IMG/VR virus record: IMGVR_UViG_3300021387_001157
Span: 32,001 to 96,000 of that record
Strand: one strand, 5' to 3'
Origin: a virus
Lineage: Duplodnaviria; Caudoviricetes
DNA: 64,000 nucleotides
Shown here: piece after piece, positions 1-64,000 of the stretch
Layout: each line of letters begins with the position of its first letter
How positions within the stretch are numbered: the first letter of the stretch is position 1
Translations under genes and position numbers: made by a program
Notes under the pieces: model-generated
The model's database searches: none
What the model saw: the letters and a program-made list of their open reading frames with translations, nothing else
What the model was told of the DNA's origin: nothing

Positions 1-174
1 GGTGTTCATTCTCCGACAGAACTTCCTTTTACAGCAGCATCATACGCCACCACGTCGGGTACGTCAGATATTGCCAAAAGAGTCGAACACCAATTACATA
101 TCGGACCACATGATTACGACGGTTCGGCAGAAGTGACTGTCGGATTGTATGATGGAAGTTATTCACAAACATAA
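1..174 (+). CDS. 3' end of a virion structural/fibre-associated protein (partial)
   Basis: Frame 1 is open from base 1 to TAA at 172-174 and ends ...GLYDGSYSQT; the next gene ends similarly (IYDESYTIS). Confidence 0.6.
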   Translation, partial: GVHSPTELPFTAASYATTSGTSDIAKRVEHQLHIGPHDYDGSAEVTVGLYDGSYSQT

Positions 175-182
175 AACTAAAA

Positions 183-191
183 CATAAATAA
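183..191 (+). promoter_or_regulatory. Putative late promoter CATAAATAA
   Basis: 26 nt before ATG 218; same motif and spacing at 2692-2700; resembles the T4 late TATAAATA box. Confidence 0.45.
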
Positions 192-217
192 AATATAAAA
201 TATAAATTTTAAAATAT

Positions 218-2617
218 ATGGGAGATATAGTAATTTCTACAAATATCGATACTTTTGATGTAAATAGTGCCGATGATGGCATAAGTCTTGGTTCAAAAAC
301 AGTCACTTTGAATACAAAAGATACTTATGTACCAGAGAATATTAAAGTTACTGTAGGTGCATCAATAAATGTGGCTGCTGGTAGTTTAAACAATGGAGCA
401 GCAGAAGGTGTAGAATATAGTGAGAATACGGAAGATACAACTATAATTCCATCTGGAGGTTATTTGTATATAAACAAAGGTTGGTTTGAAAACACTAAAA
501 TTTCATTGGGACACCTTATTCCTGAAATCGCTTCAAATGATGCTGGTGTTGGACATATTCTTACTGGATATAAGGCTTATGATGAAGCAGGTAACGTGTT
601 AACTGGTACAGTTCCAACAATTACACCTGTGTTTCAAGGTGGTGCTGTGAGTGTTACACCATCGGTGAATAGTTTGACTGTTCCAACTGTGACATATAAT
701 GCAACTGGTACTTTTCTTCCAACGGGTACTGGTAATGTTGGTTCAACTTATGGTGTAACAACAACTGCTCCAAGTAGTGGTACTGATGGTACAAATTATA
801 TGACAATTGATGCAACACACACGGCTTCCGATGGTAGTGTTAAAGCATATGCTACTGCAAATAGAACCGCCGTTACATATAAAAATGCAGCAGTTGGTTA
901 TGTGAATAAAGCTGCTAACACACAAGCGTTAGCGGAACCTACTACTGCAGCGACAGGCACATCTAGTGCTTCAGCAATTAAACCAACTGTTACCGACAAT
1001 TTTGCAAAGTTGTATATACCAATTGTTACAGTATTTGGTGATGGTGGTGGAGTATCAAAAGTAACTAGTGATAGTTCTCTTTCGATAACTGGTACAGCCC
1101 CAACCGTTACATTAACATACAGTGGTAAATTTACAGATATTGGTTCTTCTGGTGTTGGTGCAACTTATGGTGTCATAGCAGGAGTACCATCATCTGGTAC
1201 AGATGGTACAAACTATTTGTCAATAGTTACTAGTGCTTCAAGTAATACACAGACACTTACTGGTAATGCAACTATAAAATACACGAGAGCCGCCGTTACA
1301 TATACAAATAGTGCTGGTGCAATTGCAGCACATAATGATTCGACATTGTTAGGTGCAAGTTCTCCATCAACCGGTTTGACTCAAAGTGGAACTAGGGATG
1401 TAACTGCAAGTATAACTGGTGCAAAGACATATTCAATTCCTATTGTTAGTTTGGCAAATAAAGGTACTGGTGGTGCTGTGACGGTAAGTGCAAATATTCC
1501 ACAAGATAGTATACAAACAACGGTTCCAACGGTTACTGTTTCAAAAACAGGTTCAATGACTACAACAGGAAATGATGCATGGGGTGTCACAACAACAAAA
1601 CCTAACAGTTGGTCAGATGGAGCAAGTGGTGTGTCAATAACTATATCATCATCAAAAACAAATGGTAGTGTAACTGGTAGTATATCTGGTGAATATAGTA
1701 GAACCGCTGTAAAAACATCTACTAATATTAAAGGTGCTGTATCAGTATCATCATCTTCACCAGTCACACTTTTGACTGCTGTAACAAATGAATCAATCTC
1801 GGATATTGGAAGTTTTTCTAGTGGTGATATTGTACCAACAGTGAGTGGTGCTTCTGGAGCATATTATATAACAAAAGCAACAACAAGTATTTCTGGTGGA
1901 GCATTAACTGGAGATTCTACGATTACATGTACAAGTACCGGTAACTTTACTTGTACACCAAGTGTTAATTTCTTATCCAGAAGTGGAAGTACGACTGGAA
2001 GTGCAATAACACTTAGTACTTATGGTATAACAACAACAGCACCAACGAGTGGTTCTTCTGTCGTTTTCGACCCAGATGGAACTTTAGATGCAGCATCTAG
2101 AACTGTGAGTGCAAGTATTAATGTCGGACGTGCCGCCGTAACAGCAACCATATCAAAAGGTATAACAAAGGGTGCAACACTGACATCTGATGCTGTTGCA
2201 AATACATCGTTTAGTGGTAGTAAAGCCGTAACAGCATCTGTTGCCGCCGGTACAAGTTATTATGTTCCAGTTGTATCTATACCAAAACCATCATTTGGTA
2301 CAGCAAGTATTGGTAAACCAAAAGTTACAATGAGTCAAACTGTAACTAAAACTGGTGGTTCATCAACAACTGTTCCTACAGGTGTTGTTACACAAGCATC
2401 TGTTCCATCTGGATGGACAAACTATATTACAATCACTCCAAATGGTGGAAATATAACAAATGGTTCTGTAGCAATAACTTCAACAGTTACGGTTGGTAAA
2501 GGTTTGACTGCAGGTGGAACACAAAGTAAAGATTCTACAACAACTGTTGGTGCTGACACTGTAGTTTCAAATAAGACATTTATTAAGATATATGATGAGT
2601 CTTATACAATTTCATAA
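218..2617 (+). CDS. Thr/Ser/Gly-rich virion fibre/adhesin-like protein (799 aa)
   Basis: Beta-strand-rich T/S/G/V composition, repeated 'YGVTTTAP..GTDGTNY' and 'RTAV/RAAV' modules, adjacent to a tail fibre gene. Confidence 0.65.
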   Translation: MGDIVISTNIDTFDVNSADDGISLGSKTVTLNTKDTYVPENIKVTVGASINVAAGSLNNGAAEGVEYSENTEDTTIIPSGGYLYINKGWFENTKISLGHLIPEIASNDAGVGHILTGYKAYDEAGNVLTGTVPTITPVFQGGAVSVTPSVNSLTVPTVTYNATGTFLPTGTGNVGSTYGVTTTAPSSGTDGTNYMTIDATHTASDGSVKAYATANRTAVTYKNAAVGYVNKAANTQALAEPTTAATGTSSASAIKPTVTDNFAKLYIPIVTVFGDGGGVSKVTSDSSLSITGTAPTVTLTYSGKFTDIGSSGVGATYGVIAGVPSSGTDGTNYLSIVTSASSNTQTLTGNATIKYTRAAVTYTNSAGAIAAHNDSTLLGASSPSTGLTQSGTRDVTASITGAKTYSIPIVSLANKGTGGAVTVSANIPQDSIQTTVPTVTVSKTGSMTTTGNDAWGVTTTKPNSWSDGASGVSITISSSKTNGSVTGSISGEYSRTAVKTSTNIKGAVSVSSSSPVTLLTAVTNESISDIGSFSSGDIVPTVSGASGAYYITKATTSISGGALTGDSTITCTSTGNFTCTPSVNFLSRSGSTTGSAITLSTYGITTTAPTSGSSVVFDPDGTLDAASRTVSASINVGRAAVTATISKGITKGATLTSDAVANTSFSGSKAVTASVAAGTSYYVPVVSIPKPSFGTASIGKPKVTMSQTVTKTGGSSTTVPTGVVTQASVPSGWTNYITITPNGGNITNGSVAITSTVTVGKGLTAGGTQSKDSTTTVGADTVVSNKTFIKIYDESYTIS

Positions 2618-2633
2618 TTAAAAATAATATTGG

Positions 2634-2668
2634 AAAAGGTGACAGATACAAGTCTGTCACCTTTTTTT
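2634..2668 (+). terminator. Intrinsic terminator
   Basis: aaaaggtgacaga-tacaag-tctgtcacctttttttt hairpin with U-tract. Confidence 0.8.
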
Positions 2669-2691
2669 GTTATATTTTATATATAATAACA

Positions 2692-2700
2692 CATAAATAA
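2692..2700 (+). promoter_or_regulatory. Putative late promoter CATAAATAA
   Basis: 26 nt upstream of ATG 2727, immediately after a terminator. Confidence 0.45.
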
Positions 2701-2726
2701 ATTAAATATTAAAATTTCAACAATAT

Positions 2727-5700
2727 ATGGCAAATATACCTATAGAAGTCAATACCGGTGAAACTAAAACAATCACATTTCACACATCCGGTACTTTTAA
2801 CACAGAGGATATAGTTTTTTCAATTTCAGCCGCTGGTGGTGATGCAAATACCACAATGAGTGGTGTCGCCTATTGTAGTACCGCCGCTGCAACTGCAACT
2901 AAAACAGCCACTATGCCTGGTTTTGAACTAGTAACTGGACAGAGAATATTACTCCAGACAACTAATACAAATAGTGCAACATCCAATGTCAAACTCAGTG
3001 TAAATGGTACAACAGCAAAACCAATCAAAATTGGTACGTCAAATGTAACATCAAGTAACTTTCCAGCTGCTTGGTGGATTGCCAATTACGATGGTACGAA
3101 CTGGGTTTTAACAAGAGTTTATTTGAGTGATACCAATACTGACACTATGGTTACACAAAGTGCTACAACAACAGAAAATTATAGAAAAATACTTCTCGGT
3201 TATAATAGTTCTGCAACAACAGGTGATGCAATTACAAGTACCACAAATGTTGCATACGAGGCAGTTGATGTAGAAGTCCAACCAAGCACTGGAAAAATAA
3301 TTTCTAATGGGTTTGTGAAAAAAGGTGGAACATCTTCTCAGTTTTTGAAAGCAGATGGTAGTGTGGATTCAAATACATATTCACTTTCCTCACATAACCA
3401 TAGTGGAGTTTATAAACCAATTCAGACAGCCGTAACTTCACCAACCGCTTCGACTACTACATCAACAACTTTCATTGACACAGTAAGTCAGGACACAAAA
3501 GGTGTTATCACTGCAACTAAGAAAACTCTTCCTACTGCATCTACATCGACAGCGGGTATCATCAAGATTGGAACATCTTCTACAACAGCAGCCGCCGGTA
3601 ATCATACACATACGTTTGCAAGTCTTACTTCAAAACCGACAACACTTGCCGGTTATGGAATAACTGATGCAACCGACACCAAGGTGACTTCTGTTGACAA
3701 TCACTATACACCAGAAAGTGATGATGAGGCATCTCTTACTGCATCTGCAAGTGGTGCTAGTGCTGCATGGGGTATAGATGTTGTAAAAGGAATAACGATT
3801 TCGAAAGATGCAAAGGGTCACGTGACGGGTCTTTCTGTTACTTCTGGTAAGATACCTGCTAACCCAAACACAGATGCAAAGGTAACACCAGTTGCACTTT
3901 CTACTGATTCAGCTACGAACTATAACATACTTCTTGTAAATTCAAATACCACTCCTACTACAAATGGTCAACCAAAATATGCAACAACAGCCAAGATAAA
4001 TGGTAAGGGTGAGATAACGGCAACAAGTTTTAAGTTGTCTAGTGGTACTGGTTTCTTGAAGGCCGATGGAAGTGTTGATACAAACACATATTCAACTTCA
4101 AACCACACACATAGTGAATATAAAACAACTCAAACCGCTGTTTCGGACCCAAGTGTTCCAACGAGTGGTACTACTACATCAACATCATTTATCGATACCA
4201 TTAGTCAGAATACAAACGGTGACATAACTGTAACCAAGAAGAATATTCCAACTGCAAGTACTTCTGTTGCTGGTATAACAAAAGTTGGTGCTTCCGGTGG
4301 TGCTGCAACTTATGGACACACACATTCTAATTACGTTGATTTGAGTAGTGCTCAGACAATTTCCGGTGTTAAAACGTTTTCAAATGGATTGAATATGAAT
4401 ACTGGTACTTCTTGGGCAGATTCAGATAGAACTATTCCATTTGGTGCAAATGGTGATGCAACAAAAATCCAATATATTTCAAATGATACAAATAAAGGTT
4501 TGACATTCAATCCAAGTACAGGTGCATTAAAGGCTGCAAGTTTCGTTAAACGTGGTGGAACATCGACTCAATTCTTGAAGGCTGACGGAAGTGTTGACAG
4601 TACTTCATACTCACCAACAAGTCATAACCATAGTGGAGTTTATAAACCAATTCAGACAGCCGTAACTTCGCCAACGGCTTCAACTACTACATCAACAACA
4701 TTCATCGATTCAATAAGTCAAAATGAAAACGGTGTTATTACTGCAACTAAGAAGACACTTCCTAGTTATGCTTCATCAAGCCATAGTCACGCTTTTAGTA
4801 GTATAACATCAAGAGGTGAAGCATATCTTGAATGGGGTGGAAAAAATTTAGCTAGTACTTATTCACCGATAGACGCTGCAATGGTTGGAAATCTTGGTGC
4901 AAACAGAACAGCATTTGTTTCACCAAATGCAGTCACTGTTGAATATTCAAGAGATGGTGGTACAACTTGGACAGATTATGGTGCATCAGATTCAAGTAAG
5001 ACGGGTTTCTTTACAGATTTTAAAACTAGTGCATTTTATATTGGTAAATCGACAACATCAAATCCAGCCGATGCAAATTGTCAACTTCGTGTAACTTTAT
5101 CGACAGCTGGTAATCAGGTTTATACAGTTTTGAATAAATTTATTATATATGTTACAACAAGTGGTAGTGCTGGAACTTGGTGTTCAATAGATGCTCGTCT
5201 TCAATCAAATATTACAAGTAATACAGACACTTGGAAAAATTTTGCAAATAAGGTTAGTGTTTTAGGTTGGAGTGGATATAATGTTATTAACACATCTGGT
5301 ATTACAACATACGGAAATACACCATCATCACAGTATGGTCAAGTTCGTTTCACATTCGGTTGTACTGGTGTTAGTACATCCAATTATCCTGGTTTGGGTA
5401 TTTTTGGTGTTAATTGTTATGGTGGAGTTGGTTGGGCAACACCATCAACAATGGCAAGTAATGGTAGATTGTATAGTTTTGATATGTCAAAAAATGCAAC
5501 ATTTCCAGCAAAGATAACAGCAACACAGTTTGTTAAAAGTGGTGGTACGTCTTCACAGTTTTTGAAAGCGGATGGAAGTGTGGATAGTAATTCATATGTA
5601 ACATCTGATACGAAAGCATCACATGTGGTAGTTGGTCCAGAATCATCATCTTCTACTAATACAGATTCGGAAGTCGCTTGTTTTATCAATGTTGTAAATT

Positions 5701-6785
5701 CTGACGGTACCGTTGCACCAGGTGTAAAAATCACTGGTAGTGGTTCTGTATATGTAAATAGTAATTCTGATGGAGTTATAACTATAAATGGAGCATCTGG
5801 AAGTGATGTCACATTACCTGAAAGTAATATAACTTTGTCAACAACTGCACAAACATATATAACATCGGGTTCTACTACAAGGAAAATATCTCTTCCAAGT
5901 ACAGACCCATATACAAGTGCAAGAACACCATCAAGTCACACACATGGTAATATTCAGAATGGTGGAACACTTCAAACAACCGATATTACAATTGCAAATG
6001 GAGACAAGTTAGTTGTCACCGATTCGTCAAACTCGAATAAGATTGCAAGAACTTCTATTACATTCGACGGAAGTACGACGACAAAATTCCTTTCACAAAA
6101 AGGAACATGGGAGAGTCCATCGAGTGGAGGTTCAACTGTTACTTTACCTAGTAGCAATATAACACTTTCCACAACCGCTTCAACATATATAACTGTCGAT
6201 GGAACATCTAGAACTATTGCATTACCGACAAATATTCCAGATACTTGGATAGGTACAACTTTCGATACTGTTTCTAAAGGTAGTCACGGGCATGGAACTA
6301 TAAGTAACGGTGGTTATATTCAAGGTAATATATCACAATCTGGAGGTGTGGCAAATAACCAAGTCGCTATTGCAAACGGTGACAGACTTGTGATTGGAGA
6401 TTACAGTGATAGAAGTGATAATTATCATAAACTAAAATTGACAAGTATTGTATTCGACGGAAGTACGACGACACAGTTCCTCTCAAAGAAAGGAACATGG
6501 GAAACTCCTTCTGGTGGTAGCGCATCAATGGCATCTCCACATAATAGTTTAGGAACAGTATTACCTCTTGATTCAATATCGTCGTTTAATACATCACCAA
6601 ATTATATGGATTATGAACTAACGACTACTAATACTGTTGAGTTACTTAGAGTAGATGGGGAAAAAGAATATATTTCATATCTACTCCCAATTTGTATGGA
6701 TAATTTAGGTCATCTATATATACCTATTACAGAAGCTTTTGGTACTTTTTTACTAGATGGATATGGATATACAGCAAGTCACTAA
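2727..6785 (+). CDS. Long tail fibre protein (1352 aa)
   Basis: Repeated (GGTSSQ)FLKADGSVD motifs, many HxH motifs (HNH, HTH, HSH) typical of trimeric fibres, duplicated FDGSTT..FLS.KGTWE module. Confidence 0.8.
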   Translation: MANIPIEVNTGETKTITFHTSGTFNTEDIVFSISAAGGDANTTMSGVAYCSTAAATATKTATMPGFELVTGQRILLQTTNTNSATSNVKLSVNGTTAKPIKIGTSNVTSSNFPAAWWIANYDGTNWVLTRVYLSDTNTDTMVTQSATTTENYRKILLGYNSSATTGDAITSTTNVAYEAVDVEVQPSTGKIISNGFVKKGGTSSQFLKADGSVDSNTYSLSSHNHSGVYKPIQTAVTSPTASTTTSTTFIDTVSQDTKGVITATKKTLPTASTSTAGIIKIGTSSTTAAAGNHTHTFASLTSKPTTLAGYGITDATDTKVTSVDNHYTPESDDEASLTASASGASAAWGIDVVKGITISKDAKGHVTGLSVTSGKIPANPNTDAKVTPVALSTDSATNYNILLVNSNTTPTTNGQPKYATTAKINGKGEITATSFKLSSGTGFLKADGSVDTNTYSTSNHTHSEYKTTQTAVSDPSVPTSGTTTSTSFIDTISQNTNGDITVTKKNIPTASTSVAGITKVGASGGAATYGHTHSNYVDLSSAQTISGVKTFSNGLNMNTGTSWADSDRTIPFGANGDATKIQYISNDTNKGLTFNPSTGALKAASFVKRGGTSTQFLKADGSVDSTSYSPTSHNHSGVYKPIQTAVTSPTASTTTSTTFIDSISQNENGVITATKKTLPSYASSSHSHAFSSITSRGEAYLEWGGKNLASTYSPIDAAMVGNLGANRTAFVSPNAVTVEYSRDGGTTWTDYGASDSSKTGFFTDFKTSAFYIGKSTTSNPADANCQLRVTLSTAGNQVYTVLNKFIIYVTTSGSAGTWCSIDARLQSNITSNTDTWKNFANKVSVLGWSGYNVINTSGITTYGNTPSSQYGQVRFTFGCTGVSTSNYPGLGIFGVNCYGGVGWATPSTMASNGRLYSFDMSKNATFPAKITATQFVKSGGTSSQFLKADGSVDSNSYVTSDTKASHVVVGPESSSSTNTDSEVACFINVVNSDGTVAPGVKITGSGSVYVNSNSDGVITINGASGSDVTLPESNITLSTTAQTYITSGSTTRKISLPSTDPYTSARTPSSHTHGNIQNGGTLQTTDITIANGDKLVVTDSSNSNKIARTSITFDGSTTTKFLSQKGTWESPSSGGSTVTLPSSNITLSTTASTYITVDGTSRTIALPTNIPDTWIGTTFDTVSKGSHGHGTISNGGYIQGNISQSGGVANNQVAIANGDRLVIGDYSDRSDNYHKLKLTSIVFDGSTTTQFLSKKGTWETPSGGSASMASPHNSLGTVLPLDSISSFNTSPNYMDYELTTTNTVELLRVDGEKEYISYLLPICMDNLGHLYIPITEAFGTFLLDGYGYTASH
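3393..4763 (+). repeat. Intragenic DNA duplication in the tail fibre gene (about 3393-3533 and 4623-4763)
   Basis: cataaccatagtggagtttataaaccaattcagacagccgtaacttc... is nearly identical at both sites. Confidence 0.85.
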
Positions 6786-6786
6786 T

Positions 6787-6824
6787 AAAAAAAGACCCTC
6801 GACATAATCGAGGGTCTTTTTTTT
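6787..6824. terminator. Bidirectional intrinsic terminator between convergent genes
   Basis: aaaaaaagaccctcga-cataa-tcgagggtctttttttt. Confidence 0.85.
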
Positions 6825-6832
6825 ATATCTTA

Positions 6833-7471
6833 TTATAGAAAGAATCCTTTCTTTTTAAGATACTTACCAAATGAATCAACCATTTCTAAAATATTATCTC
6901 TTACAATTTCCTTGTCAGATTTTACAACTGGTTTTGTGTATGATGGTTTTTCTCCGGTAGTATCCATGGTAGTATACATATCCATCTGTTGATACTTATT
7001 ATCGACATAACTCAACAATCTATTGTAGTAACGGATACCGGCATCAATAGACTTGTTTTCTTCGTTTAGTTCTATAATTCTTTTGTTTGCAAAGTTTATA
7101 TCTTCATTGTATTTTTCAATCTTTCCATCATTGTCTTCCTTACATGATTTCCAAGTTTTAATGTCTCTTTTCAAACTCTCAATGATATCTTCCTTGTTGC
7201 AACAGTTTTCCAACTTTTCTTTGATTCCTTCTTCAATCTTGTATTCACCATTTTCATTTTTTTCAGAATCACGATATAACGTTATTTCATCAAAGTCTAC
7301 AATAATTTTTTCATCGTCTTTCTTGACCGGTTCATCATCTGGAACAATCTTCTCATATGATGTGACGACGAGTTGTTCATAAGGATTTTCCATTGCTTTC
7401 TTTACGGCTTCATTGAAGTCTTCACGATTGGTGTACTCTACACCGTTTACATTTCCGATAAACTTTTTCAT
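6833..7471 (-). CDS. Hypothetical coiled-coil protein
   Basis: 212-aa ORF, K/E-rich central region. Confidence 0.7.
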   Translation of the reverse strand: MKKFIGNVNGVEYTNREDFNEAVKKAMENPYEQLVVTSYEKIVPDDEPVKKDDEKIIVDFDEITLYRDSEKNENGEYKIEEGIKEKLENCCNKEDIIESLKRDIKTWKSCKEDNDGKIEKYNEDINFANKRIIELNEENKSIDAGIRYYNRLLSYVDNKYQQMDMYTTMDTTGEKPSYTKPVVKSDKEIVRDNILEMVDSFGKYLKKKGFFL

Positions 7472-7484
7472 TTCTTCAATTTTT

Positions 7485-7865
7485 TTATATGTTTAATTCT
7501 TTTATTTTATTTTTCGTTTTTTCACCCATTATAGAGGCGAAAATATGTCGGTGGCAGAAGTCCCCACTCTTCTCAAAACAGAGCAATACAAGGTCTTTTT
7601 TGCCGTTTATTTCGGATATTTGTTCAAATGTTTTCCACACACGGTTGAAATCAAACCTTTCCATATCCTTCCTGTAGATTTTCTCGTATTCGGTTTCATC
7701 GATTTCACCGGACTTTATCTTTCTCAGTAAATCCTCCGACGGGGCAAAAGTTTTAATCTCGGCGATATTGAGTCCTTTCGGTGTGTATCGTGCAATTGAT
7801 ATTGGAAAATATCCGGCATCCAATATTTTGTTGAGTTTTGCAAAGTAACTCGTATAAATCTTCAT
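7485..7865 (-). CDS. DUF488 family protein
   Basis: IYTSYF, ISIAR, APS..LL and LLCFEK..DFCHRH motifs; start moved to MKIYTSY. Confidence 0.75.
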   Translation of the reverse strand: MKIYTSYFAKLNKILDAGYFPISIARYTPKGLNIAEIKTFAPSEDLLRKIKSGEIDETEYEKIYRKDMERFDFNRVWKTFEQISEINGKKDLVLLCFEKSGDFCHRHIFASIMGEKTKNKIKELNI

Positions 7866-7882
7866 ATAGTTTAAATATAACA

Positions 7883-7921
7883 AAAAAATTCAGATAGATT
7901 CAATCCATCTGAATTTTTTTT
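7883..7921 (-). terminator. Intrinsic terminator after the glycosyltransferase genes
   Basis: aaaaaattcagat...atctgaattttttt inverted repeat. Confidence 0.6.
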
Positions 7922-8810
7922 ATTTAATTCTTTTCCAAACAAATTTTCCATCGGACACATGGACTTTTACTATTTTACCTTCTGCAATATCTTTTCTTAG
8001 TTTTATTATCCTTGAATATCTTTCGTTTATTCCATTTGACACGATTGATTTCATCTCTTCTAAATTATTATTTTCATCTTCAGATTCAGAGAATAACCCA
8101 AATATATTATTGATATTTTTATTGGTTATTTTTTTCAATCTTTGAACTGCAACATTATCATATTTTTTTGCAAATATTACTTTCTTACTCTTTGATAAAC
8201 TTGTTTCATCAAGATTAAGATTATATAAATTCAGAAGTTCCTTTACATCATATTTTGTACAAGGCTTATTTAAAAAACCATTTAACCAAAGTATATACAA
8301 ATATGTTCTGTCATCGTTGTATGTGTTAATAATTTCATCGTTGACATATTTATTCCAATTTTTTAACATTCTTTTTGTATATAAAGAATTTGCAGCAGCG
8401 ACATACATATTCGGTAAAAAACCCATATTACTTCTATTACTTGTTATTGAATATTTTTTCCCAAACTTATTAAAATCATCCAATCTACTTTCAATAAAAT
8501 CTTTTGGAAATAATAAATCATCGTCGGCCGTTATTATAATATCATCGTCGTCAAGATAGTCGAGTATTGGAAATATTTTTTTCATAGACTTTGTGTTTTT
8601 ACCATCAACCCAATTTATAATAAGTCTTTCATCTGAATTGAAATACTCAACCAAATCTTTCGGGAGTTCCACTTTTTCAAAATCAAATTCACTTTTACTC
8701 AAATTCAGATAAACTCTATCAGGTTTCATTGTGTTGTTCATTATACTATTAACAACTTTTTTCACCGAACCTATCCTTTTTACCCATGAAGTCATAGTTA
8801 CTACAATCAT
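7920..8810 (-). CDS. GT-A fold glycosyltransferase
   Basis: IVVTMTSW..RI, KK.FP, IITADDD (DxD) and a later DD motif. Confidence 0.75.
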   Translation of the reverse strand: MIVVTMTSWVKRIGSVKKVVNSIMNNTMKPDRVYLNLSKSEFDFEKVELPKDLVEYFNSDERLIINWVDGKNTKSMKKIFPILDYLDDDDIIITADDDLLFPKDFIESRLDDFNKFGKKYSITSNRSNMGFLPNMYVAAANSLYTKRMLKNWNKYVNDEIINTYNDDRTYLYILWLNGFLNKPCTKYDVKELLNLYNLNLDETSLSKSKKVIFAKKYDNVAVQRLKKITNKNINNIFGLFSESEDENNNLEEMKSIVSNGINERYSRIIKLRKDIAEGKIVKVHVSDGKFVWKRIK

Positions 8811-8812
8811 AA

Positions 8813-9562
8813 TTATGAATAAATTCTATTGTTTATATTTGTTTTTCCTGTGTTCTTTGCATATTTACTTTCACCGGTGTATTTCCCCATTCCACTAAAC
8901 TCACCAAATGAAAGACCCATTTTCCATAAAACGTATGGTACAATAATCTGGTCTCTTCTTGAATTTACCTCTTTATATTTTCTGAAAATCTCATCTTGGA
9001 TTTCTTTACCTTTTTTGTTTTTAAGGTCTGTTAAGATAATGGCAGTTTCGAAAACTATATTCTTTTCTGGATACCTTTCTTCTTTCAGTTTTTTTCTCCA
9101 TTCTGCAAGTTCTTTTAAATTACCAACCTTAACGTCTATAAGATAGTCTATATGTTTATATATACTTTCATAATTTAACTTGTGTTTCGGATATTTCTTT
9201 GGTGAAAAATAATATTGGTGCATAACAAAGCCATATTTCATATTATCCACCATATCATGTACAATTTCATTTGGGTTTTTAAGAAGGATGACTTTCGAGT
9301 CTATATACAAAGAATAATCAAAATCATAGTTTTTGAAATTATCATAAGGATGCCATTTGTAAAGTTTGTTCATATCCTCTTTATACATACCTTCTCTCTC
9401 TGTGTCTACTTTTACCAAATTCCATCCATTCCTTTTAGTCTCACCCTCTTTGACATCATCGGTAAACATAAAATATGTTATATTGTCATCTTTGAAAGTT
9501 ATTTCTGGCCAAGGCTTATTATCTTTGTTATTTGTAATATAACAAAATACTGCAATTTTCAT
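8813..9562 (-). CDS. DUF616 (MUCI70/TOD1-like) putative glycosyltransferase
   Basis: FMFTDD, K.HP, SLYIDSK and RRDQ..PYVLW motifs. Confidence 0.65.
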   Translation of the reverse strand: MKIAVFCYITNNKDNKPWPEITFKDDNITYFMFTDDVKEGETKRNGWNLVKVDTEREGMYKEDMNKLYKWHPYDNFKNYDFDYSLYIDSKVILLKNPNEIVHDMVDNMKYGFVMHQYYFSPKKYPKHKLNYESIYKHIDYLIDVKVGNLKELAEWRKKLKEERYPEKNIVFETAIILTDLKNKKGKEIQDEIFRKYKEVNSRRDQIIVPYVLWKMGLSFGEFSGMGKYTGESKYAKNTGKTNINNRIYS

Positions 9563-9924
9563 ATTATTATTTTTTCATTTTCTTCGTCAAACATAAAGTC
9601 GGAATCATCCAAATCAGAATCGTCTACAAATCCGAAATTTGATGATAATGTTGATTCCAAATTCTTAAACAATGAATCAAAATCTGATTTCAAATCATCC
9701 ATTCCACTCTTATCAACTCTTCTCGGTGTATATCCGTTATCTACACCAGTCCATTTTGCAAAGGAAATATATCCATGTTCTTTTATATATTCATCCCATT
9801 GCTCGAGTGCATCATCCGGCATTTCGAAATCAATGTCAAAAATTATATCGGACTCACCATATCTTTTACAATCTTCATCCGAAAAAGAATGTTTCTCCTT
9901 GAATTTGTTTAAATATTTTTCCAT
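9559..9924 (-). CDS. Acidic hypothetical protein
   Basis: 121-aa ORF with ATGA overlap to the next gene. Confidence 0.65.
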   Translation of the reverse strand: MEKYLNKFKEKHSFSDEDCKRYGESDIIFDIDFEMPDDALEQWDEYIKEHGYISFAKWTGVDNGYTPRRVDKSGMDDLKSDFDSLFKNLESTLSSNFGFVDDSDLDDSDFMFDEENEKIII

Positions 9925-9998
9925 AATTTATTTATGTATATAAAAAAAGAAAGACAATCATTTACGACTGTCTTTTCTTTCTTTTTGTGGAGTATCTC

Positions 9999-11561
9999 TT
10001 AATCGGACAATGCCCTGTCGATAAGAGAGTATCTCTCATTGTCAAGTGTCTCCTTCAAGACCTCCCAAGGGTCAGTCTTTCCAGACATCACCATTCGGAC
10101 GATGTTCACTGAGAAACCAGATACGAGGGCGACACCGTTTTCGTTCTCGGTAACAGGGATGGTGTTGGTTCTAGAATTAACATTCCAGAAGACCAATCTC
10201 GGCATCTTGTAACCGGCAATGTTGTACTCACGGGTGATGTTGTCGAAAAGGGTGTCCATACGACTCTGGAAGTTACCACTCCAACGGTTGATTGTGGTTG
10301 CACTGTCAAACTCCATATCGGAGATGATGAGGATTCTCTCGGGCAAGTCTGACTGCTTCATCCTATACTTCTTGGCGGTGTTGAGAATAAGCATGAACAC
10401 TTTCTCAATATCGGTATTGGAACAATCGTCGTACTTTGCAATATGTTTGATTTTGTCAAGCAAAGTGTTGCACCCACTGATGTCGATGAACTGTGGATGA
10501 CTCGAGAACTCGATGAACTTGTTCTTGAACTCTCCCTCACATCTTTCGGCGAAGTACACTGAGAGGGAACGGCTTACGTCGATTGCATGAACAGAAGAGC
10601 CACCGATGGATGACTCCATAGAACTGGAGCCGTCACAGACGACCATAGTATTACCACAATCGGGTGTCTCCTTCAAGTTCTGCCACAAAGCCTCAAGGGA
10701 GTTGTCGAGTTGGATTCCACGATAGTTAACCCATCGACAACCACGATTGATGTACTTCGACCATATCTCGTGTGGATATAGAACACTGGCGTTAATCTTC
10801 GGTTTGTTTTCCGAAGTGGTGTCGAGAACTGCATCGAGGAATGCCTGCCGACGGTCACCATCGTGCTTCAAGAAGGCATCTTTGTAACGAAGATTTGCCT
10901 TTGAAGGAACTGCCTCATAGTCAATCTCATCCCAACGGTTTGCACAAGTCTTGTTCTCTACGATACCGATGTAGGCACGGAGTTTGGAGAGCATCTTACG
11001 GTATTCCTTGTTGGAAAGACCGAGATAGTTTCTCAACTCAATTGCCATAGGACGGGCACTGTCGGAAGCGTTGATGGAAGGAATCCACTTTGCAAGCAGA
11101 GAAACACTCTTACCATCAGTGAAGTTGTCAATGTCTGACTTCAGTTGGTTCTTGATGATATTGAAGCAAACACCCTTCAACTCGTCGTTTTTGGCATACT
11201 TCATAATGTCAAACAAATCCTTCCAACGACCATACTCACCAACAAGGGAGATAACCTTGGCAGCCTTTCCTTTGTCGAAGGAGAAGAACTGAGTGAAGAA
11301 ATCTACGAAAGCTTTCTTCTCACCGAGACCCTCACGAGCGTCACGGAGGAAAAACAACCACTTGATGGCATACGAAAGATTGTTTCTCATTGCATCCTCA
11401 AATGCAAATAAGGAATCGGTAGGGACACCTCTACGGAAATAGGGAACCTTGAAGTTAAGGTCTACAAGGATGTTACCGGTTGTTGAATGACCGGTTGCAC
11501 CATTCTCAGTGTACTGCATTGAATTTGTTCTGTTGATTTCTTTCTGAAATTCGTTCATCAT
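9999..11561 (-). CDS. DUF2828 family TROVE-like + vWA protein
   Basis: YTENGA, RDAREGLGEK, YGRWKDL, SLLAKWIPS, vWA MIDAS DGSSSM, ISDMEFD, FWNV, LVSGFS. Confidence 0.85.
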   Translation of the reverse strand: MMNEFQKEINRTNSMQYTENGATGHSTTGNILVDLNFKVPYFRRGVPTDSLFAFEDAMRNNLSYAIKWLFFLRDAREGLGEKKAFVDFFTQFFSFDKGKAAKVISLVGEYGRWKDLFDIMKYAKNDELKGVCFNIIKNQLKSDIDNFTDGKSVSLLAKWIPSINASDSARPMAIELRNYLGLSNKEYRKMLSKLRAYIGIVENKTCANRWDEIDYEAVPSKANLRYKDAFLKHDGDRRQAFLDAVLDTTSENKPKINASVLYPHEIWSKYINRGCRWVNYRGIQLDNSLEALWQNLKETPDCGNTMVVCDGSSSMESSIGGSSVHAIDVSRSLSVYFAERCEGEFKNKFIEFSSHPQFIDISGCNTLLDKIKHIAKYDDCSNTDIEKVFMLILNTAKKYRMKQSDLPERILIISDMEFDSATTINRWSGNFQSRMDTLFDNITREYNIAGYKMPRLVFWNVNSRTNTIPVTENENGVALVSGFSVNIVRMVMSGKTDPWEVLKETLDNERYSLIDRALSD

Positions 11562-11582
11562 AACTTTTTCTTTTTTTTTTAC

Positions 11583-11620
11583 AAGATTCTGTTCAACATT
11601 TTTCTGCTGTCAAGAATCTT
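11583..11620 (-). ncRNA. Structured leader hairpin upstream of DUF2828
   Basis: Minus strand AAGATTCT-tga-CAGCA-gaaaaa-TGTTG-aac-AGAATCTT; lies between the promoter motif (11649) and the start codon. Confidence 0.35.
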
Positions 11621-11648
11621 TAGTTAATAATTCCGTTTATTGTTTTGT

Positions 11649-11658
11649 AAAGATACTA
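11649..11658 (-). promoter_or_regulatory. TAGTATCTTT promoter motif (1 of about 12 copies)
   Basis: aaagatacta on + at about 11649, 13223, 14741, 15503, 21148, 24360, 30006, 37696, 47570, 48902, 55823 and 61611, always just upstream of minus-strand genes; a variant of the Bacteroidota -7 box TAnnTTTG. Confidence 0.75.
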
Positions 11659-11685
11659 TTTTTCCTATTAAAAATAACAAAAAAA

Positions 11686-11922
11686 TTATTCAGTTTTGTA
11701 TTTTTTCATTTTTTCACAATTGTTTTTTCCACAATAGAGATAGCACGACTCACCATGTTCTGTACAATCTTTATAGACTGCATCCATTTCGTTGCAACAT
11801 CTCCAGTCACCGATACAACCGAGTCCTTGATAACCAAGACACTTTCCACCCTCACCCTCTTGTGGTTTGGTACATGTCTTGCATCTTTCGAATCTTTTTC
11901 TCGTTTCTTCTTTGACACACAT
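11686..11922 (-). CDS. Small Cys-rich protein
   Basis: Likely start MCVKEE immediately after the smpB stop; 11 Cys in 78 aa. Confidence 0.55.
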   Translation of the reverse strand: MCVKEETRKRFERCKTCTKPQEGEGGKCLGYQGLGCIGDWRCCNEMDAVYKDCTEHGESCYLYCGKNNCEKMKKYKTE

Positions 11923-11923
11923 A

Positions 11924-12376
11924 TCAGTATTCTCTTTTTGCTTGACGGTCGATGTCTCTTTCCTTGATAGACTGTCTCTTGTCATAGTCGTGTTTACCCT
12001 TGGCTAAAGCAATCTTCAGTTTGGCGAGTCCATTTTCATTTATAAAGAGATACACAGGTACTATAGTCATCCCGTTTTCTGATACTGTCTTTGAGAGTTT
12101 TCGAATTTCTTTCTTATTGAGAAGAAGTTTCTTGTCACGGAGAGGGTCTGATTTCTCATACCCTTTCTTATCATATTCGGATATGTTGAGATTTTTGACA
12201 AAGACCTCACCATCCTTTACGTAGCAGAACGATGACTCGTTCATACTCACCTTCCCCTCTCGGATTGACTTTATCTCACAACCCGTGAGTACTATACCGG
12301 CGACGAACTCTTCAATCAGTTCGTAGTTGAAATGCACCTTTCGGTTTTCTATCCTTTTTGTTCCCGTATTTTTCAT
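11924..12376 (-). CDS. smpB: SsrA (tmRNA)-binding protein SmpB
   Basis: NRK..FNY, AGIVLTGCEIKSIR, R.KKLLL.KKEI, GMTIVP, ALAKGK..YDKR..IKERD. Confidence 0.95.
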   Translation of the reverse strand: MKNTGTKRIENRKVHFNYELIEEFVAGIVLTGCEIKSIREGKVSMNESSFCYVKDGEVFVKNLNISEYDKKGYEKSDPLRDKKLLLNKKEIRKLSKTVSENGMTIVPVYLFINENGLAKLKIALAKGKHDYDKRQSIKERDIDRQAKREY

Positions 12377-12594
12377 TGGACGACAAGGAAGTTTTGAATT
12401 ATAAACCAGGCAAAGAAACAAACGAGTCCGAATGAAATCAACGACCCAATCTCCAACCCAATCATGTGGTCTGTTCGACTAGTATCGAACCCCTTTTCTC
12501 TTTCGAGCATATCACATGTAAATCTGTGATGGGAACGCTCATATGAGAATAAGAGATATAATCCGATTATTAAAATGATGTATTTCCAAACCAT
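12373..12594 (-). CDS. Small membrane protein
   Basis: Two hydrophobic segments; coupled to smpB. Confidence 0.55.
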   Translation of the reverse strand: MVWKYIILIIGLYLLFSYERSHHRFTCDMLEREKGFDTSRTDHMIGLEIGSLISFGLVCFFAWFIIQNFLVVQ

Positions 12595-12596
12595 AG

Positions 12597-13208
12597 TTAT
12601 TCCTCCACATCTTTATAGTACAATACTGTTGGTGTTCCGTCGTGAATGTCAATCGTTTTTCCGTAGATTGCAGAAAACGTCTTCTTGTTGAACGGTCTCG
12701 TGATGAGGTGGATACCGTGAGGTGTCGGAATCTCGGCGACAATCTTCTCACGGTCAAACGGCTCACACTGGTTGACTGCTTCGATGATGTACGAGAGTTC
12801 TATGTTGTCCTTGGTGTCTACATCGACAATCCAAGTCTTGTTTCCGTCACAGGCACCGGTCTGACCACAAGCAGTTTCGAAAATACTACGAAAAGTGTGG
12901 TATTCCTCGTGTGCAACAAGGTGTGCCATAAGTTCAAGACCCTTCATAGACACCTGCTTCTTGTTTTTCTTGTTGAGGTTGATGCAGGCACGGGCGTTGA
13001 AGAACTCACAGAGAGACTTGATTTCCTCACGTCTCTCTTCAAGGTACTCGATGGAGTCGGCGAAATATGATTTGATGATACGGACACTGCTTGAAGCACG
13101 ACCATCGTTCTGGTCCTTACCTCTCTGCATAATCTGAATCATATAGAAGTCACCATCGTTCTTGAAGTCGAGTAACTTTTCAATCTGGTCAAAATTATCT
13201 ACTGTCAT
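12597..13208 (-). CDS. Conserved phage protein with AEP/Prim-Pol-like motifs
   Basis: WIVDVD (hhhDxD) and PTPHGIHL (sxH) motifs; has its own promoter at 13223. Confidence 0.5.
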   Translation of the reverse strand: MTVDNFDQIEKLLDFKNDGDFYMIQIMQRGKDQNDGRASSSVRIIKSYFADSIEYLEERREEIKSLCEFFNARACINLNKKNKKQVSMKGLELMAHLVAHEEYHTFRSIFETACGQTGACDGNKTWIVDVDTKDNIELSYIIEAVNQCEPFDREKIVAEIPTPHGIHLITRPFNKKTFSAIYGKTIDIHDGTPTVLYYKDVEE

Positions 13209-13421
13209 ATCGTTTTTTTTTCAAAGATACTATTATTTTTTTGAAATATCAAAATTTTCTACTCACAATCCGGTTCATGTACAAACACTATGTCGTCACA
13301 GAGTTTTATTTCGTGGTTTCTCAAATGAACACGAACAGCATCGTCGAAATAACAAGGGCAGTCAACGTGGTCTATATCGTTGCAATCCAACGTTTCTGTC
13401 TCAACACCAAGACTATAAAGT

Positions 13422-13658
13422 TTAACTTTCATCTTTCTTATCTTTTATGTATTTCAAAAAGTTATTAACTGGCCATTCAACATATGTGGCAAACAAAACA
13501 CTCCAACACAAGAAAAAGATTGACACCTTTATCCTTTTCGGTCTTCCAATCCTCTTTGTCACTTTTATTGTCGGTAAAAGATATATTTCGTGTTTGTTCC
13601 AATGGGAAATCACAACAAATTTCTTTGTCGACCCATCCTTGTTAGTTTTATACCACAT
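13422..13658 (-). CDS. Hypothetical protein
   Basis: ORF in a tightly packed run. Confidence 0.5.
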   Translation of the reverse strand: MWYKTNKDGSTKKFVVISHWNKHEIYLLPTIKVTKRIGRPKRIKVSIFFLCWSVLFATYVEWPVNNFLKYIKDKKDES

Positions 13659-13941
13659 ATAGATAGTTTTTTATAATCTCTCTGTTACATATTTTCTTCG
13701 GATACCTTTTCTCAAGATACTCGATAAATTCATAATCATTGACGGCATCGAACAAACATCCTTCGAGTTCCGGATAGTCATCGACCTTTTCACCAACATG
13801 CTCTTTGAGAATTTCCATCAACTCGTGGACTTCTATTTCTCTACGACCCCTCTTCTTATTGAGAATAGACATTATATCAATCTCATCAAGAAGATTGAAT
13901 GTGGTCTGCATGGATTTTTCAAAATCAAAATCTATTTTCAT
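13648..13941 (-). CDS. Hypothetical protein
   Basis: 97-aa ORF, tight packing. Confidence 0.6.
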   Translation of the reverse strand: MKIDFDFEKSMQTTFNLLDEIDIMSILNKKRGRREIEVHELMEILKEHVGEKVDDYPELEGCLFDAVNDYEFIEYLEKRYPKKICNREIIKNYLYVV

Positions 13942-13943
13942 TT

Positions 13944-14531
13944 TTAAGATATTATTATGTCAACCTTACCATTACTCGGTAAGTATTTTCTATATTCTTT
14001 CATCCAAGGGTCACGACTGTTGATGTTCTGTGCATAGCAACTCTCAAAGGCGTTTCTTGTCGACGACTCTCTTATAAATAGAATACGGACGACTTTCATC
14101 CTTGATATTGCATCAGTGAATTTATTTTTGTCAAACTCAAGACCTTCATACTTGTTTGGAACATATTCGGTTATTGCACATTCTTGTTTCCTCTCATCGA
14201 GAATGTTTTGAACAACCTTTTTGATTTTTCCCTCGTTGTTTTGGTGTATGAGACATTTCGTGTCACCGTATGATATTGTGAGTTTGACAACCTCCATACG
14301 TCTCCCGTTTCTGTCGAAGAGAAATTCAAACTCATCAACATCAGTCTTTGTGATATCGTGTCTCATCAACCACAAGACAATATTGTCTTTGAGTTGGTAA
14401 TATTGGTTCCTTGTGATTATGTCCTTTACATCAAAGGTTTTCATAATCCGGTTGGTATAGGAAATATCCTCCAACAATTGTTTGAAGTCAACCTCTACGG
14501 CAACATTATTTTCCATATTCTCATTTAACAC
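13944..14531 (-). CDS. Hypothetical protein
   Basis: 195-aa ORF. Confidence 0.7.
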   Translation of the reverse strand: MLNENMENNVAVEVDFKQLLEDISYTNRIMKTFDVKDIITRNQYYQLKDNIVLWLMRHDITKTDVDEFEFLFDRNGRRMEVVKLTISYGDTKCLIHQNNEGKIKKVVQNILDERKQECAITEYVPNKYEGLEFDKNKFTDAISRMKVVRILFIRESSTRNAFESCYAQNINSRDPWMKEYRKYLPSNGKVDIIIS

Positions 14532-14535
14532 CTTG

Positions 14536-14724
14536 TTATTTCGTTCTTGTCACTACGATTATTGAGTTCCCATTGTAAGGTCTGACCAAGATGTCATCCC
14601 CCTCGATTTCGAGGAGTTTAAGACCGTCTGCCTCCTGTTTGACCATAAATTCTTTGTCGTGAATCTTGATACGTATTGCATCGGTTTCGACAAATTCGGA
14701 TGAATGATTCAATTTTACTTCCAT
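14536..14724 (-). CDS. Hypothetical protein
   Basis: Start MEVKLNH, downstream of the promoter motif at 14741. Confidence 0.55.
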   Translation of the reverse strand: MEVKLNHSSEFVETDAIRIKIHDKEFMVKQEADGLKLLEIEGDDILVRPYNGNSIIVVTRTK

Positions 14725-14772
14725 ATATGTTCTTTTTTTCAAAGATACTATTTTTTTCTGGAAGTTCAAAAT

Positions 14773-15396
14773 TTAAATTGGTTTAGGACATAGTTCCACC
14801 ATGTCGTGGTGCCACTTTTTCCAAATGGGTTTGTATTTCTTGTTGAAATCTTCCCATCCGAAACCGTTGTTCAAATCATCCATGATTTCTTTGTTGAGTT
14901 CCACACCACACTTGTAGTCCACAATACGACCCCACTTTGCAATCTGCACGGCGAACATAAGAATACGTATAGAATGGAAGAGTGACTTTGCACCACACCT
15001 CATATCAAGGTCTTTTTCCACCGTCATCTTTTTCTTGGCCTTGACCCACGAATTGGACGAGACTCCGGAAAACTCTTGTCTCAACTTCCACTTGTCAAGT
15101 TCGAAATGAATCAAGTAGTTGTGGCAGCAATCCTGAAAAAGTGCTTCTAAGGCAAAGATACGATGTTCTCTAAGCATCTCTATGAAATCACTTTCACGGA
15201 CATACTGCATGTCTGCCTGTCGACCGAACTTCTCTACACTCATAGAGAATATTCTATTCTCGTATCCTGTCTCTGATGTCGATGTGGTATTGGACAAATC
15301 AAAGTAGTCTGGAACGATGAAACCGAAATCCAAATCTGACATTTCATCATTCGTTCCAAAGAGATACGAACCCCGTTCAAACATTAAATTACTCAT
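14773..15396 (-). CDS. Pol-beta superfamily nucleotidyltransferase
   Basis: RGSYLFGT...SDLDF (GS + DxD) and KSLFHSIR helix; likely start MSNLMF. Confidence 0.75.
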   Translation of the reverse strand: MSNLMFERGSYLFGTNDEMSDLDFGFIVPDYFDLSNTTSTSETGYENRIFSMSVEKFGRQADMQYVRESDFIEMLREHRIFALEALFQDCCHNYLIHFELDKWKLRQEFSGVSSNSWVKAKKKMTVEKDLDMRCGAKSLFHSIRILMFAVQIAKWGRIVDYKCGVELNKEIMDDLNNGFGWEDFNKKYKPIWKKWHHDMVELCPKPI

Positions 15397-15529
15397 ATTA
15401 TAATTGTTATTTTTTCGAAAATCGAAAAATCTTTTTCGAAATTGATTTTTCACATATCATTTTTTCGATGATTTTTCGAAATTGATTATTTAATACGTTT
15501 CAAAAGATACTATTTATTTTCGAAAAACA

Positions 15530-15562
15530 AAAAAAAAGGAGGATTTTTTTCCTCCTTTTTTT
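15530..15562 (-). terminator. Intrinsic terminator
   Basis: aaaaaaaggagga...tcctcctttttt. Confidence 0.7.
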
Positions 15563-16448
15563 AATCACCCCTATATCCATTTTTCACAAAACTTTCATAA
15601 GTCTCGTATACATACCCGTCTGATAAGTCTCGTTTATTGATATAAACGTCGTAGTAGTATTCGTATGGGTTACTTTTACTCAATAACGATTTTTTATATT
15701 TTACATAATCGGATTCAATTATATGACCCAAAGAGTCTTTTATATATTTAGGTAAATCCACATAATCAACCCTTTTATAATTTTCAGGATTCTTCTCAAC
15801 GTCTGCTTTCAATATTTCTACGTATTTTTCATATTCTTTGAGAAGTTCTTTCTGTCTTTTATCCTCAATCTCTTTTTCCATACGTCTTTTCTCAGCACGT
15901 CTTTTTTCTTCTTCCATACGTTCTTTTTTTGCACGAAGTTCATTATACACAACATCTTCACCGGAAGTCTTCAGTCTCAACCAAAGTTTTAACTTTTTCG
16001 AAAGTGCCATCACCTTTGGATGAACATACATGAAATAGAAATATTTCTCATCCCTATTGAAAAATACATAATATATTTTTCCAGAACTTGTTTTACAAGA
16101 AGTAACTTCATCTACGTTTTTTGAAATTATTTCGGAAAACTCTTCATATGTGACGGAACCAGCATCGTTCTCTTCCAATGTGACACTCAAACCATCAGAT
16201 GTAAAATTGTCACACACTTTCTTTATCCGTTCAGTGAAGACTTTCTCAAACCCGTCATTGTGATATCTGTTAATATCTTTCCAGTCACAATATATTGTAC
16301 CAAGAAATCTATATCTGTATTTTTCAGACATGAAATTTTTCTTCATCATACCATAAGTAGGCCAGTGACTGTTTATTTCAATTTCGTCGAAACTCTTAAC
16401 ATCCTTTTCTTCATTTATCTTGAAATATTCATCAAATTTTAAAACCAT
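15561..16448 (-). CDS. Hypothetical protein, possibly capsid-packaged
   Basis: N-terminus MVLKFDEYFKINE; CATAAATAA 24 nt upstream; own terminator. Confidence 0.65.
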   Translation of the reverse strand: MVLKFDEYFKINEEKDVKSFDEIEINSHWPTYGMMKKNFMSEKYRYRFLGTIYCDWKDINRYHNDGFEKVFTERIKKVCDNFTSDGLSVTLEENDAGSVTYEEFSEIISKNVDEVTSCKTSSGKIYYVFFNRDEKYFYFMYVHPKVMALSKKLKLWLRLKTSGEDVVYNELRAKKERMEEEKRRAEKRRMEKEIEDKRQKELLKEYEKYVEILKADVEKNPENYKRVDYVDLPKYIKDSLGHIIESDYVKYKKSLLSKSNPYEYYYDVYINKRDLSDGYVYETYESFVKNGYRGD

Positions 16449-16472
16449 TAGAATAAAAATACATTATATATA

Positions 16473-17915
16473 TTATTTATGACACACTATGTCTACACTT
16501 TCACTTGCTCTCGTGATGGCGACATACCTCAACTGCCTTCTCATCTTTTTATCCATACACGAACATATATCAATGTCGTTTATGAAAACGTGGTTGAAAG
16601 TGCTTCCTTGACTCTTGTGGATTGTGTGTGCATATCCATAGTCGATGACTTTTCCTTGAAGCAAAAAACCATAGTTATCACGAATGTTGTCGTTAACAAA
16701 AAGCATGTTGTCTATCTCATTGATACGTGCAAGATAGTTCGGTTTCTCATTAAGCGGTGCAGACTTCCACCTATTCCACAGAAGTTTCTTCTGATAACTC
16801 AAAAGTTTGGTTGCCCTCAAATTATCCTGACTTTCCTTCACATCAATGTAAGGCACAACAACATTGAGTCCTAGAGCATCTTTCAATTTCAACTTTTTAA
16901 TTGTCAATGGAATATAATCGTCACCACTATATTCAACCTCAATATATTCGGCAACATCCTTTGTTTCTTCATTTACGATTTCAACAACTTGATAACTTTC
17001 TGAGTTTATAAACCGGTACGGTGTTCCGGTATATCTTCTTGAATAGTCATAACCCCAGTTTGCATAAGACATCATCGGTTCTCCTTTCTGTGGGTCAAGA
17101 CCGTCATATCCAAGTTTTTTACGGATGGCGTAGTTTAGTGTTTCCACATTCTTGTTCGTAAAAGAAAGGACACGGAAGAAATTTGGGTTGTCTTTCAGAC
17201 CGGGAATATATGTTTCGAAAATCTCACTCACTTTCTTTCCGTCGGTGTGGTCAATGAAAGTGATTCCATTATCATCCTCATAACTCAGTTCGGCACCATT
17301 TCTGATTGCTGTCGCCTCTTTTAGAATACCGTTGTCACCAGTTCTCTCAACCTTGGTGAGCGTGATGATTTTTCCCAATTTCTGTCTGAACACAATTGAA
17401 ATGTCATCCTCCTTTACCGGAGCGAGCTGTGCAGGGTCTCCAACGAATATGACCTTGCATTTAAACTCTTGACACTTTTCCATCACGTCGGAGAAATTCT
17501 CCTCACTCAACATCGACGCTTCGTCTATGATTACAACGGAACCTTTCATCAACTTGTTGTCACCCTCACGTCTCTTCTTCAAAGACACGTCGAAATTCTC
17601 GACATCTAAATCTTGTTCTATGACGATACCGAAAAGAGAATTTACAGTACTTACGTGTTCGTTGACCTTTTCTTTCAAGACACCGGCGGCCTTATGGGTG
17701 GTCGCTGCAAACTGAAGACGGACATCATATCTGAAAATATCCCTTATGATGCCCATCAACGTTGTCTTTCCAGTACCGGCATATCCCATCAACGTTAGAC
17801 ACGTCCGGTCACTCTGTATGAAATCTACAATCTCTTCAACCGCCGCTATCTGTTCGTCATTGAGTTGGAGGTCAACATTTACTTTCTTACCCCTAAATTC
17901 ATATTTCATATCCAA
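16473..17915 (-). CDS. Dda/RecD-like SF1B DNA helicase
   Basis: GYAGTGKT, IIDEASM, VGDPAQL, YAHTIHKSQGSTF, YVAITRA. Confidence 0.9.
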   Translation of the reverse strand: MDMKYEFRGKKVNVDLQLNDEQIAAVEEIVDFIQSDRTCLTLMGYAGTGKTTLMGIIRDIFRYDVRLQFAATTHKAAGVLKEKVNEHVSTVNSLFGIVIEQDLDVENFDVSLKKRREGDNKLMKGSVVIIDEASMLSEENFSDVMEKCQEFKCKVIFVGDPAQLAPVKEDDISIVFRQKLGKIITLTKVERTGDNGILKEATAIRNGAELSYEDDNGITFIDHTDGKKVSEIFETYIPGLKDNPNFFRVLSFTNKNVETLNYAIRKKLGYDGLDPQKGEPMMSYANWGYDYSRRYTGTPYRFINSESYQVVEIVNEETKDVAEYIEVEYSGDDYIPLTIKKLKLKDALGLNVVVPYIDVKESQDNLRATKLLSYQKKLLWNRWKSAPLNEKPNYLARINEIDNMLFVNDNIRDNYGFLLQGKVIDYGYAHTIHKSQGSTFNHVFINDIDICSCMDKKMRRQLRYVAITRASESVDIVCHK

Positions 17916-18075
17916 CCAAGATTTTTAAGATATATGAAAAGTAGAACAACATTTAACAATATAAATAAAATCCCCGACGATATATTATCTCTATTTTCGA
18001 TGTTAACAATCCCATCATATATTAGATATATACCACCAATGATTGCTACGATTGATAAAATAATTCCTATAATAA

Positions 18076-19002
18076 TCATACTATTTTCTCATTTATTATG
18101 TCGTAAGTTTTACCTAAATATTCGACAGTCCCGTCACCATTGTCAACAATTCCCATCTTCTTTATTTTCTCAATAAGAGTGAGTAACATAAGTCCAACCG
18201 ACTTTATACGTGGTTCGTTCTCACGATAAAGAGCTGGACCTAGAACAGGAAGAAAGTCGGAGATTTCACCCTTGGTGTACAATTCGACACCATCTATCAA
18301 AGCCAATGTCTGTCCTGTCTGGAAGGATATGACTTTCAAAATGTCTTTTCCACTCATGTTCTTGTTCAACGAATCGAAATCTATTTCTTCAAGTTTGATG
18401 TTCCATAAAGTATCAAGTCTTTCTTTCCAACCACCACGTAGGGCAGACTTTATCATGGAACGATATTGTGACCTAGACATATGTGAAAGGATTATCCTAA
18501 CGGCACGGATAACCTTCATACAGACATCTCTCTCTACAGGTCCGGAAATCGGATTACCCTTGTTCTCCTTATGGAGTGGTACGGTTCTGTACATCGAGTT
18601 ATTCAACTCGTCTGGAACACCCTTGTAGCACCACACAACATGTCCGTCCTTTATTACAGCGAGGTTTGGATTTCCATCCAATATTTCACAAAGTCTCTTG
18701 CAGATGTGTGATTCCATCGGTTCGTCAACGACATAAACGATGTCTTTATCTACACTGTCCGGACTTCCATGCACATAAGACTTGACAGTGTTTCTCCATC
18801 TATTGCAGTTTTCCTTATTGTCATATATGTATTCAACCTCTCCACTTCTGTTTTTTCCAGTCTTTTCGATTTCAAACATATATTGCAGATGATTGATATA
18901 ATGAATACACTTGTCACAATATGGACAAAAACAACTCAAATAAAACCCATCATTGTCTAAAATAAAGTAATCACCGGTACACATTATCTTTGATTGCTCC
19001 AT
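18076..19002 (-). CDS. Nucleotidyltransferase-like protein with a Cys-rich N-terminus
   Basis: YVHGSPDSVDKDIVYV (GS + DxD); N-terminal CFCPYCDKC. Confidence 0.55.
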   Translation of the reverse strand: MEQSKIMCTGDYFILDNDGFYLSCFCPYCDKCIHYINHLQYMFEIEKTGKNRSGEVEYIYDNKENCNRWRNTVKSYVHGSPDSVDKDIVYVVDEPMESHICKRLCEILDGNPNLAVIKDGHVVWCYKGVPDELNNSMYRTVPLHKENKGNPISGPVERDVCMKVIRAVRIILSHMSRSQYRSMIKSALRGGWKERLDTLWNIKLEEIDFDSLNKNMSGKDILKVISFQTGQTLALIDGVELYTKGEISDFLPVLGPALYRENEPRIKSVGLMLLTLIEKIKKMGIVDNGDGTVEYLGKTYDIINEKIV

Positions 19003-19429
19003 AACTCTACTCTAAATTTGACAACTCTTTTTCAAATAATTCTCTTACTTTTTTTTGATGATACTTATCATAACAATATATATTGTCACCATGTAAAGAT
19101 ATTGATTTATCATACCAATAATACATTTTATATCGAATACCATCTATTGTTATCTCATATAAGATAGTACCATCGCTAGACTTATGACAAAATATTTTCT
19201 TATCAAAATTTTTAATTACTTTTTTCCAAAAAGTCCATTCTTTATGATAAAGTAAATAACATTCTAATTTGTTATCTAATAATAACATTAACATTATTAT
19301 TAAATATATTACTAAAATTATTACTAAAATATTCATGATAATTAATTTTTTTAATATAATTAAATTATACCATTTACATTTATATCAATGTAATCACCGG
19401 TACACATTTTCTTTGATTGTTCCATAACT
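18967..19429. repeat. 40-bp direct repeat (18967-19006, 19390-19429) flanking an AT-rich gene
   Basis: gtaatcaccggtacacatt(a/t)tctttgattg(c/t)tccataact, 38/40 identical. Confidence 0.9.
19007..19336 (-). CDS. AT-rich membrane-anchored hypothetical protein (inserted cassette)
   Basis: N-terminal TM segment; visibly lower GC than its neighbours. Confidence 0.65.
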   Translation of the reverse strand: MNILVIILVIYLIIMLMLLLDNKLECYLLYHKEWTFWKKVIKNFDKKIFCHKSSDGTILYEITIDGIRYKMYYWYDKSISLHGDNIYCYDKYHQKKVRELFEKELSNLE

Positions 19430-19661
19430 ATACGTTTTTAAAATAATCTTCATAATTTTCACCATCCCAAGATTCCACATAATCAATTTTGTCTTGTGGG
19501 GTATTGTTTGGAATATAGTAATCCCATATTCTACACAAGTTGCACATGTCCCCCTTTTCAACGGGGACAAGGGTTCCACGTCTAGAACACTCGTAACACT
19601 CACAAAGATAATTTGCATCTGCATCGTGGTGATTGAAATATATACAATCTTCTCTTACCAT
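19428..19661 (-). CDS. Small Cys-rich hypothetical protein
   Basis: CECYEC and CNLC motifs. Confidence 0.55.
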   Translation of the reverse strand: MVREDCIYFNHHDADANYLCECYECSRRGTLVPVEKGDMCNLCRIWDYYIPNNTPQDKIDYVESWDGENYEDYFKNV

Positions 19662-19663
19662 AC

Positions 19664-20248
19664 TTACTTTATCTTTTCGGAAAGCTCTATGTATTTCTTG
19701 ATGACATCACGTCTCTCATACACACAGTTTGGAACCCATTTATTCAACTCATCGTCACCATTCAAAATCATCTGACGGACTTTGGTGGCGGAAATTCCCG
19801 AACACGTTGCACCACGTGCAAGAAGTTTCAGACTAACGAAATCCCTCATAATGAAAGTAGGGAACCAAGTCGTGATAATTTCAAATCCGTCCGAATAGTA
19901 GATGGTGAAATACGGTGTTTCGGCATCTTTGAGGATTTTCGTAAAAAGATAGAACCCCCAATCGTGGGAATTGTCACTTTCGTCTGTGAGGTCATCGAGT
20001 GGAACGATATGAACATCCGCCGGAATGACACCCGTAGCATACCTCTTTGCAAGTTCCTTCAAAGCCTCCTCTGCAAGTTGTTTCCTCAAATTAATGGGAA
20101 TGGGATTTCTCTGGTTGAATTTGTCTGCACTTCCGATGAAGATGAAAACCTGGTCGTTTTCATCACAAGCCTGCTCGATGAGTTCAAGGTGTCCGTTGTG
20201 GATTGGTTGTAGTCTAGCAAGCACGACCCCTGTTTTTATACTTTCCAT
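19664..20248 (-). CDS. Nicotinamide-nucleotide adenylyltransferase (NadM-like cytidylyltransferase family)
   Basis: RLQPIHNGH (HxGH), IGSA, RNP and ISATKVR motifs. Confidence 0.75.
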   Translation of the reverse strand: MESIKTGVVLARLQPIHNGHLELIEQACDENDQVFIFIGSADKFNQRNPIPINLRKQLAEEALKELAKRYATGVIPADVHIVPLDDLTDESDNSHDWGFYLFTKILKDAETPYFTIYYSDGFEIITTWFPTFIMRDFVSLKLLARGATCSGISATKVRQMILNGDDELNKWVPNCVYERRDVIKKYIELSEKIK

Positions 20249-20420
20249 TTTTTTCAAATTTTAATTTATACAGTTCGTTATATGCTTCCATTAGTTTGTA
20301 ATAAACGTCTCTCTCGTCTACCATGATACTGTTGCAGTACTTCGAACACCAGTACTGAATCCTGTCTTTCACCTCCTGTTCAGTCAATGGTCTCTCGTCA
20401 AGACCACCCACGTGGAACAC
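20214..20420 (-). CDS. Hypothetical protein (possibly frameshifted at its 5' end)
   Basis: GTG-start ORF downstream of a (GA)n tract. Confidence 0.4.
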   Translation of the reverse strand: MFHVGGLDERPLTEQEVKDRIQYWCSKYCNSIMVDERDVYYKLMEAYNELYKLKFEKNGKYKNRGRAC

Positions 20421-20474
20421 TTCGGTGTAATGCTTACTCTCTCTCTCCTTATTCTGAAAATGTTCCCTACCGCT

Positions 20475-21005
20475 TCAATCATTCTCACCCCCCTCTCCGA
20501 ACATTCCGTTCTTCTTATAGTACTCACGCTTCAATAAGCAAACAACATGTACGTTTGGCAACTGACACGGATTCTTCGGATTGGTGTCTTTCACCTTGTA
20601 CTCCTCCGGATACATGTCGAGTAGATACCTCACAACACCCTGGCTCCTCGATATTCCCGCCGAACAATGAACCATCACGTTCTTTCCCACATTCGACTCG
20701 AGAAACTCGAAAAGACGTTTGGCATCCTCGTCGCTCATCCCGTGCACGTCACTGTATTCCTCCATCTTCTCAGGAGTCCATTCCTCGTTTGGAAGGGCAT
20801 CCCACATCCGATAACCGGCGATGTCGTCGAAGTTCAGGTTTATCACCTGCTCACACTCCTTCAACACATGTGGTTCCTTACGACAAGGTTCGTACTCACC
20901 AATCGAGATGAAAACCCAGTCTTCCGGAAGATGCCCGTCAGACCACTCGTTGTTCAGCAACTCACGTCTGAACCCCTCCCAACTGTAGCACATAAGTTTA
21001 GCCAT
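20475..21005 (-). CDS. Cys-based protein tyrosine/dual-specificity phosphatase
   Basis: VHCSAGISRS (CX5R), FDD acid loop, PN motif. Confidence 0.85.
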   Translation of the reverse strand: MAKLMCYSWEGFRRELLNNEWSDGHLPEDWVFISIGEYEPCRKEPHVLKECEQVINLNFDDIAGYRMWDALPNEEWTPEKMEEYSDVHGMSDEDAKRLFEFLESNVGKNVMVHCSAGISRSQGVVRYLLDMYPEEYKVKDTNPKNPCQLPNVHVVCLLKREYYKKNGMFGEGGEND

Positions 21006-21171
21006 ATATATTATTCTTCTTTATTTTTCTCAGCCTCAATAAATTCGTTCAACACCGAATTTTCATATCCCTTTTCAATCTCGTTCCTAATCTCAGTCTC
21101 CTTCATTTCCGGACTCACGTAAATAAATTCTACCATAACTATATTATAAAGATACTATTTTTTATAAAAAA

Positions 21172-21690
21172 ATGAAAAACAAAAAAACCCCGTCCGAAAA
21201 CTGGATACGAGAATTTAATAAAGCAGCAGAATCGACAGCAGACTCATTGAATACAATCCTGTCCCAAATCGGATTGCACGTGGTAGAAGTCCCACACGAC
21301 TTCTCAAACACCGATTCTAAAAAATACGGAATATTCCTACGGCACGGAAAATCATTCAACGAAAACACCATAGAAATCTCACTCAACCCAACACTCGTTT
21401 TCGAAAAACTTTCTGAACTCGGAAAGACCTCTCTCCGTGATGCCAGACATCAGGCGTCTATCCTCACCGTCCACGAGACTGCCCACGGAATTATAGACCA
21501 TATAAGGAAACACTATATGGATTCTGGACTCACATACACGTCAATCGTATCTAAAATCAAGAATAACTCACAGGAAGAGGAAAGAACTGCAAGAGACTTC
21601 TCACTGAACTTCGTCGACCCCTCCTACAAGTCTCTCCTGAGACTTTCCCTTGCAGAACTCCTTGAACTCACGGTACGTGGTGAAACTTAA
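21172..21690 (+). CDS. HEXXH zincin-like protein
   Basis: TVHETAHGII plus downstream EE; the only plus-strand gene in the accessory region. Confidence 0.6.
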   Translation: MKNKKTPSENWIREFNKAAESTADSLNTILSQIGLHVVEVPHDFSNTDSKKYGIFLRHGKSFNENTIEISLNPTLVFEKLSELGKTSLRDARHQASILTVHETAHGIIDHIRKHYMDSGLTYTSIVSKIKNNSQEEERTARDFSLNFVDPSYKSLLRLSLAELLELTVRGET

Positions 21691-21975
21691 ATCCTCGAAC
21701 CCGTCTTCACCGAGATTCCCCCCGTGAAGCATCTCAACGTATTCGTCATCCCCTATCTCAACCCTCGACGACTCGAAACTCTTGTCAATGCCGGTCAGTG
21801 AATCAACACCGACCCTAATCCTACGATAGACACCGGAATAGTCGACAAACTCAACGAAAACATCTGGCATCTGAGTCACGTCCTGAACGAAACCCTCGAA
21901 TACATTCCCTTGGAAAGGAACTTCAACACGGTCCCCGACATTCACGTCATACTCTATGATAAACTTTGCCATCAC
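21601..21975 (-). CDS. Hypothetical protein (SH3/KOW-like N-terminus)
   Basis: VGDRVEV...EGFV pattern; 3' overlap with the convergent gene. Confidence 0.5.
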   Translation of the reverse strand: MMAKFIIEYDVNVGDRVEVPFQGNVFEGFVQDVTQMPDVFVEFVDYSGVYRRIRVGVDSLTGIDKSFESSRVEIGDDEYVEMLHGGNLGEDGFEDLSFTTYREFKEFCKGKSQERLVGGVDEVQ

Positions 21976-22084
21976 TCCTCCTTCTTTAAGATTTTCTCAA
22001 GAACCACAGAAACCACATAGAATGCCGACACCGTGGCAGCCGACACTCCGAACAGTTTTATTAAAAAATCCTTCATATTACTAT

Positions 22085-22369
22085 TTACTGTACTTTATGC
22101 TCTTCTACAAATTTCCACCCTATGTTCTCATAGATAATTCCCCCCATTAAGGGTGTACAATCAAACGGAACGACATCCTTGTATCCTTCAGACCTCATCC
22201 TATCAGCCTCCTTCTTCACCTCTTCCACATCATCGTACTGTCCGACAATCCACGGAAGACCTTCTAAGTTCACTTCACTCACATCAGCAAGACTACACGG
22301 AATACCGTCGAAATCGTGTCCATTACGGTCTCTATATGCTATACTATAACTTTTCTTAATTCTTTCCAT
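22085..22369 (-). CDS. Hypothetical protein
   Basis: 94-aa ORF. Confidence 0.6.
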   Translation of the reverse strand: MERIKKSYSIAYRDRNGHDFDGIPCSLADVSEVNLEGLPWIVGQYDDVEEVKKEADRMRSEGYKDVVPFDCTPLMGGIIYENIGWKFVEEHKVQ

Positions 22370-22383
22370 GTGTTATACTTCTT

Positions 22384-22755
22384 TTACTTATTATTCATCA
22401 TTCCATACCTCTCCCTTATGAAAGACTCGACCAATCCAACGACAAAACACTTCATATCTACCAACGAATAAATCCTATCCAAAGACTCCATCCTCTGTAT
22501 CCGGTACTTCTTCGTCCCGTCCCACCACTCGGCACGGAACACCAGAGAACTATCGTCTGGCATGAAACTATTCATTATGAAAAACTCCACAAACCTCATG
22601 CTCGGAAACTCCTCATACTTACACAGGATTGCCGGATAGTCAAGACTGTGGTTTTTCTCGAAAACCACCTCAACCATCCTAGTGGTCAAACCACTTATCC
22701 CAAGTCCGTCCAACTTCCCCTTTAAATCAACAAGTACAGTCAATCCTCTATCCAT
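22384..22755 (-). CDS. Hypothetical protein
   Basis: 123-aa ORF. Confidence 0.6.
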   Translation of the reverse strand: MDRGLTVLVDLKGKLDGLGISGLTTRMVEVVFEKNHSLDYPAILCKYEEFPSMRFVEFFIMNSFMPDDSSLVFRAEWWDGTKKYRIQRMESLDRIYSLVDMKCFVVGLVESFIRERYGMMNNK

Positions 22756-22780
22756 AATCTATACCAATTTATTTCTTCAA

Positions 22781-23050
22781 CTATATGGAATATTCAATCA
22801 ACGTGGTTACAAAGTCAAAGTCAAAGTCATACTCCTCTCTCTCGACAGCAACCATCTCTTCGAATGCCTTCTCTACAAAATCATAACGATAGGAAAAAAT
22901 CCTATAATATCTGTCCAACAGGAGATAATTGAAACCATATATGTCTATGTAAATCCACGCCCTCTCAACCCCAACGACACGAAACTCGTCACCTGTCTCC
23001 TTATACACTATCACATCACCTTTCGAAAATTTCAAATCGTCCTTATCCAT
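22781..23050 (-). CDS. Hypothetical protein
   Basis: 89-aa ORF with a KFSKGDVI start typical of small phage proteins. Confidence 0.6.
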   Translation of the reverse strand: MDKDDLKFSKGDVIVYKETGDEFRVVGVERAWIYIDIYGFNYLLLDRYYRIFSYRYDFVEKAFEEMVAVEREEYDFDFDFVTTLIEYSI

Positions 23051-23121
23051 TTCCCCTCCTTTTTATATCCAATATTTTTTCAAATTCTTCTTTATCTCCT
23101 ACGAAGTCTGACCCTCTCATC

Positions 23122-23544
23122 CTACATCTTCTCCTCCATAATCTTATCTTTCTTTCTCTTGAACCTTTCAAGCTCATAGGGCATCAAATACTCACACCCC
23201 TCCACCACATTTCTCCCAATCTCCAACACCCTCTGAATAGTATCCCTCCTTATGTACACAGATTCGGAATTGGACAACTTTTCAAGAAAAAAATATATTG
23301 TGCTCTTCTCAAACTTTCTACTGAAAGGATAATCACCCTCTTTCTCCTTTAATAGACTCAGAATATCCCTGAACAACTCATTACCACACGAACTATGCTC
23401 ATTCGGATAAAACCTTATAAAGTACTCATTATCTTTCCTCAAGTCAGAAAGCATACCGTCAATGACCGACAGACTACCCTTCCTTAAAGAATCACCAATC
23501 TCAAGGTCTTCACCGGTCAATTCATACTCATCTCTTATCTTCAT
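23122..23544 (-). CDS. Hypothetical protein
   Basis: 140-aa ORF. Confidence 0.6.
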   Translation of the reverse strand: MKIRDEYELTGEDLEIGDSLRKGSLSVIDGMLSDLRKDNEYFIRFYPNEHSSCGNELFRDILSLLKEKEGDYPFSRKFEKSTIYFFLEKLSNSESVYIRRDTIQRVLEIGRNVVEGCEYLMPYELERFKRKKDKIMEEKM

Positions 23545-23737
23545 ACCTACTCATTCTAATGTCGTCAACTATTATGACAACGACCAATACCAAAACCGGA
23601 GTGAACACCAAAGAAAGAACAAATACTATATATCGGTTAAAACCGGCCAAGTACTCTGCCATCTTACCTATTGAGTACGAAAGCCATACATAACCACATA
23701 TCACAAAAATGAAAACAACTAATGTTACAGTATCCAT
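23528..23737 (-). CDS. Small membrane protein
   Basis: Two TM segments. Confidence 0.55.
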   Translation of the reverse strand: MDTVTLVVFIFVICGYVWLSYSIGKMAEYLAGFNRYIVFVLSLVFTPVLVLVVVIIVDDIRMSRYEDKR

Positions 23738-23738
23738 A

Positions 23739-23939
23739 TTATTTCTGTTTTTTATCGTTCAACTTCCTTATAATACCCAATCTCTGCTTCATCAACTTCA
23801 TCCAACCTTCAGTGTGAATCCTACCTATCCTCTCAATATTCTCTATCTCCCTCAACCTACTCCATAATATTTCACGTAACTCATCCTCACACTCATCGTT
23901 TGTCATATACCTCCCAGTCTTCCAATCGTATCTCGCCAT
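23739..23939 (-). CDS. Hypothetical protein
   Basis: 66-aa ORF. Confidence 0.5.
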   Translation of the reverse strand: MARYDWKTGRYMTNDECEDELREILWSRLREIENIERIGRIHTEGWMKLMKQRLGIIRKLNDKKQK

Positions 23940-24337
23940 ATACTCTTTAATCTGAAAACTACATAATCAAACCACGTCTTGAACACAACCAACTTCACAC
24001 TCACCACGTCACCATCTTTTCCTATACAGTACTCACTCCCCTTCGGAATGATACATGTACGTAAATTTGTTACTTCCCCAAAAATCACATCTTCTTCCTT
24101 TAACATACTGTGAAACCCCTCGTGAATACCCCCTCTACAATCAATATACAAATGCTCTATGGGATTTCTCCCATCCATCGCCGTATTGACTTTGTTGTAA
24201 TCAAAAGGTGTAAAAAAATAAGGGGAACGCCAACACGTTTTTTCATCATCATATACCCTATCAAGCACACTTTTGTATACTTTGATGTCTTTCTTTGCTA
24301 TCTCTATCTTTCCGTTTTCGGGAACAAATAAACACAT
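23903..24337 (-). CDS. Hypothetical phage protein
   Basis: IAKKDIKVYK, GFHS and CIIPKGS motifs; promoter motif at 24360. Confidence 0.65.
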   Translation of the reverse strand: MCLFVPENGKIEIAKKDIKVYKSVLDRVYDDEKTCWRSPYFFTPFDYNKVNTAMDGRNPIEHLYIDCRGGIHEGFHSMLKEEDVIFGEVTNLRTCIIPKGSEYCIGKDGDVVSVKLVVFKTWFDYVVFRLKSIWRDTIGRLGGI

Positions 24338-24741
24338 ATCTTTAATCTTTTTTTTTTATAAAGATACTATTTTTTATTTGAATTCTTCAATTATTATACA
24401 AATAAAAAACATTAATCAATAAGAAAGCAACACATAAAAAACAATTTTACCATAATTATATAAGATATAAGTTATTTTACATATAAAATATAACAAAGTT
24501 CAGACAATTTTATAAGATTCATGAAGATAATCTATTTAAATTTTTGGACATCCACTTTTTTAGAACCTTGAATTTTTGAAACTTAAAATAAACATATTGA
24601 TTTTCAACAAGTTAAAAATTAATAAATGTAATTCGCTGAAAATGAAGCAAACTCGAAACTGAGCCTTTTAAGTAAAGTCCTCAATATGCCCAATATTCGA
24701 AAAAACACGATTTTCCCCAAAAAGGACCTTTTTGGATATAC

Positions 24742-24817
24742 CCAAAAATACCCCTTTTTTAGGGGGTCCAAAATACCCCTTTTTAGGGGGGTCCAAAATA
24801 CCCCTTTTTAGGGGGGT
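24742..24817. repeat. 3 x 25-bp tandem repeat ccaaaatacccctttttaggggggt
   Basis: Units at 24742, 24768 and 24793; each contains an internal inverted CCCCT...AGGGG. Confidence 0.95.
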
Positions 24818-25317
24818 CGAAAAAAGGGCCTATTTTGGGATTTCGAAAAATATGGTGTTTTTTTGAAATACCCATTTTTCTATATTTTGAGAAAATGCAC
24901 TTTTTGTCATTTTTTAGATTTATATGATTTTTATCATATTTACAAAATTCGTGTTTTTTTTTTGGTTTTTTCATTTTTTCTTATTTCTGAGTATTTTGTA
25001 AAAACGACATATTTTACAAAATACCTAGTTTTTGTAAAATATTGATTTTTTATATTTTATATAAAACCCCCATATTTCGAAAATCTACGTTGTTTCTTTC
25101 AATATATTAATAATGAATATTTGGTGTTTTGTGTATATATCTGATATATACAGATATTCATTACAAATGGATTTCCACAATTATACCATACTATCTCCCT
25201 ATAATCATCAGTGCCTCAATTGGATACCTTCGGATGTTCAGCTTGAGTGGTGTGGTGATGTCCATCTACATCCAGTTGGAACATCAACCGGTTGTACCAT
25301 GCTTCCTGGAAAGCTTC

Positions 25318-25417
25318 CTCCCAGGAACTGTCCATCTCCCAGGAACTGTCCATCTCCCAGGAACCATCCATCTCCCAGGAACCATCCATCTCCCAGGAAC
25401 TGTCCATCTCCCAGGAA
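25318..25417. repeat. 5.5 x 18-bp tandem repeat ctcccaggaac(tg/ca)tccat
   Basis: Units start at 25318, 25336, 25354, 25372, 25390 and 25408. Confidence 0.95.
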
Positions 25418-25524
25418 AGTTTTCTATCTGGACTTGAACATAGATGACCAACCATATCGGTGAACTTCACTACCAACCACGATAGTGATAGGTTTAAAAA
25501 GTGAAAGGTTATTCGAAAATGAAA

Positions 25525-25551
25525 TCGACTCATCTTAGTGGGATGAGTCGA
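25525..25551 (-). terminator. Hairpin/terminator downstream of coaD
   Basis: tcgactcatc-ttagtgg-gatgagtcga. Confidence 0.6.
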
Positions 25552-25571
25552 AAAAAGAAAGTTAAAGAAAA

Positions 25572-26072
25572 TTATTTTTTATAGAATTTTGAGATTGGTA
25601 TTTCAAGTGGTTGATGGACGAGACCTTTGATGTCCTTTTCATTCTGCACCATCGTCCGTATAAGAGACGAGGAGATTCCACTGAGTTGCGACGGAGTTGG
25701 GATGAATATGGTACGGATAGTTGGGTCTATGATTCTGTTTGATTCTGATAGGATAAGTTCATTTTCGAAATCCAATGTGTTTCGGATACCTCTGAACATA
25801 ATAGTAATTTCGTTCTGTTGACAAAAGTCGACAAGGAGGCCTTCGATATAAGTTACTTTTATATTTGGTGAGATATGTTTGACAGACTCTAAAATCCAAT
25901 TACTTCTTATGGCGACATCGAGTTGTGTCGGGGGTGTCTTCTCGGGATTGACGGCAATGACGATTAAAAGTTCATCGACAAGCTTTGAGGCGACGTTGGC
26001 TACATACTCATGACCGATGTGGAATGGATTGAATGAACCGGCGAAGATACCACGAGTCATACTATTGTTCAT
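25572..26072 (-). CDS. coaD: Phosphopantetheine adenylyltransferase
   Basis: FAGSFNPFHIGH, NPEK, FRGIR...DFENE, ISSSLIR. Confidence 0.85.
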   Translation of the reverse strand: MNNSMTRGIFAGSFNPFHIGHEYVANVASKLVDELLIVIAVNPEKTPPTQLDVAIRSNWILESVKHISPNIKVTYIEGLLVDFCQQNEITIMFRGIRNTLDFENELILSESNRIIDPTIRTIFIPTPSQLSGISSSLIRTMVQNEKDIKGLVHQPLEIPISKFYKK

Positions 26073-26301
26073 TTTTCCAAGTATCCTTACCGATGAGTTT
26101 TATGATGCTATATACACAATCATCATTATGGTTCTCATATACTCTGATATTTTTTTCTTGTTCAGAAAAATTTCCTACAGTATATATTATTTCCATATTT
26201 TGATTGATTGTTATTTCGTTTATTCTAGCGTAGAATATTTTGGAGTAGTAGTCGGATATGGACACAATGTCTCCAATGTTATATTTTGTATTGATTTCCA
26301 T
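26062..26301 (-). CDS. Hypothetical protein
   Basis: TKYNIGD start. Confidence 0.6.
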   Translation of the reverse strand: MEINTKYNIGDIVSISDYYSKIFYARINEITINQNMEIIYTVGNFSEQEKNIRVYENHNDDCVYSIIKLIGKDTWKNEQ

Positions 26302-26809
26302 TGTTTGTTTTTTTAATTATAAGTTCTTTGAAACCAAAATATTTCAGTATTTTTGCATCATCTTCGGTAATCTTTGTGATGTTCGCCCTTTTGAAGGATT
26401 GACATAGTTTTTCTACGTATCCGTCTGGGAAATTGGACAACACGAAGATGTTTCCATTTTTCTTTTCAATCATGTATGTATTTAAAGTGTCAGTATATTT
26501 CGGTTCATAATGTAGTGATTGTGTTTGAAAAATCTTCCTCACCTTGAAGATTATCACCATCAATTCGACCCAATCTATTGGTGAAAATATCAGAATATCA
26601 GATAATACGCTACCCATAATATTATAGTTAAGTAATGGAATATAAGTACTGATGTTTATAAAAGTGTCTTTGTAAGGAAATAAGAATCTTATAATTCCAG
26701 TTCTTTTGTCATTCACAGGTCTGTCTAGAAGTTGTCTTTTTGACAGATGTCCATACAGTAAGATGATTATGATTGGGATTATGTATATGATGAAAAACTT
26801 TACAACCAT
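26279..26809 (-). CDS. Membrane-associated hypothetical protein
   Basis: N-terminal TM segment. Confidence 0.55.
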   Translation of the reverse strand: MVVKFFIIYIIPIIIILLYGHLSKRQLLDRPVNDKRTGIIRFLFPYKDTFINISTYIPLLNYNIMGSVLSDILIFSPIDWVELMVIIFKVRKIFQTQSLHYEPKYTDTLNTYMIEKKNGNIFVLSNFPDGYVEKLCQSFKRANITKITEDDAKILKYFGFKELIIKKTNNGNQYKI

Positions 26810-27033
26810 AGTTTAGTTTAATTTTGATTAATCGAATTCATGATATGTGATGATAGTTATAGATAAGGTTTATAGTTTCTCAGAGTAGACCAATATACGA
26901 CTAGACTGGGGTATGTCTAGACAAGATGTGATTTGAGTCGTCTGAACATCCCATATCGAATTAGCGTCGATGCACATGACTACACCTATAATCATGATGA
27001 TTATTGAAATGACCATCATCACTATGTAAATTG

Positions 27034-27327
27034 TCATTTTATTTTAGTGTTTAAGAATTTCGAAACATATTCACTTATCGGTGTCCATTCACAGAACAAT
27101 TTTTTGAAAAACGAAAATATACCGAATATTATTATCACAATCAATGTTGAGATATTCACAACCGGTATATAGATTAAAATGTTTGCCTCTCTTTCTTCTT
27201 TACCGAATAGAGGGAACAGCAAGTCACCTATGGTTCTGATGTCTTTCCAATTTATAATAATTCCGATGGTAAGGCAGAGCAGCATTGGTGCGATGTAGAG
27301 CAGCAGTATGTAAAGTCCTATGTTCAT
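27034..27327 (-). CDS. Membrane protein
   Basis: Two TM segments; start MNIGLY. Confidence 0.6.
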   Translation of the reverse strand: MNIGLYILLLYIAPMLLCLTIGIIINWKDIRTIGDLLFPLFGKEEREANILIYIPVVNISTLIVIIIFGIFSFFKKLFCEWTPISEYVSKFLNTKIK

Positions 27328-27329
27328 AT

Positions 27330-27731
27330 TTAAATTTCTTTTTGGTTCTCTTGTTTTCTGTCCACGCCGAAGTAGTCGTCGTATGAGGGGTCTTCCCACC
27401 AGTCAATATTGTTCATCAGTCTCTTTACGGATTCTTCCATCTCTTTGTATGATGCAAATGCTTCCTTGCTTCGAAGACAGAAGCAGTAGGTAGGATGCAC
27501 GTCAGTCCCATCAACTAGTATCTCCCACTTACCGTCACTGTAATTACGGTCGACACACCGGTACAGTTTTCCTAGTCTTTCGAAACTATGGCACTTGAAG
27601 AAAACCATATAACGTCCTTTCAAATGACCACAGCACGATTCGTATGTTTGGACATCACCAAGAGAGTTCAACTTGGTGCAGAGTGAGATGCACTCTTTGT
27701 CCATATCTTTCGGAGGGTAAAACGTTACCAT
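27330..27731 (-). CDS. Hypothetical protein with a TxESCCGH motif
   Basis: 133-aa ORF. Confidence 0.65.
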   Translation of the reverse strand: MVTFYPPKDMDKECISLCTKLNSLGDVQTYESCCGHLKGRYMVFFKCHSFERLGKLYRCVDRNYSDGKWEILVDGTDVHPTYCFCLRSKEAFASYKEMEESVKRLMNNIDWWEDPSYDDYFGVDRKQENQKEI

Positions 27732-27732
27732 A

Positions 27733-28197
27733 TCAACTTCTGTATATTTCAGAGAATTTCACAGCTTCATCCAAATCAAGCTTGAGCTTACTTATATAGG
27801 AGTCATTGACGATTTCAAGCATCCAACAAGCACACTTGACCGGTTCATCATATGTCCAGTGACGGGCAGTGGCGTCACGGCAGTAGGTACAGGGATGTCC
27901 TGGTGAGCAGTGGTAGTCACCCTCCTCATTCTGATTACCACAGTCCATTGCATGGAGACGGTAGATTTGGTCAGTGGGGTGAATCTCCCACTTATCCACT
28001 TCATGTCCGTTTCTCACGAGGGCATTTGGTTGCAGTTTGTCGTACCACGAGAGACAACGGTTGTCATGTGGATTTCCTTCCTTGAAGGCATATTCGATAT
28101 AACGCCCCTTCTCATCTTCTCTCAGATATACGAATTTTTCGAGGTTATTGGTGGCGGTCGCCCAAGCTTTCAATAAGGTTATGTTTTCTTGTTTCAT
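27733..28197 (-). CDS. Cys/His-rich hypothetical protein
   Basis: CSPGHPCTYC and CAC. Confidence 0.65.
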   Translation of the reverse strand: MKQENITLLKAWATATNNLEKFVYLREDEKGRYIEYAFKEGNPHDNRCLSWYDKLQPNALVRNGHEVDKWEIHPTDQIYRLHAMDCGNQNEEGDYHCSPGHPCTYCRDATARHWTYDEPVKCACWMLEIVNDSYISKLKLDLDEAVKFSEIYRS

Positions 28198-28607
28198 TTA
28201 TACACGTACTCTAATTTACCATATTCATCCTTGAAATCCTTTTCCAAGGAAGTGCCACGTTTTTTGATGAAATTATATATATTCGACAATAGTTCCTCTC
28301 GGGTGTATTTTCGGCGGACATCATATGGAATAACTCCGTCAAGTGAATATTCTTGTTCGTAAGAGAGAAAGAGATTTTCATCTGGGAGGAAGTACAATGT
28401 TTTGGCGTGCCATTGCAGTCCATCGTCTGGATGTTTCACCAACCAATCAAGAGCATCCTCATAGGAATCGAAGATATGGGATTCTCTGTGTTTCCGTATA
28501 ATTTCTGCACGTTCCTTTTCACGGATTTCATCTGCAATTCGTTGCATTTTATTCCGTAGGTCTTCGATAGGTTTTATGTTTGGACACAAGTCAGATATGG
28601 TTGGCAT
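28194..28607 (-). CDS. Hypothetical protein
   Basis: 137-aa ORF, ATGA overlap. Confidence 0.65.
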   Translation of the reverse strand: MPTISDLCPNIKPIEDLRNKMQRIADEIREKERAEIIRKHRESHIFDSYEDALDWLVKHPDDGLQWHAKTLYFLPDENLFLSYEQEYSLDGVIPYDVRRKYTREELLSNIYNFIKKRGTSLEKDFKDEYGKLEYVYK

Positions 28608-28616
28608 TTTCGAAAA

Positions 28617-28961
28617 TTAGTCGTAGTTTGTATTAACTTTTTGAATGGAAAACTCCACTTTATCGTCAGTTGTTTCTCCGTCAATATATTTGATGGTAAT
28701 GATACGTCTCCCATCGATATCACGTCTGATGGTTCTCACCGAAATGGTCAGTTGTGTGAATTCTTCAATGGAATCCGATATAGCTTTCTTTATATTGTCG
28801 GACACTTCATCAGATATAAGTGATGCTCCAATATTTTTCAAGATTGCTGTATAGATGAAGTTGATAAGGATTCTCCTCATACTCTTGTATTTTTTCAGTT
28901 CACTCAATGAAATGACAACTGGTTTCGACAGAATTTCTTCTTCTTTTAGATTGATTTCCAT
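28617..28961 (-). CDS. Hypothetical protein
   Basis: 114-aa ORF. Confidence 0.6.
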   Translation of the reverse strand: MEINLKEEEILSKPVVISLSELKKYKSMRRILINFIYTAILKNIGASLISDEVSDNIKKAISDSIEEFTQLTISVRTIRRDIDGRRIITIKYIDGETTDDKVEFSIQKVNTNYD

Positions 28962-28974
28962 AGTATTTGTTTTT

Positions 28975-29430
28975 TTAAATTTTATGCAGTGCTTTCTTTA
29001 TGAGTTTTAGTGGCATATCCGAGTAACTCTCAGTTCCGTCGGTCACATATTCGTAGAATACCACCTCGATACAGTCGTCGTCTTCGTAGTAGACTTCCTC
29101 CGCTTCACGGAAAAGCTTCAGAAAGTCATCGGTGATTCCGAGCATCATATACTCTACCATTGGTCTTTTTATGAAGTGCATCATCTCTTTTAATACTTTC
29201 TTTGCCTCCTTTCGTCCGGTGGCGATGTAGATTCTCCCGAATGACGAGTCGGTTCTCTCGATTTTGGTCTCGATGTAGTAGCGGTCAGAGGAATCCTTCT
29301 CGATGGAGACAATGGTGTTTTCCTCACCATACCCGTTGAACATATGCACACTTGCTATTGTGGTAGTTTGTGCATTGGACATCAGAGTGGTGACGATTAG
29401 CAGAATTAGTGTTATGATATACTTTTTCAT
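28975..29430 (-). CDS. Secreted hypothetical protein
   Basis: Sec signal MKKYIITLILLIVTTLMSNA-Q (Bacteroidota-style Gln at +1). Confidence 0.65.
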   Translation of the reverse strand: MKKYIITLILLIVTTLMSNAQTTTIASVHMFNGYGEENTIVSIEKDSSDRYYIETKIERTDSSFGRIYIATGRKEAKKVLKEMMHFIKRPMVEYMMLGITDDFLKLFREAEEVYYEDDDCIEVVFYEYVTDGTESYSDMPLKLIKKALHKI

Positions 29431-29591
29431 TTTTTTCGAAATTGATGTTTTTTGGTTTTGGTTTGTGGGGAGCGGTCTATGCCGCCCCCCCCAACAAACA
29501 CTTAGTACTTAAAGGTTAAAAAAACATTTTATATTATGGGAGGGGTGGTGGTTGTTTTGGTACCACCCCATACCCATTTGATGAAAGAAGA

Positions 29592-29966
29592 TTACATCAC
29601 AATGACGGTGATTCCGATGAAAGTTGGTTGTTTCGATGAGATGTATTCATCGATAAAATCTTCGGCTTCCTCCTTCTCGGTGAAGATGTAATGTACGTCA
29701 CTGATGTTCATCGGGTCGGTTGTTGTTGAATCGACCAAGATGTGTTCTCCGTCTGGAGAGGCAACGATAAGAGATGGGATTACCGAGATTTCGTTGTCGT
29801 CATTGATGACCGGTGTCCAAACGACGGGGAGTCCGAGTTCATCAAGTGATGTGTCAGTAGTATTGGATACGGCTATTGTAAGTGAGGCAACCAACGGGGA
29901 GACTATTCTTTCCATGATTGCACGTGCAGTTTCTGTGTCGAAGTGTTTCTGTGTGTTGATTCTCAT
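29592..29966 (-). CDS. Hypothetical protein, paralog of 31049-31555
   Basis: G.P.VWTPV...YIFTE..EA shared. Confidence 0.7.
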   Translation of the reverse strand: MRINTQKHFDTETARAIMERIVSPLVASLTIAVSNTTDTSLDELGLPVVWTPVINDDNEISVIPSLIVASPDGEHILVDSTTTDPMNISDVHYIFTEKEEAEDFIDEYISSKQPTFIGITVIVM

Positions 29967-30030
29967 AGTTGTTATTTTTTTAATGTTTATATTTGTTTCT
30001 TTTTAAAAGATACTATTTATTTTTAAAAGA

Positions 30031-30303
30031 TTAGAAAGAATTTTGTTTTCTTTGTAAATTGTTTCTTTCTTTTTTCAGTCTGTGAATGTCTTTGCAGGCA
30101 TCTGTGTAACTCAGTTTTGCCTCTTCAAGGTCTGATATGTAGTCTCCTATTGTTATAGGTTCATATGGGTCTGGGTAGAATGTCTGAATACTATGTTTGG
30201 AGAGTTCAATTATTCTCATCCAGTATGAGGCAGCCTCCCTCCTCATAAAGAGTCTTCTTTCGATAGACCTTATCTCTTCTTTTATTTGTTCTTTTGTTTT
30301 CAT
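30031..30303 (-). CDS. Hypothetical protein
   Basis: 90-aa coiled-coil ORF. Confidence 0.6.
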   Translation of the reverse strand: MKTKEQIKEEIRSIERRLFMRREAASYWMRIIELSKHSIQTFYPDPYEPITIGDYISDLEEAKLSYTDACKDIHRLKKERNNLQRKQNSF

Positions 30304-30710
30304 GCATTTCCAGACACGCCTTTGGCGGTGAGTATGATTTGTGGTTTTTCGAAAGACACCGTGCCACAGAAGTAGTCGAGTTCCTTCATAGTGGTTTGGT
30401 CGATGTCGATTTCTACAACAGACAGTCGGAATTCTATCCTGTCACGGTTGATGTTCATATTACCTATACGTTGGATTCCAAGAGGAGGGTATATTTTACC
30501 GTCACTCATCTTGATTGGTTGTTCGTTTATGATTTTGTTGATTTGTTCAAGGGCGTTCTCTCTGCTTCCACACTCACGTGCTTGACGGAGACTCTTGGTC
30601 ATCCAGTATCCACATGCCCATTCGAGAAGACCTGTTTCGGATTCAACATTCTTCATATCGGCTATGAAAGCACGGATGAAGTATTTCTTGTTGGGTTTGA
30701 TGTCTTTCAT
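30300..30710 (-). CDS. Hypothetical protein
   Basis: 136-aa ORF. Confidence 0.6.
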   Translation of the reverse strand: MKDIKPNKKYFIRAFIADMKNVESETGLLEWACGYWMTKSLRQARECGSRENALEQINKIINEQPIKMSDGKIYPPLGIQRIGNMNINRDRIEFRLSVVEIDIDQTTMKELDYFCGTVSFEKPQIILTAKGVSGNA

Positions 30711-30796
30711 TGTATTTCCTTTTATTTCTGATTCAAACTTTTATAATATTCATAATATGTGTCAATCCATCCGGTTTCCAATTCATTTAATATCTG

Positions 30797-30994
30797 CTAT
30801 GGGAGAGAAAACACGAAGTATGTTCCGTACACACAAAAGATACATAAGAATATGAGCAACATCAGATTGACATCGATTTGTCCGAATGCAGTGTTGATAA
30901 GAATCCCGAGATAGATTCCGTCGATGGTTATCATCAAGATGTACAGCACAACTTGTATGAATTCTGGGATTTTGACCTTGTTTTTCATTTTCAT
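30797..30994 (-). CDS. Small membrane protein
   Basis: Two TM segments. Confidence 0.5.
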   Translation of the reverse strand: MKMKNKVKIPEFIQVVLYILMITIDGIYLGILINTAFGQIDVNLMLLIFLCIFCVYGTYFVFSLP

Positions 30995-31048
30995 TCTTTT
31001 TTTCGAAAGAGGGTGGGGTCTCCACCCTCTTCTTTTGTAAAACCTTTA

Positions 31049-31555
31049 TTACATTTTGGCGATGATACGTGCCAGCAATTTGATAACCATCAAAACTTCG
31101 ATGTCAATTTCAATTTCGTCTTCATCTTCATCCTTATCTTCATCTTCAAAGATGTCATCGATGCTGGGAAGATAAACGACTCGTTTACATCTAGCAACGT
31201 CACTGATTTCATCCTCATCACTATATTCGGGAATGAGGTTTTTCTCTAAGAGAAAATATGCAGCCTCGCTGAACTCGGTGAAGATATAGGGAACTTCCTC
31301 AATGGGGGTCGGGTTTGTGTTCGGAGAACAAACCAAGATGTTTTTTCGGTCGTCAGTAAGGACCAATATTGAGGAAATAATTTTGGCATCACCATTTCGG
31401 TTTACAACAGGTGTCCAAACGAAGGGGACTCCAATTTCGTTTCCGATTTTGTATAATGATTCACCAGTTTCACGTTGGATGGACATCATATTGTTAGCCC
31501 TGTATGTATCCAATGTGTAAAACTCTAATTCTCTGTTGTTTTCTGTGAGTCTCAT
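31049..31555 (-). CDS. Hypothetical protein with an acidic tail, paralog of 29592-29966
   Basis: First gene downstream of promoter-repeat copy 1. Confidence 0.7.
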   Translation of the reverse strand: MRLTENNRELEFYTLDTYRANNMMSIQRETGESLYKIGNEIGVPFVWTPVVNRNGDAKIISSILVLTDDRKNILVCSPNTNPTPIEEVPYIFTEFSEAAYFLLEKNLIPEYSDEDEISDVARCKRVVYLPSIDDIFEDEDKDEDEDEIEIDIEVLMVIKLLARIIAKM

Positions 31556-31607
31556 AATTGTTGTTTATTTAATTGTTATTAATTGTTGTTTGTTCTTTAT
31601 CTTTTTG

Positions 31608-31757
31608 TTTCTGATGCAAAGATACAACTTTTTTTTGAATTACCAAACTTTTTTTCAAATTTTTTTTCATTTTTTTCGTAACTGCTTTATTTAGTGTAAT
31701 TTAAAAATGAAATTTTTTTCAACCACTACAAAAAAAGTCCTGTAAAATTAGATTTTT
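31608..31757 (-). promoter_or_regulatory. About 150-bp dispersed repeat, copy 1, with a Bacteroidota housekeeping promoter
   Basis: Minus strand TTTG-N19-TATCTTTGCATCAGAAA plus upstream AAGCAGTTACGAAAA; copies at 43392 and 51149. Confidence 0.85.
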
Positions 31758-31887
31758 TATCTCCGATTTCAGAAAATTGACCACTTTTTGAAACCATAGA
31801 AAAACAGAAAAACACACAACATACTATTTTATAAGTAGTTATGTGTTTCTCCTTTTCAAATATCAACTATTTTCGAAAATCTTCGAT

Positions 31888-32124
31888 TTATTTTTGATTG
31901 TATGAAACTGAGGTATTCAGTCTGAACAATGAAGTCAGTAGAACACTAAGTCCCCAGCTTTGGATGTATGTAATCTGAGGAAGACTGAAGATGGCGGGCA
32001 TCAACCAGTTCCACAATGGCCATATGATGAGAGCAATCAAAAAACCAACAACGATTGAAAACAGTAGACTAATCAACATCAAACAAAGGGTTTGAATAAA
32101 ATTTTGGCTCATTTGTAATATCAT
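31888..32124 (-). CDS. Small membrane protein
   Basis: LWNWLMP.IF.LP.ITY motif; hydrophobic. Confidence 0.6.
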   Translation of the reverse strand: MILQMSQNFIQTLCLMLISLLFSIVVGFLIALIIWPLWNWLMPAIFSLPQITYIQSWGLSVLLTSLFRLNTSVSYNQK

Positions 32125-32292
32125 AATATAAAAGATTAATAAAAGAAGAATCTTTAAAATTCAACAAATAACTGATTTATACTAGATTATATGAAACTAT
32201 ATCATTTTCGAAATTTCTTTCTATTTTTTGAAAGAGATGAAAGTTCTATTTTTACACGATGGGAAGTCATCTTTCCATTTCCAATAGGTTGG

Positions 32293-33033
32293 TTAACGCT
32301 GCAAAATTGTCTGACCTTTTGTTCCATCATATTTCTCTATGATTGGTTTACACGTTTCTAGTACGGAGACGACTTTATCCAAGTCGAAGTAGTCGTTAGT
32401 CCGGACACCGGATTCCATATCAATCCAAAAGTCTCCTGAGACATTCTCATAGATATATGTGAGTTTCTCTGCACAATTCTCTGGATTAAATCCACCGGCA
32501 TATCCAACACATCCGTCGTAAGGATACAGTTGGATACTGGTATCGATTCCCTGCACACCACTGCCATCGATGAGAACAGACAATGTGCATTTGTTCCATT
32601 CATATTCCTTCCACTTCTCGACGGTATTCTTCAGTATCGAATCGTTAACTATATCTTTCTGCTGGATAATAATTTCCTGTCCAACGAAGATTGGTGCCCA
32701 ACAATATGCTGGGGTGTCGGTTTTGTTGGCGATGTTTAGTTGGATTCGTTTAAAGAGTTCGAGATTTCTGTTGATGAGATTATCGACATCGACCCATAAT
32801 CCCTCGGCGGCATTACTTGCAATGCTTCCACACAGATGGAGGGCGAGGTTGAGTTTCTTATCGTAAAACTTATGTATGAGACTCGGATTCAGATAACGGG
32901 GACCATTTTCGTTCCAATGTTTGCTTGCAAGAATTCCAAATTCAACAATTGGATACTCTTGCTGGATTTCCACTAGTCTGTCGATGTCTGTTTTCGAATC
33001 TACACCTGTGAATGTTATGTGTTTTAGTTTCAT
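32293..33033 (-). CDS. TIM-barrel protein, phosphoribosylanthranilate-isomerase-like
   Basis: ITFTGVD, LHLCG, RIQLN, GYAGG.NPEN and WIDMESGVR motifs. Confidence 0.65.
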   Translation of the reverse strand: MKLKHITFTGVDSKTDIDRLVEIQQEYPIVEFGILASKHWNENGPRYLNPSLIHKFYDKKLNLALHLCGSIASNAAEGLWVDVDNLINRNLELFKRIQLNIANKTDTPAYCWAPIFVGQEIIIQQKDIVNDSILKNTVEKWKEYEWNKCTLSVLIDGSGVQGIDTSIQLYPYDGCVGYAGGFNPENCAEKLTYIYENVSGDFWIDMESGVRTNDYFDLDKVVSVLETCKPIIEKYDGTKGQTILQR

Positions 33034-33371
33034 ATTTCTTTTGATTCGATTTTGTAGTCGTATAGTTTGTATTGTTTAAAAGTTATCATTACAGTTTCTC
33101 CGAATCGTGACATCTCTACAAGTCCTCCCAATGCTTTTATACCGATGGTCAGAAATAAATTATTTGTGGTTAGAATACTATAGACGGCTTTGTCGATTTC
33201 AGCAACCACTTCGTTGATGTCACATTCATCCGATGGTGCCGCTTCATTCAATATTTTTTGGAGAAATCCTGCATATTCATCCGGAGACTCGTTGGTTTTT
33301 TTCAGATTTTCTATGGTTGTATTAAACCTTGTTGTCGGTACTTTAACGTGTATTTGTATGTATTCTTTCAT
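33030..33371 (-). CDS. Hypothetical protein
   Basis: 113-aa ORF. Confidence 0.6.
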   Translation of the reverse strand: MKEYIQIHVKVPTTRFNTTIENLKKTNESPDEYAGFLQKILNEAAPSDECDINEVVAEIDKAVYSILTTNNLFLTIGIKALGGLVEMSRFGETVMITFKQYKLYDYKIESKEI

Positions 33372-33883
33372 ATCAATTCAAATTTGATGTTTGACGACAT
33401 AGTTCCTCTCGGAACAAAGATGGTATCGAATTCACCTACATATGGTTTTCTATATATTGTGAATCGTATATAGTTACTGATATTTCTTTCCTTATATTTT
33501 ATAGTTTGATTAATATGAGGATTATCATCAGTCTCAACTATAGCCGTATATTTCACCGGAACATTTTTTTGAACATAACTACCGTCTTCCTTTTTCACCA
33601 TCACAATGTAGTAGAAATCTTCATCTATCTGTGTTTTAGAGAAATATATGTTTTCATTTTGTACAGTTTTTGTTGCAATAATCTCATTATGGATGTTTTC
33701 CTCTGTTGGTTTAAAAAATGAGTCCATTGTAGAAATTTGAGAAATTATCCAAATGCAGAGACCTAAAATGATAGTTACTGCAAGATATACTGGAAATCCT
33801 TCAGAACGGAAATCTTTATCGAAGTGTCTGATGATATATAAAATGATGAACGCCGATAAAAATGAACTTAATAAAAATACCAT
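33368..33883 (-). CDS. Membrane protein
   Basis: Two N-terminal TM segments. Confidence 0.65.
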   Translation of the reverse strand: MVFLLSSFLSAFIILYIIRHFDKDFRSEGFPVYLAVTIILGLCIWIISQISTMDSFFKPTEENIHNEIIATKTVQNENIYFSKTQIDEDFYYIVMVKKEDGSYVQKNVPVKYTAIVETDDNPHINQTIKYKERNISNYIRFTIYRKPYVGEFDTIFVPRGTMSSNIKFELI

Positions 33884-33900
33884 AATTGTTTTGTTTTTTA

Positions 33901-34911
33901 TTATTTACATACCTCGTCCAAAGATGCACTGAGGTGTTTCGAAAATTCTCTGTATTTCTGTGAGTCGAATATCCATCGACCTCTTTTCTCTTGGCCATAG
34001 TCAATATCCATCTCTTCATAGATGGTACAAGGGTTTGGTTTGAGAATGAATATCTTGTCACTGATGTAGAGTGCTTCTTCCAGTGAGTGGGTGACGTTGA
34101 TGATGGTGTGCTCGGTTTCTGATGCAATCTTGATGATGAGGTCTTGAATATCCCTTTTCATCTTGATGTCCAATGCACCGGTTGCCTCATCCAGGAAGAA
34201 TACCTTACTGCCTGATGTGATGCATCGTGCAATGGACACCCTCTGCAACTGTCCTCCTGAAAGCTTCGAAGCATTGGCGTATTTACTGGCGTGTTCCTCA
34301 AGCCCAACCAGCTTGAGTGTCTCCATTGCCTTTTCACGTGCCTCCTTTTTGTCCATTCCTTTCAGGACCATAGGAAGTGCCACGTTGTCGATGACCGTCA
34401 TCCAATGGAATGACGAGTAACTCTGGAAAACCATGGGTACCGATTTGTACTCATTTATGTTCTGTCCAAATATTCTGATGTCACCTTTCTGTGGTGTCAT
34501 TAATCCGGCCGCCATTTTCAGAAGGCATGATTTACCACATCCACTACCTCCCATAATACTCACGACCTCCGATATCATAGGTTTGTCTTCCACCTTGAGT
34601 GAGAAGTCGTCGAAAATCTTGAACTCGTGTTCAGTCCCCTCATCGAAGATATGTGTGAGATGGTCAATTTCGAAAGAATATCGTTTTCCATCACCAATAG
34701 ATATTTTGGGAGATTTTTCAACCGGAGTCGAAACTGTAGCCGGAGCTGTAGTTGTCACAGGAACTGTAGCCGGAGATGTAGTTGGTTGAATTGGTTTCAT
34801 AAATGGATTGTTGGACACCGGTATAGAAGTTTTGGTCTCAATGGGTTTATCCGAATCCTTACTACCATCTATTGGTTTCGAAAATGCCGAAATATTTTTT
34901 TCCTTTGACAT
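33901..34911 (-). CDS. ABC transporter ATP-binding protein (TauB/SsuB/NitT type)
   Basis: GGSGCGKS, VFQ, LSGGQLQR, FLDE, VTHS.EEA. Confidence 0.92.
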   Translation of the reverse strand: MSKEKNISAFSKPIDGSKDSDKPIETKTSIPVSNNPFMKPIQPTTSPATVPVTTTAPATVSTPVEKSPKISIGDGKRYSFEIDHLTHIFDEGTEHEFKIFDDFSLKVEDKPMISEVVSIMGGSGCGKSCLLKMAAGLMTPQKGDIRIFGQNINEYKSVPMVFQSYSSFHWMTVIDNVALPMVLKGMDKKEAREKAMETLKLVGLEEHASKYANASKLSGGQLQRVSIARCITSGSKVFFLDEATGALDIKMKRDIQDLIIKIASETEHTIINVTHSLEEALYISDKIFILKPNPCTIYEEMDIDYGQEKRGRWIFDSQKYREFSKHLSASLDEVCK

Positions 34912-34913
34912 AG

Positions 34914-35723
34914 TTACTTCTTTGTGTGTGGGAATATTATTGGTTTCAAGAAATGGAAGAGTCTGTCTTGCAATAGTCCTATCATCACGATAATGAAGAG
35001 TAGGGCATATACTTCCGGAGTTCTACTCTGCCGAGTGAATGTGGAAATCATTGCACCGATTCCTCCGACTTTATTAAGACTCTCTGCAATGACGACGTAA
35101 GTGTAGGAGATGGCCACAAGACTTCTGATGTCATCGTATACCTTTTCCATCACATATGGGAAGTACACATACCGGAAAGTCTGCCAATTGGACATACCCA
35201 TTGTCTTTGCTGTCTGAAGATAGACATTATCATTTACATTGGTTGGGTTCTGTAAGTCTAGTACCTTACCGACAACGCTTGGAATGGTGAAGATGAAGAT
35301 ACCGAAAGCAAGGAAGAAAGATTTCATACCGAAGGAGAGTCCAAAGATGGAGATAAAGATTCCAGATACTGTTGGTAGCGGGAGGTATCGTAGTGCTTCA
35401 AAATATTTCCTGAACAACGAGTTGAACATAGGTATCATTCCTATGACAAATCCCAACGGTATTGCAAACAGAACTGCAATGAGATATCCAGAGATATTCA
35501 GCGACACCGTGTACCATATGTTGTCCAACAAGTGGTATTTCGAGAATAAGTCGGGAATGATGGATACAACCTTTACTGGATTAGGTAGGATGCCAGGACT
35601 GATGATTTCTCCAGTCAATGTCACGAGATACCATATCGTCACAAGAAATATGGCACCTATCGACCCAATAATCCTCCCATCTTTTTTCGAAATTTCCCCA
35701 CCAGGTTTGAAGTACTTTTTCAT
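34914..35723 (-). CDS. ABC transporter permease (TauC/SsuC type)
   Basis: About 6 TMs, LPNP motif, EAA-like loop (LQTAKTMG), VIAE. Confidence 0.9.
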   Translation of the reverse strand: MKKYFKPGGEISKKDGRIIGSIGAIFLVTIWYLVTLTGEIISPGILPNPVKVVSIIPDLFSKYHLLDNIWYTVSLNISGYLIAVLFAIPLGFVIGMIPMFNSLFRKYFEALRYLPLPTVSGIFISIFGLSFGMKSFFLAFGIFIFTIPSVVGKVLDLQNPTNVNDNVYLQTAKTMGMSNWQTFRYVYFPYVMEKVYDDIRSLVAISYTYVVIAESLNKVGGIGAMISTFTRQSRTPEVYALLFIIVMIGLLQDRLFHFLKPIIFPHTKK

Positions 35724-35745
35724 TTGATTTCTTTTTTAAAAGTTT

Positions 35746-35831
35746 AAAAGGGAGTCGGGCACTGACTCCCTTTCCAATTAAATAAACCTTTTTACCCTTT
35801 CTGGGGAGGGGAGTCAGAACGACCCCCCTTT
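35746..35831 (-). terminator. Twin hairpins between the SBP and permease genes
   Basis: aaaagggagtc-gggcact-gactcccttt and ggggagtc-agaac-gaccccc. Confidence 0.55.
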
Positions 35832-35838
35832 CACATCG

Positions 35839-37377
35839 TTATCGTTGGACCAGTTTCATTGATGTTGTTCGGTAGGACTGGTTGCTTCCAACTACTCCAT
35901 CCGAGATTGCACGCTTGGGTCCGTTACCCTCGACGATGAATCGGTTCTTATCGATACCTTGACGATTGAGATAGTTGGCTACACTCTGGGCACGTTGCTT
36001 TGATAGTTCGATGTTGTGCTGATAGCTACCAGTGTTGTCGGTGTTACCCTCGATTCGGACATAGCAGTTGTTGAACTGTTTGATGATAGGAAGCATCTCA
36101 CGCTCGATAATGGTCTCAGCATCGACACTCAATGCACTTCCATCGACGGGGAACTCGATAACCACTTCCTTATCAGAGAACGCCTCAGTAGATTTGACTT
36201 TCATCGACGGAGCAGAAAACTTACGTTTGGCGGTACCCTTTGCACTCTGGTCATTGCCAATCTCGTTGCTTGCCATCAGTGATTCGATAATTGAGGTCTC
36301 TGATACTTTACGCCACGGCAGTGTTGCTTTGGCCAATCCGATACCTCCATATACCTGACTCATCTTTGTGTAGAGATTCTCACCGGTGATTCCATCGTAT
36401 CCAATGGTGTTCAGACCGAACCAGTTGATGTTGTCGTCGAGGGTGGCGAAGTTAATCTTGCTGCCGACCGTCAGAACATCCTCCTCCGGAACATCGAACT
36501 CTTGTGAGAACACGTGGCAGATTTCCTTATACGTCTCTGGGTTGTTCATCTCGGAGTTTGCCCACATCAAGGCTTCTGCAATCTTCTTAGCAGTCTCCGG
36601 ATTGTCTTTCAACCACTCATCGTGGGCTAGGAATCCGTCTGTCACAAGAGTCTGGATATCTTTGGTACTTACTATGACGTGTGTGCCGGCAGGACCATTT
36701 TTGATACAAGCGTCGTCATCTGGGCAGAACACCACGGCTGCATCAGCAGTACCTGCCTTGAACGCCGTTGCAACGTCGGAACCATATCCAGTTGTGATAA
36801 TCTGCACGTCACTGTTGGAAAGACCATTGGCAGCGAGAGTATTGAGTAGGAGAGAATGGGATGCTGTACCTTCCGAGCAGACGATTTTCTTACCCTTCAA
36901 GTCTGCCACTCTCTTGATATTCTTGGTGGCCACGATGGCATCGGCACCAGCCGAGAAGTTGTGAATCATAAAATAACGGGCGTCGGTCATAGTGCCGGAC
37001 TGACTTGCCTCTACGGGATACGAATCGAGGGTACAGAAACGGAGGGCATTTTTGTGTTCCTTGAAGTATGAAGTTGCTCCGTCGAAGTCGTCCATTTGGA
37101 TAATCTTCAGCTTTACACCGAATCGTTTGTAGAACTCGGACTCCTTGCTTCCGTCCTTACCGCCGTTACCCCATACGATGGGAGACCAACCGGTATAAGT
37201 ATCCACTAGCAGAACTGCATCGTACTTACTGTCACCACCTCCAGTAATACCGGCGAGATTGATTCCAGATTTTTTTGCTCCGAAGAATATGCCTGCACCT
37301 AGCAGACCTACAACGAGAACGATTACTACTAGACGGCCTAAACCCGTCAATTTTGAAAAAGTGCTTTTGATACTCAT
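35839..37377 (-). CDS. Membrane-anchored NMT1/SsuA-type substrate-binding protein fused to an OmpA-like peptidoglycan-binding domain
   Basis: N-terminal TM; SAGADAIV...DLKGKKI; C-terminal IEGNTDNTG...N.ELSKQRAQSV..YL. Confidence 0.88.
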   Translation of the reverse strand: MSIKSTFSKLTGLGRLVVIVLVVGLLGAGIFFGAKKSGINLAGITGGGDSKYDAVLLVDTYTGWSPIVWGNGGKDGSKESEFYKRFGVKLKIIQMDDFDGATSYFKEHKNALRFCTLDSYPVEASQSGTMTDARYFMIHNFSAGADAIVATKNIKRVADLKGKKIVCSEGTASHSLLLNTLAANGLSNSDVQIITTGYGSDVATAFKAGTADAAVVFCPDDDACIKNGPAGTHVIVSTKDIQTLVTDGFLAHDEWLKDNPETAKKIAEALMWANSEMNNPETYKEICHVFSQEFDVPEEDVLTVGSKINFATLDDNINWFGLNTIGYDGITGENLYTKMSQVYGGIGLAKATLPWRKVSETSIIESLMASNEIGNDQSAKGTAKRKFSAPSMKVKSTEAFSDKEVVIEFPVDGSALSVDAETIIEREMLPIIKQFNNCYVRIEGNTDNTGSYQHNIELSKQRAQSVANYLNRQGIDKNRFIVEGNGPKRAISDGVVGSNQSYRTTSMKLVQR

Positions 37378-37450
37378 AATTTTTTTGATTTTGAAATGTT
37401 GATATTTTTATTTGTTATTGTGTTTGTTTCTTAAATTTTCGAGAAACTTA

Positions 37451-37666
37451 TCATGTTCCTTTTCTTTGGTTTTTGTTGTGTTTCGACAAAACCAAAAAGA
37501 TGGTCAATAAGATGGTCAATACAAGTGCAACTGGAATCCATATCGGTGATAAGACCCACCACCAAGACCATTGGACTACATTACAAAGCTTGAGAATGAT
37601 AAAGGCAATCGTAAGAAGTCCGATAAACCCTATTCCACTACTTGTTGCTGTTTTCGATTCACTCAT
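37451..37666 (-). CDS. Small conserved phage membrane protein
   Basis: LLTIAFIILKL..V.QWSWWWVLSPIW; first gene after the promoter at 37696. Confidence 0.75.
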   Translation of the reverse strand: MSESKTATSSGIGFIGLLTIAFIILKLCNVVQWSWWWVLSPIWIPVALVLTILLTIFLVLSKHNKNQRKGT

Positions 37667-37742
37667 TTTTTTTTTCTTTTAATTTCTTACATTTAAAAGA
37701 TACTATTTTTTTTTGGTGTTTTCGAAAAATGAAGAATATTTT

Positions 37743-38822
37743 TTAAAATAAATCTTCTTGTAGAACCGAGAGTGGCATCCACCACTTTACATGAGTCCGG
37801 TTATACAACTCCCACTTTCCATTGCAATAAGAGTTTACCAGTACAGCATGTCCATCACAGTCAAGCATGGTGATGTAGTATCCATCAGTATCTGGATATT
37901 CGTCCGTCTTCGGATTTCTTGGGTTTGAAACGGTCTTTGTCCAAGGAATGGATTTTTCGAGACTTTCCTTTTTTATAGAATATGTTTCTTTTAAATTATT
38001 GGTTTTATAGATTGAACCATACCCATGAAAAAGACCATTCGTGTATTCGAGTATAAAACCGGTATTACTTTTGAGAATCTGTAAAATCTCAGACGGACTC
38101 ATCTTTTTGTCTTCAGTCTTGTCCAATAATGCACGTGTACATACGTTCGCCTCGACGACGGAATCGTCTTCATAGAATGTGTAGGCGTCAACGGGTTCTC
38201 CCGTCACCTTGTTGTTTTTATACGGATGTTTGACAATCTCCTTCACGGTGTTGATTCGTTGACCACTCTTGAATGGTTTCCCAGAAAGCTTTACAACCTT
38301 GTCACCTGGTTCAACAATTGTGTGAAGTTCACGTATTGCTTTCCTCTCAGATTTCGAAAATCTATGCTCCAAAATATGATTTTTGATTTCATTGACTTTT
38401 TTATCGATTTGGTCAATTTCATCATATAAATCTTTAGCGTCTATGGCGATACTGGCTTCGATGAGATTTTCGAAATCGAATTTGTTTTCGTAGAACCACT
38501 TCACGATTTTTCCTATTCCCATAGGACTAAAAAACGTATCATTAGGGAATATCTTATCATACTCACGTTCCTCCTTATTGGTCATCGACATCATCCGTCT
38601 AAGATAAGGTCGAACCAAAACTTCGTCGAGTTTGATGGTTGTACGGAAAATACCCAAGAAATTCGTAACCGTTATCTCTTTCTTTACTATATCAACAGAT
38701 ATAAGTTTGGCTTTCTCCCATATAGCACTGTCGTCATTCCATTCGATATGGAGAATGAGTCCGTAGGGAAGTCTTGCAGACAACTGCTGCAATAAGATTC
38801 CCTGTCTATCTTCTTGCTTCAT
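37743..38822 (-). CDS. Multidomain hypothetical phage protein
   Basis: LSARLPYG...PYLR.M.SMT N-terminal module; C-terminal WWMPL. Confidence 0.7.
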   Translation of the reverse strand: MKQEDRQGILLQQLSARLPYGLILHIEWNDDSAIWEKAKLISVDIVKKEITVTNFLGIFRTTIKLDEVLVRPYLRRMMSMTNKEEREYDKIFPNDTFFSPMGIGKIVKWFYENKFDFENLIEASIAIDAKDLYDEIDQIDKKVNEIKNHILEHRFSKSERKAIRELHTIVEPGDKVVKLSGKPFKSGQRINTVKEIVKHPYKNNKVTGEPVDAYTFYEDDSVVEANVCTRALLDKTEDKKMSPSEILQILKSNTGFILEYTNGLFHGYGSIYKTNNLKETYSIKKESLEKSIPWTKTVSNPRNPKTDEYPDTDGYYITMLDCDGHAVLVNSYCNGKWELYNRTHVKWWMPLSVLQEDLF

Positions 38823-38826
38823 ATTT

Positions 38827-39420
38827 TTATTCTTTAAATTTCCAACAATCTCCAACTGTTTCTGCACCCGATTCGAGTTCGGTCAAAGCCGATGTTGCCC
38901 ATTTCTTCATTGGGTCGTCATCTTTTAGATGCAAATATCTTTCGAGTTTTTTTCTGATATTATTTCTTTCTTTTTCCGTATTTGGAAGGATGTTATATGC
39001 TTTCCAGGTTCCGTCTTCTTTTTGAAAAGCCTGGTACTTTTTATACTCACCACAATATGGGGCGTAGGCGACGACATTTCCTCCACTAAATGGTTCATGT
39101 CCGTCGATAAGGGCATGGACATTCTGCAAGAAAACTTGTAGAACCATTATGATGTCTCCCCTGTCTAGATAGAAACTCAGTGGGTTTTTATCCCAAAATA
39201 ATTTGGAAAGCATTGCACTTATATCGTGTGTCACACATATCAACACGACATAATAAGGATTCGATTCGTCTGATGAATTCCATATATTGTTCACAATTGT
39301 TCTATAATGTCCAATAAGGTCTTTGAACAATGAGTCATCCATTGTAATCCAGAATGGATGCTCCTTTATGGCATCATGCTCGGTTCTCAGAATACTGAGT
39401 CTTTCTTCTCTTGTTTTCAT
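38827..39420 (-). CDS. Hypothetical protein, paralog of 39900-40502
   Basis: P.WI, NPYY...CVTHD, GD.IMVLQ, QAF.K.DGT shared. Confidence 0.75.
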   Translation of the reverse strand: MKTREERLSILRTEHDAIKEHPFWITMDDSLFKDLIGHYRTIVNNIWNSSDESNPYYVVLICVTHDISAMLSKLFWDKNPLSFYLDRGDIIMVLQVFLQNVHALIDGHEPFSGGNVVAYAPYCGEYKKYQAFQKEDGTWKAYNILPNTEKERNNIRKKLERYLHLKDDDPMKKWATSALTELESGAETVGDCWKFKE

Positions 39421-39866
39421 TTTACTGTAAAACCTGATTTCTTTACAAGTTGTATTGCCTGTTCTAGAGCTTCTTTTTTCTTTCTCTCTTCATTCTCTTT
39501 TTTCTTCCTTTCGATTTCGATACCTTGGTCAATACGACTCTTAATCTTCTCGATTCTTTTTTTAGATTCTTCGTCCGATTCTGGTTCAGACCATGAAATC
39601 TCTGTTTCAAATGAAGCTTCCCAGTCTGCACCATTTGGGTTATATTGTTCGTCGTATCCCGTCATCTCAATTGTGACGTAAATATCGTCTGGATGGAATC
39701 CAATGGACTTCAGTTCTTTCTCTTTATTCTCGATTGCTTCCAACAATTCTTTCAAGTCTTCACTCGTTAGAGAGATTGTATTTAAACCGTCACAACAATA
39801 TTTCGGAAGACGACTGCTCTTCCAGACATCTATTTTATCGTCGATATCATATCCTCTGTATTCCAT
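39417..39866 (-). CDS. Hypothetical protein, paralog of 40499-40954
   Basis: MEYRG..IDD and QYNPNGAD...ISW shared. Confidence 0.75.
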   Translation of the reverse strand: MEYRGYDIDDKIDVWKSSRLPKYCCDGLNTISLTSEDLKELLEAIENKEKELKSIGFHPDDIYVTIEMTGYDEQYNPNGADWEASFETEISWSEPESDEESKKRIEKIKSRIDQGIEIERKKKENEERKKKEALEQAIQLVKKSGFTVK

Positions 39867-39899
39867 TTTAACAATCCTTTTAAATATTCAAATTTTTTA

Positions 39900-40502
39900 C
39901 TATTCTACTTTTAATATCCATGTTTCGCCAATCACGTCGTGTCCCTCTTCGATGTCTTTCATTGCATCTTGTGCCCATTTTTTACTAGGGCAGTCGTGCA
40001 GATTGATGTACTTTTCGATTGTTTTCCTGACGTTTGGAAGTTCATTCTTCGATATAACGTTATAGACAACGTATGTTCCGTCATCCTTTTTAAACGCTTG
40101 GAATTTCTTGATACCACCGCTTCTCGTGTAGGTGTATCCGACGACAGCACCTTCGTAGTCATTGTGGTCGATGATTCGGTGGATGTTCATCAGATAAATT
40201 TGGAGGACCATAATGACATCTCCCATATGTTCCTTCCACCGGTTATTGAACTCACCAAGTATGATGGAGTTGGAGATGTTCCCGAGCATACAGTTGAAGT
40301 CGTGAGTCACACATCTGATGATTGCATAATACGGGTTGGTCACATCTGCAATCCCCCAGTAGTTACGGGAAATCTCACCGAACTTTTTCAACACATCCGG
40401 AAGAAACCGATTGTCGAAGTTAATCCAGTAGGGACTCTCCTTCAGTTCGTCGTGTGCTTTCTTGACGTTTTCGAAACGCCGCTTGATTTCTTCGTTTGTC
40501 AT
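39900..40502 (-). CDS. Hypothetical protein, paralog of 38827-39420
   Basis: Shares the motifs listed for the paralog. Confidence 0.75.
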   Translation of the reverse strand: MTNEEIKRRFENVKKAHDELKESPYWINFDNRFLPDVLKKFGEISRNYWGIADVTNPYYAIIRCVTHDFNCMLGNISNSIILGEFNNRWKEHMGDVIMVLQIYLMNIHRIIDHNDYEGAVVGYTYTRSGGIKKFQAFKKDDGTYVVYNVISKNELPNVRKTIEKYINLHDCPSKKWAQDAMKDIEEGHDVIGETWILKVE

Positions 40503-40954
40503 ATTTTCAAATTTTTTACGGTTCCACCATTCTCCTCGATGGTCTTCACTGCTGCTACAAGTGCTTCACGTCTGATTCGTTCAACCCTTGCTTCACTGGC
40601 AATCCGGTCTTCAATGACCATATCGATTCGTTCCTTTTCCCACCGGATTCGTTTCTCCTTTTCCTCTTCATTCTCTTCCTCCATCCAAGAGATGTCGGTG
40701 ATGAATTCGGAGTCTTGGTCTGCACCATTCGGGTTATATTGTGCATCAATACCTAACATCTCTATCTTAACGTCACTGAACCGGACACCTTTCTCCTTGA
40801 GTTCGGATTCTTTCTTTCTGATAATTTCCTTCAACTCATCGAGTTCCTCGATTCCGAGTTCGATTCCATTGGAGTAGTCGTAGGTGAACTTATCCAACCT
40901 CTCGTATCTTTTGACATCTTTTGTGTCATCAATGTGTTGTCCTCTGTATTCCAT
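40499..40954 (-). CDS. Hypothetical protein, paralog of 39417-39866
   Basis: Start MEYRGQHIDD. Confidence 0.75.
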   Translation of the reverse strand: MEYRGQHIDDTKDVKRYERLDKFTYDYSNGIELGIEELDELKEIIRKKESELKEKGVRFSDVKIEMLGIDAQYNPNGADQDSEFITDISWMEEENEEEKEKRIRWEKERIDMVIEDRIASEARVERIRREALVAAVKTIEENGGTVKNLKI

Positions 40955-40958
40955 TTTA

Positions 40959-41630
40959 TTAATTGTTATAACGATTATTACTGATTTTGTTATCAATGAA
41001 CCACTTGGCGGCAGCCTCTGCATCAGACTTGGTGTTCCACTTCATATTGCCATCCTTATCCTTGATGTCTAGCTTACCTATCTTGGCATACCAATGGTTT
41101 CCACCATAGTTCTTGCAACTCTCTGGAAGTCCTAACGCCAAGTAGTCCATCTTCCCCCACTGCATATACCGTACCTCTTCTAGACGGTATTGCTCCTCTA
41201 TGGGAAACTCAAGACTGTCCTTGACAACCTCGTCGACAATCTCATCACCATCAACCATCATGGTTTCAACAACACCGTTGTCAAGATATATTTCACCACT
41301 GTATTTGTGGAAGTCCCTTACCCTGCTGTTGATGGTATCGTTCTCAAGACGTATCGCCGCTTCAATCCAGGAACATCTGAAAATATGCATTATTGGTTCG
41401 ACCGCCTTTGCCCAAGGAGTGATTGGATGTTCCGTGTACACACTGTATCCTTCTGGGTTAGATTTGTCTTTAATCAGATGACTGTTTTCCACATGGTCTC
41501 TTACACCGTCACGAATCTCTGCACCGAATATTTTCTTGAAGTGCTCTACAACCTGCTCCTCAGAATCCGGTTTGAAATACCAGTGACCATCATCTGAACC
41601 TTTTCTTTTTATCTTGACAAATTTGTACAT
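40959..41630 (-). CDS. Hypothetical protein
   Basis: About 223-aa ORF. Confidence 0.7.
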   Translation of the reverse strand: MYKFVKIKRKGSDDGHWYFKPDSEEQVVEHFKKIFGAEIRDGVRDHVENSHLIKDKSNPEGYSVYTEHPITPWAKAVEPIMHIFRCSWIEAAIRLENDTINSRVRDFHKYSGEIYLDNGVVETMMVDGDEIVDEVVKDSLEFPIEEQYRLEEVRYMQWGKMDYLALGLPESCKNYGGNHWYAKIGKLDIKDKDGNMKWNTKSDAEAAAKWFIDNKISNNRYNN

Positions 41631-41634
41631 GGTA

Positions 41635-42243
41635 TCAGATGTTGATTGATTTGACAAACTCTATGTGTTCCTTGCTCATCGGAACTCCGGTGAAGTTCAC
41701 GTTGAGGAAAGCTCTTCTTACTTTCTCGTCCGAACAGTTCTCACGGAGGAAATAGAATGTGAGGCAGTTTCTTCCCTTGAAAAACCTCTGGGCGGGCTTG
41801 CTGAAGTCCTTCCAATAATTGCCGTTGCTGCCTGGGAACTTATTTTCGAAAAAGTCCATGAGGCAGTTAAGTCTCTGTTTTCCGTCACGACTTCTTTTGT
41901 CTTCCTTGATGACGAGACTGTTCATCATACTTATTACATTATGCACAGAAGCGTTAGAAGTACTATCCCAGGGGAGGTCTGACATTATGTTGTCGAGTCC
42001 GGTTCCCATCAGTGAACTGCATCCATTGGTTCTTTTCTCCATCGATATGGTGGCGACCGGACTATTGTCGAGTCCAAGTTTTTCCATCATTCTTAATCCG
42101 AGAAGTTTTCTGACGACAGATTTGCCTGACGAGTTGCTTCCAGTTAAGACGGTTACCTTACCTGGTTCGATAGACTCTGCCACATCGATGATTCGGTCGA
42201 TATGACCGTTAATGTGTTCTGATGATAAATCTGTATAATCCAT
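41635..42243 (-). pseudogene. Probable chimera: P-loop ATPase N-terminus fused to a DUF262-like C-terminus
   Basis: Walker A LTGSNSSGKS without a Walker B; then DGKQRL...FLNVNFTGVPM. Confidence 0.5.
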
Positions 42244-42244
42244 T

Positions 42245-42883
42245 TTATATATATTTTTCAGTTAGTTTTCTTTCTGTTATATGTCTTTCTCCGGACATGA
42301 GATACTCAATTTGGTTTTCGAAAACCATATCTTTCCTGACAAATGTGGTAAGAACTCTGTATTCTTTCTCTCGTGTTCCAAATCCAACTCCGTCATCCAT
42401 ACTCCAGAATATACTGTTCTCGTGGTTAGGACACTGATAGTTAATACTGGAAAGTATTCTGTTCTTAGTGAAGAAATTGGTTATCAGACTTATACGGTTA
42501 TCAGACTCACACTGTCCAAGTCTTTCCATATATCTGTCAAAAAAGTGTGGGGTGATGAACAAGAATTTGTCACCTTTATTGTAGAGTGAGCAGACCCATA
42601 CTCTGTTGTTTCTTCTAAATGTTGAAAAGGTGAGAGTTTTTAATCCATTCTTCAAATAGTCACGCTTTCCGTATGTGGAGATTATCAGATGATACTCAAT
42701 ACCAGAGTTCTTGCTTGTGAAATCAACCCTGTTGAAATAACGAAGGTTGTCATCTGTCATTCTAAGGCAAGCCTTTCTGTACTTAGAATCCGAAATAACA
42801 GAGATAATCTTTCTATGAACATAGTCCATTTCTGAAATAATCAGATTCTTGATTTCATTGAGTGTCATTGTGTCTACATACAT
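42245..42883 (-). CDS. Hypothetical protein
   Basis: TPHFFDRY.ER motif. Confidence 0.7.
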   Translation of the reverse strand: MYVDTMTLNEIKNLIISEMDYVHRKIISVISDSKYRKACLRMTDDNLRYFNRVDFTSKNSGIEYHLIISTYGKRDYLKNGLKTLTFSTFRRNNRVWVCSLYNKGDKFLFITPHFFDRYMERLGQCESDNRISLITNFFTKNRILSSINYQCPNHENSIFWSMDDGVGFGTREKEYRVLTTFVRKDMVFENQIEYLMSGERHITERKLTEKYI

Positions 42884-42895
42884 GGCTCATGAAAT

Positions 42896-43375
42896 TTAAA
42901 GTTTGACAATACTTTTCACGACCCTTGACAAGTAGTCGTAGTGGAGGAACATATATAAACTAGGCTCTACCGGTTTGCCTCCGTCATACTGAATTTCGTA
43001 GAATGTCTTGTATCCTTCTTCAGTATTCTTTATTGAAAAGACCGAGAACATATGGTCACTGAGAAGTGAAAGTGTCTTTGCTTTCCTCAGGGCGGCTTCA
43101 TAATCGTCCGTGAGATAAAGCGTGTCCATTAATGACTCAGACAGCACACAGAATTTATAGTTGGGGTTGACACTCTCCCTTCCTATAGTCATCATAAGTT
43201 CGTCATGGTTGGTCACATTATAGTCTGGACGTGAGACTATGTTTTTAAGAACATTTATTTTTTTAGATACATCATCTGTTTCTAAATTCACACTCTTAAA
43301 AAACTCTATAAATGATTCAAGGGAAGTTGCTGCCCATTGAATAGTGTCAATTTCTTCTTTTCCAATTATTTTCAT
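42896..43375 (-). CDS. Hypothetical early protein
   Basis: First gene after promoter-repeat copy 2. Confidence 0.7.
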   Translation of the reverse strand: MKIIGKEEIDTIQWAATSLESFIEFFKSVNLETDDVSKKINVLKNIVSRPDYNVTNHDELMMTIGRESVNPNYKFCVLSESLMDTLYLTDDYEAALRKAKTLSLLSDHMFSVFSIKNTEEGYKTFYEIQYDGGKPVEPSLYMFLHYDYLSRVVKSIVKL

Positions 43376-43391
43376 TTTGTTTCCTTTTTAA

Positions 43392-43532
43392 TTTCTGATG
43401 CAAAGATACGAACTTTTTTTGAATTACCAAACTTTTTTTTCAAAAAAATTTAATTTTTTTCGTAACTGCTTAGTTTAGTGAAAGTAAAAAATGATTTTTT
43501 TTTCAATCACTATATAAAATCCTTTGCAAAAT
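43392..43532 (-). promoter_or_regulatory. Dispersed promoter repeat, copy 2
   Basis: tttctgatgcaaagatacgaactttttttgaattaccaaac...cgtaactgctt. Confidence 0.85.
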
Positions 43533-43650
43533 AATAAAAAAGAAACCTGTTTTTAAAAAAAATAGACACCTTTAAAAAGAATCAGACAACTCGTCTCAGT
43601 AAGAGGGAGTTATCTGATTTTCGAAAAAAAGGAAAACAAGTATGTAGACA

Positions 43651-43842
43651 TCAACCTACGTTTTCAAGTATATATTGTATCAGTATTTCTTTCGGAATTT
43701 GGTCAAGCATTTCCCTTGCTTTCTTTTTGTTTGCTTCAATGTCTTCAGTTGGGAGACGTTGAAGCATGATAGCAGAACCATTTTCCACAACTTTATTTTC
43801 TTTTCTATATAGAGATACTGCTTCTTTTATCTTTTCTTTCAT
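43651..43842 (-). CDS. Hypothetical protein
   Basis: 63-aa ORF. Confidence 0.55.
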   Translation of the reverse strand: MKEKIKEAVSLYRKENKVVENGSAIMLQRLPTEDIEANKKKAREMLDQIPKEILIQYILENVG

Positions 43843-43846
43843 TTAC

Positions 43847-44383
43847 TTATGTTTTTTCGAGTGTATCCAAATCTAGGTTTTCGAAAATCTTCATGAATTT
43901 TTCAAACTCGGGATTTCTCCAAGCGTTCATACAGTATGCTCTTGGTCTTGAATAATGGTAATAGTTTAACTTGATATGTTGTTCGGCTGCTCGTTTAGTC
44001 AGGAAGCAACCTGTCTTGTCTGATAGTTTTTCATAAGATTCGTACTCGTGGGTATCGACGATTCTATTTAGGTACTGTCGTGCAAATCCGAGTACATCCT
44101 CTTCGAATACTTTATTGATGTGTTTCCACTTGATACATATGTCGGATGTTTGGTCTGGTAGGAGATTCTCTTCGATGTATTCGACATAATCCTCAATTGA
44201 GTCGAAAACCTTGTTATCTTGTGTCGAATCTATAATCTTGACAAAATCCCCATAACCTTCTTCGGTGAGTCGCTCCCCCGATTCCATTATTCCCCAGAAT
44301 CGGGGGGTGGCAGTACCTTCTGTGTCTTGTTCTCTGAGTTCCTTCTGTAGGGTTTTCAGAAACTCAAGCTCTTCTTTTGTCAT
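43847..44383 (-). CDS. Conserved phage hypothetical protein
   Basis: EL..QD...TA.PRFW, FLT..AA..HI..N.YHY, AWRNPE. Confidence 0.7.
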   Translation of the reverse strand: MTKEELEFLKTLQKELREQDTEGTATPRFWGIMESGERLTEEGYGDFVKIIDSTQDNKVFDSIEDYVEYIEENLLPDQTSDICIKWKHINKVFEEDVLGFARQYLNRIVDTHEYESYEKLSDKTGCFLTKRAAEQHIKLNYYHYSRPRAYCMNAWRNPEFEKFMKIFENLDLDTLEKT

Positions 44384-44385
44384 AA

Positions 44386-45492
44386 TCAACCTCCGAAATA
44401 TGAAGACTTGGGTGTTTCTCCTGATGTGGAGTCTGGAATAGGTTCTGGAGTTGCAATCTCAGAAAACTCTATCGTCTCGGTTTGAATACCGGAACCAATT
44501 GCCTTATGAGAGAAACTGATGTTACCGGTATCTTCAACGGGTTTGTCAAAGATTCCAAACCCATTCTTCTCAAACTCAGCCATTATTTCATTTGCCTTGT
44601 CCAAGTTGATGTCGGAGTTGATTTCAAAATTTGTAAGGATGTCGTTACTTCCGTCGATGAGTCTGTTGATTTCGGCAATTGACTGATTGATGGTATCGTT
44701 CACAGTCTTCATGGCGAGTTCCTGTTCCATAGAGGAAGTAAGAATACCGTGCATGATGGAGTTGATGTTTTTCATTGCCGTGCTCTGGGCGACTGCCTGC
44801 TCATACTCCTCTACTCTGAAGTCATGTTCGTTCTGAGCATCTTGCACTTTATATCCAACAGCAATTTGGAGTTTCTGCATCACTTTCAGATATTTCTCCG
44901 AAGTCTGTATTCTTGCACGTTGGTTCTCGATTTGCTTCTTTCCTCGAACAATCTCGTTGGAAGTTAATTGGAGTTGAGCCATGAGTTTTGTTCTCTCACT
45001 CTGGTCGGTAGTGTTCCTGAGTTTGTTTTCAATGGCGGTTTTCTTACGGACGTTGTTTTCGAAATTCTCCTCATATTCTTTCAACTTCCGTTTCATTCTT
45101 ACAAGGATGCTGCCGAGATTCGTCACATTCTTGTCGATGATTTGGAGTTTCTCCCTCATCTCTCGGATACCGTTTTCAAGGATGGCGATTGGGTCAATAT
45201 TGACGACCAGTCCGTAGGCTTTTCTCATCAGTTGTAACCACAACAGACTGATAAGTCTCCGAGTTTTCTTGTTGGTCACGATATAGACGATGGCGGCAAG
45301 GGCGGCAAGTTCGGCGACGAACAATAGTAGATTTGCTGTCGCTGCCACGAGGAACGGGAGTGCAAACTTGAAGAATGCATATCCGATTCCTAGTATGGCC
45401 AAGATACCGGTCAGTTTTGCAAACCCACCACCGGGTCTTTTCCACAATTCTTTGAATTTGTCTTTTGGTTGAATGGCTACATTGTTGTCCAT
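44386..45492 (-). CDS. Membrane-anchored PspA/IM30-like coiled-coil protein
   Basis: Two N-terminal TMs, then IDPIAILENGIREMREKL (cf. PspA EDP..L...I.DM) and a long coiled coil. Confidence 0.6.
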   Translation of the reverse strand: MDNNVAIQPKDKFKELWKRPGGGFAKLTGILAILGIGYAFFKFALPFLVAATANLLLFVAELAALAAIVYIVTNKKTRRLISLLWLQLMRKAYGLVVNIDPIAILENGIREMREKLQIIDKNVTNLGSILVRMKRKLKEYEENFENNVRKKTAIENKLRNTTDQSERTKLMAQLQLTSNEIVRGKKQIENQRARIQTSEKYLKVMQKLQIAVGYKVQDAQNEHDFRVEEYEQAVAQSTAMKNINSIMHGILTSSMEQELAMKTVNDTINQSIAEINRLIDGSNDILTNFEINSDINLDKANEIMAEFEKNGFGIFDKPVEDTGNISFSHKAIGSGIQTETIEFSEIATPEPIPDSTSGETPKSSYFGG

Positions 45493-45512
45493 ATTTTTTC
45501 CTTTCTTGTTGA

Positions 45513-46196
45513 TTAGATTGTTAATGATTCTATTTTTTGACGGTCGGTGTTCAGAACATCCAATACAGACTGGATGGAGGCGTTGAACATCATTCGGTTG
45601 TTGTTGATTTCAACCTTTGCTGCTTGCATTGCCATATTCTTCTCACCGATTTGTTCCATGAGGGCATCATATTCTGCCTTCATCTGCTGGGCACGGGTTT
45701 GCATCTCTGTTATTTCTGTCTCCACACTGGAAACTTTTTCGTGCTCCAATTTGTCCAACTCACCGAGTCCTGTCTGTTTCTCGGTCTCCACCACACCAAG
45801 GTAGAAGTCGATTGCCTGAAGAATGGCGTTCTTATCGAAGTTCGGGTATTGTCCTTTCAACACATTGAAGGCTGCTGAAATCTTCTGCTCCAAGGTGATT
45901 GGGAGACTGTCTAAACTTTGCAGGGTCGTCTTGAGTTCGAGATAGTCGGGACCTGGCCGGTTCTGAGCGACGATTGCATTCCAAATTCGGTCAATGATGT
46001 TCTTGTCTGCCACTGCTGTCGGGGAACTGGTACTCTGTTCGATTGTCGATGTAGGGGCGAATGACGATGAGATTGAACCCATTGAACTAACAGGAATCTG
46101 AGTGCCTACATTTGTAGTGTCTTGGACAACCTCTTTCGAAACTTGTGGGTCTTCCTTGATGAGAGCTCTTTTGATTTTTTCTCCTATTGATGCCAT
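45513..46196 (-). CDS. Soluble helical/coiled-coil protein, likely partner of the PspA-like protein
   Basis: N.PGPDYLE motif, C-terminal coiled coil; directly upstream. Confidence 0.65.
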   Translation of the reverse strand: MASIGEKIKRALIKEDPQVSKEVVQDTTNVGTQIPVSSMGSISSSFAPTSTIEQSTSSPTAVADKNIIDRIWNAIVAQNRPGPDYLELKTTLQSLDSLPITLEQKISAAFNVLKGQYPNFDKNAILQAIDFYLGVVETEKQTGLGELDKLEHEKVSSVETEITEMQTRAQQMKAEYDALMEQIGEKNMAMQAAKVEINNNRMMFNASIQSVLDVLNTDRQKIESLTI

Positions 46197-46226
46197 TTTA
46201 CTTTCTTTTTTTAATTGTTAGACAAG

Positions 46227-46889
46227 TTAGAAAGCGAGTCGTGCAACGAGCCAAGGTTGGAAGTTCCAATTCCCGTCTCCATGTAAGGATAACTTGGGGT
46301 CGTTACCATTGACGTTGAAGAGCATAAGGTTCACACCAACATGTACCATCGGAGTAATTTTGTAATACACCTTCTGCTCGGTACAAAGGTTGAATGAATC
46401 GAGTCCCCACGTGTCGAGATAACCCTCATAGTAGAACTTTTCGAAATCTGCACTGCTATTGATACTGAACTGCCAGTTGCTTCCACTGCCGAAATCGTAT
46501 CGGTACATTGGAGTTAGGTTGAAACAGAAGTTACCCAACAGAAGTTCGTATGCAAAACCGGCGTTAATCATATTGTGGTCGGGCCAGTACATGGCGGTAG
46601 GTACCTTGAAGTAGGGAAAATCTGATGTCCGGAATCTGGTCTCCAAATGTCCGAGGATGTGGGAACCGGCGATTCTGTATTCTCCGTAGAGGATGCCGTA
46701 ACCCACGGCCTGGTTGTTGGTCACTGTGAACTCATTGTACGAATACACGTTGAAGTTGCTGTCTGACTTGAAAAAGTCGGCGACGAACTTCTGATTTCCG
46801 TCATAGGACTGATGCCACTGAATACTTTGAGCATTTGCTGCTGCTGCCATCACAAATACGGCGATGATTGTGAAAAGAACTTTCTTCAT
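46227..46889 (-). CDS. Outer-membrane beta-barrel, DUF5020/Tsx-like
   Basis: Signal peptide ...ANA-Q, amphipathic aromatic beta strands, C-terminal Phe (WLVARLAF). Confidence 0.6.
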   Translation of the reverse strand: MKKVLFTIIAVFVMAAAANAQSIQWHQSYDGNQKFVADFFKSDSNFNVYSYNEFTVTNNQAVGYGILYGEYRIAGSHILGHLETRFRTSDFPYFKVPTAMYWPDHNMINAGFAYELLLGNFCFNLTPMYRYDFGSGSNWQFSINSSADFEKFYYEGYLDTWGLDSFNLCTEQKVYYKITPMVHVGVNLMLFNVNGNDPKLSLHGDGNWNFQPWLVARLAF

Positions 46890-46910
46890 TTTTTGTGTTT
46901 TTAAATGTTT

Positions 46911-47189
46911 TTATTTGTTGTTTAAGATTTCGTAGTTGTACAGAGGCATAATTTCTCCATCATATAGTTCCCATTCGTTTGTCACGTCTTTAAAGGAGAA
47001 GAATTGTTCGTAGTATTCCACACGTGTGCTTGGAAACCGAATTCCCCTTTCTGTGTCATTTGACGTTTCCACGATATACTTCTTTTCCGAGTCGTCTTCT
47101 TCGAGTTCTATGAAGTAGGATTTGTGCCACAAGACTGACCGGACACGCTTGCCTTCCAAGAGACATTTTATTGCTTCTGTGAAATTCAT
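46911..47189 (-). CDS. DUF2829/Tad2-like small protein
   Basis: MNF.EAI..L.EGKRVR..W at the N-terminus; D...EWE at the C-terminus. Confidence 0.4.
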   Translation of the reverse strand: MNFTEAIKCLLEGKRVRSVLWHKSYFIELEEDDSEKKYIVETSNDTERGIRFPSTRVEYYEQFFSFKDVTNEWELYDGEIMPLYNYEILNNK

Positions 47190-47298
47190 ATTGCTTTTTG
47201 GTTTTGGGTTTTTACAAGAATCTATGGTTCATCTTTTCCTTAAACTTTTTAATTTTCGAAAGAGTTGCTGTGTGATTCTTTACACTACCCATTGTTTC

Positions 47299-47550
47299 TT
47301 ATCCGATGTTATCGACTTCGATTTCTTCTTCCCTCACGAAAGTCACACTTTGACTCTTCACCCAGAGTGGGGCGTCGACATCTTGCTGCAGGTGGTGTCC
47401 GTCCCATTGGAGACAATTGTCGAAAGGGAGACCAGGAAGATGGTTGTCAAGCGGGATGATGCAAGGTGTTCCTTGTACGATGATGAGCTGACCCTCTATC
47501 CATTCGTTATTCCAACGCTGTGCTTTGAATATTTGAACCTTTATTTTCAT
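47299..47550 (-). CDS. Hypothetical protein (YopX-like N-terminus)
   Basis: FKAQR...EWIEG.L. Confidence 0.55.
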   Translation of the reverse strand: MKIKVQIFKAQRWNNEWIEGQLIIVQGTPCIIPLDNHLPGLPFDNCLQWDGHHLQQDVDAPLWVKSQSVTFVREEEIEVDNIG

Positions 47551-47654
47551 TTGTATTTCCTTTCGTTTAAAAGATACTATTATTTTTCGAAACTCTAAAA
47601 AAATTATTTTTTTTCTTCGATTTTCTCAATTTTTATTTTTCATATCTAAAATTT

Positions 47655-48875
47655 TTATAAGTTTGGCAATTCGGACACTTTACGGATAAGAATTCTGAAA
47701 TATGGACATTTTCCATTTATTGACAAGTCCTTATCATCATTACCTTTACGGAATTTGATTATCTCAAATTGGTTTGGGTTATAGTGTTCCAGATATGTGA
47801 TGGGAACGCCGATAACACCGTCATAATCGGCCGGAATGTTCTTTACCGAACCAGCGTCTATTGCTTTGTAGTTGTCATAAGTTGGGTAGTCATCTGGGTT
47901 GTATTTCTTATACAATGGAATCTTTTCGATTCTCTTTTCGTGTTCAAGGTTTGTGTACCAAACAATGTTTCCGAATCTTTGGTAAACAACACCATCTTCA
48001 ATAAACTGGTTTTTATTGTTTTCATCAATATCCTCGACAGGTATTCTGAATATTGAAGGTCTTGAAAAACCCAACCAAACCTTGTTGTCCTTTATCAGTG
48101 GAAAAAACTCCTTGTATGTGATAGCGTTCTCTGGACCGATTACAATGAACTTCTTACCCATCGTGATAAGTTGTTCAATGAAGTCACGGAAGCGGCTGAA
48201 CGGAGGGTTTGTAATAACAATGTCACACTCTTTCATAATCTCACGACACTCACGACTGTCGAATGAACCGTTACCCTTCAATGGGTAAAAGTCAATCTCA
48301 CTTTCGTCGATGAATCTGTTATCCTCATACTCACCGTTGTACTCCCATTTGTAACCACATTTCTCCAAGTCCCATTCGGCCTTGTAACCGACACCGTGTG
48401 GGTTGTATTGTGTGAAGATGACCTTTTTCAAACCAAGTGTGTGGAACAACTTAGTGAAATAATTTACGAACTCACTACGCCCTTCGTTGCAAACCTTGTC
48501 ACAAGGACAATATACTATTTTTCCTTTGAAGAATTTTTTGTAATGATTCATTTCTTTCGAAATGTCATCCATTGTAGTGTAGAAGTCATCATTCTTCTCC
48601 CTTTTGGCCTTTGCCATATTTTTGTTATTCTTTTTTGTCTTTTTTGTCTTTCTTGTTTTTGTTGTATCAACATCATCTTCAAAAAGCGGTTCGAATGCAA
48701 CTTCCTTCGATGTTGAGTAAGGAACAAACGAATTTTTCTTCAGATACTTTGCAGAAAAACCTGGACAGTTACGTAGAGCCCAGTGCCCTGTGGTTTCGTT
48801 GAAGAAAAGTTCACACCCATCTGGTACGCTGATTTTAGGTCTTATATTTTTGTCTGTCTGAAAATTTTTTTCCAT
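47655..48875 (-). CDS. Adenine-specific DNA methyltransferase, EcoRI family
   Basis: KNDDFYT, VYCPCD, GNGSFDS, DIVITNPPFS, GVPIT; about 86-aa N-terminal extension. Confidence 0.9.
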   Translation of the reverse strand: MEKNFQTDKNIRPKISVPDGCELFFNETTGHWALRNCPGFSAKYLKKNSFVPYSTSKEVAFEPLFEDDVDTTKTRKTKKTKKNNKNMAKAKREKNDDFYTTMDDISKEMNHYKKFFKGKIVYCPCDKVCNEGRSEFVNYFTKLFHTLGLKKVIFTQYNPHGVGYKAEWDLEKCGYKWEYNGEYEDNRFIDESEIDFYPLKGNGSFDSRECREIMKECDIVITNPPFSRFRDFIEQLITMGKKFIVIGPENAITYKEFFPLIKDNKVWLGFSRPSIFRIPVEDIDENNKNQFIEDGVVYQRFGNIVWYTNLEHEKRIEKIPLYKKYNPDDYPTYDNYKAIDAGSVKNIPADYDGVIGVPITYLEHYNPNQFEIIKFRKGNDDKDLSINGKCPYFRILIRKVSELPNL

Positions 48876-49112
48876 ATATTATATTTTAATGTTTATATTT
48901 AAAAGATACTATTTTTATTTTACTTTTTTTTTTGAATTTTATGAAACTCCATCCCGCCTCAATAAATCCTTCTATGAATTTGAGTAGTCCAGTGTCTGAA
49001 TGCCCGTTGAGTGCATCACGGACATAGCACCTGATAAAAAACTCTTTACTCATTCTTTTACTTTTTTAGGTTTTAGAGTTTGTCGATGGTTTCTTCCTTG
49101 GTCTCGAATCCC

Positions 49113-49337
49113 TCATACCAATTTATTTCCATATTCATCTTCTTCATCTTTAATGAAGAAAGTATAAGAAGTATCTTCTTGTTCATCAAGAACTAAATCT
49201 TTCAATTCACATTCAGTTATTTTAACTTCTTGTATATTTTCATAAGATGAAAGATAACTGGAATGATAAACTCTCATCATTATCTGCTTACCTTTTTGTT
49301 CGGCTTGATAAAGCTCTATTAATCTGCCTAAAACCAT
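49113..49337 (-). CDS. Hypothetical protein
   Basis: 74-aa ORF. Confidence 0.55.
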   Translation of the reverse strand: MVLGRLIELYQAEQKGKQIMMRVYHSSYLSSYENIQEVKITECELKDLVLDEQEDTSYTFFIKDEEDEYGNKLV

Positions 49338-49356
49338 ATCCTTATTTTTAATATAA

Positions 49357-49788
49357 TTACCAAGTTTTTTTATTCTTTATGTTTCCGATGATAAACACTC
49401 TGTCGTGGTTTTCGAAAAGAAATTCATCAAGAGTGTCGAATCTGCTGCCGACAAACCAACCACCTGGTTCTTCGTAGAAGACGTTTCCATATTCTGTGAT
49501 ACTTCCGTCATCCTGAAGTAGTCCGAGTATGTCTCCGTCATAGATTTCGTGACCGTGACATGTTACACCTTTGTCGTCTTTGACACACGCTTTGTATGGT
49601 GTCTTGTATTCGAGTGTGTGAATGTCAATCTCCTCAACCGATGTGGAGTTACCCTCGAAGTCATACTCCGAACACTGGTCGATGGCGTATCTTTGCTCTT
49701 CACCAATCGGAGTCCATAGTTCGATGAGATAACCATAAAACCACCTACCTGTTCTTTTAGATTTTGCTCTGCAAGTTTGGATTTCCAT
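49357..49788 (-). CDS. YopX family protein
   Basis: RAK...W.YGYL, EIYDGDIL, IIGNI. Confidence 0.75.
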   Translation of the reverse strand: MEIQTCRAKSKRTGRWFYGYLIELWTPIGEEQRYAIDQCSEYDFEGNSTSVEEIDIHTLEYKTPYKACVKDDKGVTCHGHEIYDGDILGLLQDDGSITEYGNVFYEEPGGWFVGSRFDTLDEFLFENHDRVFIIGNIKNKKTW

Positions 49789-49801
49789 AGGAATATTTTT
49801 T

Positions 49802-50050
49802 TTATCGTTTCACATAGACTAGAATCCTGTCATCGTCGAATTCTGGGTCACACATCACCACCCAGTCACGGAACTCCTTGTCCCATTGTTCCATTTCGGC
49901 GGGGGTTGCATCACCTTGCTCGTATCCATCTGCTTCCATCAAACCAATGATGTCATTGATGGCGTTTTCTTCATTTTCTTCAGTTGTAAGACCAACACGG
50001 GTTTCTTTTGTATCACCGAGATTTCTTCTTAGAATTTCAAGTTGTTTCAT
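49802..50050 (-). CDS. Acidic hypothetical protein
   Basis: 82-aa ORF. Confidence 0.6.
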   Translation of the reverse strand: MKQLEILRRNLGDTKETRVGLTTEENEENAINDIIGLMEADGYEQGDATPAEMEQWDKEFRDWVVMCDPEFDDDRILVYVKR

Positions 50051-50080
50051 TTTTTTCGAAAGTTTTATATTGTTAGTAAC

Positions 50081-50956
50081 TTATTTACTTGCTGCTGCTT
50101 CACGGAGTTTTTCCATGGCTGAATTGTACAATCTATTCACTGTGTAAATAGTTGTTTTGAGGTCTTTGGCAATATCCTTGTCGTTCTTCTCATATTCCTC
50201 TCCGATTCCGAATTTCATGCAGACTATCTTTCTCTCACTTTTCGTGAGTACCGAGAGATAGAGCTCAATCTCTTTTTTCTTGTCTTCCTCGACAAGAATC
50301 TTGTCTGCTCTGTCACCACCGTCGATTGTGTCGGAGATAGTTGATTCGTTTGTATTATTGTTCCCATCAAAACTAATGGAGGTGCTCATAGATAGGATGC
50401 TAGTCTCTGTTGCAAACACGGTTGCAACCATTTCTGGTGTAAGGCCAGCCATATTGGCGATGTCTTCGGTTGAGAGTCCGAAAGTATCACCATTTAGTCT
50501 ATCGATGGTCTTCTTCACCTTGTTTGCTGCAATGGTTACATCGTGACTCCTACGAACCAAATGACCCTCTGTCTCGATGGCGTCGACGATAGCCTTACGG
50601 ATGTACCACACGGCATAGGTGTTGAAACGGTTCCTCTTGTAGTAGTCTTCGTGGTCTACGTATGCACGAGCCGCTTCGAGAAGACCCATGTTCCCATTCT
50701 GGATAAGGTCGTCCAGTTCGAGACCGAGGTGCATGAAGTGCCGTGCCGACTTCACGACCAAAAGGAGGTTATGGTTGACAAAGTTGTCAAAACCAACCTT
50801 GCTTTCCTTGGCAAGTTCTACTGCCTTAATCTCTTCTTCACGAGTGAAGGCTGGATATTTACGGATACCGCTGATATAGGTGTTATATATGTCTCCCATC
50901 TGTTCGTATGATGAGGTGTTGTTAAGGTGGGAGTTGTTTAAATTAACCTTTTTCAT
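50081..50956 (-). CDS. RNA polymerase sigma70-family factor
   Basis: NLLLVV..A, DDLIQNGNMGL, RFNTYAVWYIRKAI, region-4 HTH (L...ER....FGI...A..KLR). Confidence 0.9.
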   Translation of the reverse strand: MKKVNLNNSHLNNTSSYEQMGDIYNTYISGIRKYPAFTREEEIKAVELAKESKVGFDNFVNHNLLLVVKSARHFMHLGLELDDLIQNGNMGLLEAARAYVDHEDYYKRNRFNTYAVWYIRKAIVDAIETEGHLVRRSHDVTIAANKVKKTIDRLNGDTFGLSTEDIANMAGLTPEMVATVFATETSILSMSTSISFDGNNNTNESTISDTIDGGDRADKILVEEDKKKEIELYLSVLTKSERKIVCMKFGIGEEYEKNDKDIAKDLKTTIYTVNRLYNSAMEKLREAAASK

Positions 50957-50982
50957 TTCTTTAATAATTTAAAAGTTCGACT

Positions 50983-51132
50983 TTATATTATTTCACATTC
51001 TACATCAATTATAGTCTCTGGGTCGTAGGGAAGATGTTCACCAGGCATATAGATGATTGTCTGTACTTCAAGTTTCTTTCCCTCTCTTTTGAGAGCCTTG
51101 ATGATGTTTATTATGATTCTTAATAAATTCAT
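50983..51132 (-). CDS. Small hypothetical protein (49 aa)
   Basis: ATG 16 nt below promoter-repeat copy 3; MNLLRIII... Confidence 0.5.
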   Translation of the reverse strand: MNLLRIIINIIKALKREGKKLEVQTIIYMPGEHLPYDPETIIDVECEII

Positions 51133-51148
51133 GTTTTTATCTTTTTAA

Positions 51149-51299
51149 TTTCTGATGCAAAGATACGAACTTTTTTTGAATTACCAAACTTTTTTTTGAA
51201 AAAAAATTATTTTTTTTCGTAACTGCTTGATTTTATGAAATAAAAAAATGAAAAAAATTTTAGTAAGAATAAAAAAATCCCTTGCAAAATTAGATTTTT
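51149..51299 (-). promoter_or_regulatory. Dispersed promoter repeat, copy 3 (upstream of the sigma factor)
   Basis: Same core as copies 1 and 2. Confidence 0.85.
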
Positions 51300-51329
51300 A
51301 CAAAGGATTTTTTAGAATTTTGGGTGTTT

Positions 51330-51743
51330 TTATTCATTGTTGTCGTAGAATATTTCGACTTTATCTTTTTTATTATCTTGTGGTCTGATGGTGGCGTATC
51401 CTAGACATTTCATCTTAACTGGGCACGTAATCCATTTCTCTTTCGTATATTTCACATCTGGAACCTCGTCTTCTGTCGGTTTGAATATATATTCAGAAAT
51501 CTTTTTTCTTCCGTGTTGAATTGGTTTGTACAACCAAGCCGTTGCACTTGAACCAGACCCATAATATGATAGGGCTTTGAAACAACCGGTGACAGAAGTT
51601 GACACACAGACTCTTTTTGTCTTTAAATCTTCACCATCGATAGTATTGTCTGGAACACGTGGATAAAATACTGTGTTATCATCCAACTTAAAAGAAGATA
51701 AGTGATAGAGTTTAACTGTTTTACTTGGCTTATACCTTCTCAT
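51330..51743 (-). CDS. Hypothetical protein, possibly ADP-ribosyltransferase fold
   Basis: LYHLS...PRVP...RVCVS...VPD...E.W pattern. Confidence 0.4.
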   Translation of the reverse strand: MRRYKPSKTVKLYHLSSFKLDDNTVFYPRVPDNTIDGEDLKTKRVCVSTSVTGCFKALSYYGSGSSATAWLYKPIQHGRKKISEYIFKPTEDEVPDVKYTKEKWITCPVKMKCLGYATIRPQDNKKDKVEIFYDNNE

Positions 51744-51747
51744 GTTT

Positions 51748-52752
51748 TCAATTTTCGAAAATAACAGAGATTTTTTTCAAACATCTAACGGGTTTTCCAT
51801 TTTTGGTTCCAGGATTCCACTTGGGCATTAAATTGATTACTTGTTTTGCTGCATCACCACATCCGGCCCCGATGTCTTGCAATACCTTGGTACCAGAAAT
51901 TGTTCCATCCTTTTCTACTATTACAGAGACTATGACCTCACCGGATATGTTATATTGTCTTGCAAGTGGTGGATATTCTAGATTAGACTTGATAAACTTT
52001 TTTAATGCAACCGTCCCTCCGATAAATGTTGGATACTTGTCTGGGTTCTGACAGATTTCGTCTTTCGAAAAAAACGAAGAATCTTTTTCAACAACCATAG
52101 AGTCTGACGGACTTGTATATTCCATCTCAATAGAATCACTCTTGCTCATCTTTTCTTCCATATCCGTTTTAAACCTGTTTTTCTTGTAGATGAAAAACTC
52201 ACCGAGATAGTACAAGTCACTCTTATACATTTTTATCTTCTCAAACTTTGACGAAGATAGTTCTATGCACGTGTCTGCATCCTCCAAGTAAGGATAATCC
52301 TTATCTATCACAGAAGACGGAACTGGAGTTACCAATGAGTATCCAATTTTTATATTTACATCACTTTCAATATTATATGATGTGACAATCAAGTATTTAC
52401 GAAACTCTCCAAACTCACCGCTTTCATCGGATGAGACATAGTTGGCGATGGTTCTGCACATCAACACTGACGGTCGTTTTTCATAATCCACCTTTGATAT
52501 TTTGAATCCGGCATTCTTGGCGAATGATATGCTCTTTGTCATAGTGTCTGCAAACTGGTGCTGCAATTCTCTCCACCTGTCTTCTGATTTGTACCAGTCT
52601 ATGTTGCCTTGTTCGTATTTGCATTCATGTCTGTACTCGTCTAGAAAGTTGATTATACTTTCACGCTTTATGTTATCTAGGTATTCCTCCTTTGCCATAC
52701 ATGACACACAAAGGATGGATATAAGCATTGATATTAAAAAAATCTTTTTCAT
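51748..52752 (-). CDS. Exported (lipo)protein with a TonB C-terminal domain
   Basis: Signal with VSC; P.F.GG...L.YP..A...I.G.V.V...VEKDG...MPKWNPG..NGKPV. Confidence 0.85.
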   Translation of the reverse strand: MKKIFLISMLISILCVSCMAKEEYLDNIKRESIINFLDEYRHECKYEQGNIDWYKSEDRWRELQHQFADTMTKSISFAKNAGFKISKVDYEKRPSVLMCRTIANYVSSDESGEFGEFRKYLIVTSYNIESDVNIKIGYSLVTPVPSSVIDKDYPYLEDADTCIELSSSKFEKIKMYKSDLYYLGEFFIYKKNRFKTDMEEKMSKSDSIEMEYTSPSDSMVVEKDSSFFSKDEICQNPDKYPTFIGGTVALKKFIKSNLEYPPLARQYNISGEVIVSVIVEKDGTISGTKVLQDIGAGCGDAAKQVINLMPKWNPGTKNGKPVRCLKKISVIFEN

Positions 52753-52753
52753 T

Positions 52754-52936
52754 TTATTTTATGTTTAAAGTGATTGATAAACCGACAAAACATTTTACTG
52801 GTTTTTCTTCCACCGAACCAGGATTCCACTTTGGAATTGACTCTATAATCTTTTTGAAATTCTCCCAATATCCTCCACAATCCTTGATGACATTGACGTT
52901 TGAAACCTTTCCACGACGAGGGTTTAAAATAAAAGT
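52754..52936 (-). pseudogene. Start-less remnant of a second TonB C-terminal domain
   Basis: Translates TFILNPRRGKVSNVNVIKDCGG...IPKWNPGSVEEKPVKC; an in-frame stop lies directly upstream. Confidence 0.7.
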
Positions 52937-52945
52937 TTACAGCAA

Positions 52946-54766
52946 TTAATATGTTCCGTTTTCGTCAAATCGTTTCTCATACGAATTAGAGTCACCGATA
53001 ATAATATTGGTAGTTTCAATCAAATCGTTTACATCTTTTAGACGACCGTATGACTTCTTGGCATCGAAGATGTGTTTTACATTGGCGATGTGGAAACCTT
53101 CAGAACATTTCAATTCACTGTCAAATTCTGAATTAGGTTCTTGCACCCATATGTTAAACTCGATATTGTTATATGGGAATATATAGGGTTTGTGCTTGAC
53201 GTGTGGAATTTTTTTCTCGGGTTCTTGAGAAAACTTGAATTTTTCAGTTCCACCATACATCTCAGTAAACACACTTAGTTTATTTTCAAGTTCTTCGTCA
53301 CCTTTTATTACAATATCGATGTCGTGAATAAATCTTCCAACTGGAAGAAGTCCTTGTTTCAAGAGGGCGATACTTCCAGTGACCATCACGTTTTCCGGAG
53401 ATATTTTAAATCTTTGGATAAAGAATGTAAGATTTTTCAACATGAAGTCTGCATTTCTTTTTTGTGAGTCATAGAAGTTGTTCTTTGACTTTTCAATATC
53501 TTCCACCCTCTTTCTCTTGAAAAAGATGTTTCGAAAATATTTTGTGATATTTTTTACCCAATTTTCATCGACAGAATCACTGATGGTAGAATTTTTACAT
53601 TCGGTCTCCATCCTTTTCACCATGTCCGATAGATGTGAGTCAAGTTCAGAATACTTAAATTTACGTCTCCGGACATCGAGTAGGAAGTCACGGTCTATGT
53701 CGGTCCTGTCGAGTAAGAGTCCCTTACCTTGTGCTATCTCAATGCACATTGCCACATTTCGAAAACAATGGTACATATTCTTGACATCGTACTTGTATTC
53801 TGGGTCTTCTTGTTTTTCGGCAGCCATATTAGATTCGTAACGTGCCTTGTTACGTTTCTTCTTCCACTCCTCATACTCTTTGTACTTCCGACAGTGTGTG
53901 CCGTATCCGTCGGCATTGTATGTCATCATGCAGATTGGTTCTTCTTCTTTTTGTGTTGAACAAAGTCTGACGGTGTTCGACGTTCCGTCGTTGTTGATGA
54001 TTCCACAATGACCTCCGAAAGGTTTTTCTGTCATCTTTACGACATAGTCGACTATGTCAATGTATTCGGTCTGTTTTTGAAACCTATCCATAAAATGAGA
54101 AACTGCAGATTTACCAAAACTGGTTTGCTTGTTTATCTCATCACCCATATCGGAATTGGTTAGTCTTAGATGCTGACCGAAGTCATAGTACATCAAGTAA
54201 CAGTCTTTCATGTTCGTGAGGTTTGTAAGACCACAGCAATCTTGACGAAGACCGTTTCTTTTGAGCCAATCTTGGATATTTATACTTCCTTGACGACCAT
54301 CAAAGGTGAAACAAAAATCGAGTGGAGTCTTTCTCTCCATGTTCTCCATATCCCAATGGATTTTTTTTTCCTGTCCACGAGCTTTCCTTATCTGAGATGA
54401 AGCGTATTCACCGAATGGTTTGAAACACTTCTTCGTCAAAAATTTGGAACCTTTACTTCTGATAAGTTCCTTGAATAACGGATGCTCATATAGAATTTTA
54501 TCATCTGGGACGAAAAATGCCTCAAGTACTGCTGGGTTGGCGTTCATGGCAAGTTTCATGAATTTTCCGAGTTCCCACCATTTGTTGTCGTTCTTCTCAT
54601 CGGAGACTTCATCTTCGAAATCAAAATCGAAATTGTTGTCCATGATATAAACACCACCAGTATCTATATCTTCACTTCCATCTTTAAGATTTGTATTATA
54701 TAGTTGACTTCCTCTCACATATTCAAAGAGAAGAAGTCCTCTATTTCTTATATCTTCAAATGTCAT
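52946..54766 (-). CDS. RlaP/YcgL-like nucleotidyltransferase fused to a second NTase-like domain
   Basis: VRGSQLY....DIDTGGV, KNMYHCFR; C-terminal VTGSIAL...HDIDI. Confidence 0.75.
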   Translation of the reverse strand: MTFEDIRNRGLLLFEYVRGSQLYNTNLKDGSEDIDTGGVYIMDNNFDFDFEDEVSDEKNDNKWWELGKFMKLAMNANPAVLEAFFVPDDKILYEHPLFKELIRSKGSKFLTKKCFKPFGEYASSQIRKARGQEKKIHWDMENMERKTPLDFCFTFDGRQGSINIQDWLKRNGLRQDCCGLTNLTNMKDCYLMYYDFGQHLRLTNSDMGDEINKQTSFGKSAVSHFMDRFQKQTEYIDIVDYVVKMTEKPFGGHCGIINNDGTSNTVRLCSTQKEEEPICMMTYNADGYGTHCRKYKEYEEWKKKRNKARYESNMAAEKQEDPEYKYDVKNMYHCFRNVAMCIEIAQGKGLLLDRTDIDRDFLLDVRRRKFKYSELDSHLSDMVKRMETECKNSTISDSVDENWVKNITKYFRNIFFKRKRVEDIEKSKNNFYDSQKRNADFMLKNLTFFIQRFKISPENVMVTGSIALLKQGLLPVGRFIHDIDIVIKGDEELENKLSVFTEMYGGTEKFKFSQEPEKKIPHVKHKPYIFPYNNIEFNIWVQEPNSEFDSELKCSEGFHIANVKHIFDAKKSYGRLKDVNDLIETTNIIIGDSNSYEKRFDENGTY

Positions 54767-54770
54767 TGTC

Positions 54771-55205
54771 TTATTGTATTTGATTAATTAAAATATTTTT
54801 GAGTGTCTTTCTCATATTTGGAAAGTACCTGTCCAAGGTTAGTCCGTATGTGAATCCATCCATTTCGGTCAAGGTGTTTCCGTAGTTGTCGACGAATGTT
54901 GATGTACATTTCATCTTCTTTAAGTCAGGTGTATCTTCAAGTTCTATATAGAAGATGTGGAGGTCTTTATTCTGATTGTACTTTTGTCTTCCACAATCTT
55001 TAAAGAATTTAACATTCAAGTCTTTATACTCCAGACCAGTCTCTTCTTTCAATTCACGACATGCTGTCTCAAACGGGTCTTCACCATCTTCTACATGACC
55101 TTTTGGAATATCCCAAAAACCATTTTCTATTGGTTTTGCCGTAGGGTGACATTGGAGATATCCAATCGGTGTCTTTATAAGAAATCCGGCACTTAATTGT
55201 TTCAT
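54771..55205 (-). CDS. NUDIX hydrolase
   Basis: PKGHVEDGEDPFETACRELKEETGL. Confidence 0.92.
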   Translation of the reverse strand: MKQLSAGFLIKTPIGYLQCHPTAKPIENGFWDIPKGHVEDGEDPFETACRELKEETGLEYKDLNVKFFKDCGRQKYNQNKDLHIFYIELEDTPDLKKMKCTSTFVDNYGNTLTEMDGFTYGLTLDRYFPNMRKTLKNILINQIQ

Positions 55206-55570
55206 TATATATTTTTTACTTTTTCTAGTAATTTTTCATTTTTCAACTTTAGTCTCAGAATACTGAGAATAGTCATATAACATTTGTGAAACATTGGTGT
55301 TTCTCGGCGTTGTTTTCTCGTTGCATTAAGATAGGCAAGAATGACCCCAGCCTTTTCTTCGTCGAGAAACTTCATCATACCGGCTCTTCCCAACTGAACG
55401 GTTTTCTTGTACCATAGATATGGAAGTGGGTCGAGACCTAGGTGCATCCTTGAAATGTTGGAAGCATCCATTATATCCACAATCTCACTCCGCCACACTC
55501 TATGTAGATATGAGGTTTTCTTATGTCTTCTTTTAATGTTTTTCATTTTATGATTGCTGAATCTTTCCAA
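55205..55570 (-). CDS. Basic hypothetical protein
   Basis: 121-aa ORF. Confidence 0.6.
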   Translation of the reverse strand: MERFSNHKMKNIKRRHKKTSYLHRVWRSEIVDIMDASNISRMHLGLDPLPYLWYKKTVQLGRAGMMKFLDEEKAGVILAYLNATRKQRRETPMFHKCYMTILSILRLKLKNEKLLEKVKNI

Positions 55571-55809
55571 ATTAACTCAGGAGTCAAATTTAGTTCGTTT
55601 TGAGTCCAATAAGGAATGACTGTGACTATTTGTATAGCTTCGAGTTTGTTTTGGTCAAGCTCAAAATCAACACGTATATCTACTACCTCATTAAGACCAC
55701 CCCAAAAGTTGAAGAGTTCGCCTTTTTTAAATACCCAATCGGTTTCAAACTGACCGACAATTCTGGTGTTATTTTCATAATCTTTCCATCTAAACTGTAC
55801 TGTACTCAT
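55543..55809 (-). CDS. Hypothetical protein
   Basis: Start MSTVQF after the promoter at 55823. Confidence 0.6.
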   Translation of the reverse strand: MSTVQFRWKDYENNTRIVGQFETDWVFKKGELFNFWGGLNEVVDIRVDFELDQNKLEAIQIVTVIPYWTQNELNLTPELIWKDSAIIK

Positions 55810-55853
55810 ATCTTTTTTTTTCAAAGATACTATTATTTTTTTTTGAAAAAAAA

Positions 55854-56819
55854 TTATTTTCTCAATTTTATATTTCTCCCGTATGTTTTTTCGAAATATT
55901 CTTTGTTTTGTTTCGTTGTTTGGAAGTTAAGTCTTTCATAATTTGTGAAGACAAAATTAATTATTTTGTCATCATTTATTATTCTATTGAAATATCTTTT
56001 TTCACTACAAGTGTATGGTAAGATAATCTCTTGCTTGTATTCACTTTTTTTTCCAAAATTTATTTGAATATTGAATACTTTATAAATGTCACTCATCAGA
56101 GAAAACATTCCGTTGTTTATTGCAACATATCCTTCATTGTGTGTAGTCGTTGTTGAGTAATTGTCTTTCAATGTGCTTTCTATGTTTGCAAATCTTGTTT
56201 CGACATCAATCAAATTTGTTCCGTTGATATACAACATGTCGAATATTTTTTTACATAGTGAATTTTCAGGCAAGTCTTTTTTCATCCTCTCAATCCAATC
56301 GATTGCATTAGACATATACATATTGAAACATCTCAATATACCATCACCACGATATATTAAGTCCAGAAGTGTCATTTCATTTTTTATAACACAGTTCAAG
56401 TCTATGTCATTAAACACAATGTTGTTCTTTTCGAAAGAATATAGGAGATATATGAATGTGCTGTAAGGAAATTTTTGTGTAAAGGTTTTTTGTGTTATGC
56501 CGAAGTCACGATTCGGGTTAAACATCAGCGGGTCGTTGTTTATGTCAATAAAATCTATTATGTGTTGGTCTAAACACACAAATTGTCTGTTGTTTCTTCT
56601 TATCACATAATAATCGACATAAATCAAGTCGTCTATTTTGATTAAACTTTTGTCTTTTAGATAATATATCTTATCGTTTGAAGAGTTGAACCCTACAACG
56701 TTATATTTTGTTTCCGGAAATGCTTTAGTTATTAATGCTGTTGACAAAAAACCGTCCAAGTCTATGTTTGTATGTAAAAGATTTCTTTTTCTTATCTCTG
56801 TTATAATTCCATCTTCCAT
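55854..56819 (-). CDS. DHH-phosphoesterase-like protein
   Basis: NIDLDG..S, YVD, LDQH motifs; AT-rich. Confidence 0.45.
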   Translation of the reverse strand: MEDGIITEIRKRNLLHTNIDLDGFLSTALITKAFPETKYNVVGFNSSNDKIYYLKDKSLIKIDDLIYVDYYVIRRNNRQFVCLDQHIIDFIDINNDPLMFNPNRDFGITQKTFTQKFPYSTFIYLLYSFEKNNIVFNDIDLNCVIKNEMTLLDLIYRGDGILRCFNMYMSNAIDWIERMKKDLPENSLCKKIFDMLYINGTNLIDVETRFANIESTLKDNYSTTTTHNEGYVAINNGMFSLMSDIYKVFNIQINFGKKSEYKQEIILPYTCSEKRYFNRIINDDKIINFVFTNYERLNFQTTKQNKEYFEKTYGRNIKLRK

Positions 56820-56822
56820 AAT

Positions 56823-58010
56823 TTATTTGATTTCGAAAATATCTTTCATTTTTTCAATGAGGTCTAGGTCTTCCCAAGGGAAGTATTTTATTCCGTTTTT
56901 TACATAACTTTTTCTTCCGAAGTGACCGTACTTTGCAGTCTCAAGATAGATTGGATTGAGAAGTTGTAGTTTCTCGATGATACCTTTTGGTGTGAAATCT
57001 AAATTCTTACGAAGTCTGTCTGCAATCTCTTCATCACTCAAACCGATGTTACATGTTCCATTGGTATTCACAAAGATTGAGATGGGTTGTGCTATGCCGA
57101 TTGCATACGACACTTGGATTGTAACCTCGTCTGCAATTCCGGCAGCGACAAGGTTCTTGGCGATATATCTGCAAAAGTATGCAGCACTTCTATCTACTTT
57201 GGATGGGTCTTTACCTGAGAACGCTCCCCCACCATGAGGGCATCTACCACCATAGGTGTCGACGATAATTTTACGACCAGTTAATCCAGTATCACCATGA
57301 GGACCACCTATAACGAATCTACCGGTTGGGTTTATATACAATTTATAATCATCGAAAAGGTCTGATACCAAAGATGGTACATCCCTTCGTACAATAAGAA
57401 TTGCTTCTTGTATCCATTCTCCGAGACTTTCAATAGAAAGTTTAGGAGAATGTTGTTGGGAGATTATAATTGTATCAATTTTTACAGGTTTGTTGTTATC
57501 GTCATATTCTATTGTGACTTGTGATTTTGCATCTGGGCGTAATCCGATTTCTGGATAGTTACGTCTCAATATCTCCATTGTTTGGAGAAGTTTATGTGAT
57601 AACATTATCTCAAGTGGCATATACTCTATTCCATCCTTGATAGCATATCCGAACATTATACCTTGGTCTCCGGCACCTTGGTTTGGTTTGTTTACACCCA
57701 TGGCGATGTCTGGTGACTGCTCGTGTATTGTGTTTATGACGGCACATGAATGTCCGTCGAAGTAGAGGTCTCCGTTGTCATATCCGATGTCTATGATTGT
57801 GTCTCTTACAGTTTTCTGTATATCGACATAACTGGTTGTAGTTACTTCACCGGAGACTATGGCGAGACCTGTTGTCACGAGTGTTTCACAAGCCACGTGG
57901 GCGTTTTTGTCTTGTTTCAACATTTCATCAAGTATTGCATCCGATATTTGGTCAGCAACCTTGTCCGGATGACCGGATGAAACAGATTCTGAAGTAAAAA
58001 ATTTTGTCAT
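56823..58010 (-). CDS. metK: S-adenosylmethionine synthetase
   Basis: [40 protein letters not shown]. Confidence 0.97.
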
Positions 58011-58192
58011 TATTCTTTATGTGGTTTTATTTCATACACATCGTCAGAGCAATCCTCATAAGATTCCTTTATCTTCTGATGTTTTACTTTTTTGGCCTCA
58101 GAGTGTGATTCGAAAGTACAGACGTATATTCCGTTTTCAAATAAATCATACCATTTTGGTTTATAGAGTTCTTGTTTTTCTTCTTTAGTCAT
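58010..58192 (-). CDS. Hypothetical protein
   Basis: MTKEEKQE start, coupled to metK. Confidence 0.5.
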
Positions 58193-58466
58193 TTGTGTTG
58201 TTTTCGTTAGAGATGTGATAAAGACCATCATCACCCTTGAATAGATAGCGACTGTCGTGTTCCTTCGGGAATAATACCGAATTTGAAGACACGTTGTCTA
58301 GATATGAAATACCCCAATGTTCCTCATTGAGATTACGTCCGGCTATCATAAGGACCAACTGATGAAGGTCACTCCATCTTTGTGGACCGTTTGCTGCAAC
58401 AAAGTTGCAAAGAATTCTATGAATATTGTGTTTCTGTCTCATTTTAAATATGGTGTTATATTCCAA
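58185..58466 (-). CDS. Hypothetical protein
   Basis: 93-aa ORF. Confidence 0.6.
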   Translation of the reverse strand: MEYNTIFKMRQKHNIHRILCNFVAANGPQRWSDLHQLVLMIAGRNLNEEHWGISYLDNVSSNSVLFPKEHDSRYLFKGDDGLYHISNENNTND

Positions 58467-58742
58467 CTATTTTTTGATATTTTTAAAAATTTTCCAGTAT
58501 CTTTATCCAATACTTTTAAATCCGGAGTCATGTAACTTGGTTTGTATAATATATTCAAATTATACCTAATAGTTTTTAATTCAAATATATTATAGTCACC
58601 TTTTCTACCAATATACTTAATATTTTCAATGTTTTTGAAAATCTCAGTCCAAACTTTGTCGTTCTTTCTTTAAGTTTAATAGGTAGAAGGTTGTCGCTAA
58701 TAATAATACTATAATAATTACAAATAACACTTCAACCTCCTT

Positions 58743-59087
58743 TTATAAAGTGATTATCGAACAGAGAGTAAAAGTGCTTGTTGTATGACGACGAACCCTC
58801 TCTTCCATGTCTCGAAATTCTTTTCCGAAAGGACATTCTGCACATTTCATCTGATAAAAATATTGTTTGATGGTATCTTTTGAAATTTGAACATCTTTCA
58901 CAGAATTTGAATTGTCGTTGTACGTGTCGAGCTCTTTTTGATGTTTTTCAGCAAGTGCTTTATCTGTATAGTGTTTCCCATCTGAAGTTTCAAATTCTAT
59001 GAAAACTTCTACATCGGATAATTCAAATTCATTGAATAGTTTCAAATCTTTATTTTCAAGTGTTATTTTTGTTTTAATTGTTCCCAT
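58743..59087 (-). CDS. Hypothetical protein
   Basis: FETSDGK and CAECPF motifs. Confidence 0.6.
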   Translation of the reverse strand: MGTIKTKITLENKDLKLFNEFELSDVEVFIEFETSDGKHYTDKALAEKHQKELDTYNDNSNSVKDVQISKDTIKQYFYQMKCAECPFGKEFRDMEERVRRHTTSTFTLCSIITL

Positions 59088-59094
59088 GTTATTT

Positions 59095-59547
59095 TTATTT
59101 TAGTTTTTTTATCATATAATGTTCATTATCAGAATGATTGTAACCCATTTGTTCCCAAAATTTTTTTGAGATTCCGTAGTCATCTTCTTCGTCACGATGC
59201 TGTAAGATAATGTAATCTACTGGAGTTTTTTCTAGAGTTTTTTCTATACACTCTATCATCAATCTACCGTATCCTTGATGTTTTAATTTTATTGACACTT
59301 CAAATGCCTCAATATACATACAATATTTGGATAATGGAATTTTGATATTGGTAAGAAACATCGAAGTGAAGAAAAAATCAAACTTTTCAATCATTATGCT
59401 TACCCCACCAACAAAATGTCCATTTTCGTTATAGAACTCTATCTTTTTACGTTTGTCTGAATTGACACCGTTGAACAAGACTTCTGGACATTTATATATA
59501 GCTTCCAATGAAAACGTGTCAACTATTTTTGGATAAATTTTCATCAC
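59095..59547 (-). CDS. GNAT acetyltransferase
   Basis: HQGYGRLMI (QxxGxG-type) and FWEQMGY. Confidence 0.75.
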   Translation of the reverse strand: MMKIYPKIVDTFSLEAIYKCPEVLFNGVNSDKRKKIEFYNENGHFVGGVSIMIEKFDFFFTSMFLTNIKIPLSKYCMYIEAFEVSIKLKHQGYGRLMIECIEKTLEKTPVDYIILQHRDEEDDYGISKKFWEQMGYNHSDNEHYMIKKLK

Positions 59548-60371
59548 TCATCTATTAAGTCTTTTTCACGAAGCATTTCGTAGCACTTTCTTACGTCAAG
59601 TTTGTATCTAGATTTGTATTCAGTTCCTCCGTAGTAGTCATTTTCCTCGAAATTATCAATTTCAACACACTCACTGAAAATTCTCTTGTATTGGATGAAT
59701 GAAATGTTCGGGCATACATTCTCCAAAAGTTTGTCGAAATCGGTGAACTCTGGTTGCTCATCCGGTTCTATATCACCATGATTTCCCCAACAGTCTCCCC
59801 ACTCACCTCCACGAGACCAGTCGTCACTGTAATAATACTTATCCTCTTGGTCCCAACTTTTGTCAATCAGTGGTTGGAAGTAGAAATCCCAGTTTCCGTT
59901 AGTGAAGACATATCTGTGTTTGAACGAAAGATGCACATTTTTGTCCATATTATAGACAAATCTTCTTATCCTGCACTCATCAACTTCCTCGAATGGAATA
60001 TTGTTGATTGTTACAGAAACGTTTCTTCCATCGGCTCTACGAATGATGTTTTCACGGCAAGCATCTCTGTCTTTGTTCCAGTAGACAATAGTCAAATCGT
60101 GTCGAGCACCACCACATTTTTCAAAAAAGTCGTGGGTTTCCTTTATGATGTCTTCTAGTTTTTTTTGTGTTGTGATAAGTGAGTCTATCACCAGGTCGTG
60201 TTTGAAGACACCCTTCAAACCGGATAAGACTTCACTGATTGGTTTGTACTTTCCATCAACAATGTAGTCGTCCATATGCACAATAGAAGTCCAGTTGTTC
60301 TCTAATCTTTTCGTATAGAACGTTTTTCCACTACCCGGCAGACCGTATAATATTGTTATATTTCTCGGCAT
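59544..60371 (-). CDS. P-loop kinase (AAA_33/Pnk-like) with a C-terminal domain
   Basis: GLPGSGKT, VID, C..NI.RR lid. Confidence 0.7.
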   Translation of the reverse strand: MPRNITILYGLPGSGKTFYTKRLENNWTSIVHMDDYIVDGKYKPISEVLSGLKGVFKHDLVIDSLITTQKKLEDIIKETHDFFEKCGGARHDLTIVYWNKDRDACRENIIRRADGRNVSVTINNIPFEEVDECRIRRFVYNMDKNVHLSFKHRYVFTNGNWDFYFQPLIDKSWDQEDKYYYSDDWSRGGEWGDCWGNHGDIEPDEQPEFTDFDKLLENVCPNISFIQYKRIFSECVEIDNFEENDYYGGTEYKSRYKLDVRKCYEMLREKDLIDE

Positions 60372-60373
60372 AA

Positions 60374-61594
60374 TTATTCCTCCTTTTCTGCTTTCTTTTC
60401 TTTTATAACTTCAATACACTTCTCAAGGAAGTTAATGTGTTGGTCATAATCAACATCTTGACGATAGTAGTTTGTGACACCCCAAGTCAATTCAAGAATA
60501 TGGAGACCATCTAGTAGAGCTGCTGTCTCAACAACTTCTTTCATATACTCAGGTTTAAGGTGTTCTTCATAAAATCCGAACTGTGAAAGGATGCAGTTGT
60601 TCATACCAAGTCCATCTCTGTAATGGAATAGACCATTACTATAACAATGTCGTCTGAACGTATATCTATCTTCACTTATTGATGGTCTGATGAAGTCAAA
60701 CATCTCAAGTTCTTTACTTTTTTCCTCTTTTGTTTTCTTTTTGTAGTCTTCAATCAAGTCTTTAACCATCTCTTCTGTGAATACACCGTTTTTACCGGTT
60801 GTCCCAATAAATGAACGATAGTAGTTAAATAACATTTTCTCACGTTTTTCAAAATTCATCAAATCACACTCTTTCTTGAAGATACTTTCGAAAAATGTTT
60901 CCTCGAATTCCTCTGGAACACCACATCCGATTTTTTCACAAAGTTGTGCAAGGGTGTGGGAGGTCTTTGTCATATCACCAAAATCGTTTTCCAACCACAC
61001 ATAGCATCTTTCCTTTAATGTGGGTAATGTGTCGTGTTCCCATCTGATGACTGGGTAGTTGTTTTCTTCACCAAGTTTGTTCTCTCTGTAACCGAGAGAT
61101 TCTATGTACTCGTGTGGAATTCTCCAGAAATATCTGTCTTTCTTCTTGGGGTTTGCAATAGAAACAATATGGTCAAAGATTTTCTCGTGCTCCATAATGT
61201 ATGTCAGAGTTAATTCAGTATCTGTATAACCGCTGTGGTCCAAAATGGTTTTGAGAACTTCTTTTGCAATCTCGTTCTCATTTTCCATCTGGTCTTCACA
61301 ACCACAACACGTTCTCTCGGCGAGGTCAACGAGTTTTGTTGTTTCCATACTGAAGAACTTTTCGAGTTCATCTATTGCCGGTGTTCTGTCAATGTTTTCT
61401 ATACCACCATAGTCATTGTACTCACCTCTGATTGGAACTGAGATTGGTACAAATGAATGACCAGGTGAAAAGTCATCAAGTTCTTGACCGATATTTGTTT
61501 TCTTAGTTGGTCTTACACCGACAATCACAACAATTCTGTCACCATAAGTTATAGGCAGGTTTGAAAAATTTCCTTTGTGGTTAAAACATCCCAT
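60374..61594 (-). CDS. Conserved phage hypothetical protein
   Basis: MGCFN....SNLPI..GD and P.RGEYNDYG motifs. Confidence 0.75.
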   Translation of the reverse strand: MGCFNHKGNFSNLPITYGDRIVVIVGVRPTKKTNIGQELDDFSPGHSFVPISVPIRGEYNDYGGIENIDRTPAIDELEKFFSMETTKLVDLAERTCCGCEDQMENENEIAKEVLKTILDHSGYTDTELTLTYIMEHEKIFDHIVSIANPKKKDRYFWRIPHEYIESLGYRENKLGEENNYPVIRWEHDTLPTLKERCYVWLENDFGDMTKTSHTLAQLCEKIGCGVPEEFEETFFESIFKKECDLMNFEKREKMLFNYYRSFIGTTGKNGVFTEEMVKDLIEDYKKKTKEEKSKELEMFDFIRPSISEDRYTFRRHCYSNGLFHYRDGLGMNNCILSQFGFYEEHLKPEYMKEVVETAALLDGLHILELTWGVTNYYRQDVDYDQHINFLEKCIEVIKEKKAEKEE

Positions 61595-61645
61595 ATTATA
61601 TTTTTTTCTAAAAGATACTATTTTTATTTGAAAAAAAAAACAAAA

Positions 61646-62734
61646 TTAAATTTTAGGATTGTCATAAGTTATTATGTTTTCAAATACTTTGTTGAACTCC
61701 GCCACCCTATCCATCTCATCACAATGTGTGAGTTCAACAATATAACTCTCTTCTCCACAATCTTCTTCAATCCTTTCTTTTAGTTCTCCGATATCGAGTT
61801 TTGAGTATTTGAACTCACCTTGTCCCTCGTTAAAATGATTTGTCCGGTCTTCTTTGATTCCAGTTGAAATTACTGCTCGATTTAATTGTGAAAACTCACC
61901 ATCACCATGTCGTGTAAGGTATGGTCTTGTTACATAGTGTAAAAAAGTGTTGCAATTTTTTTCGGTCAATCCAATTTGATTCATTATTATTTTTGAATAA
62001 CTTATTCCCGTATCTGATGGGGTTGTATCATAAGTATCTTTACCAGTGTCTTTTAAAAGTAACCCTTGACCATTTTCGAAAATAAAGTTGTCAAATTTAA
62101 ATAGTCTTTCACTATCTGCTGAAATAGGAATCGTGTTCTCGAACATGAATGTGCAGTCATCGATGAAATGCCAAACCAAATTTTGGTCGTTCCATATTTT
62201 TTTCCATTTGTCTGGTATTGTTATCTTTTTTTCGTAGTAACTCTTGACTTTCATCAAATAATCAAATCTTATCTGAACTGGAATATCATCACAAAAGTGG
62301 TCGAAACCAATAGTTGATGTTTCTTTGTATCTTATTATTGTGTTCCATATTCCCATCCTACAAGAAGCGTGGGAACCTTTCAGTTCCTCCATTATAGAGT
62401 TTGCAATCATATCGAATGGTGTTGACCAGCGACAATTTACGTCACGATAAGTCACAACGGGTTTAACAACCAACTCGTTCCATTCTTTTACAAATTGCAT
62501 TGGGTTCAATATGAAAAAAGAAGAATAGTAGTTGGTTGCACCGTAATATGTTCCGGAACCGAAGTGTTGAAAGGTGTGTTCTCCAATATCTGTTATCACG
62601 GAATGACCTCTTTGGGAACCTCCGTTTGTTAAGATATTAAGGACTTTTTCACTTTCTTTGGTGTACTTCGCCACCACAGTACCTTTGCCTTCGTCACCAT
62701 TACATGAACCAACTACTATTCTTGCTGTTTTCAT
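61646..62734 (-). CDS. Divergent adenylosuccinate synthetase-like protein
   Basis: GDEGKG, NGGSQRGH, HFGSG, FENGQGLLL, TPSDTG, YLTRHGDG. Confidence 0.85.
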   Translation of the reverse strand: MKTARIVVGSCNGDEGKGTVVAKYTKESEKVLNILTNGGSQRGHSVITDIGEHTFQHFGSGTYYGATNYYSSFFILNPMQFVKEWNELVVKPVVTYRDVNCRWSTPFDMIANSIMEELKGSHASCRMGIWNTIIRYKETSTIGFDHFCDDIPVQIRFDYLMKVKSYYEKKITIPDKWKKIWNDQNLVWHFIDDCTFMFENTIPISADSERLFKFDNFIFENGQGLLLKDTGKDTYDTTPSDTGISYSKIIMNQIGLTEKNCNTFLHYVTRPYLTRHGDGEFSQLNRAVISTGIKEDRTNHFNEGQGEFKYSKLDIGELKERIEEDCGEESYIVELTHCDEMDRVAEFNKVFENIITYDNPKI

Positions 62735-62746
62735 TTGTTTGTTATT

Positions 62747-63640
62747 TTACCAAGTAATCTCACCGTTCTCGTTAATCATCATATTAATCATCATATTTTG
62801 AGTAGGAACGGCTTCCTCTAAATTTGAACTACCTTCAATAGATTCATCAATACATTCTTCAATTGTTTTTGACAAATCATTGACAGTAGAGACCTTTAGT
62901 CTATTACCAAGTGTATGACCGAATGTGTCTTCGATACCTCTTCTGTGGTAAATGTATGAATTATTAGTGTCATTGACAGCGATGTGGAAGACATCGAATT
63001 TTTCAATCACTTTTAAATAGAGTTCCGGAGTTTCAATATCACTCTGTTCTGTGGAACCAATCTTGTCGTTAAGTTGATTTTTTGGTAGATAAGGATTGAG
63101 TTCCTCGTCACCCATTGTGATGATGATACCTTTACGACCTTGATTATTGGCATCGAGTTTTGTACGATTTAGTCCCATGTACCATGCTGCCGTATAACTT
63201 TCGAAAGAATTACCACCACCACCATGTTCCATGTAGATTTTGTCGAGACACTCGGCAATTCTTACATCACTCTCGAACTGAGACATCTGAATTGGTGCAT
63301 TGTCATAGGCGAGGTCTCCAATACCCATCACACAAAATTCGATGTCCTTATACTTTTTGTATAAGTTGGACATGATTACTCCGAGTGCTTCGGCACACTC
63401 CTTACACGAGTTACCCATACTTCCTGTCACATCGAGTGCCAAGATTACTGGGATGGTATTAGGGTGTTCGTCAGAATTGACACACTCACGAATGGTGAAT
63501 TTTCTTGGGTCAAGATTTGGGTCAAGATGACTCATAGTATATTCTTGACCAATAATTCTTCCCGAAGAGATGTCATAACTTTTACCCAATGATGTACTAT
63601 AACTAGCATATGCTGTGGTTGACCAAGTTCCTGAACCCAT
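62747..63640 (-). CDS. vWA-domain protein
   Basis: MGSG.W, LALDVTGSM, GGGGN..ESY, MGDE. Confidence 0.85.
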   Translation of the reverse strand: MGSGTWSTTAYASYSTSLGKSYDISSGRIIGQEYTMSHLDPNLDPRKFTIRECVNSDEHPNTIPVILALDVTGSMGNSCKECAEALGVIMSNLYKKYKDIEFCVMGIGDLAYDNAPIQMSQFESDVRIAECLDKIYMEHGGGGNSFESYTAAWYMGLNRTKLDANNQGRKGIIITMGDEELNPYLPKNQLNDKIGSTEQSDIETPELYLKVIEKFDVFHIAVNDTNNSYIYHRRGIEDTFGHTLGNRLKVSTVNDLSKTIEECIDESIEGSSNLEEAVPTQNMMINMMINENGEITW

Positions 63641-63643
63641 AGA

Positions 63644-64000
63644 TTAGTCCTCCTCTTCTACTTCGTCAATCTTGTTAGTCTTTTCGTCATCTTCCTCTTC
63701 GTCATCATCGTTGAAGTCGAGGTCGAAGTCGAACATTCCCTCGAATGGGTTGCCGGTGTTTTTACCATCCATCATCATGGACATTGCCATCATTTGTCCA
63801 AAGTTACTCATACCGTTAGTGTTTCCACCACCAAGCATCTGGGTCATCATCATCATCTTTATCATCATTTTTAGACCCTTACCATTCTTGAAGGTGTTAC
63901 CGAACATTGAAACAATCTTACCGTAGAAGTAGGTACTTCCCATAAAGATGTGGCGTTCAGGAACAACCTCACGAATTTCGGAGTTCTCATAGTCGATGAC
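63644..64000 (-). CDS. Met-rich hypothetical protein (5' part outside the window)
   Basis: Frame open to the window edge (VIDYENSEIREVVPERHIF-MGSTYFYGKIVSMFG...). Confidence 0.7.
   Translation of the reverse strand, partial: VIDYENSEIREVVPERHIFMGSTYFYGKIVSMFGNTFKNGKGLKMMIKMMMMTQMLGGGNTNGMSNFGQMMAMSMMMDGKNTGNPFEGMFDFDLDFNDDDEEEDDEKTNKIDEVEEED

Follow-up and report, generated by a model that had tools for sequence, protein, structure and literature searches.

In the classical PspA-type systems, PspA acts together with PspB and PspC in E. coli, and in B. subtilis a small membrane protein, LiaI, serves as the anchor of LiaH. The operon type to which the locus examined here belongs was described computationally in bacteria by Ravi et al. 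(2024, mSystems 9:e00847-23, PMC11237479, section 18), who proposed a coupling of membrane remodelling to solute transport. The same study mentions a coiled-coil third gene in Bacteroidetes and an AAA+ ATPase that is often present and not obligatory. In phages, Yuan and Chen (bioRxiv 10.64898/2026.10.24.761521, October 2026) counted 189 pspA genes in 184 huge phages; genes for a binding protein, a permease and an ATPase adjoin pspA in 15 cases, and a "2-TM transporter substrate-binding protein" does so in 10. Their preprint also reports outer-membrane barrels beside transport genes in Lak and other huge phages.

We analyzed a stretch of 64,000 nucleotides (the window; positions 32,001 to 96,000 of IMG/VR virus record IMGVR_UViG_3300021387_001157) from a giant Lak-related rumen megaphage. 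The whole record comprises 193,840 bp, with an estimated completeness of 67%. When the entire region was compared by megablast with GenBank phages, no match emerged. Since the SBP-OmpA protein is 44% identical to its counterparts in Prevotella Lak megaphages, the label "phage-encoded" given in an earlier note on this DNA holds. Three contigs labelled "MAG" (L016, L017, L090), which may be mis-binned phage DNA, are the nearest to the window in the tree. The window contains a TM-anchored ESCRT-III-like gene, an ABC ATPase, a permease and a PBPb-OmpA fusion, as in the operons of Ravi et al. (Table 1). The six genes singled out in the earlier note are all present and intact on the minus strand, at exactly the coordinates it gave, and its spacing of about 7 kb corresponds to 7,008 bp between 37377, where SBP-OmpA starts, and 44386, where the PspA-like gene ends. 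On balance, we lean towards reading this locus as one bacterial (Bacteroidota-type) envelope module, consisting of a five-gene core and a barrel, split by an insert and serving solute import and membrane maintenance.

Table 1. Module genes, insert and promoter-like motifs in the window.
Feature	Position	Strand	Basis or remark
ABC ATPase, 336 aa	33901..34911	minus	PF00005, 94.9 bits, above cut-off
ABC permease, 269 aa, type I importer kind	34914..35723	minus	BPD_transp_1 (PF00528, 32.4 bits, above cut-off)
SBP-OmpA fusion, 512 aa	35839..37377	minus	N-terminal TM anchor, NMT1/SsuA/TauA-class periplasmic binding domain, OmpA_C-like domain
71-aa protein with two TM segments, phrog_1374	37451..37666	minus	directly upstream of SBP-OmpA; module membership uncertain
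Insert, 7 kb, about 12 small phage ORFs	37378..44385	minus	separates the two module halves; absent from most other loci
Promoter-like motif TAGTATCTTTTAAA, second exact copy	37692..37705	minus	upstream of the 71-aa ORF, SBP-OmpA, permease and ATPase
Distantly PspA/IM30 (ESCRT-III superfamily)-like membrane-anchored protein, 368 aa	44386..45492	minus	AF2 model, Foldseek, weak PF04012 matches across the family
Helical cytoplasmic partner, 227 aa	45513..46196	minus	AF2 model; alignments A3 and A5; synteny
Exported protein, 220 aa, probable outer-membrane beta-barrel, clade-specific accessory	46227..46889	minus	signal peptide and amphipathic strands
Promoter-like motif TAGTATCTTTTAAA, contains Bacteroidota-type -7 element (TAnnTTTG-like)	47566..47579	minus	motif scan

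The importer half proved to be a complete and intact Tau/Ssu-type ABC importer, as had been claimed from the sequence. In addition to the ATPase and permease families, the NMT1-type binding domain scores above its cut-off (PF09084, 61.2 bits), and the Walker A (GGSGCGKS), LSGGQ, Walker B with catalytic Glu, and H-loop motifs of the ATPase are all readable. By domains and motifs, this ATPase, permease and class-II binding protein make up a type I importer of the NitT/TauT family. The ATPase, extended at its N-terminus by a Pro/Thr-rich stretch of about 75 aa, best matches nitrate, taurine, sulfonate and polyamine types. The NCBIfam equivalog cut-offs for named substrate families were missed widely (SsuA_fam 75 vs 163, TauC 50 vs 342, ntrCD 157 vs 292). 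The binding protein, which matches phrog_25518 over its full length, is anchored and fused as proposed: a single N-terminal TM segment precedes the NMT1-type domain and an OmpA_C domain (PF00691, 59 bits vs cut-off 27.2). In this domain D447 and R462 of the peptidoglycan-binding motif TD...LS..RA are invariant in alignment A4, and its relatives in the PDB include PA0833-PD, YiaD and Pal.

A binding protein tethered to both membrane and peptidoglycan is odd for a shuttle. This architecture would better suit an envelope-stress sensor-effector that performs no import, in which the tethered protein reads a periplasmic ligand or the membrane-wall distance and, with the ABC proteins, passes a signal to the PspA-like polymer or controls it mechanically. 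We consider such a role unlikely in view of the intact ATPase and of the permease, whose type I importer domain is of the ordinary kind and has its coupling loop; no type I importer is known to work as a mechanotransmitter.

The 368-aa protein had been called PspA-like, and this assignment stands as a distant likeness that lies below the PF04012 threshold. The sequence contains a hydrophobic hairpin around residues 23-75 followed by long helices. In the AF2 model (pLDDT 70), a TM hairpin (approximately 28-50 / 55-73) is followed by a basic amphipathic helix (75-96) that precedes a long hairpin (101-160 / 164-244), two further helices (253-287 and 293-310) and a disordered tail. A Foldseek search of the PDB returned Vipp1 or PspA as the top seven matches (E 4e-3 to 2e-2). 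The protein itself has no match to PF04012 at the gathering score, and the whole 193,840-bp record has none at E<=1. PF04012 is, however, the commonest family among 64 diverse members of the PspA-like family (1,235 representatives at 50% identity), with weak matches in 18 of them and a best E of 7.3e-7. The family profile reached Vipp1 in the PDB weakly, at E 0.81. On the Foldseek ranking and the weak PF04012 matches across the family, we take the 368-aa protein to be probably, though distantly, PspA/IM30-like.

The partner is helical and has neither a TM segment nor a signal peptide. In its AF2 model (pLDDT 78, and >90 over residues 60-227), a short helix at the N-terminus and a disordered linker precede a three-helix unit, which bears the conserved motif N-x-PG-x-DY-x-E (alignments A3 and A5) and is followed by a helical hairpin (122-171 / 176-223). 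Foldseek of this model against the PDB found nothing below E 0.1. Complex prediction for the partner with the soluble part of the PspA-like protein (75-320) returned a score of 0.00, which is uninformative either way.

The case for a single split system rests on gene order in other genomes. Partner, 2-TM PspA-like protein, SBP-OmpA, permease and ATPase follow each other in this conserved order, and the module genes are grouped in that arrangement at 10 further loci from phages or metagenomes. All five are contiguous in Lak-A2, LR756501 and six metagenomic phage loci, among them L008, L010, L011, L013 and L014. A scan of bacterial genomes for SBP-OmpA yielded 444 stretches. Among 80 bacterial loci, mainly from Bacteroidota, the same order recurs with the PspA-like gene in 67, the partner directly upstream of it (as in the phage loci) in 64, the permease in 59 and the ATPase in 57; many of the missing genes fall on short contigs or near contig ends. 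Homologues of the PspA-like and partner genes thus do co-occur with SBP-OmpA, and the statement in the earlier note that similar genes are contiguous in some Bacteroidota was correct. Among the bacterial carriers are isolates as well as closed chromosomes (Aquimarina rubra, Niastella vici, an 8.9-Mb Saprospiraceae chromosome). Three blind-picked relatives of the PspA-like protein, at about 20% identity, all have the same neighbours. A search with alignment A1 gave only three viral loci. In phage G, no PspA-like gene was detected within 10 kb of the transporter at the sensitivity used. Since the module is widespread and was noted in two papers, the statement that phages rarely carry whole ABC importers is weakened.

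In the window itself, about 12 genes lie between the two halves, and the halves have seemingly separate promoter-like motifs. These features could be taken to mean that a cluster of ABC importer morons and a separate coiled-coil/barrel cluster merely happen to lie 7 kb apart. We regard this as very improbable, since it is contradicted by the contiguity of the genes, in the same order, in nearly all other phage and bacterial loci examined, and since relatives with 0-kb, 2-kb and 8-kb inserts form a graded series. We are thus highly confident that the two halves form one system, as the earlier note had proposed. The dN/dS values of both halves against L012 range from 0.07 to 0.21 (SBP-OmpA 0.11, 220-aa protein 0.08); by this sequence measure, both are under purifying selection.

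The 7-kb insert was found only in the window phage and its 90%-identical relative; other relatives carry smaller insertions at other junctions. Insert length varies, from about 2 kb in L097 to about 8 kb in L012. Loci L096, L097, L098 and L099 contain insertions at different junctions and keep every module gene, and the module therefore need not be a single operon. In the window, two pairs of tandem paralogues and a phrog_3205 protein of 180 aa (43847-44389) are encoded in the insert, whose ORFs have no informative family matches. Upstream of the other half, TAGTATCTTTTAAA precedes ORFs of 83 and 92 aa, the barrel, the partner and the PspA-like gene. Allowing up to two mismatches, the motif scan gave 14 matches vs 1.2 expected. 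The minus strand, which is the coding one, carries 12 of them, and the majority of those that we read sit just upstream of gene starts. This distribution suggests that TAGTATCTTTTAAA acts as a promoter. With the 7-kb block between the PspA-like and SBP genes, the module now appears to be driven by a host-type promoter motif that is present twice. Scans for sigma-70 promoters and intrinsic terminators between 32500 and 48000 stayed at chance level, with a tool that does not cover Bacteroidota promoters. Contigs from four RNA libraries of three ruminant-gut studies cover both halves, and one contig of 2,860 nt covers 43924-46783. Cover over 37841-43648 is little or none, a pattern that is not usable to call the insert silent or to rank expression.

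The 220-aa protein was described in the earlier note as a signal-peptide beta-barrel. The signal peptide is clear (a Sec signal ending ANA/Q), and a hydropathy and alternation scan revealed several alternating amphipathic stretches and a C-terminal Phe. Its language-model features match DUF481/DUF5020/Tsx clusters at 0.94-0.96. Neither Pfam searches with 23 family members nor a comparison of the family profile with the PDB produced a match, and the barrel assignment is based on sequence features and language-model likeness; we conclude that the protein is probably an outer-membrane beta-barrel. Homologues lie inside or beside the module in all eight examined loci of a gut-megaphage clade (the window, L012, L096, L097, L098, L099, L100 and the P0276 contig), three of which came from searching with the barrel alone. 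At the sensitivity used, no homologue was detected in Lak-A2, LR756501 or phage G, nor in the 80 bacterial loci. In this phage clade the barrel goes with the module, as had been proposed, and we consider it likely to be a part of it. Missing in bacterial operons and Lak-A2 yet present in 8/8 clade loci, it is probably a clade-specific sixth component. In the clade loci its gene is most often found directly upstream of the permease.

This position fits a transport route better than the sensor-effector role considered above, and the gain of an outer-membrane partner favours a role in transport. Gene content elsewhere offers some support for sensing. In RsoM2USA, the partner and the PspA-like protein are retained together with a binding protein of the NMT1_3/TAXI kind, and no ABC genes lie close by. 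A two-domain AAA+ ATPase gene follows the operon in 9 of the 80 bacterial loci, an arrangement shared with the remodelling operons that Ravi et al. described (PMC11237479). An AAA+ ATPase of this operon type has no match in the 193,840-bp record (at its estimated 67% completeness).

A phage-borne module of this kind might also serve in conflict. PspA proteins counter membrane damage, and outer-membrane proteins are common phage receptors. The module could accordingly shield the inner membrane from depolarising abortive-infection effectors, delay lysis or exclude superinfection, with the exposed barrel as a decoy or mask. Huge phages often place PspA beside membrane genes such as SPFH (10.64898/2026.10.24.761521), and in L096 and L099 the module is followed by a Band_7 gene, consistent with this idea. 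We consider it improbable nonetheless. Many free-living Bacteroidota carry the same five genes as an operon on the chromosome, outside any phage context, which argues for a housekeeping or stress role borrowed by the phage. PADLOC matched neither the PspA-like protein nor the partner nor the barrel; since its output consisted only of generic MotB-like and ABC-like matches, it lends no support to a defence or anti-defence label.

Returning to import with membrane maintenance, our best guess is that the module couples solute uptake to inner-membrane maintenance during infection. From the predicted topologies, it would span outer membrane, peptidoglycan and inner membrane. The five-gene core carried by the phage is probably of bacterial, Bacteroidota-type origin, and a 7-kb block of small phage genes was probably inserted between the PspA-like and binding-protein genes. 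The uses suggested in the earlier note (scavenging of nucleotide precursors, stabilisation of the envelope, protection against depolarising defences) are speculative, and the mechanism that we propose is tentative. During infection the barrel may admit a small solute across the outer membrane, and the wall-tethered binding protein would pass it to the importer. The PspA-like protein, presumably fixed to the inner membrane through a TM hairpin of its own, could polymerize on the cytoplasmic face and, with the partner, keep the inner membrane tight and energised or tune the transporter. A rather doubtful extension is that the module of this clade recruited a dedicated outer-membrane channel, so that the phage would have built an uptake route of three layers (outer membrane, wall-tethered receptor, inner-membrane pump) in physical connection with an ESCRT-III-like membrane-maintenance polymer, and that coupling of transport to remodelling is the real function of the family in bacteria.

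The five-gene core is widespread, and phages of very large size have acquired it on several occasions. Its pairing of an ABC importer with a PspA/ESCRT-III-like protein suggests a connection between solute transport and the repair or remodelling of membranes that lies outside current models of either process. The split and the gain of the barrel amount to two natural experiments provided by this phage clade, and cultured carriers (Aquimarina, Niastella, Lacihabitans) make the role of the module accessible to experiment.

Compared with known systems, the module shares with Psp and Lia a PspA-type helical protein that is predicted to lie at the cytoplasmic membrane face; here the TM-hairpin anchor appears to be fused to it, as if LiaI and LiaH were joined. 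Unlike those systems, the module has no PspB, PspC, PspF or LiaFSR genes, whereas Psp and Lia have no transporter or wall-tethered binding protein. With the NitT/TauT importers (SsuABC, TauABC, NrtABCD, ThiXYZ) it has in common the NMT1/SsuA-class domain, the BPD_transp_1 permease and the ATPase, but its binding protein is TM-anchored and OmpA-fused, and all curated substrate cut-offs were missed. The 220-aa protein resembles the small outer-membrane barrels Tsx, DUF5020 and DUF481 in size, signal peptide and language-model features, and differs from them in lacking an HMM match even by family profile. The preprint (10.64898/2026.10.24.761521) gives the PspA-ABC association one sentence, which does not include the OmpA fusion, the partner, the bacterial operon, the barrel in the module or the split forms. 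In contrast to the operon of Ravi et al. (PMC11237479), the module described here resides on a phage, has no AAA+ gene that we could find, is split by 7 kb and includes an extra exported barrel protein. The operon type and the adjacency of PspA and ABC genes in phages were already noted in the literature; the addition of the barrel and the split are new.

The six open reading frames from which the earlier note had assembled an envelope module are all present, with unchanged coordinates (see the table). In addition to the expected motifs, the ATPase carries a Pro/Thr-rich extension of about 75 residues, and the OmpA_C domain of the binding protein conserves Asp and Arg. The transporter of the window falls short of all curated substrate families by wide margins, and none of them therefore names a ligand for this importer.

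Module genes and other genes of the window
Feature	Position	Strand	Characteristics
ATPase	33901-34911	minus	PF00005; Walker A, LSGGQ, Walker B-Glu and H-loop all found
Permease	34914-35723	minus	PF00528
Binding protein	35839-37377	minus	Single TM anchor, NMT1-type domain, OmpA_C domain
368-aa protein	44386-45492	minus	Hydrophobic hairpin, then long helices
227-aa protein (partner)	45513-46196	minus	Helical, cytoplasmic
220-aa protein (putative barrel)	46227-46889	minus	Sec signal, amphipathic strands, C-terminal Phe
TROVE-type protein	9999-11561		DUF2828/DUF7788 (TROVE/Ro60-like)
Methyltransferase	47655-48875		EcoRI-type, adenine; match of 348 bits
334-aa protein	51748-52752		TonB C-terminal domain (PF03544, 53 bits)
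SAM synthetase	56823-58010		Complete
PurA-like protein	61646-62734		Short

Comparative gene order supports the view that the two halves of the module belong to one system. Using tblastn with the proteins of the window, we found the order partner, PspA-like protein, binding protein, permease, ATPase, either uninterrupted or with one small ORF between, in Lak-A2, in the 735-kb phage LR756501 and in the metagenomic phage loci L008/L009, L010, L013 and L014. In locus L011 the binding part and the OmpA part are encoded by separate genes. Three of three PspA-like relatives with about 20% identity to that of the window, picked blind to context, also had module neighbours. When the alignment of the SBP-OmpA binding protein was run against prokaryotic genomes, one per species, it returned 444 stretches, and the best 80 of these were searched with a profile of each component. 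This search recovered the PspA-like protein in 67, the partner in 64, the permease in 59 and the ATPase in 57 of the 80 loci. Gene order and strand were conserved in nearly every case, and many of the missing components fall on short contigs or close to contig ends. Most carriers belong to the Bacteroidota (Saprospiraceae, Chitinophagaceae, Aquimarina, Lacihabitans, Prolixibacteraceae). Isolates and closed chromosomes are represented among the carriers, and the flanks of the Aquimarina operon look chromosomal rather than prophage-derived. The earlier note was therefore correct that similar genes are contiguous in some Bacteroidota, and co-occurrence and shared order in phages and bacteria alike support its reading of one split system.

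The assignment of the 368-aa protein as PspA-like holds in a distant sense, below the family's own threshold. Its AF2 model (pLDDT 70) contains the helix pattern of the ESCRT-III fold following a TM hairpin and an amphipathic helix, and the best seven PDB matches in Foldseek are all Vipp1 or PspA (E 4e-3 to 2e-2). PF04012 is also the commonest Pfam match among 64 diverse family members (18 of 64, best E 7.3e-7), and two relatives carry the JGI label "phage shock protein A". On the other hand, the window protein itself gave no PF04012 match, and the family profile reached Vipp1 in the PDB only at a non-significant E of 0.81. The partner is modelled (pLDDT 78) as a small three-helix unit with a hairpin, for which we found no clear relative.

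Since the putative barrel accompanies the module in all eight loci examined from the window's megaphage clade (barrel identities from 92% down to 30%; three of these loci came from searches with the barrel alone), guilt by association makes a good case for a clade-specific sixth component. Its position varies: upstream of the partner in the window and in phage loci L012 and L097; directly after the binding protein in L098 and L100; and directly upstream of the permease in L096, L099, L100 and the 113-kb contig of P0276, where the genes are in a permuted order and those of 217 aa and 364 aa are tentatively assigned from length and position only. No homologue of the barrel was found in any of the 80 bacterial loci, nor in Lak-A2, LR756501 or phage G. 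Searches of Pfam and the PDB with the barrel family returned no relative by sequence, and the resemblance to DUF481, DUF5020 and Tsx clusters is one of language-model likeness only. The 334-aa TonB-domain protein is, judging from its domain, a second phage gene directed at outer-membrane transport energetics.

Among the loci compared, the large insert, about 7 kb long in the window, occurs only there and in the roughly 90% identical L012. Relatives with 50-60% PspA-like identity contain graded and varied insertions: in L097 this junction holds 2 kb of inserted DNA, with genes homologous to those of 180 aa and 200 aa in the window's insert, and binding protein and permease are separated by three genes in L098 and by two in L096 and L099. 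Every module gene is retained in these loci, and comparison of the window with L012 indicates purifying selection on all of them (dN/dS 0.07-0.21). Within the insert, two tandem paralogue pairs at 38827-41023 (38827-39420 with 39900-40502; 39417-39866 with 40499-41023), with cross-hits on L012 at 39-41% identity, look like a duplicated two-gene unit. The L012 homologue of a 202-aa P-loop-like gene (41635-42243 in the window) is broken into 13263-13631 and 14916-15164 of L012 by about 1.3 kb of extra DNA, possibly a mobile element, for example an intron or a gene for a homing endonuclease.

The exact 14-mer TAGTATCTTTTAAA lies upstream of each module half (47566-47579 and 37692-37705). This motif, in the form TAGTATCTTT[TG]AAA and with up to two mismatches, occurs at 14 sites in the window versus 1.2 expected (among them 11645, 13219, 15499, 24356, 30002, 37692, 47566, 48898 and 61607); twelve are on the coding (minus) strand, and of those inspected most sit immediately 5' of gene starts. 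As it includes an element resembling TAnnTTTG, the -7 type of Bacteroidota, this motif may be the phage's promoter for host RNA polymerase and may point to the host. Both halves are represented in contigs from four RNA libraries of three ruminant-gut studies, and a single contig of 2,860 nt runs across the genes for the barrel, the partner and the PspA-like protein. Contigs of this kind are no proof that the region is transcribed, or that the genes share one transcript. The palindrome TTTCGAAA occurs 53 times in the window versus 3.7 expected, within and between genes.

The window corresponds to bases 32001-96000 of a 193,840-bp IMG/VR virus record; gut metagenomes of cattle and sheep contain near-identical DNA, and contigs of 377-388 kb carry close relatives of individual window genes. 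The binding protein shares 44% identity with those of Prevotella Lak megaphages and 38% with that of LR756501. In a binding-protein tree (quick search, midpoint root for drawing only), the window clusters with strong support with L012, L013, Lak-A2, L014 and three gut/rumen 'MAG' contigs, which may be mis-binned phage DNA. LR756501 adjoins a Prolixibacteraceae/Lentimicrobiaceae group, and L008 falls inside a large, mainly Saprospiraceae group. Because the phage label requires at least five changes on this tree, several exchanges of the module between bacteria and phages are likely, with no direction assigned to each.

How might this module work? We envision a type I ABC importer with a receptor held to both the inner membrane and peptidoglycan, which in the window's clade would receive its solute through a small channel in the outer membrane and be accompanied by a membrane-anchored PspA-like polymer with its partner on the cytoplasmic face. 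Most economically, a small solute would be imported, the PspA-like pair would protect the inner membrane or tune the transporter, and the phage would borrow the module so that a long infection stays productive. Import alone may not be the whole function, given two observations. First, Ralstonia phage RsoM2USA has retained the partner and the PspA-like protein together with a TAXI-type binding protein, and no ABC genes were found near the partner and PspA-like genes. Second, a gene for a two-domain AAA+ ATPase (about 630 aa, AAA and AAA_lid_6) follows some of the bacterial operons (L047:11972-13876 and eight other bacterial loci, from Aquimarina, Lacihabitans, Saccharicrinis and some other Bacteroidota), a feature shared with the remodelling operons of Ravi et al. 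(PMC11237479); none was found in the window's phage record. RsoM2USA also encodes a TROVE/vWA protein (L015:5258-6724), whose gene lies about 1 kb upstream of those for the partner and the PspA-like protein; the occurrence of TROVE-type genes in both phages may be coincidence.

Ravi et al. describe the same operon type from bacteria and suggest membrane remodelling linked to solute transport, and an October 2026 preprint (10.64898/2026.10.24.761521) reports that 15 of 189 pspA genes in huge phages adjoin complete ABC transporters and that many outer-membrane barrels are encoded by phages; both studies are without experiments. A Band_7/SPFH gene after the module in L096 (7616-8626) and L099 (12064-13080) matches the PspA-SPFH association of huge phages in this preprint; in the window, no such gene was seen 3' of the ATPase. 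The conserved partner, the barrel in the module and the split forms are described in neither report. The module of the window is a further instance of an operon type already known, its function proposed from genes only, and the recruited barrel and the tolerance of insertions are variant features of this type.
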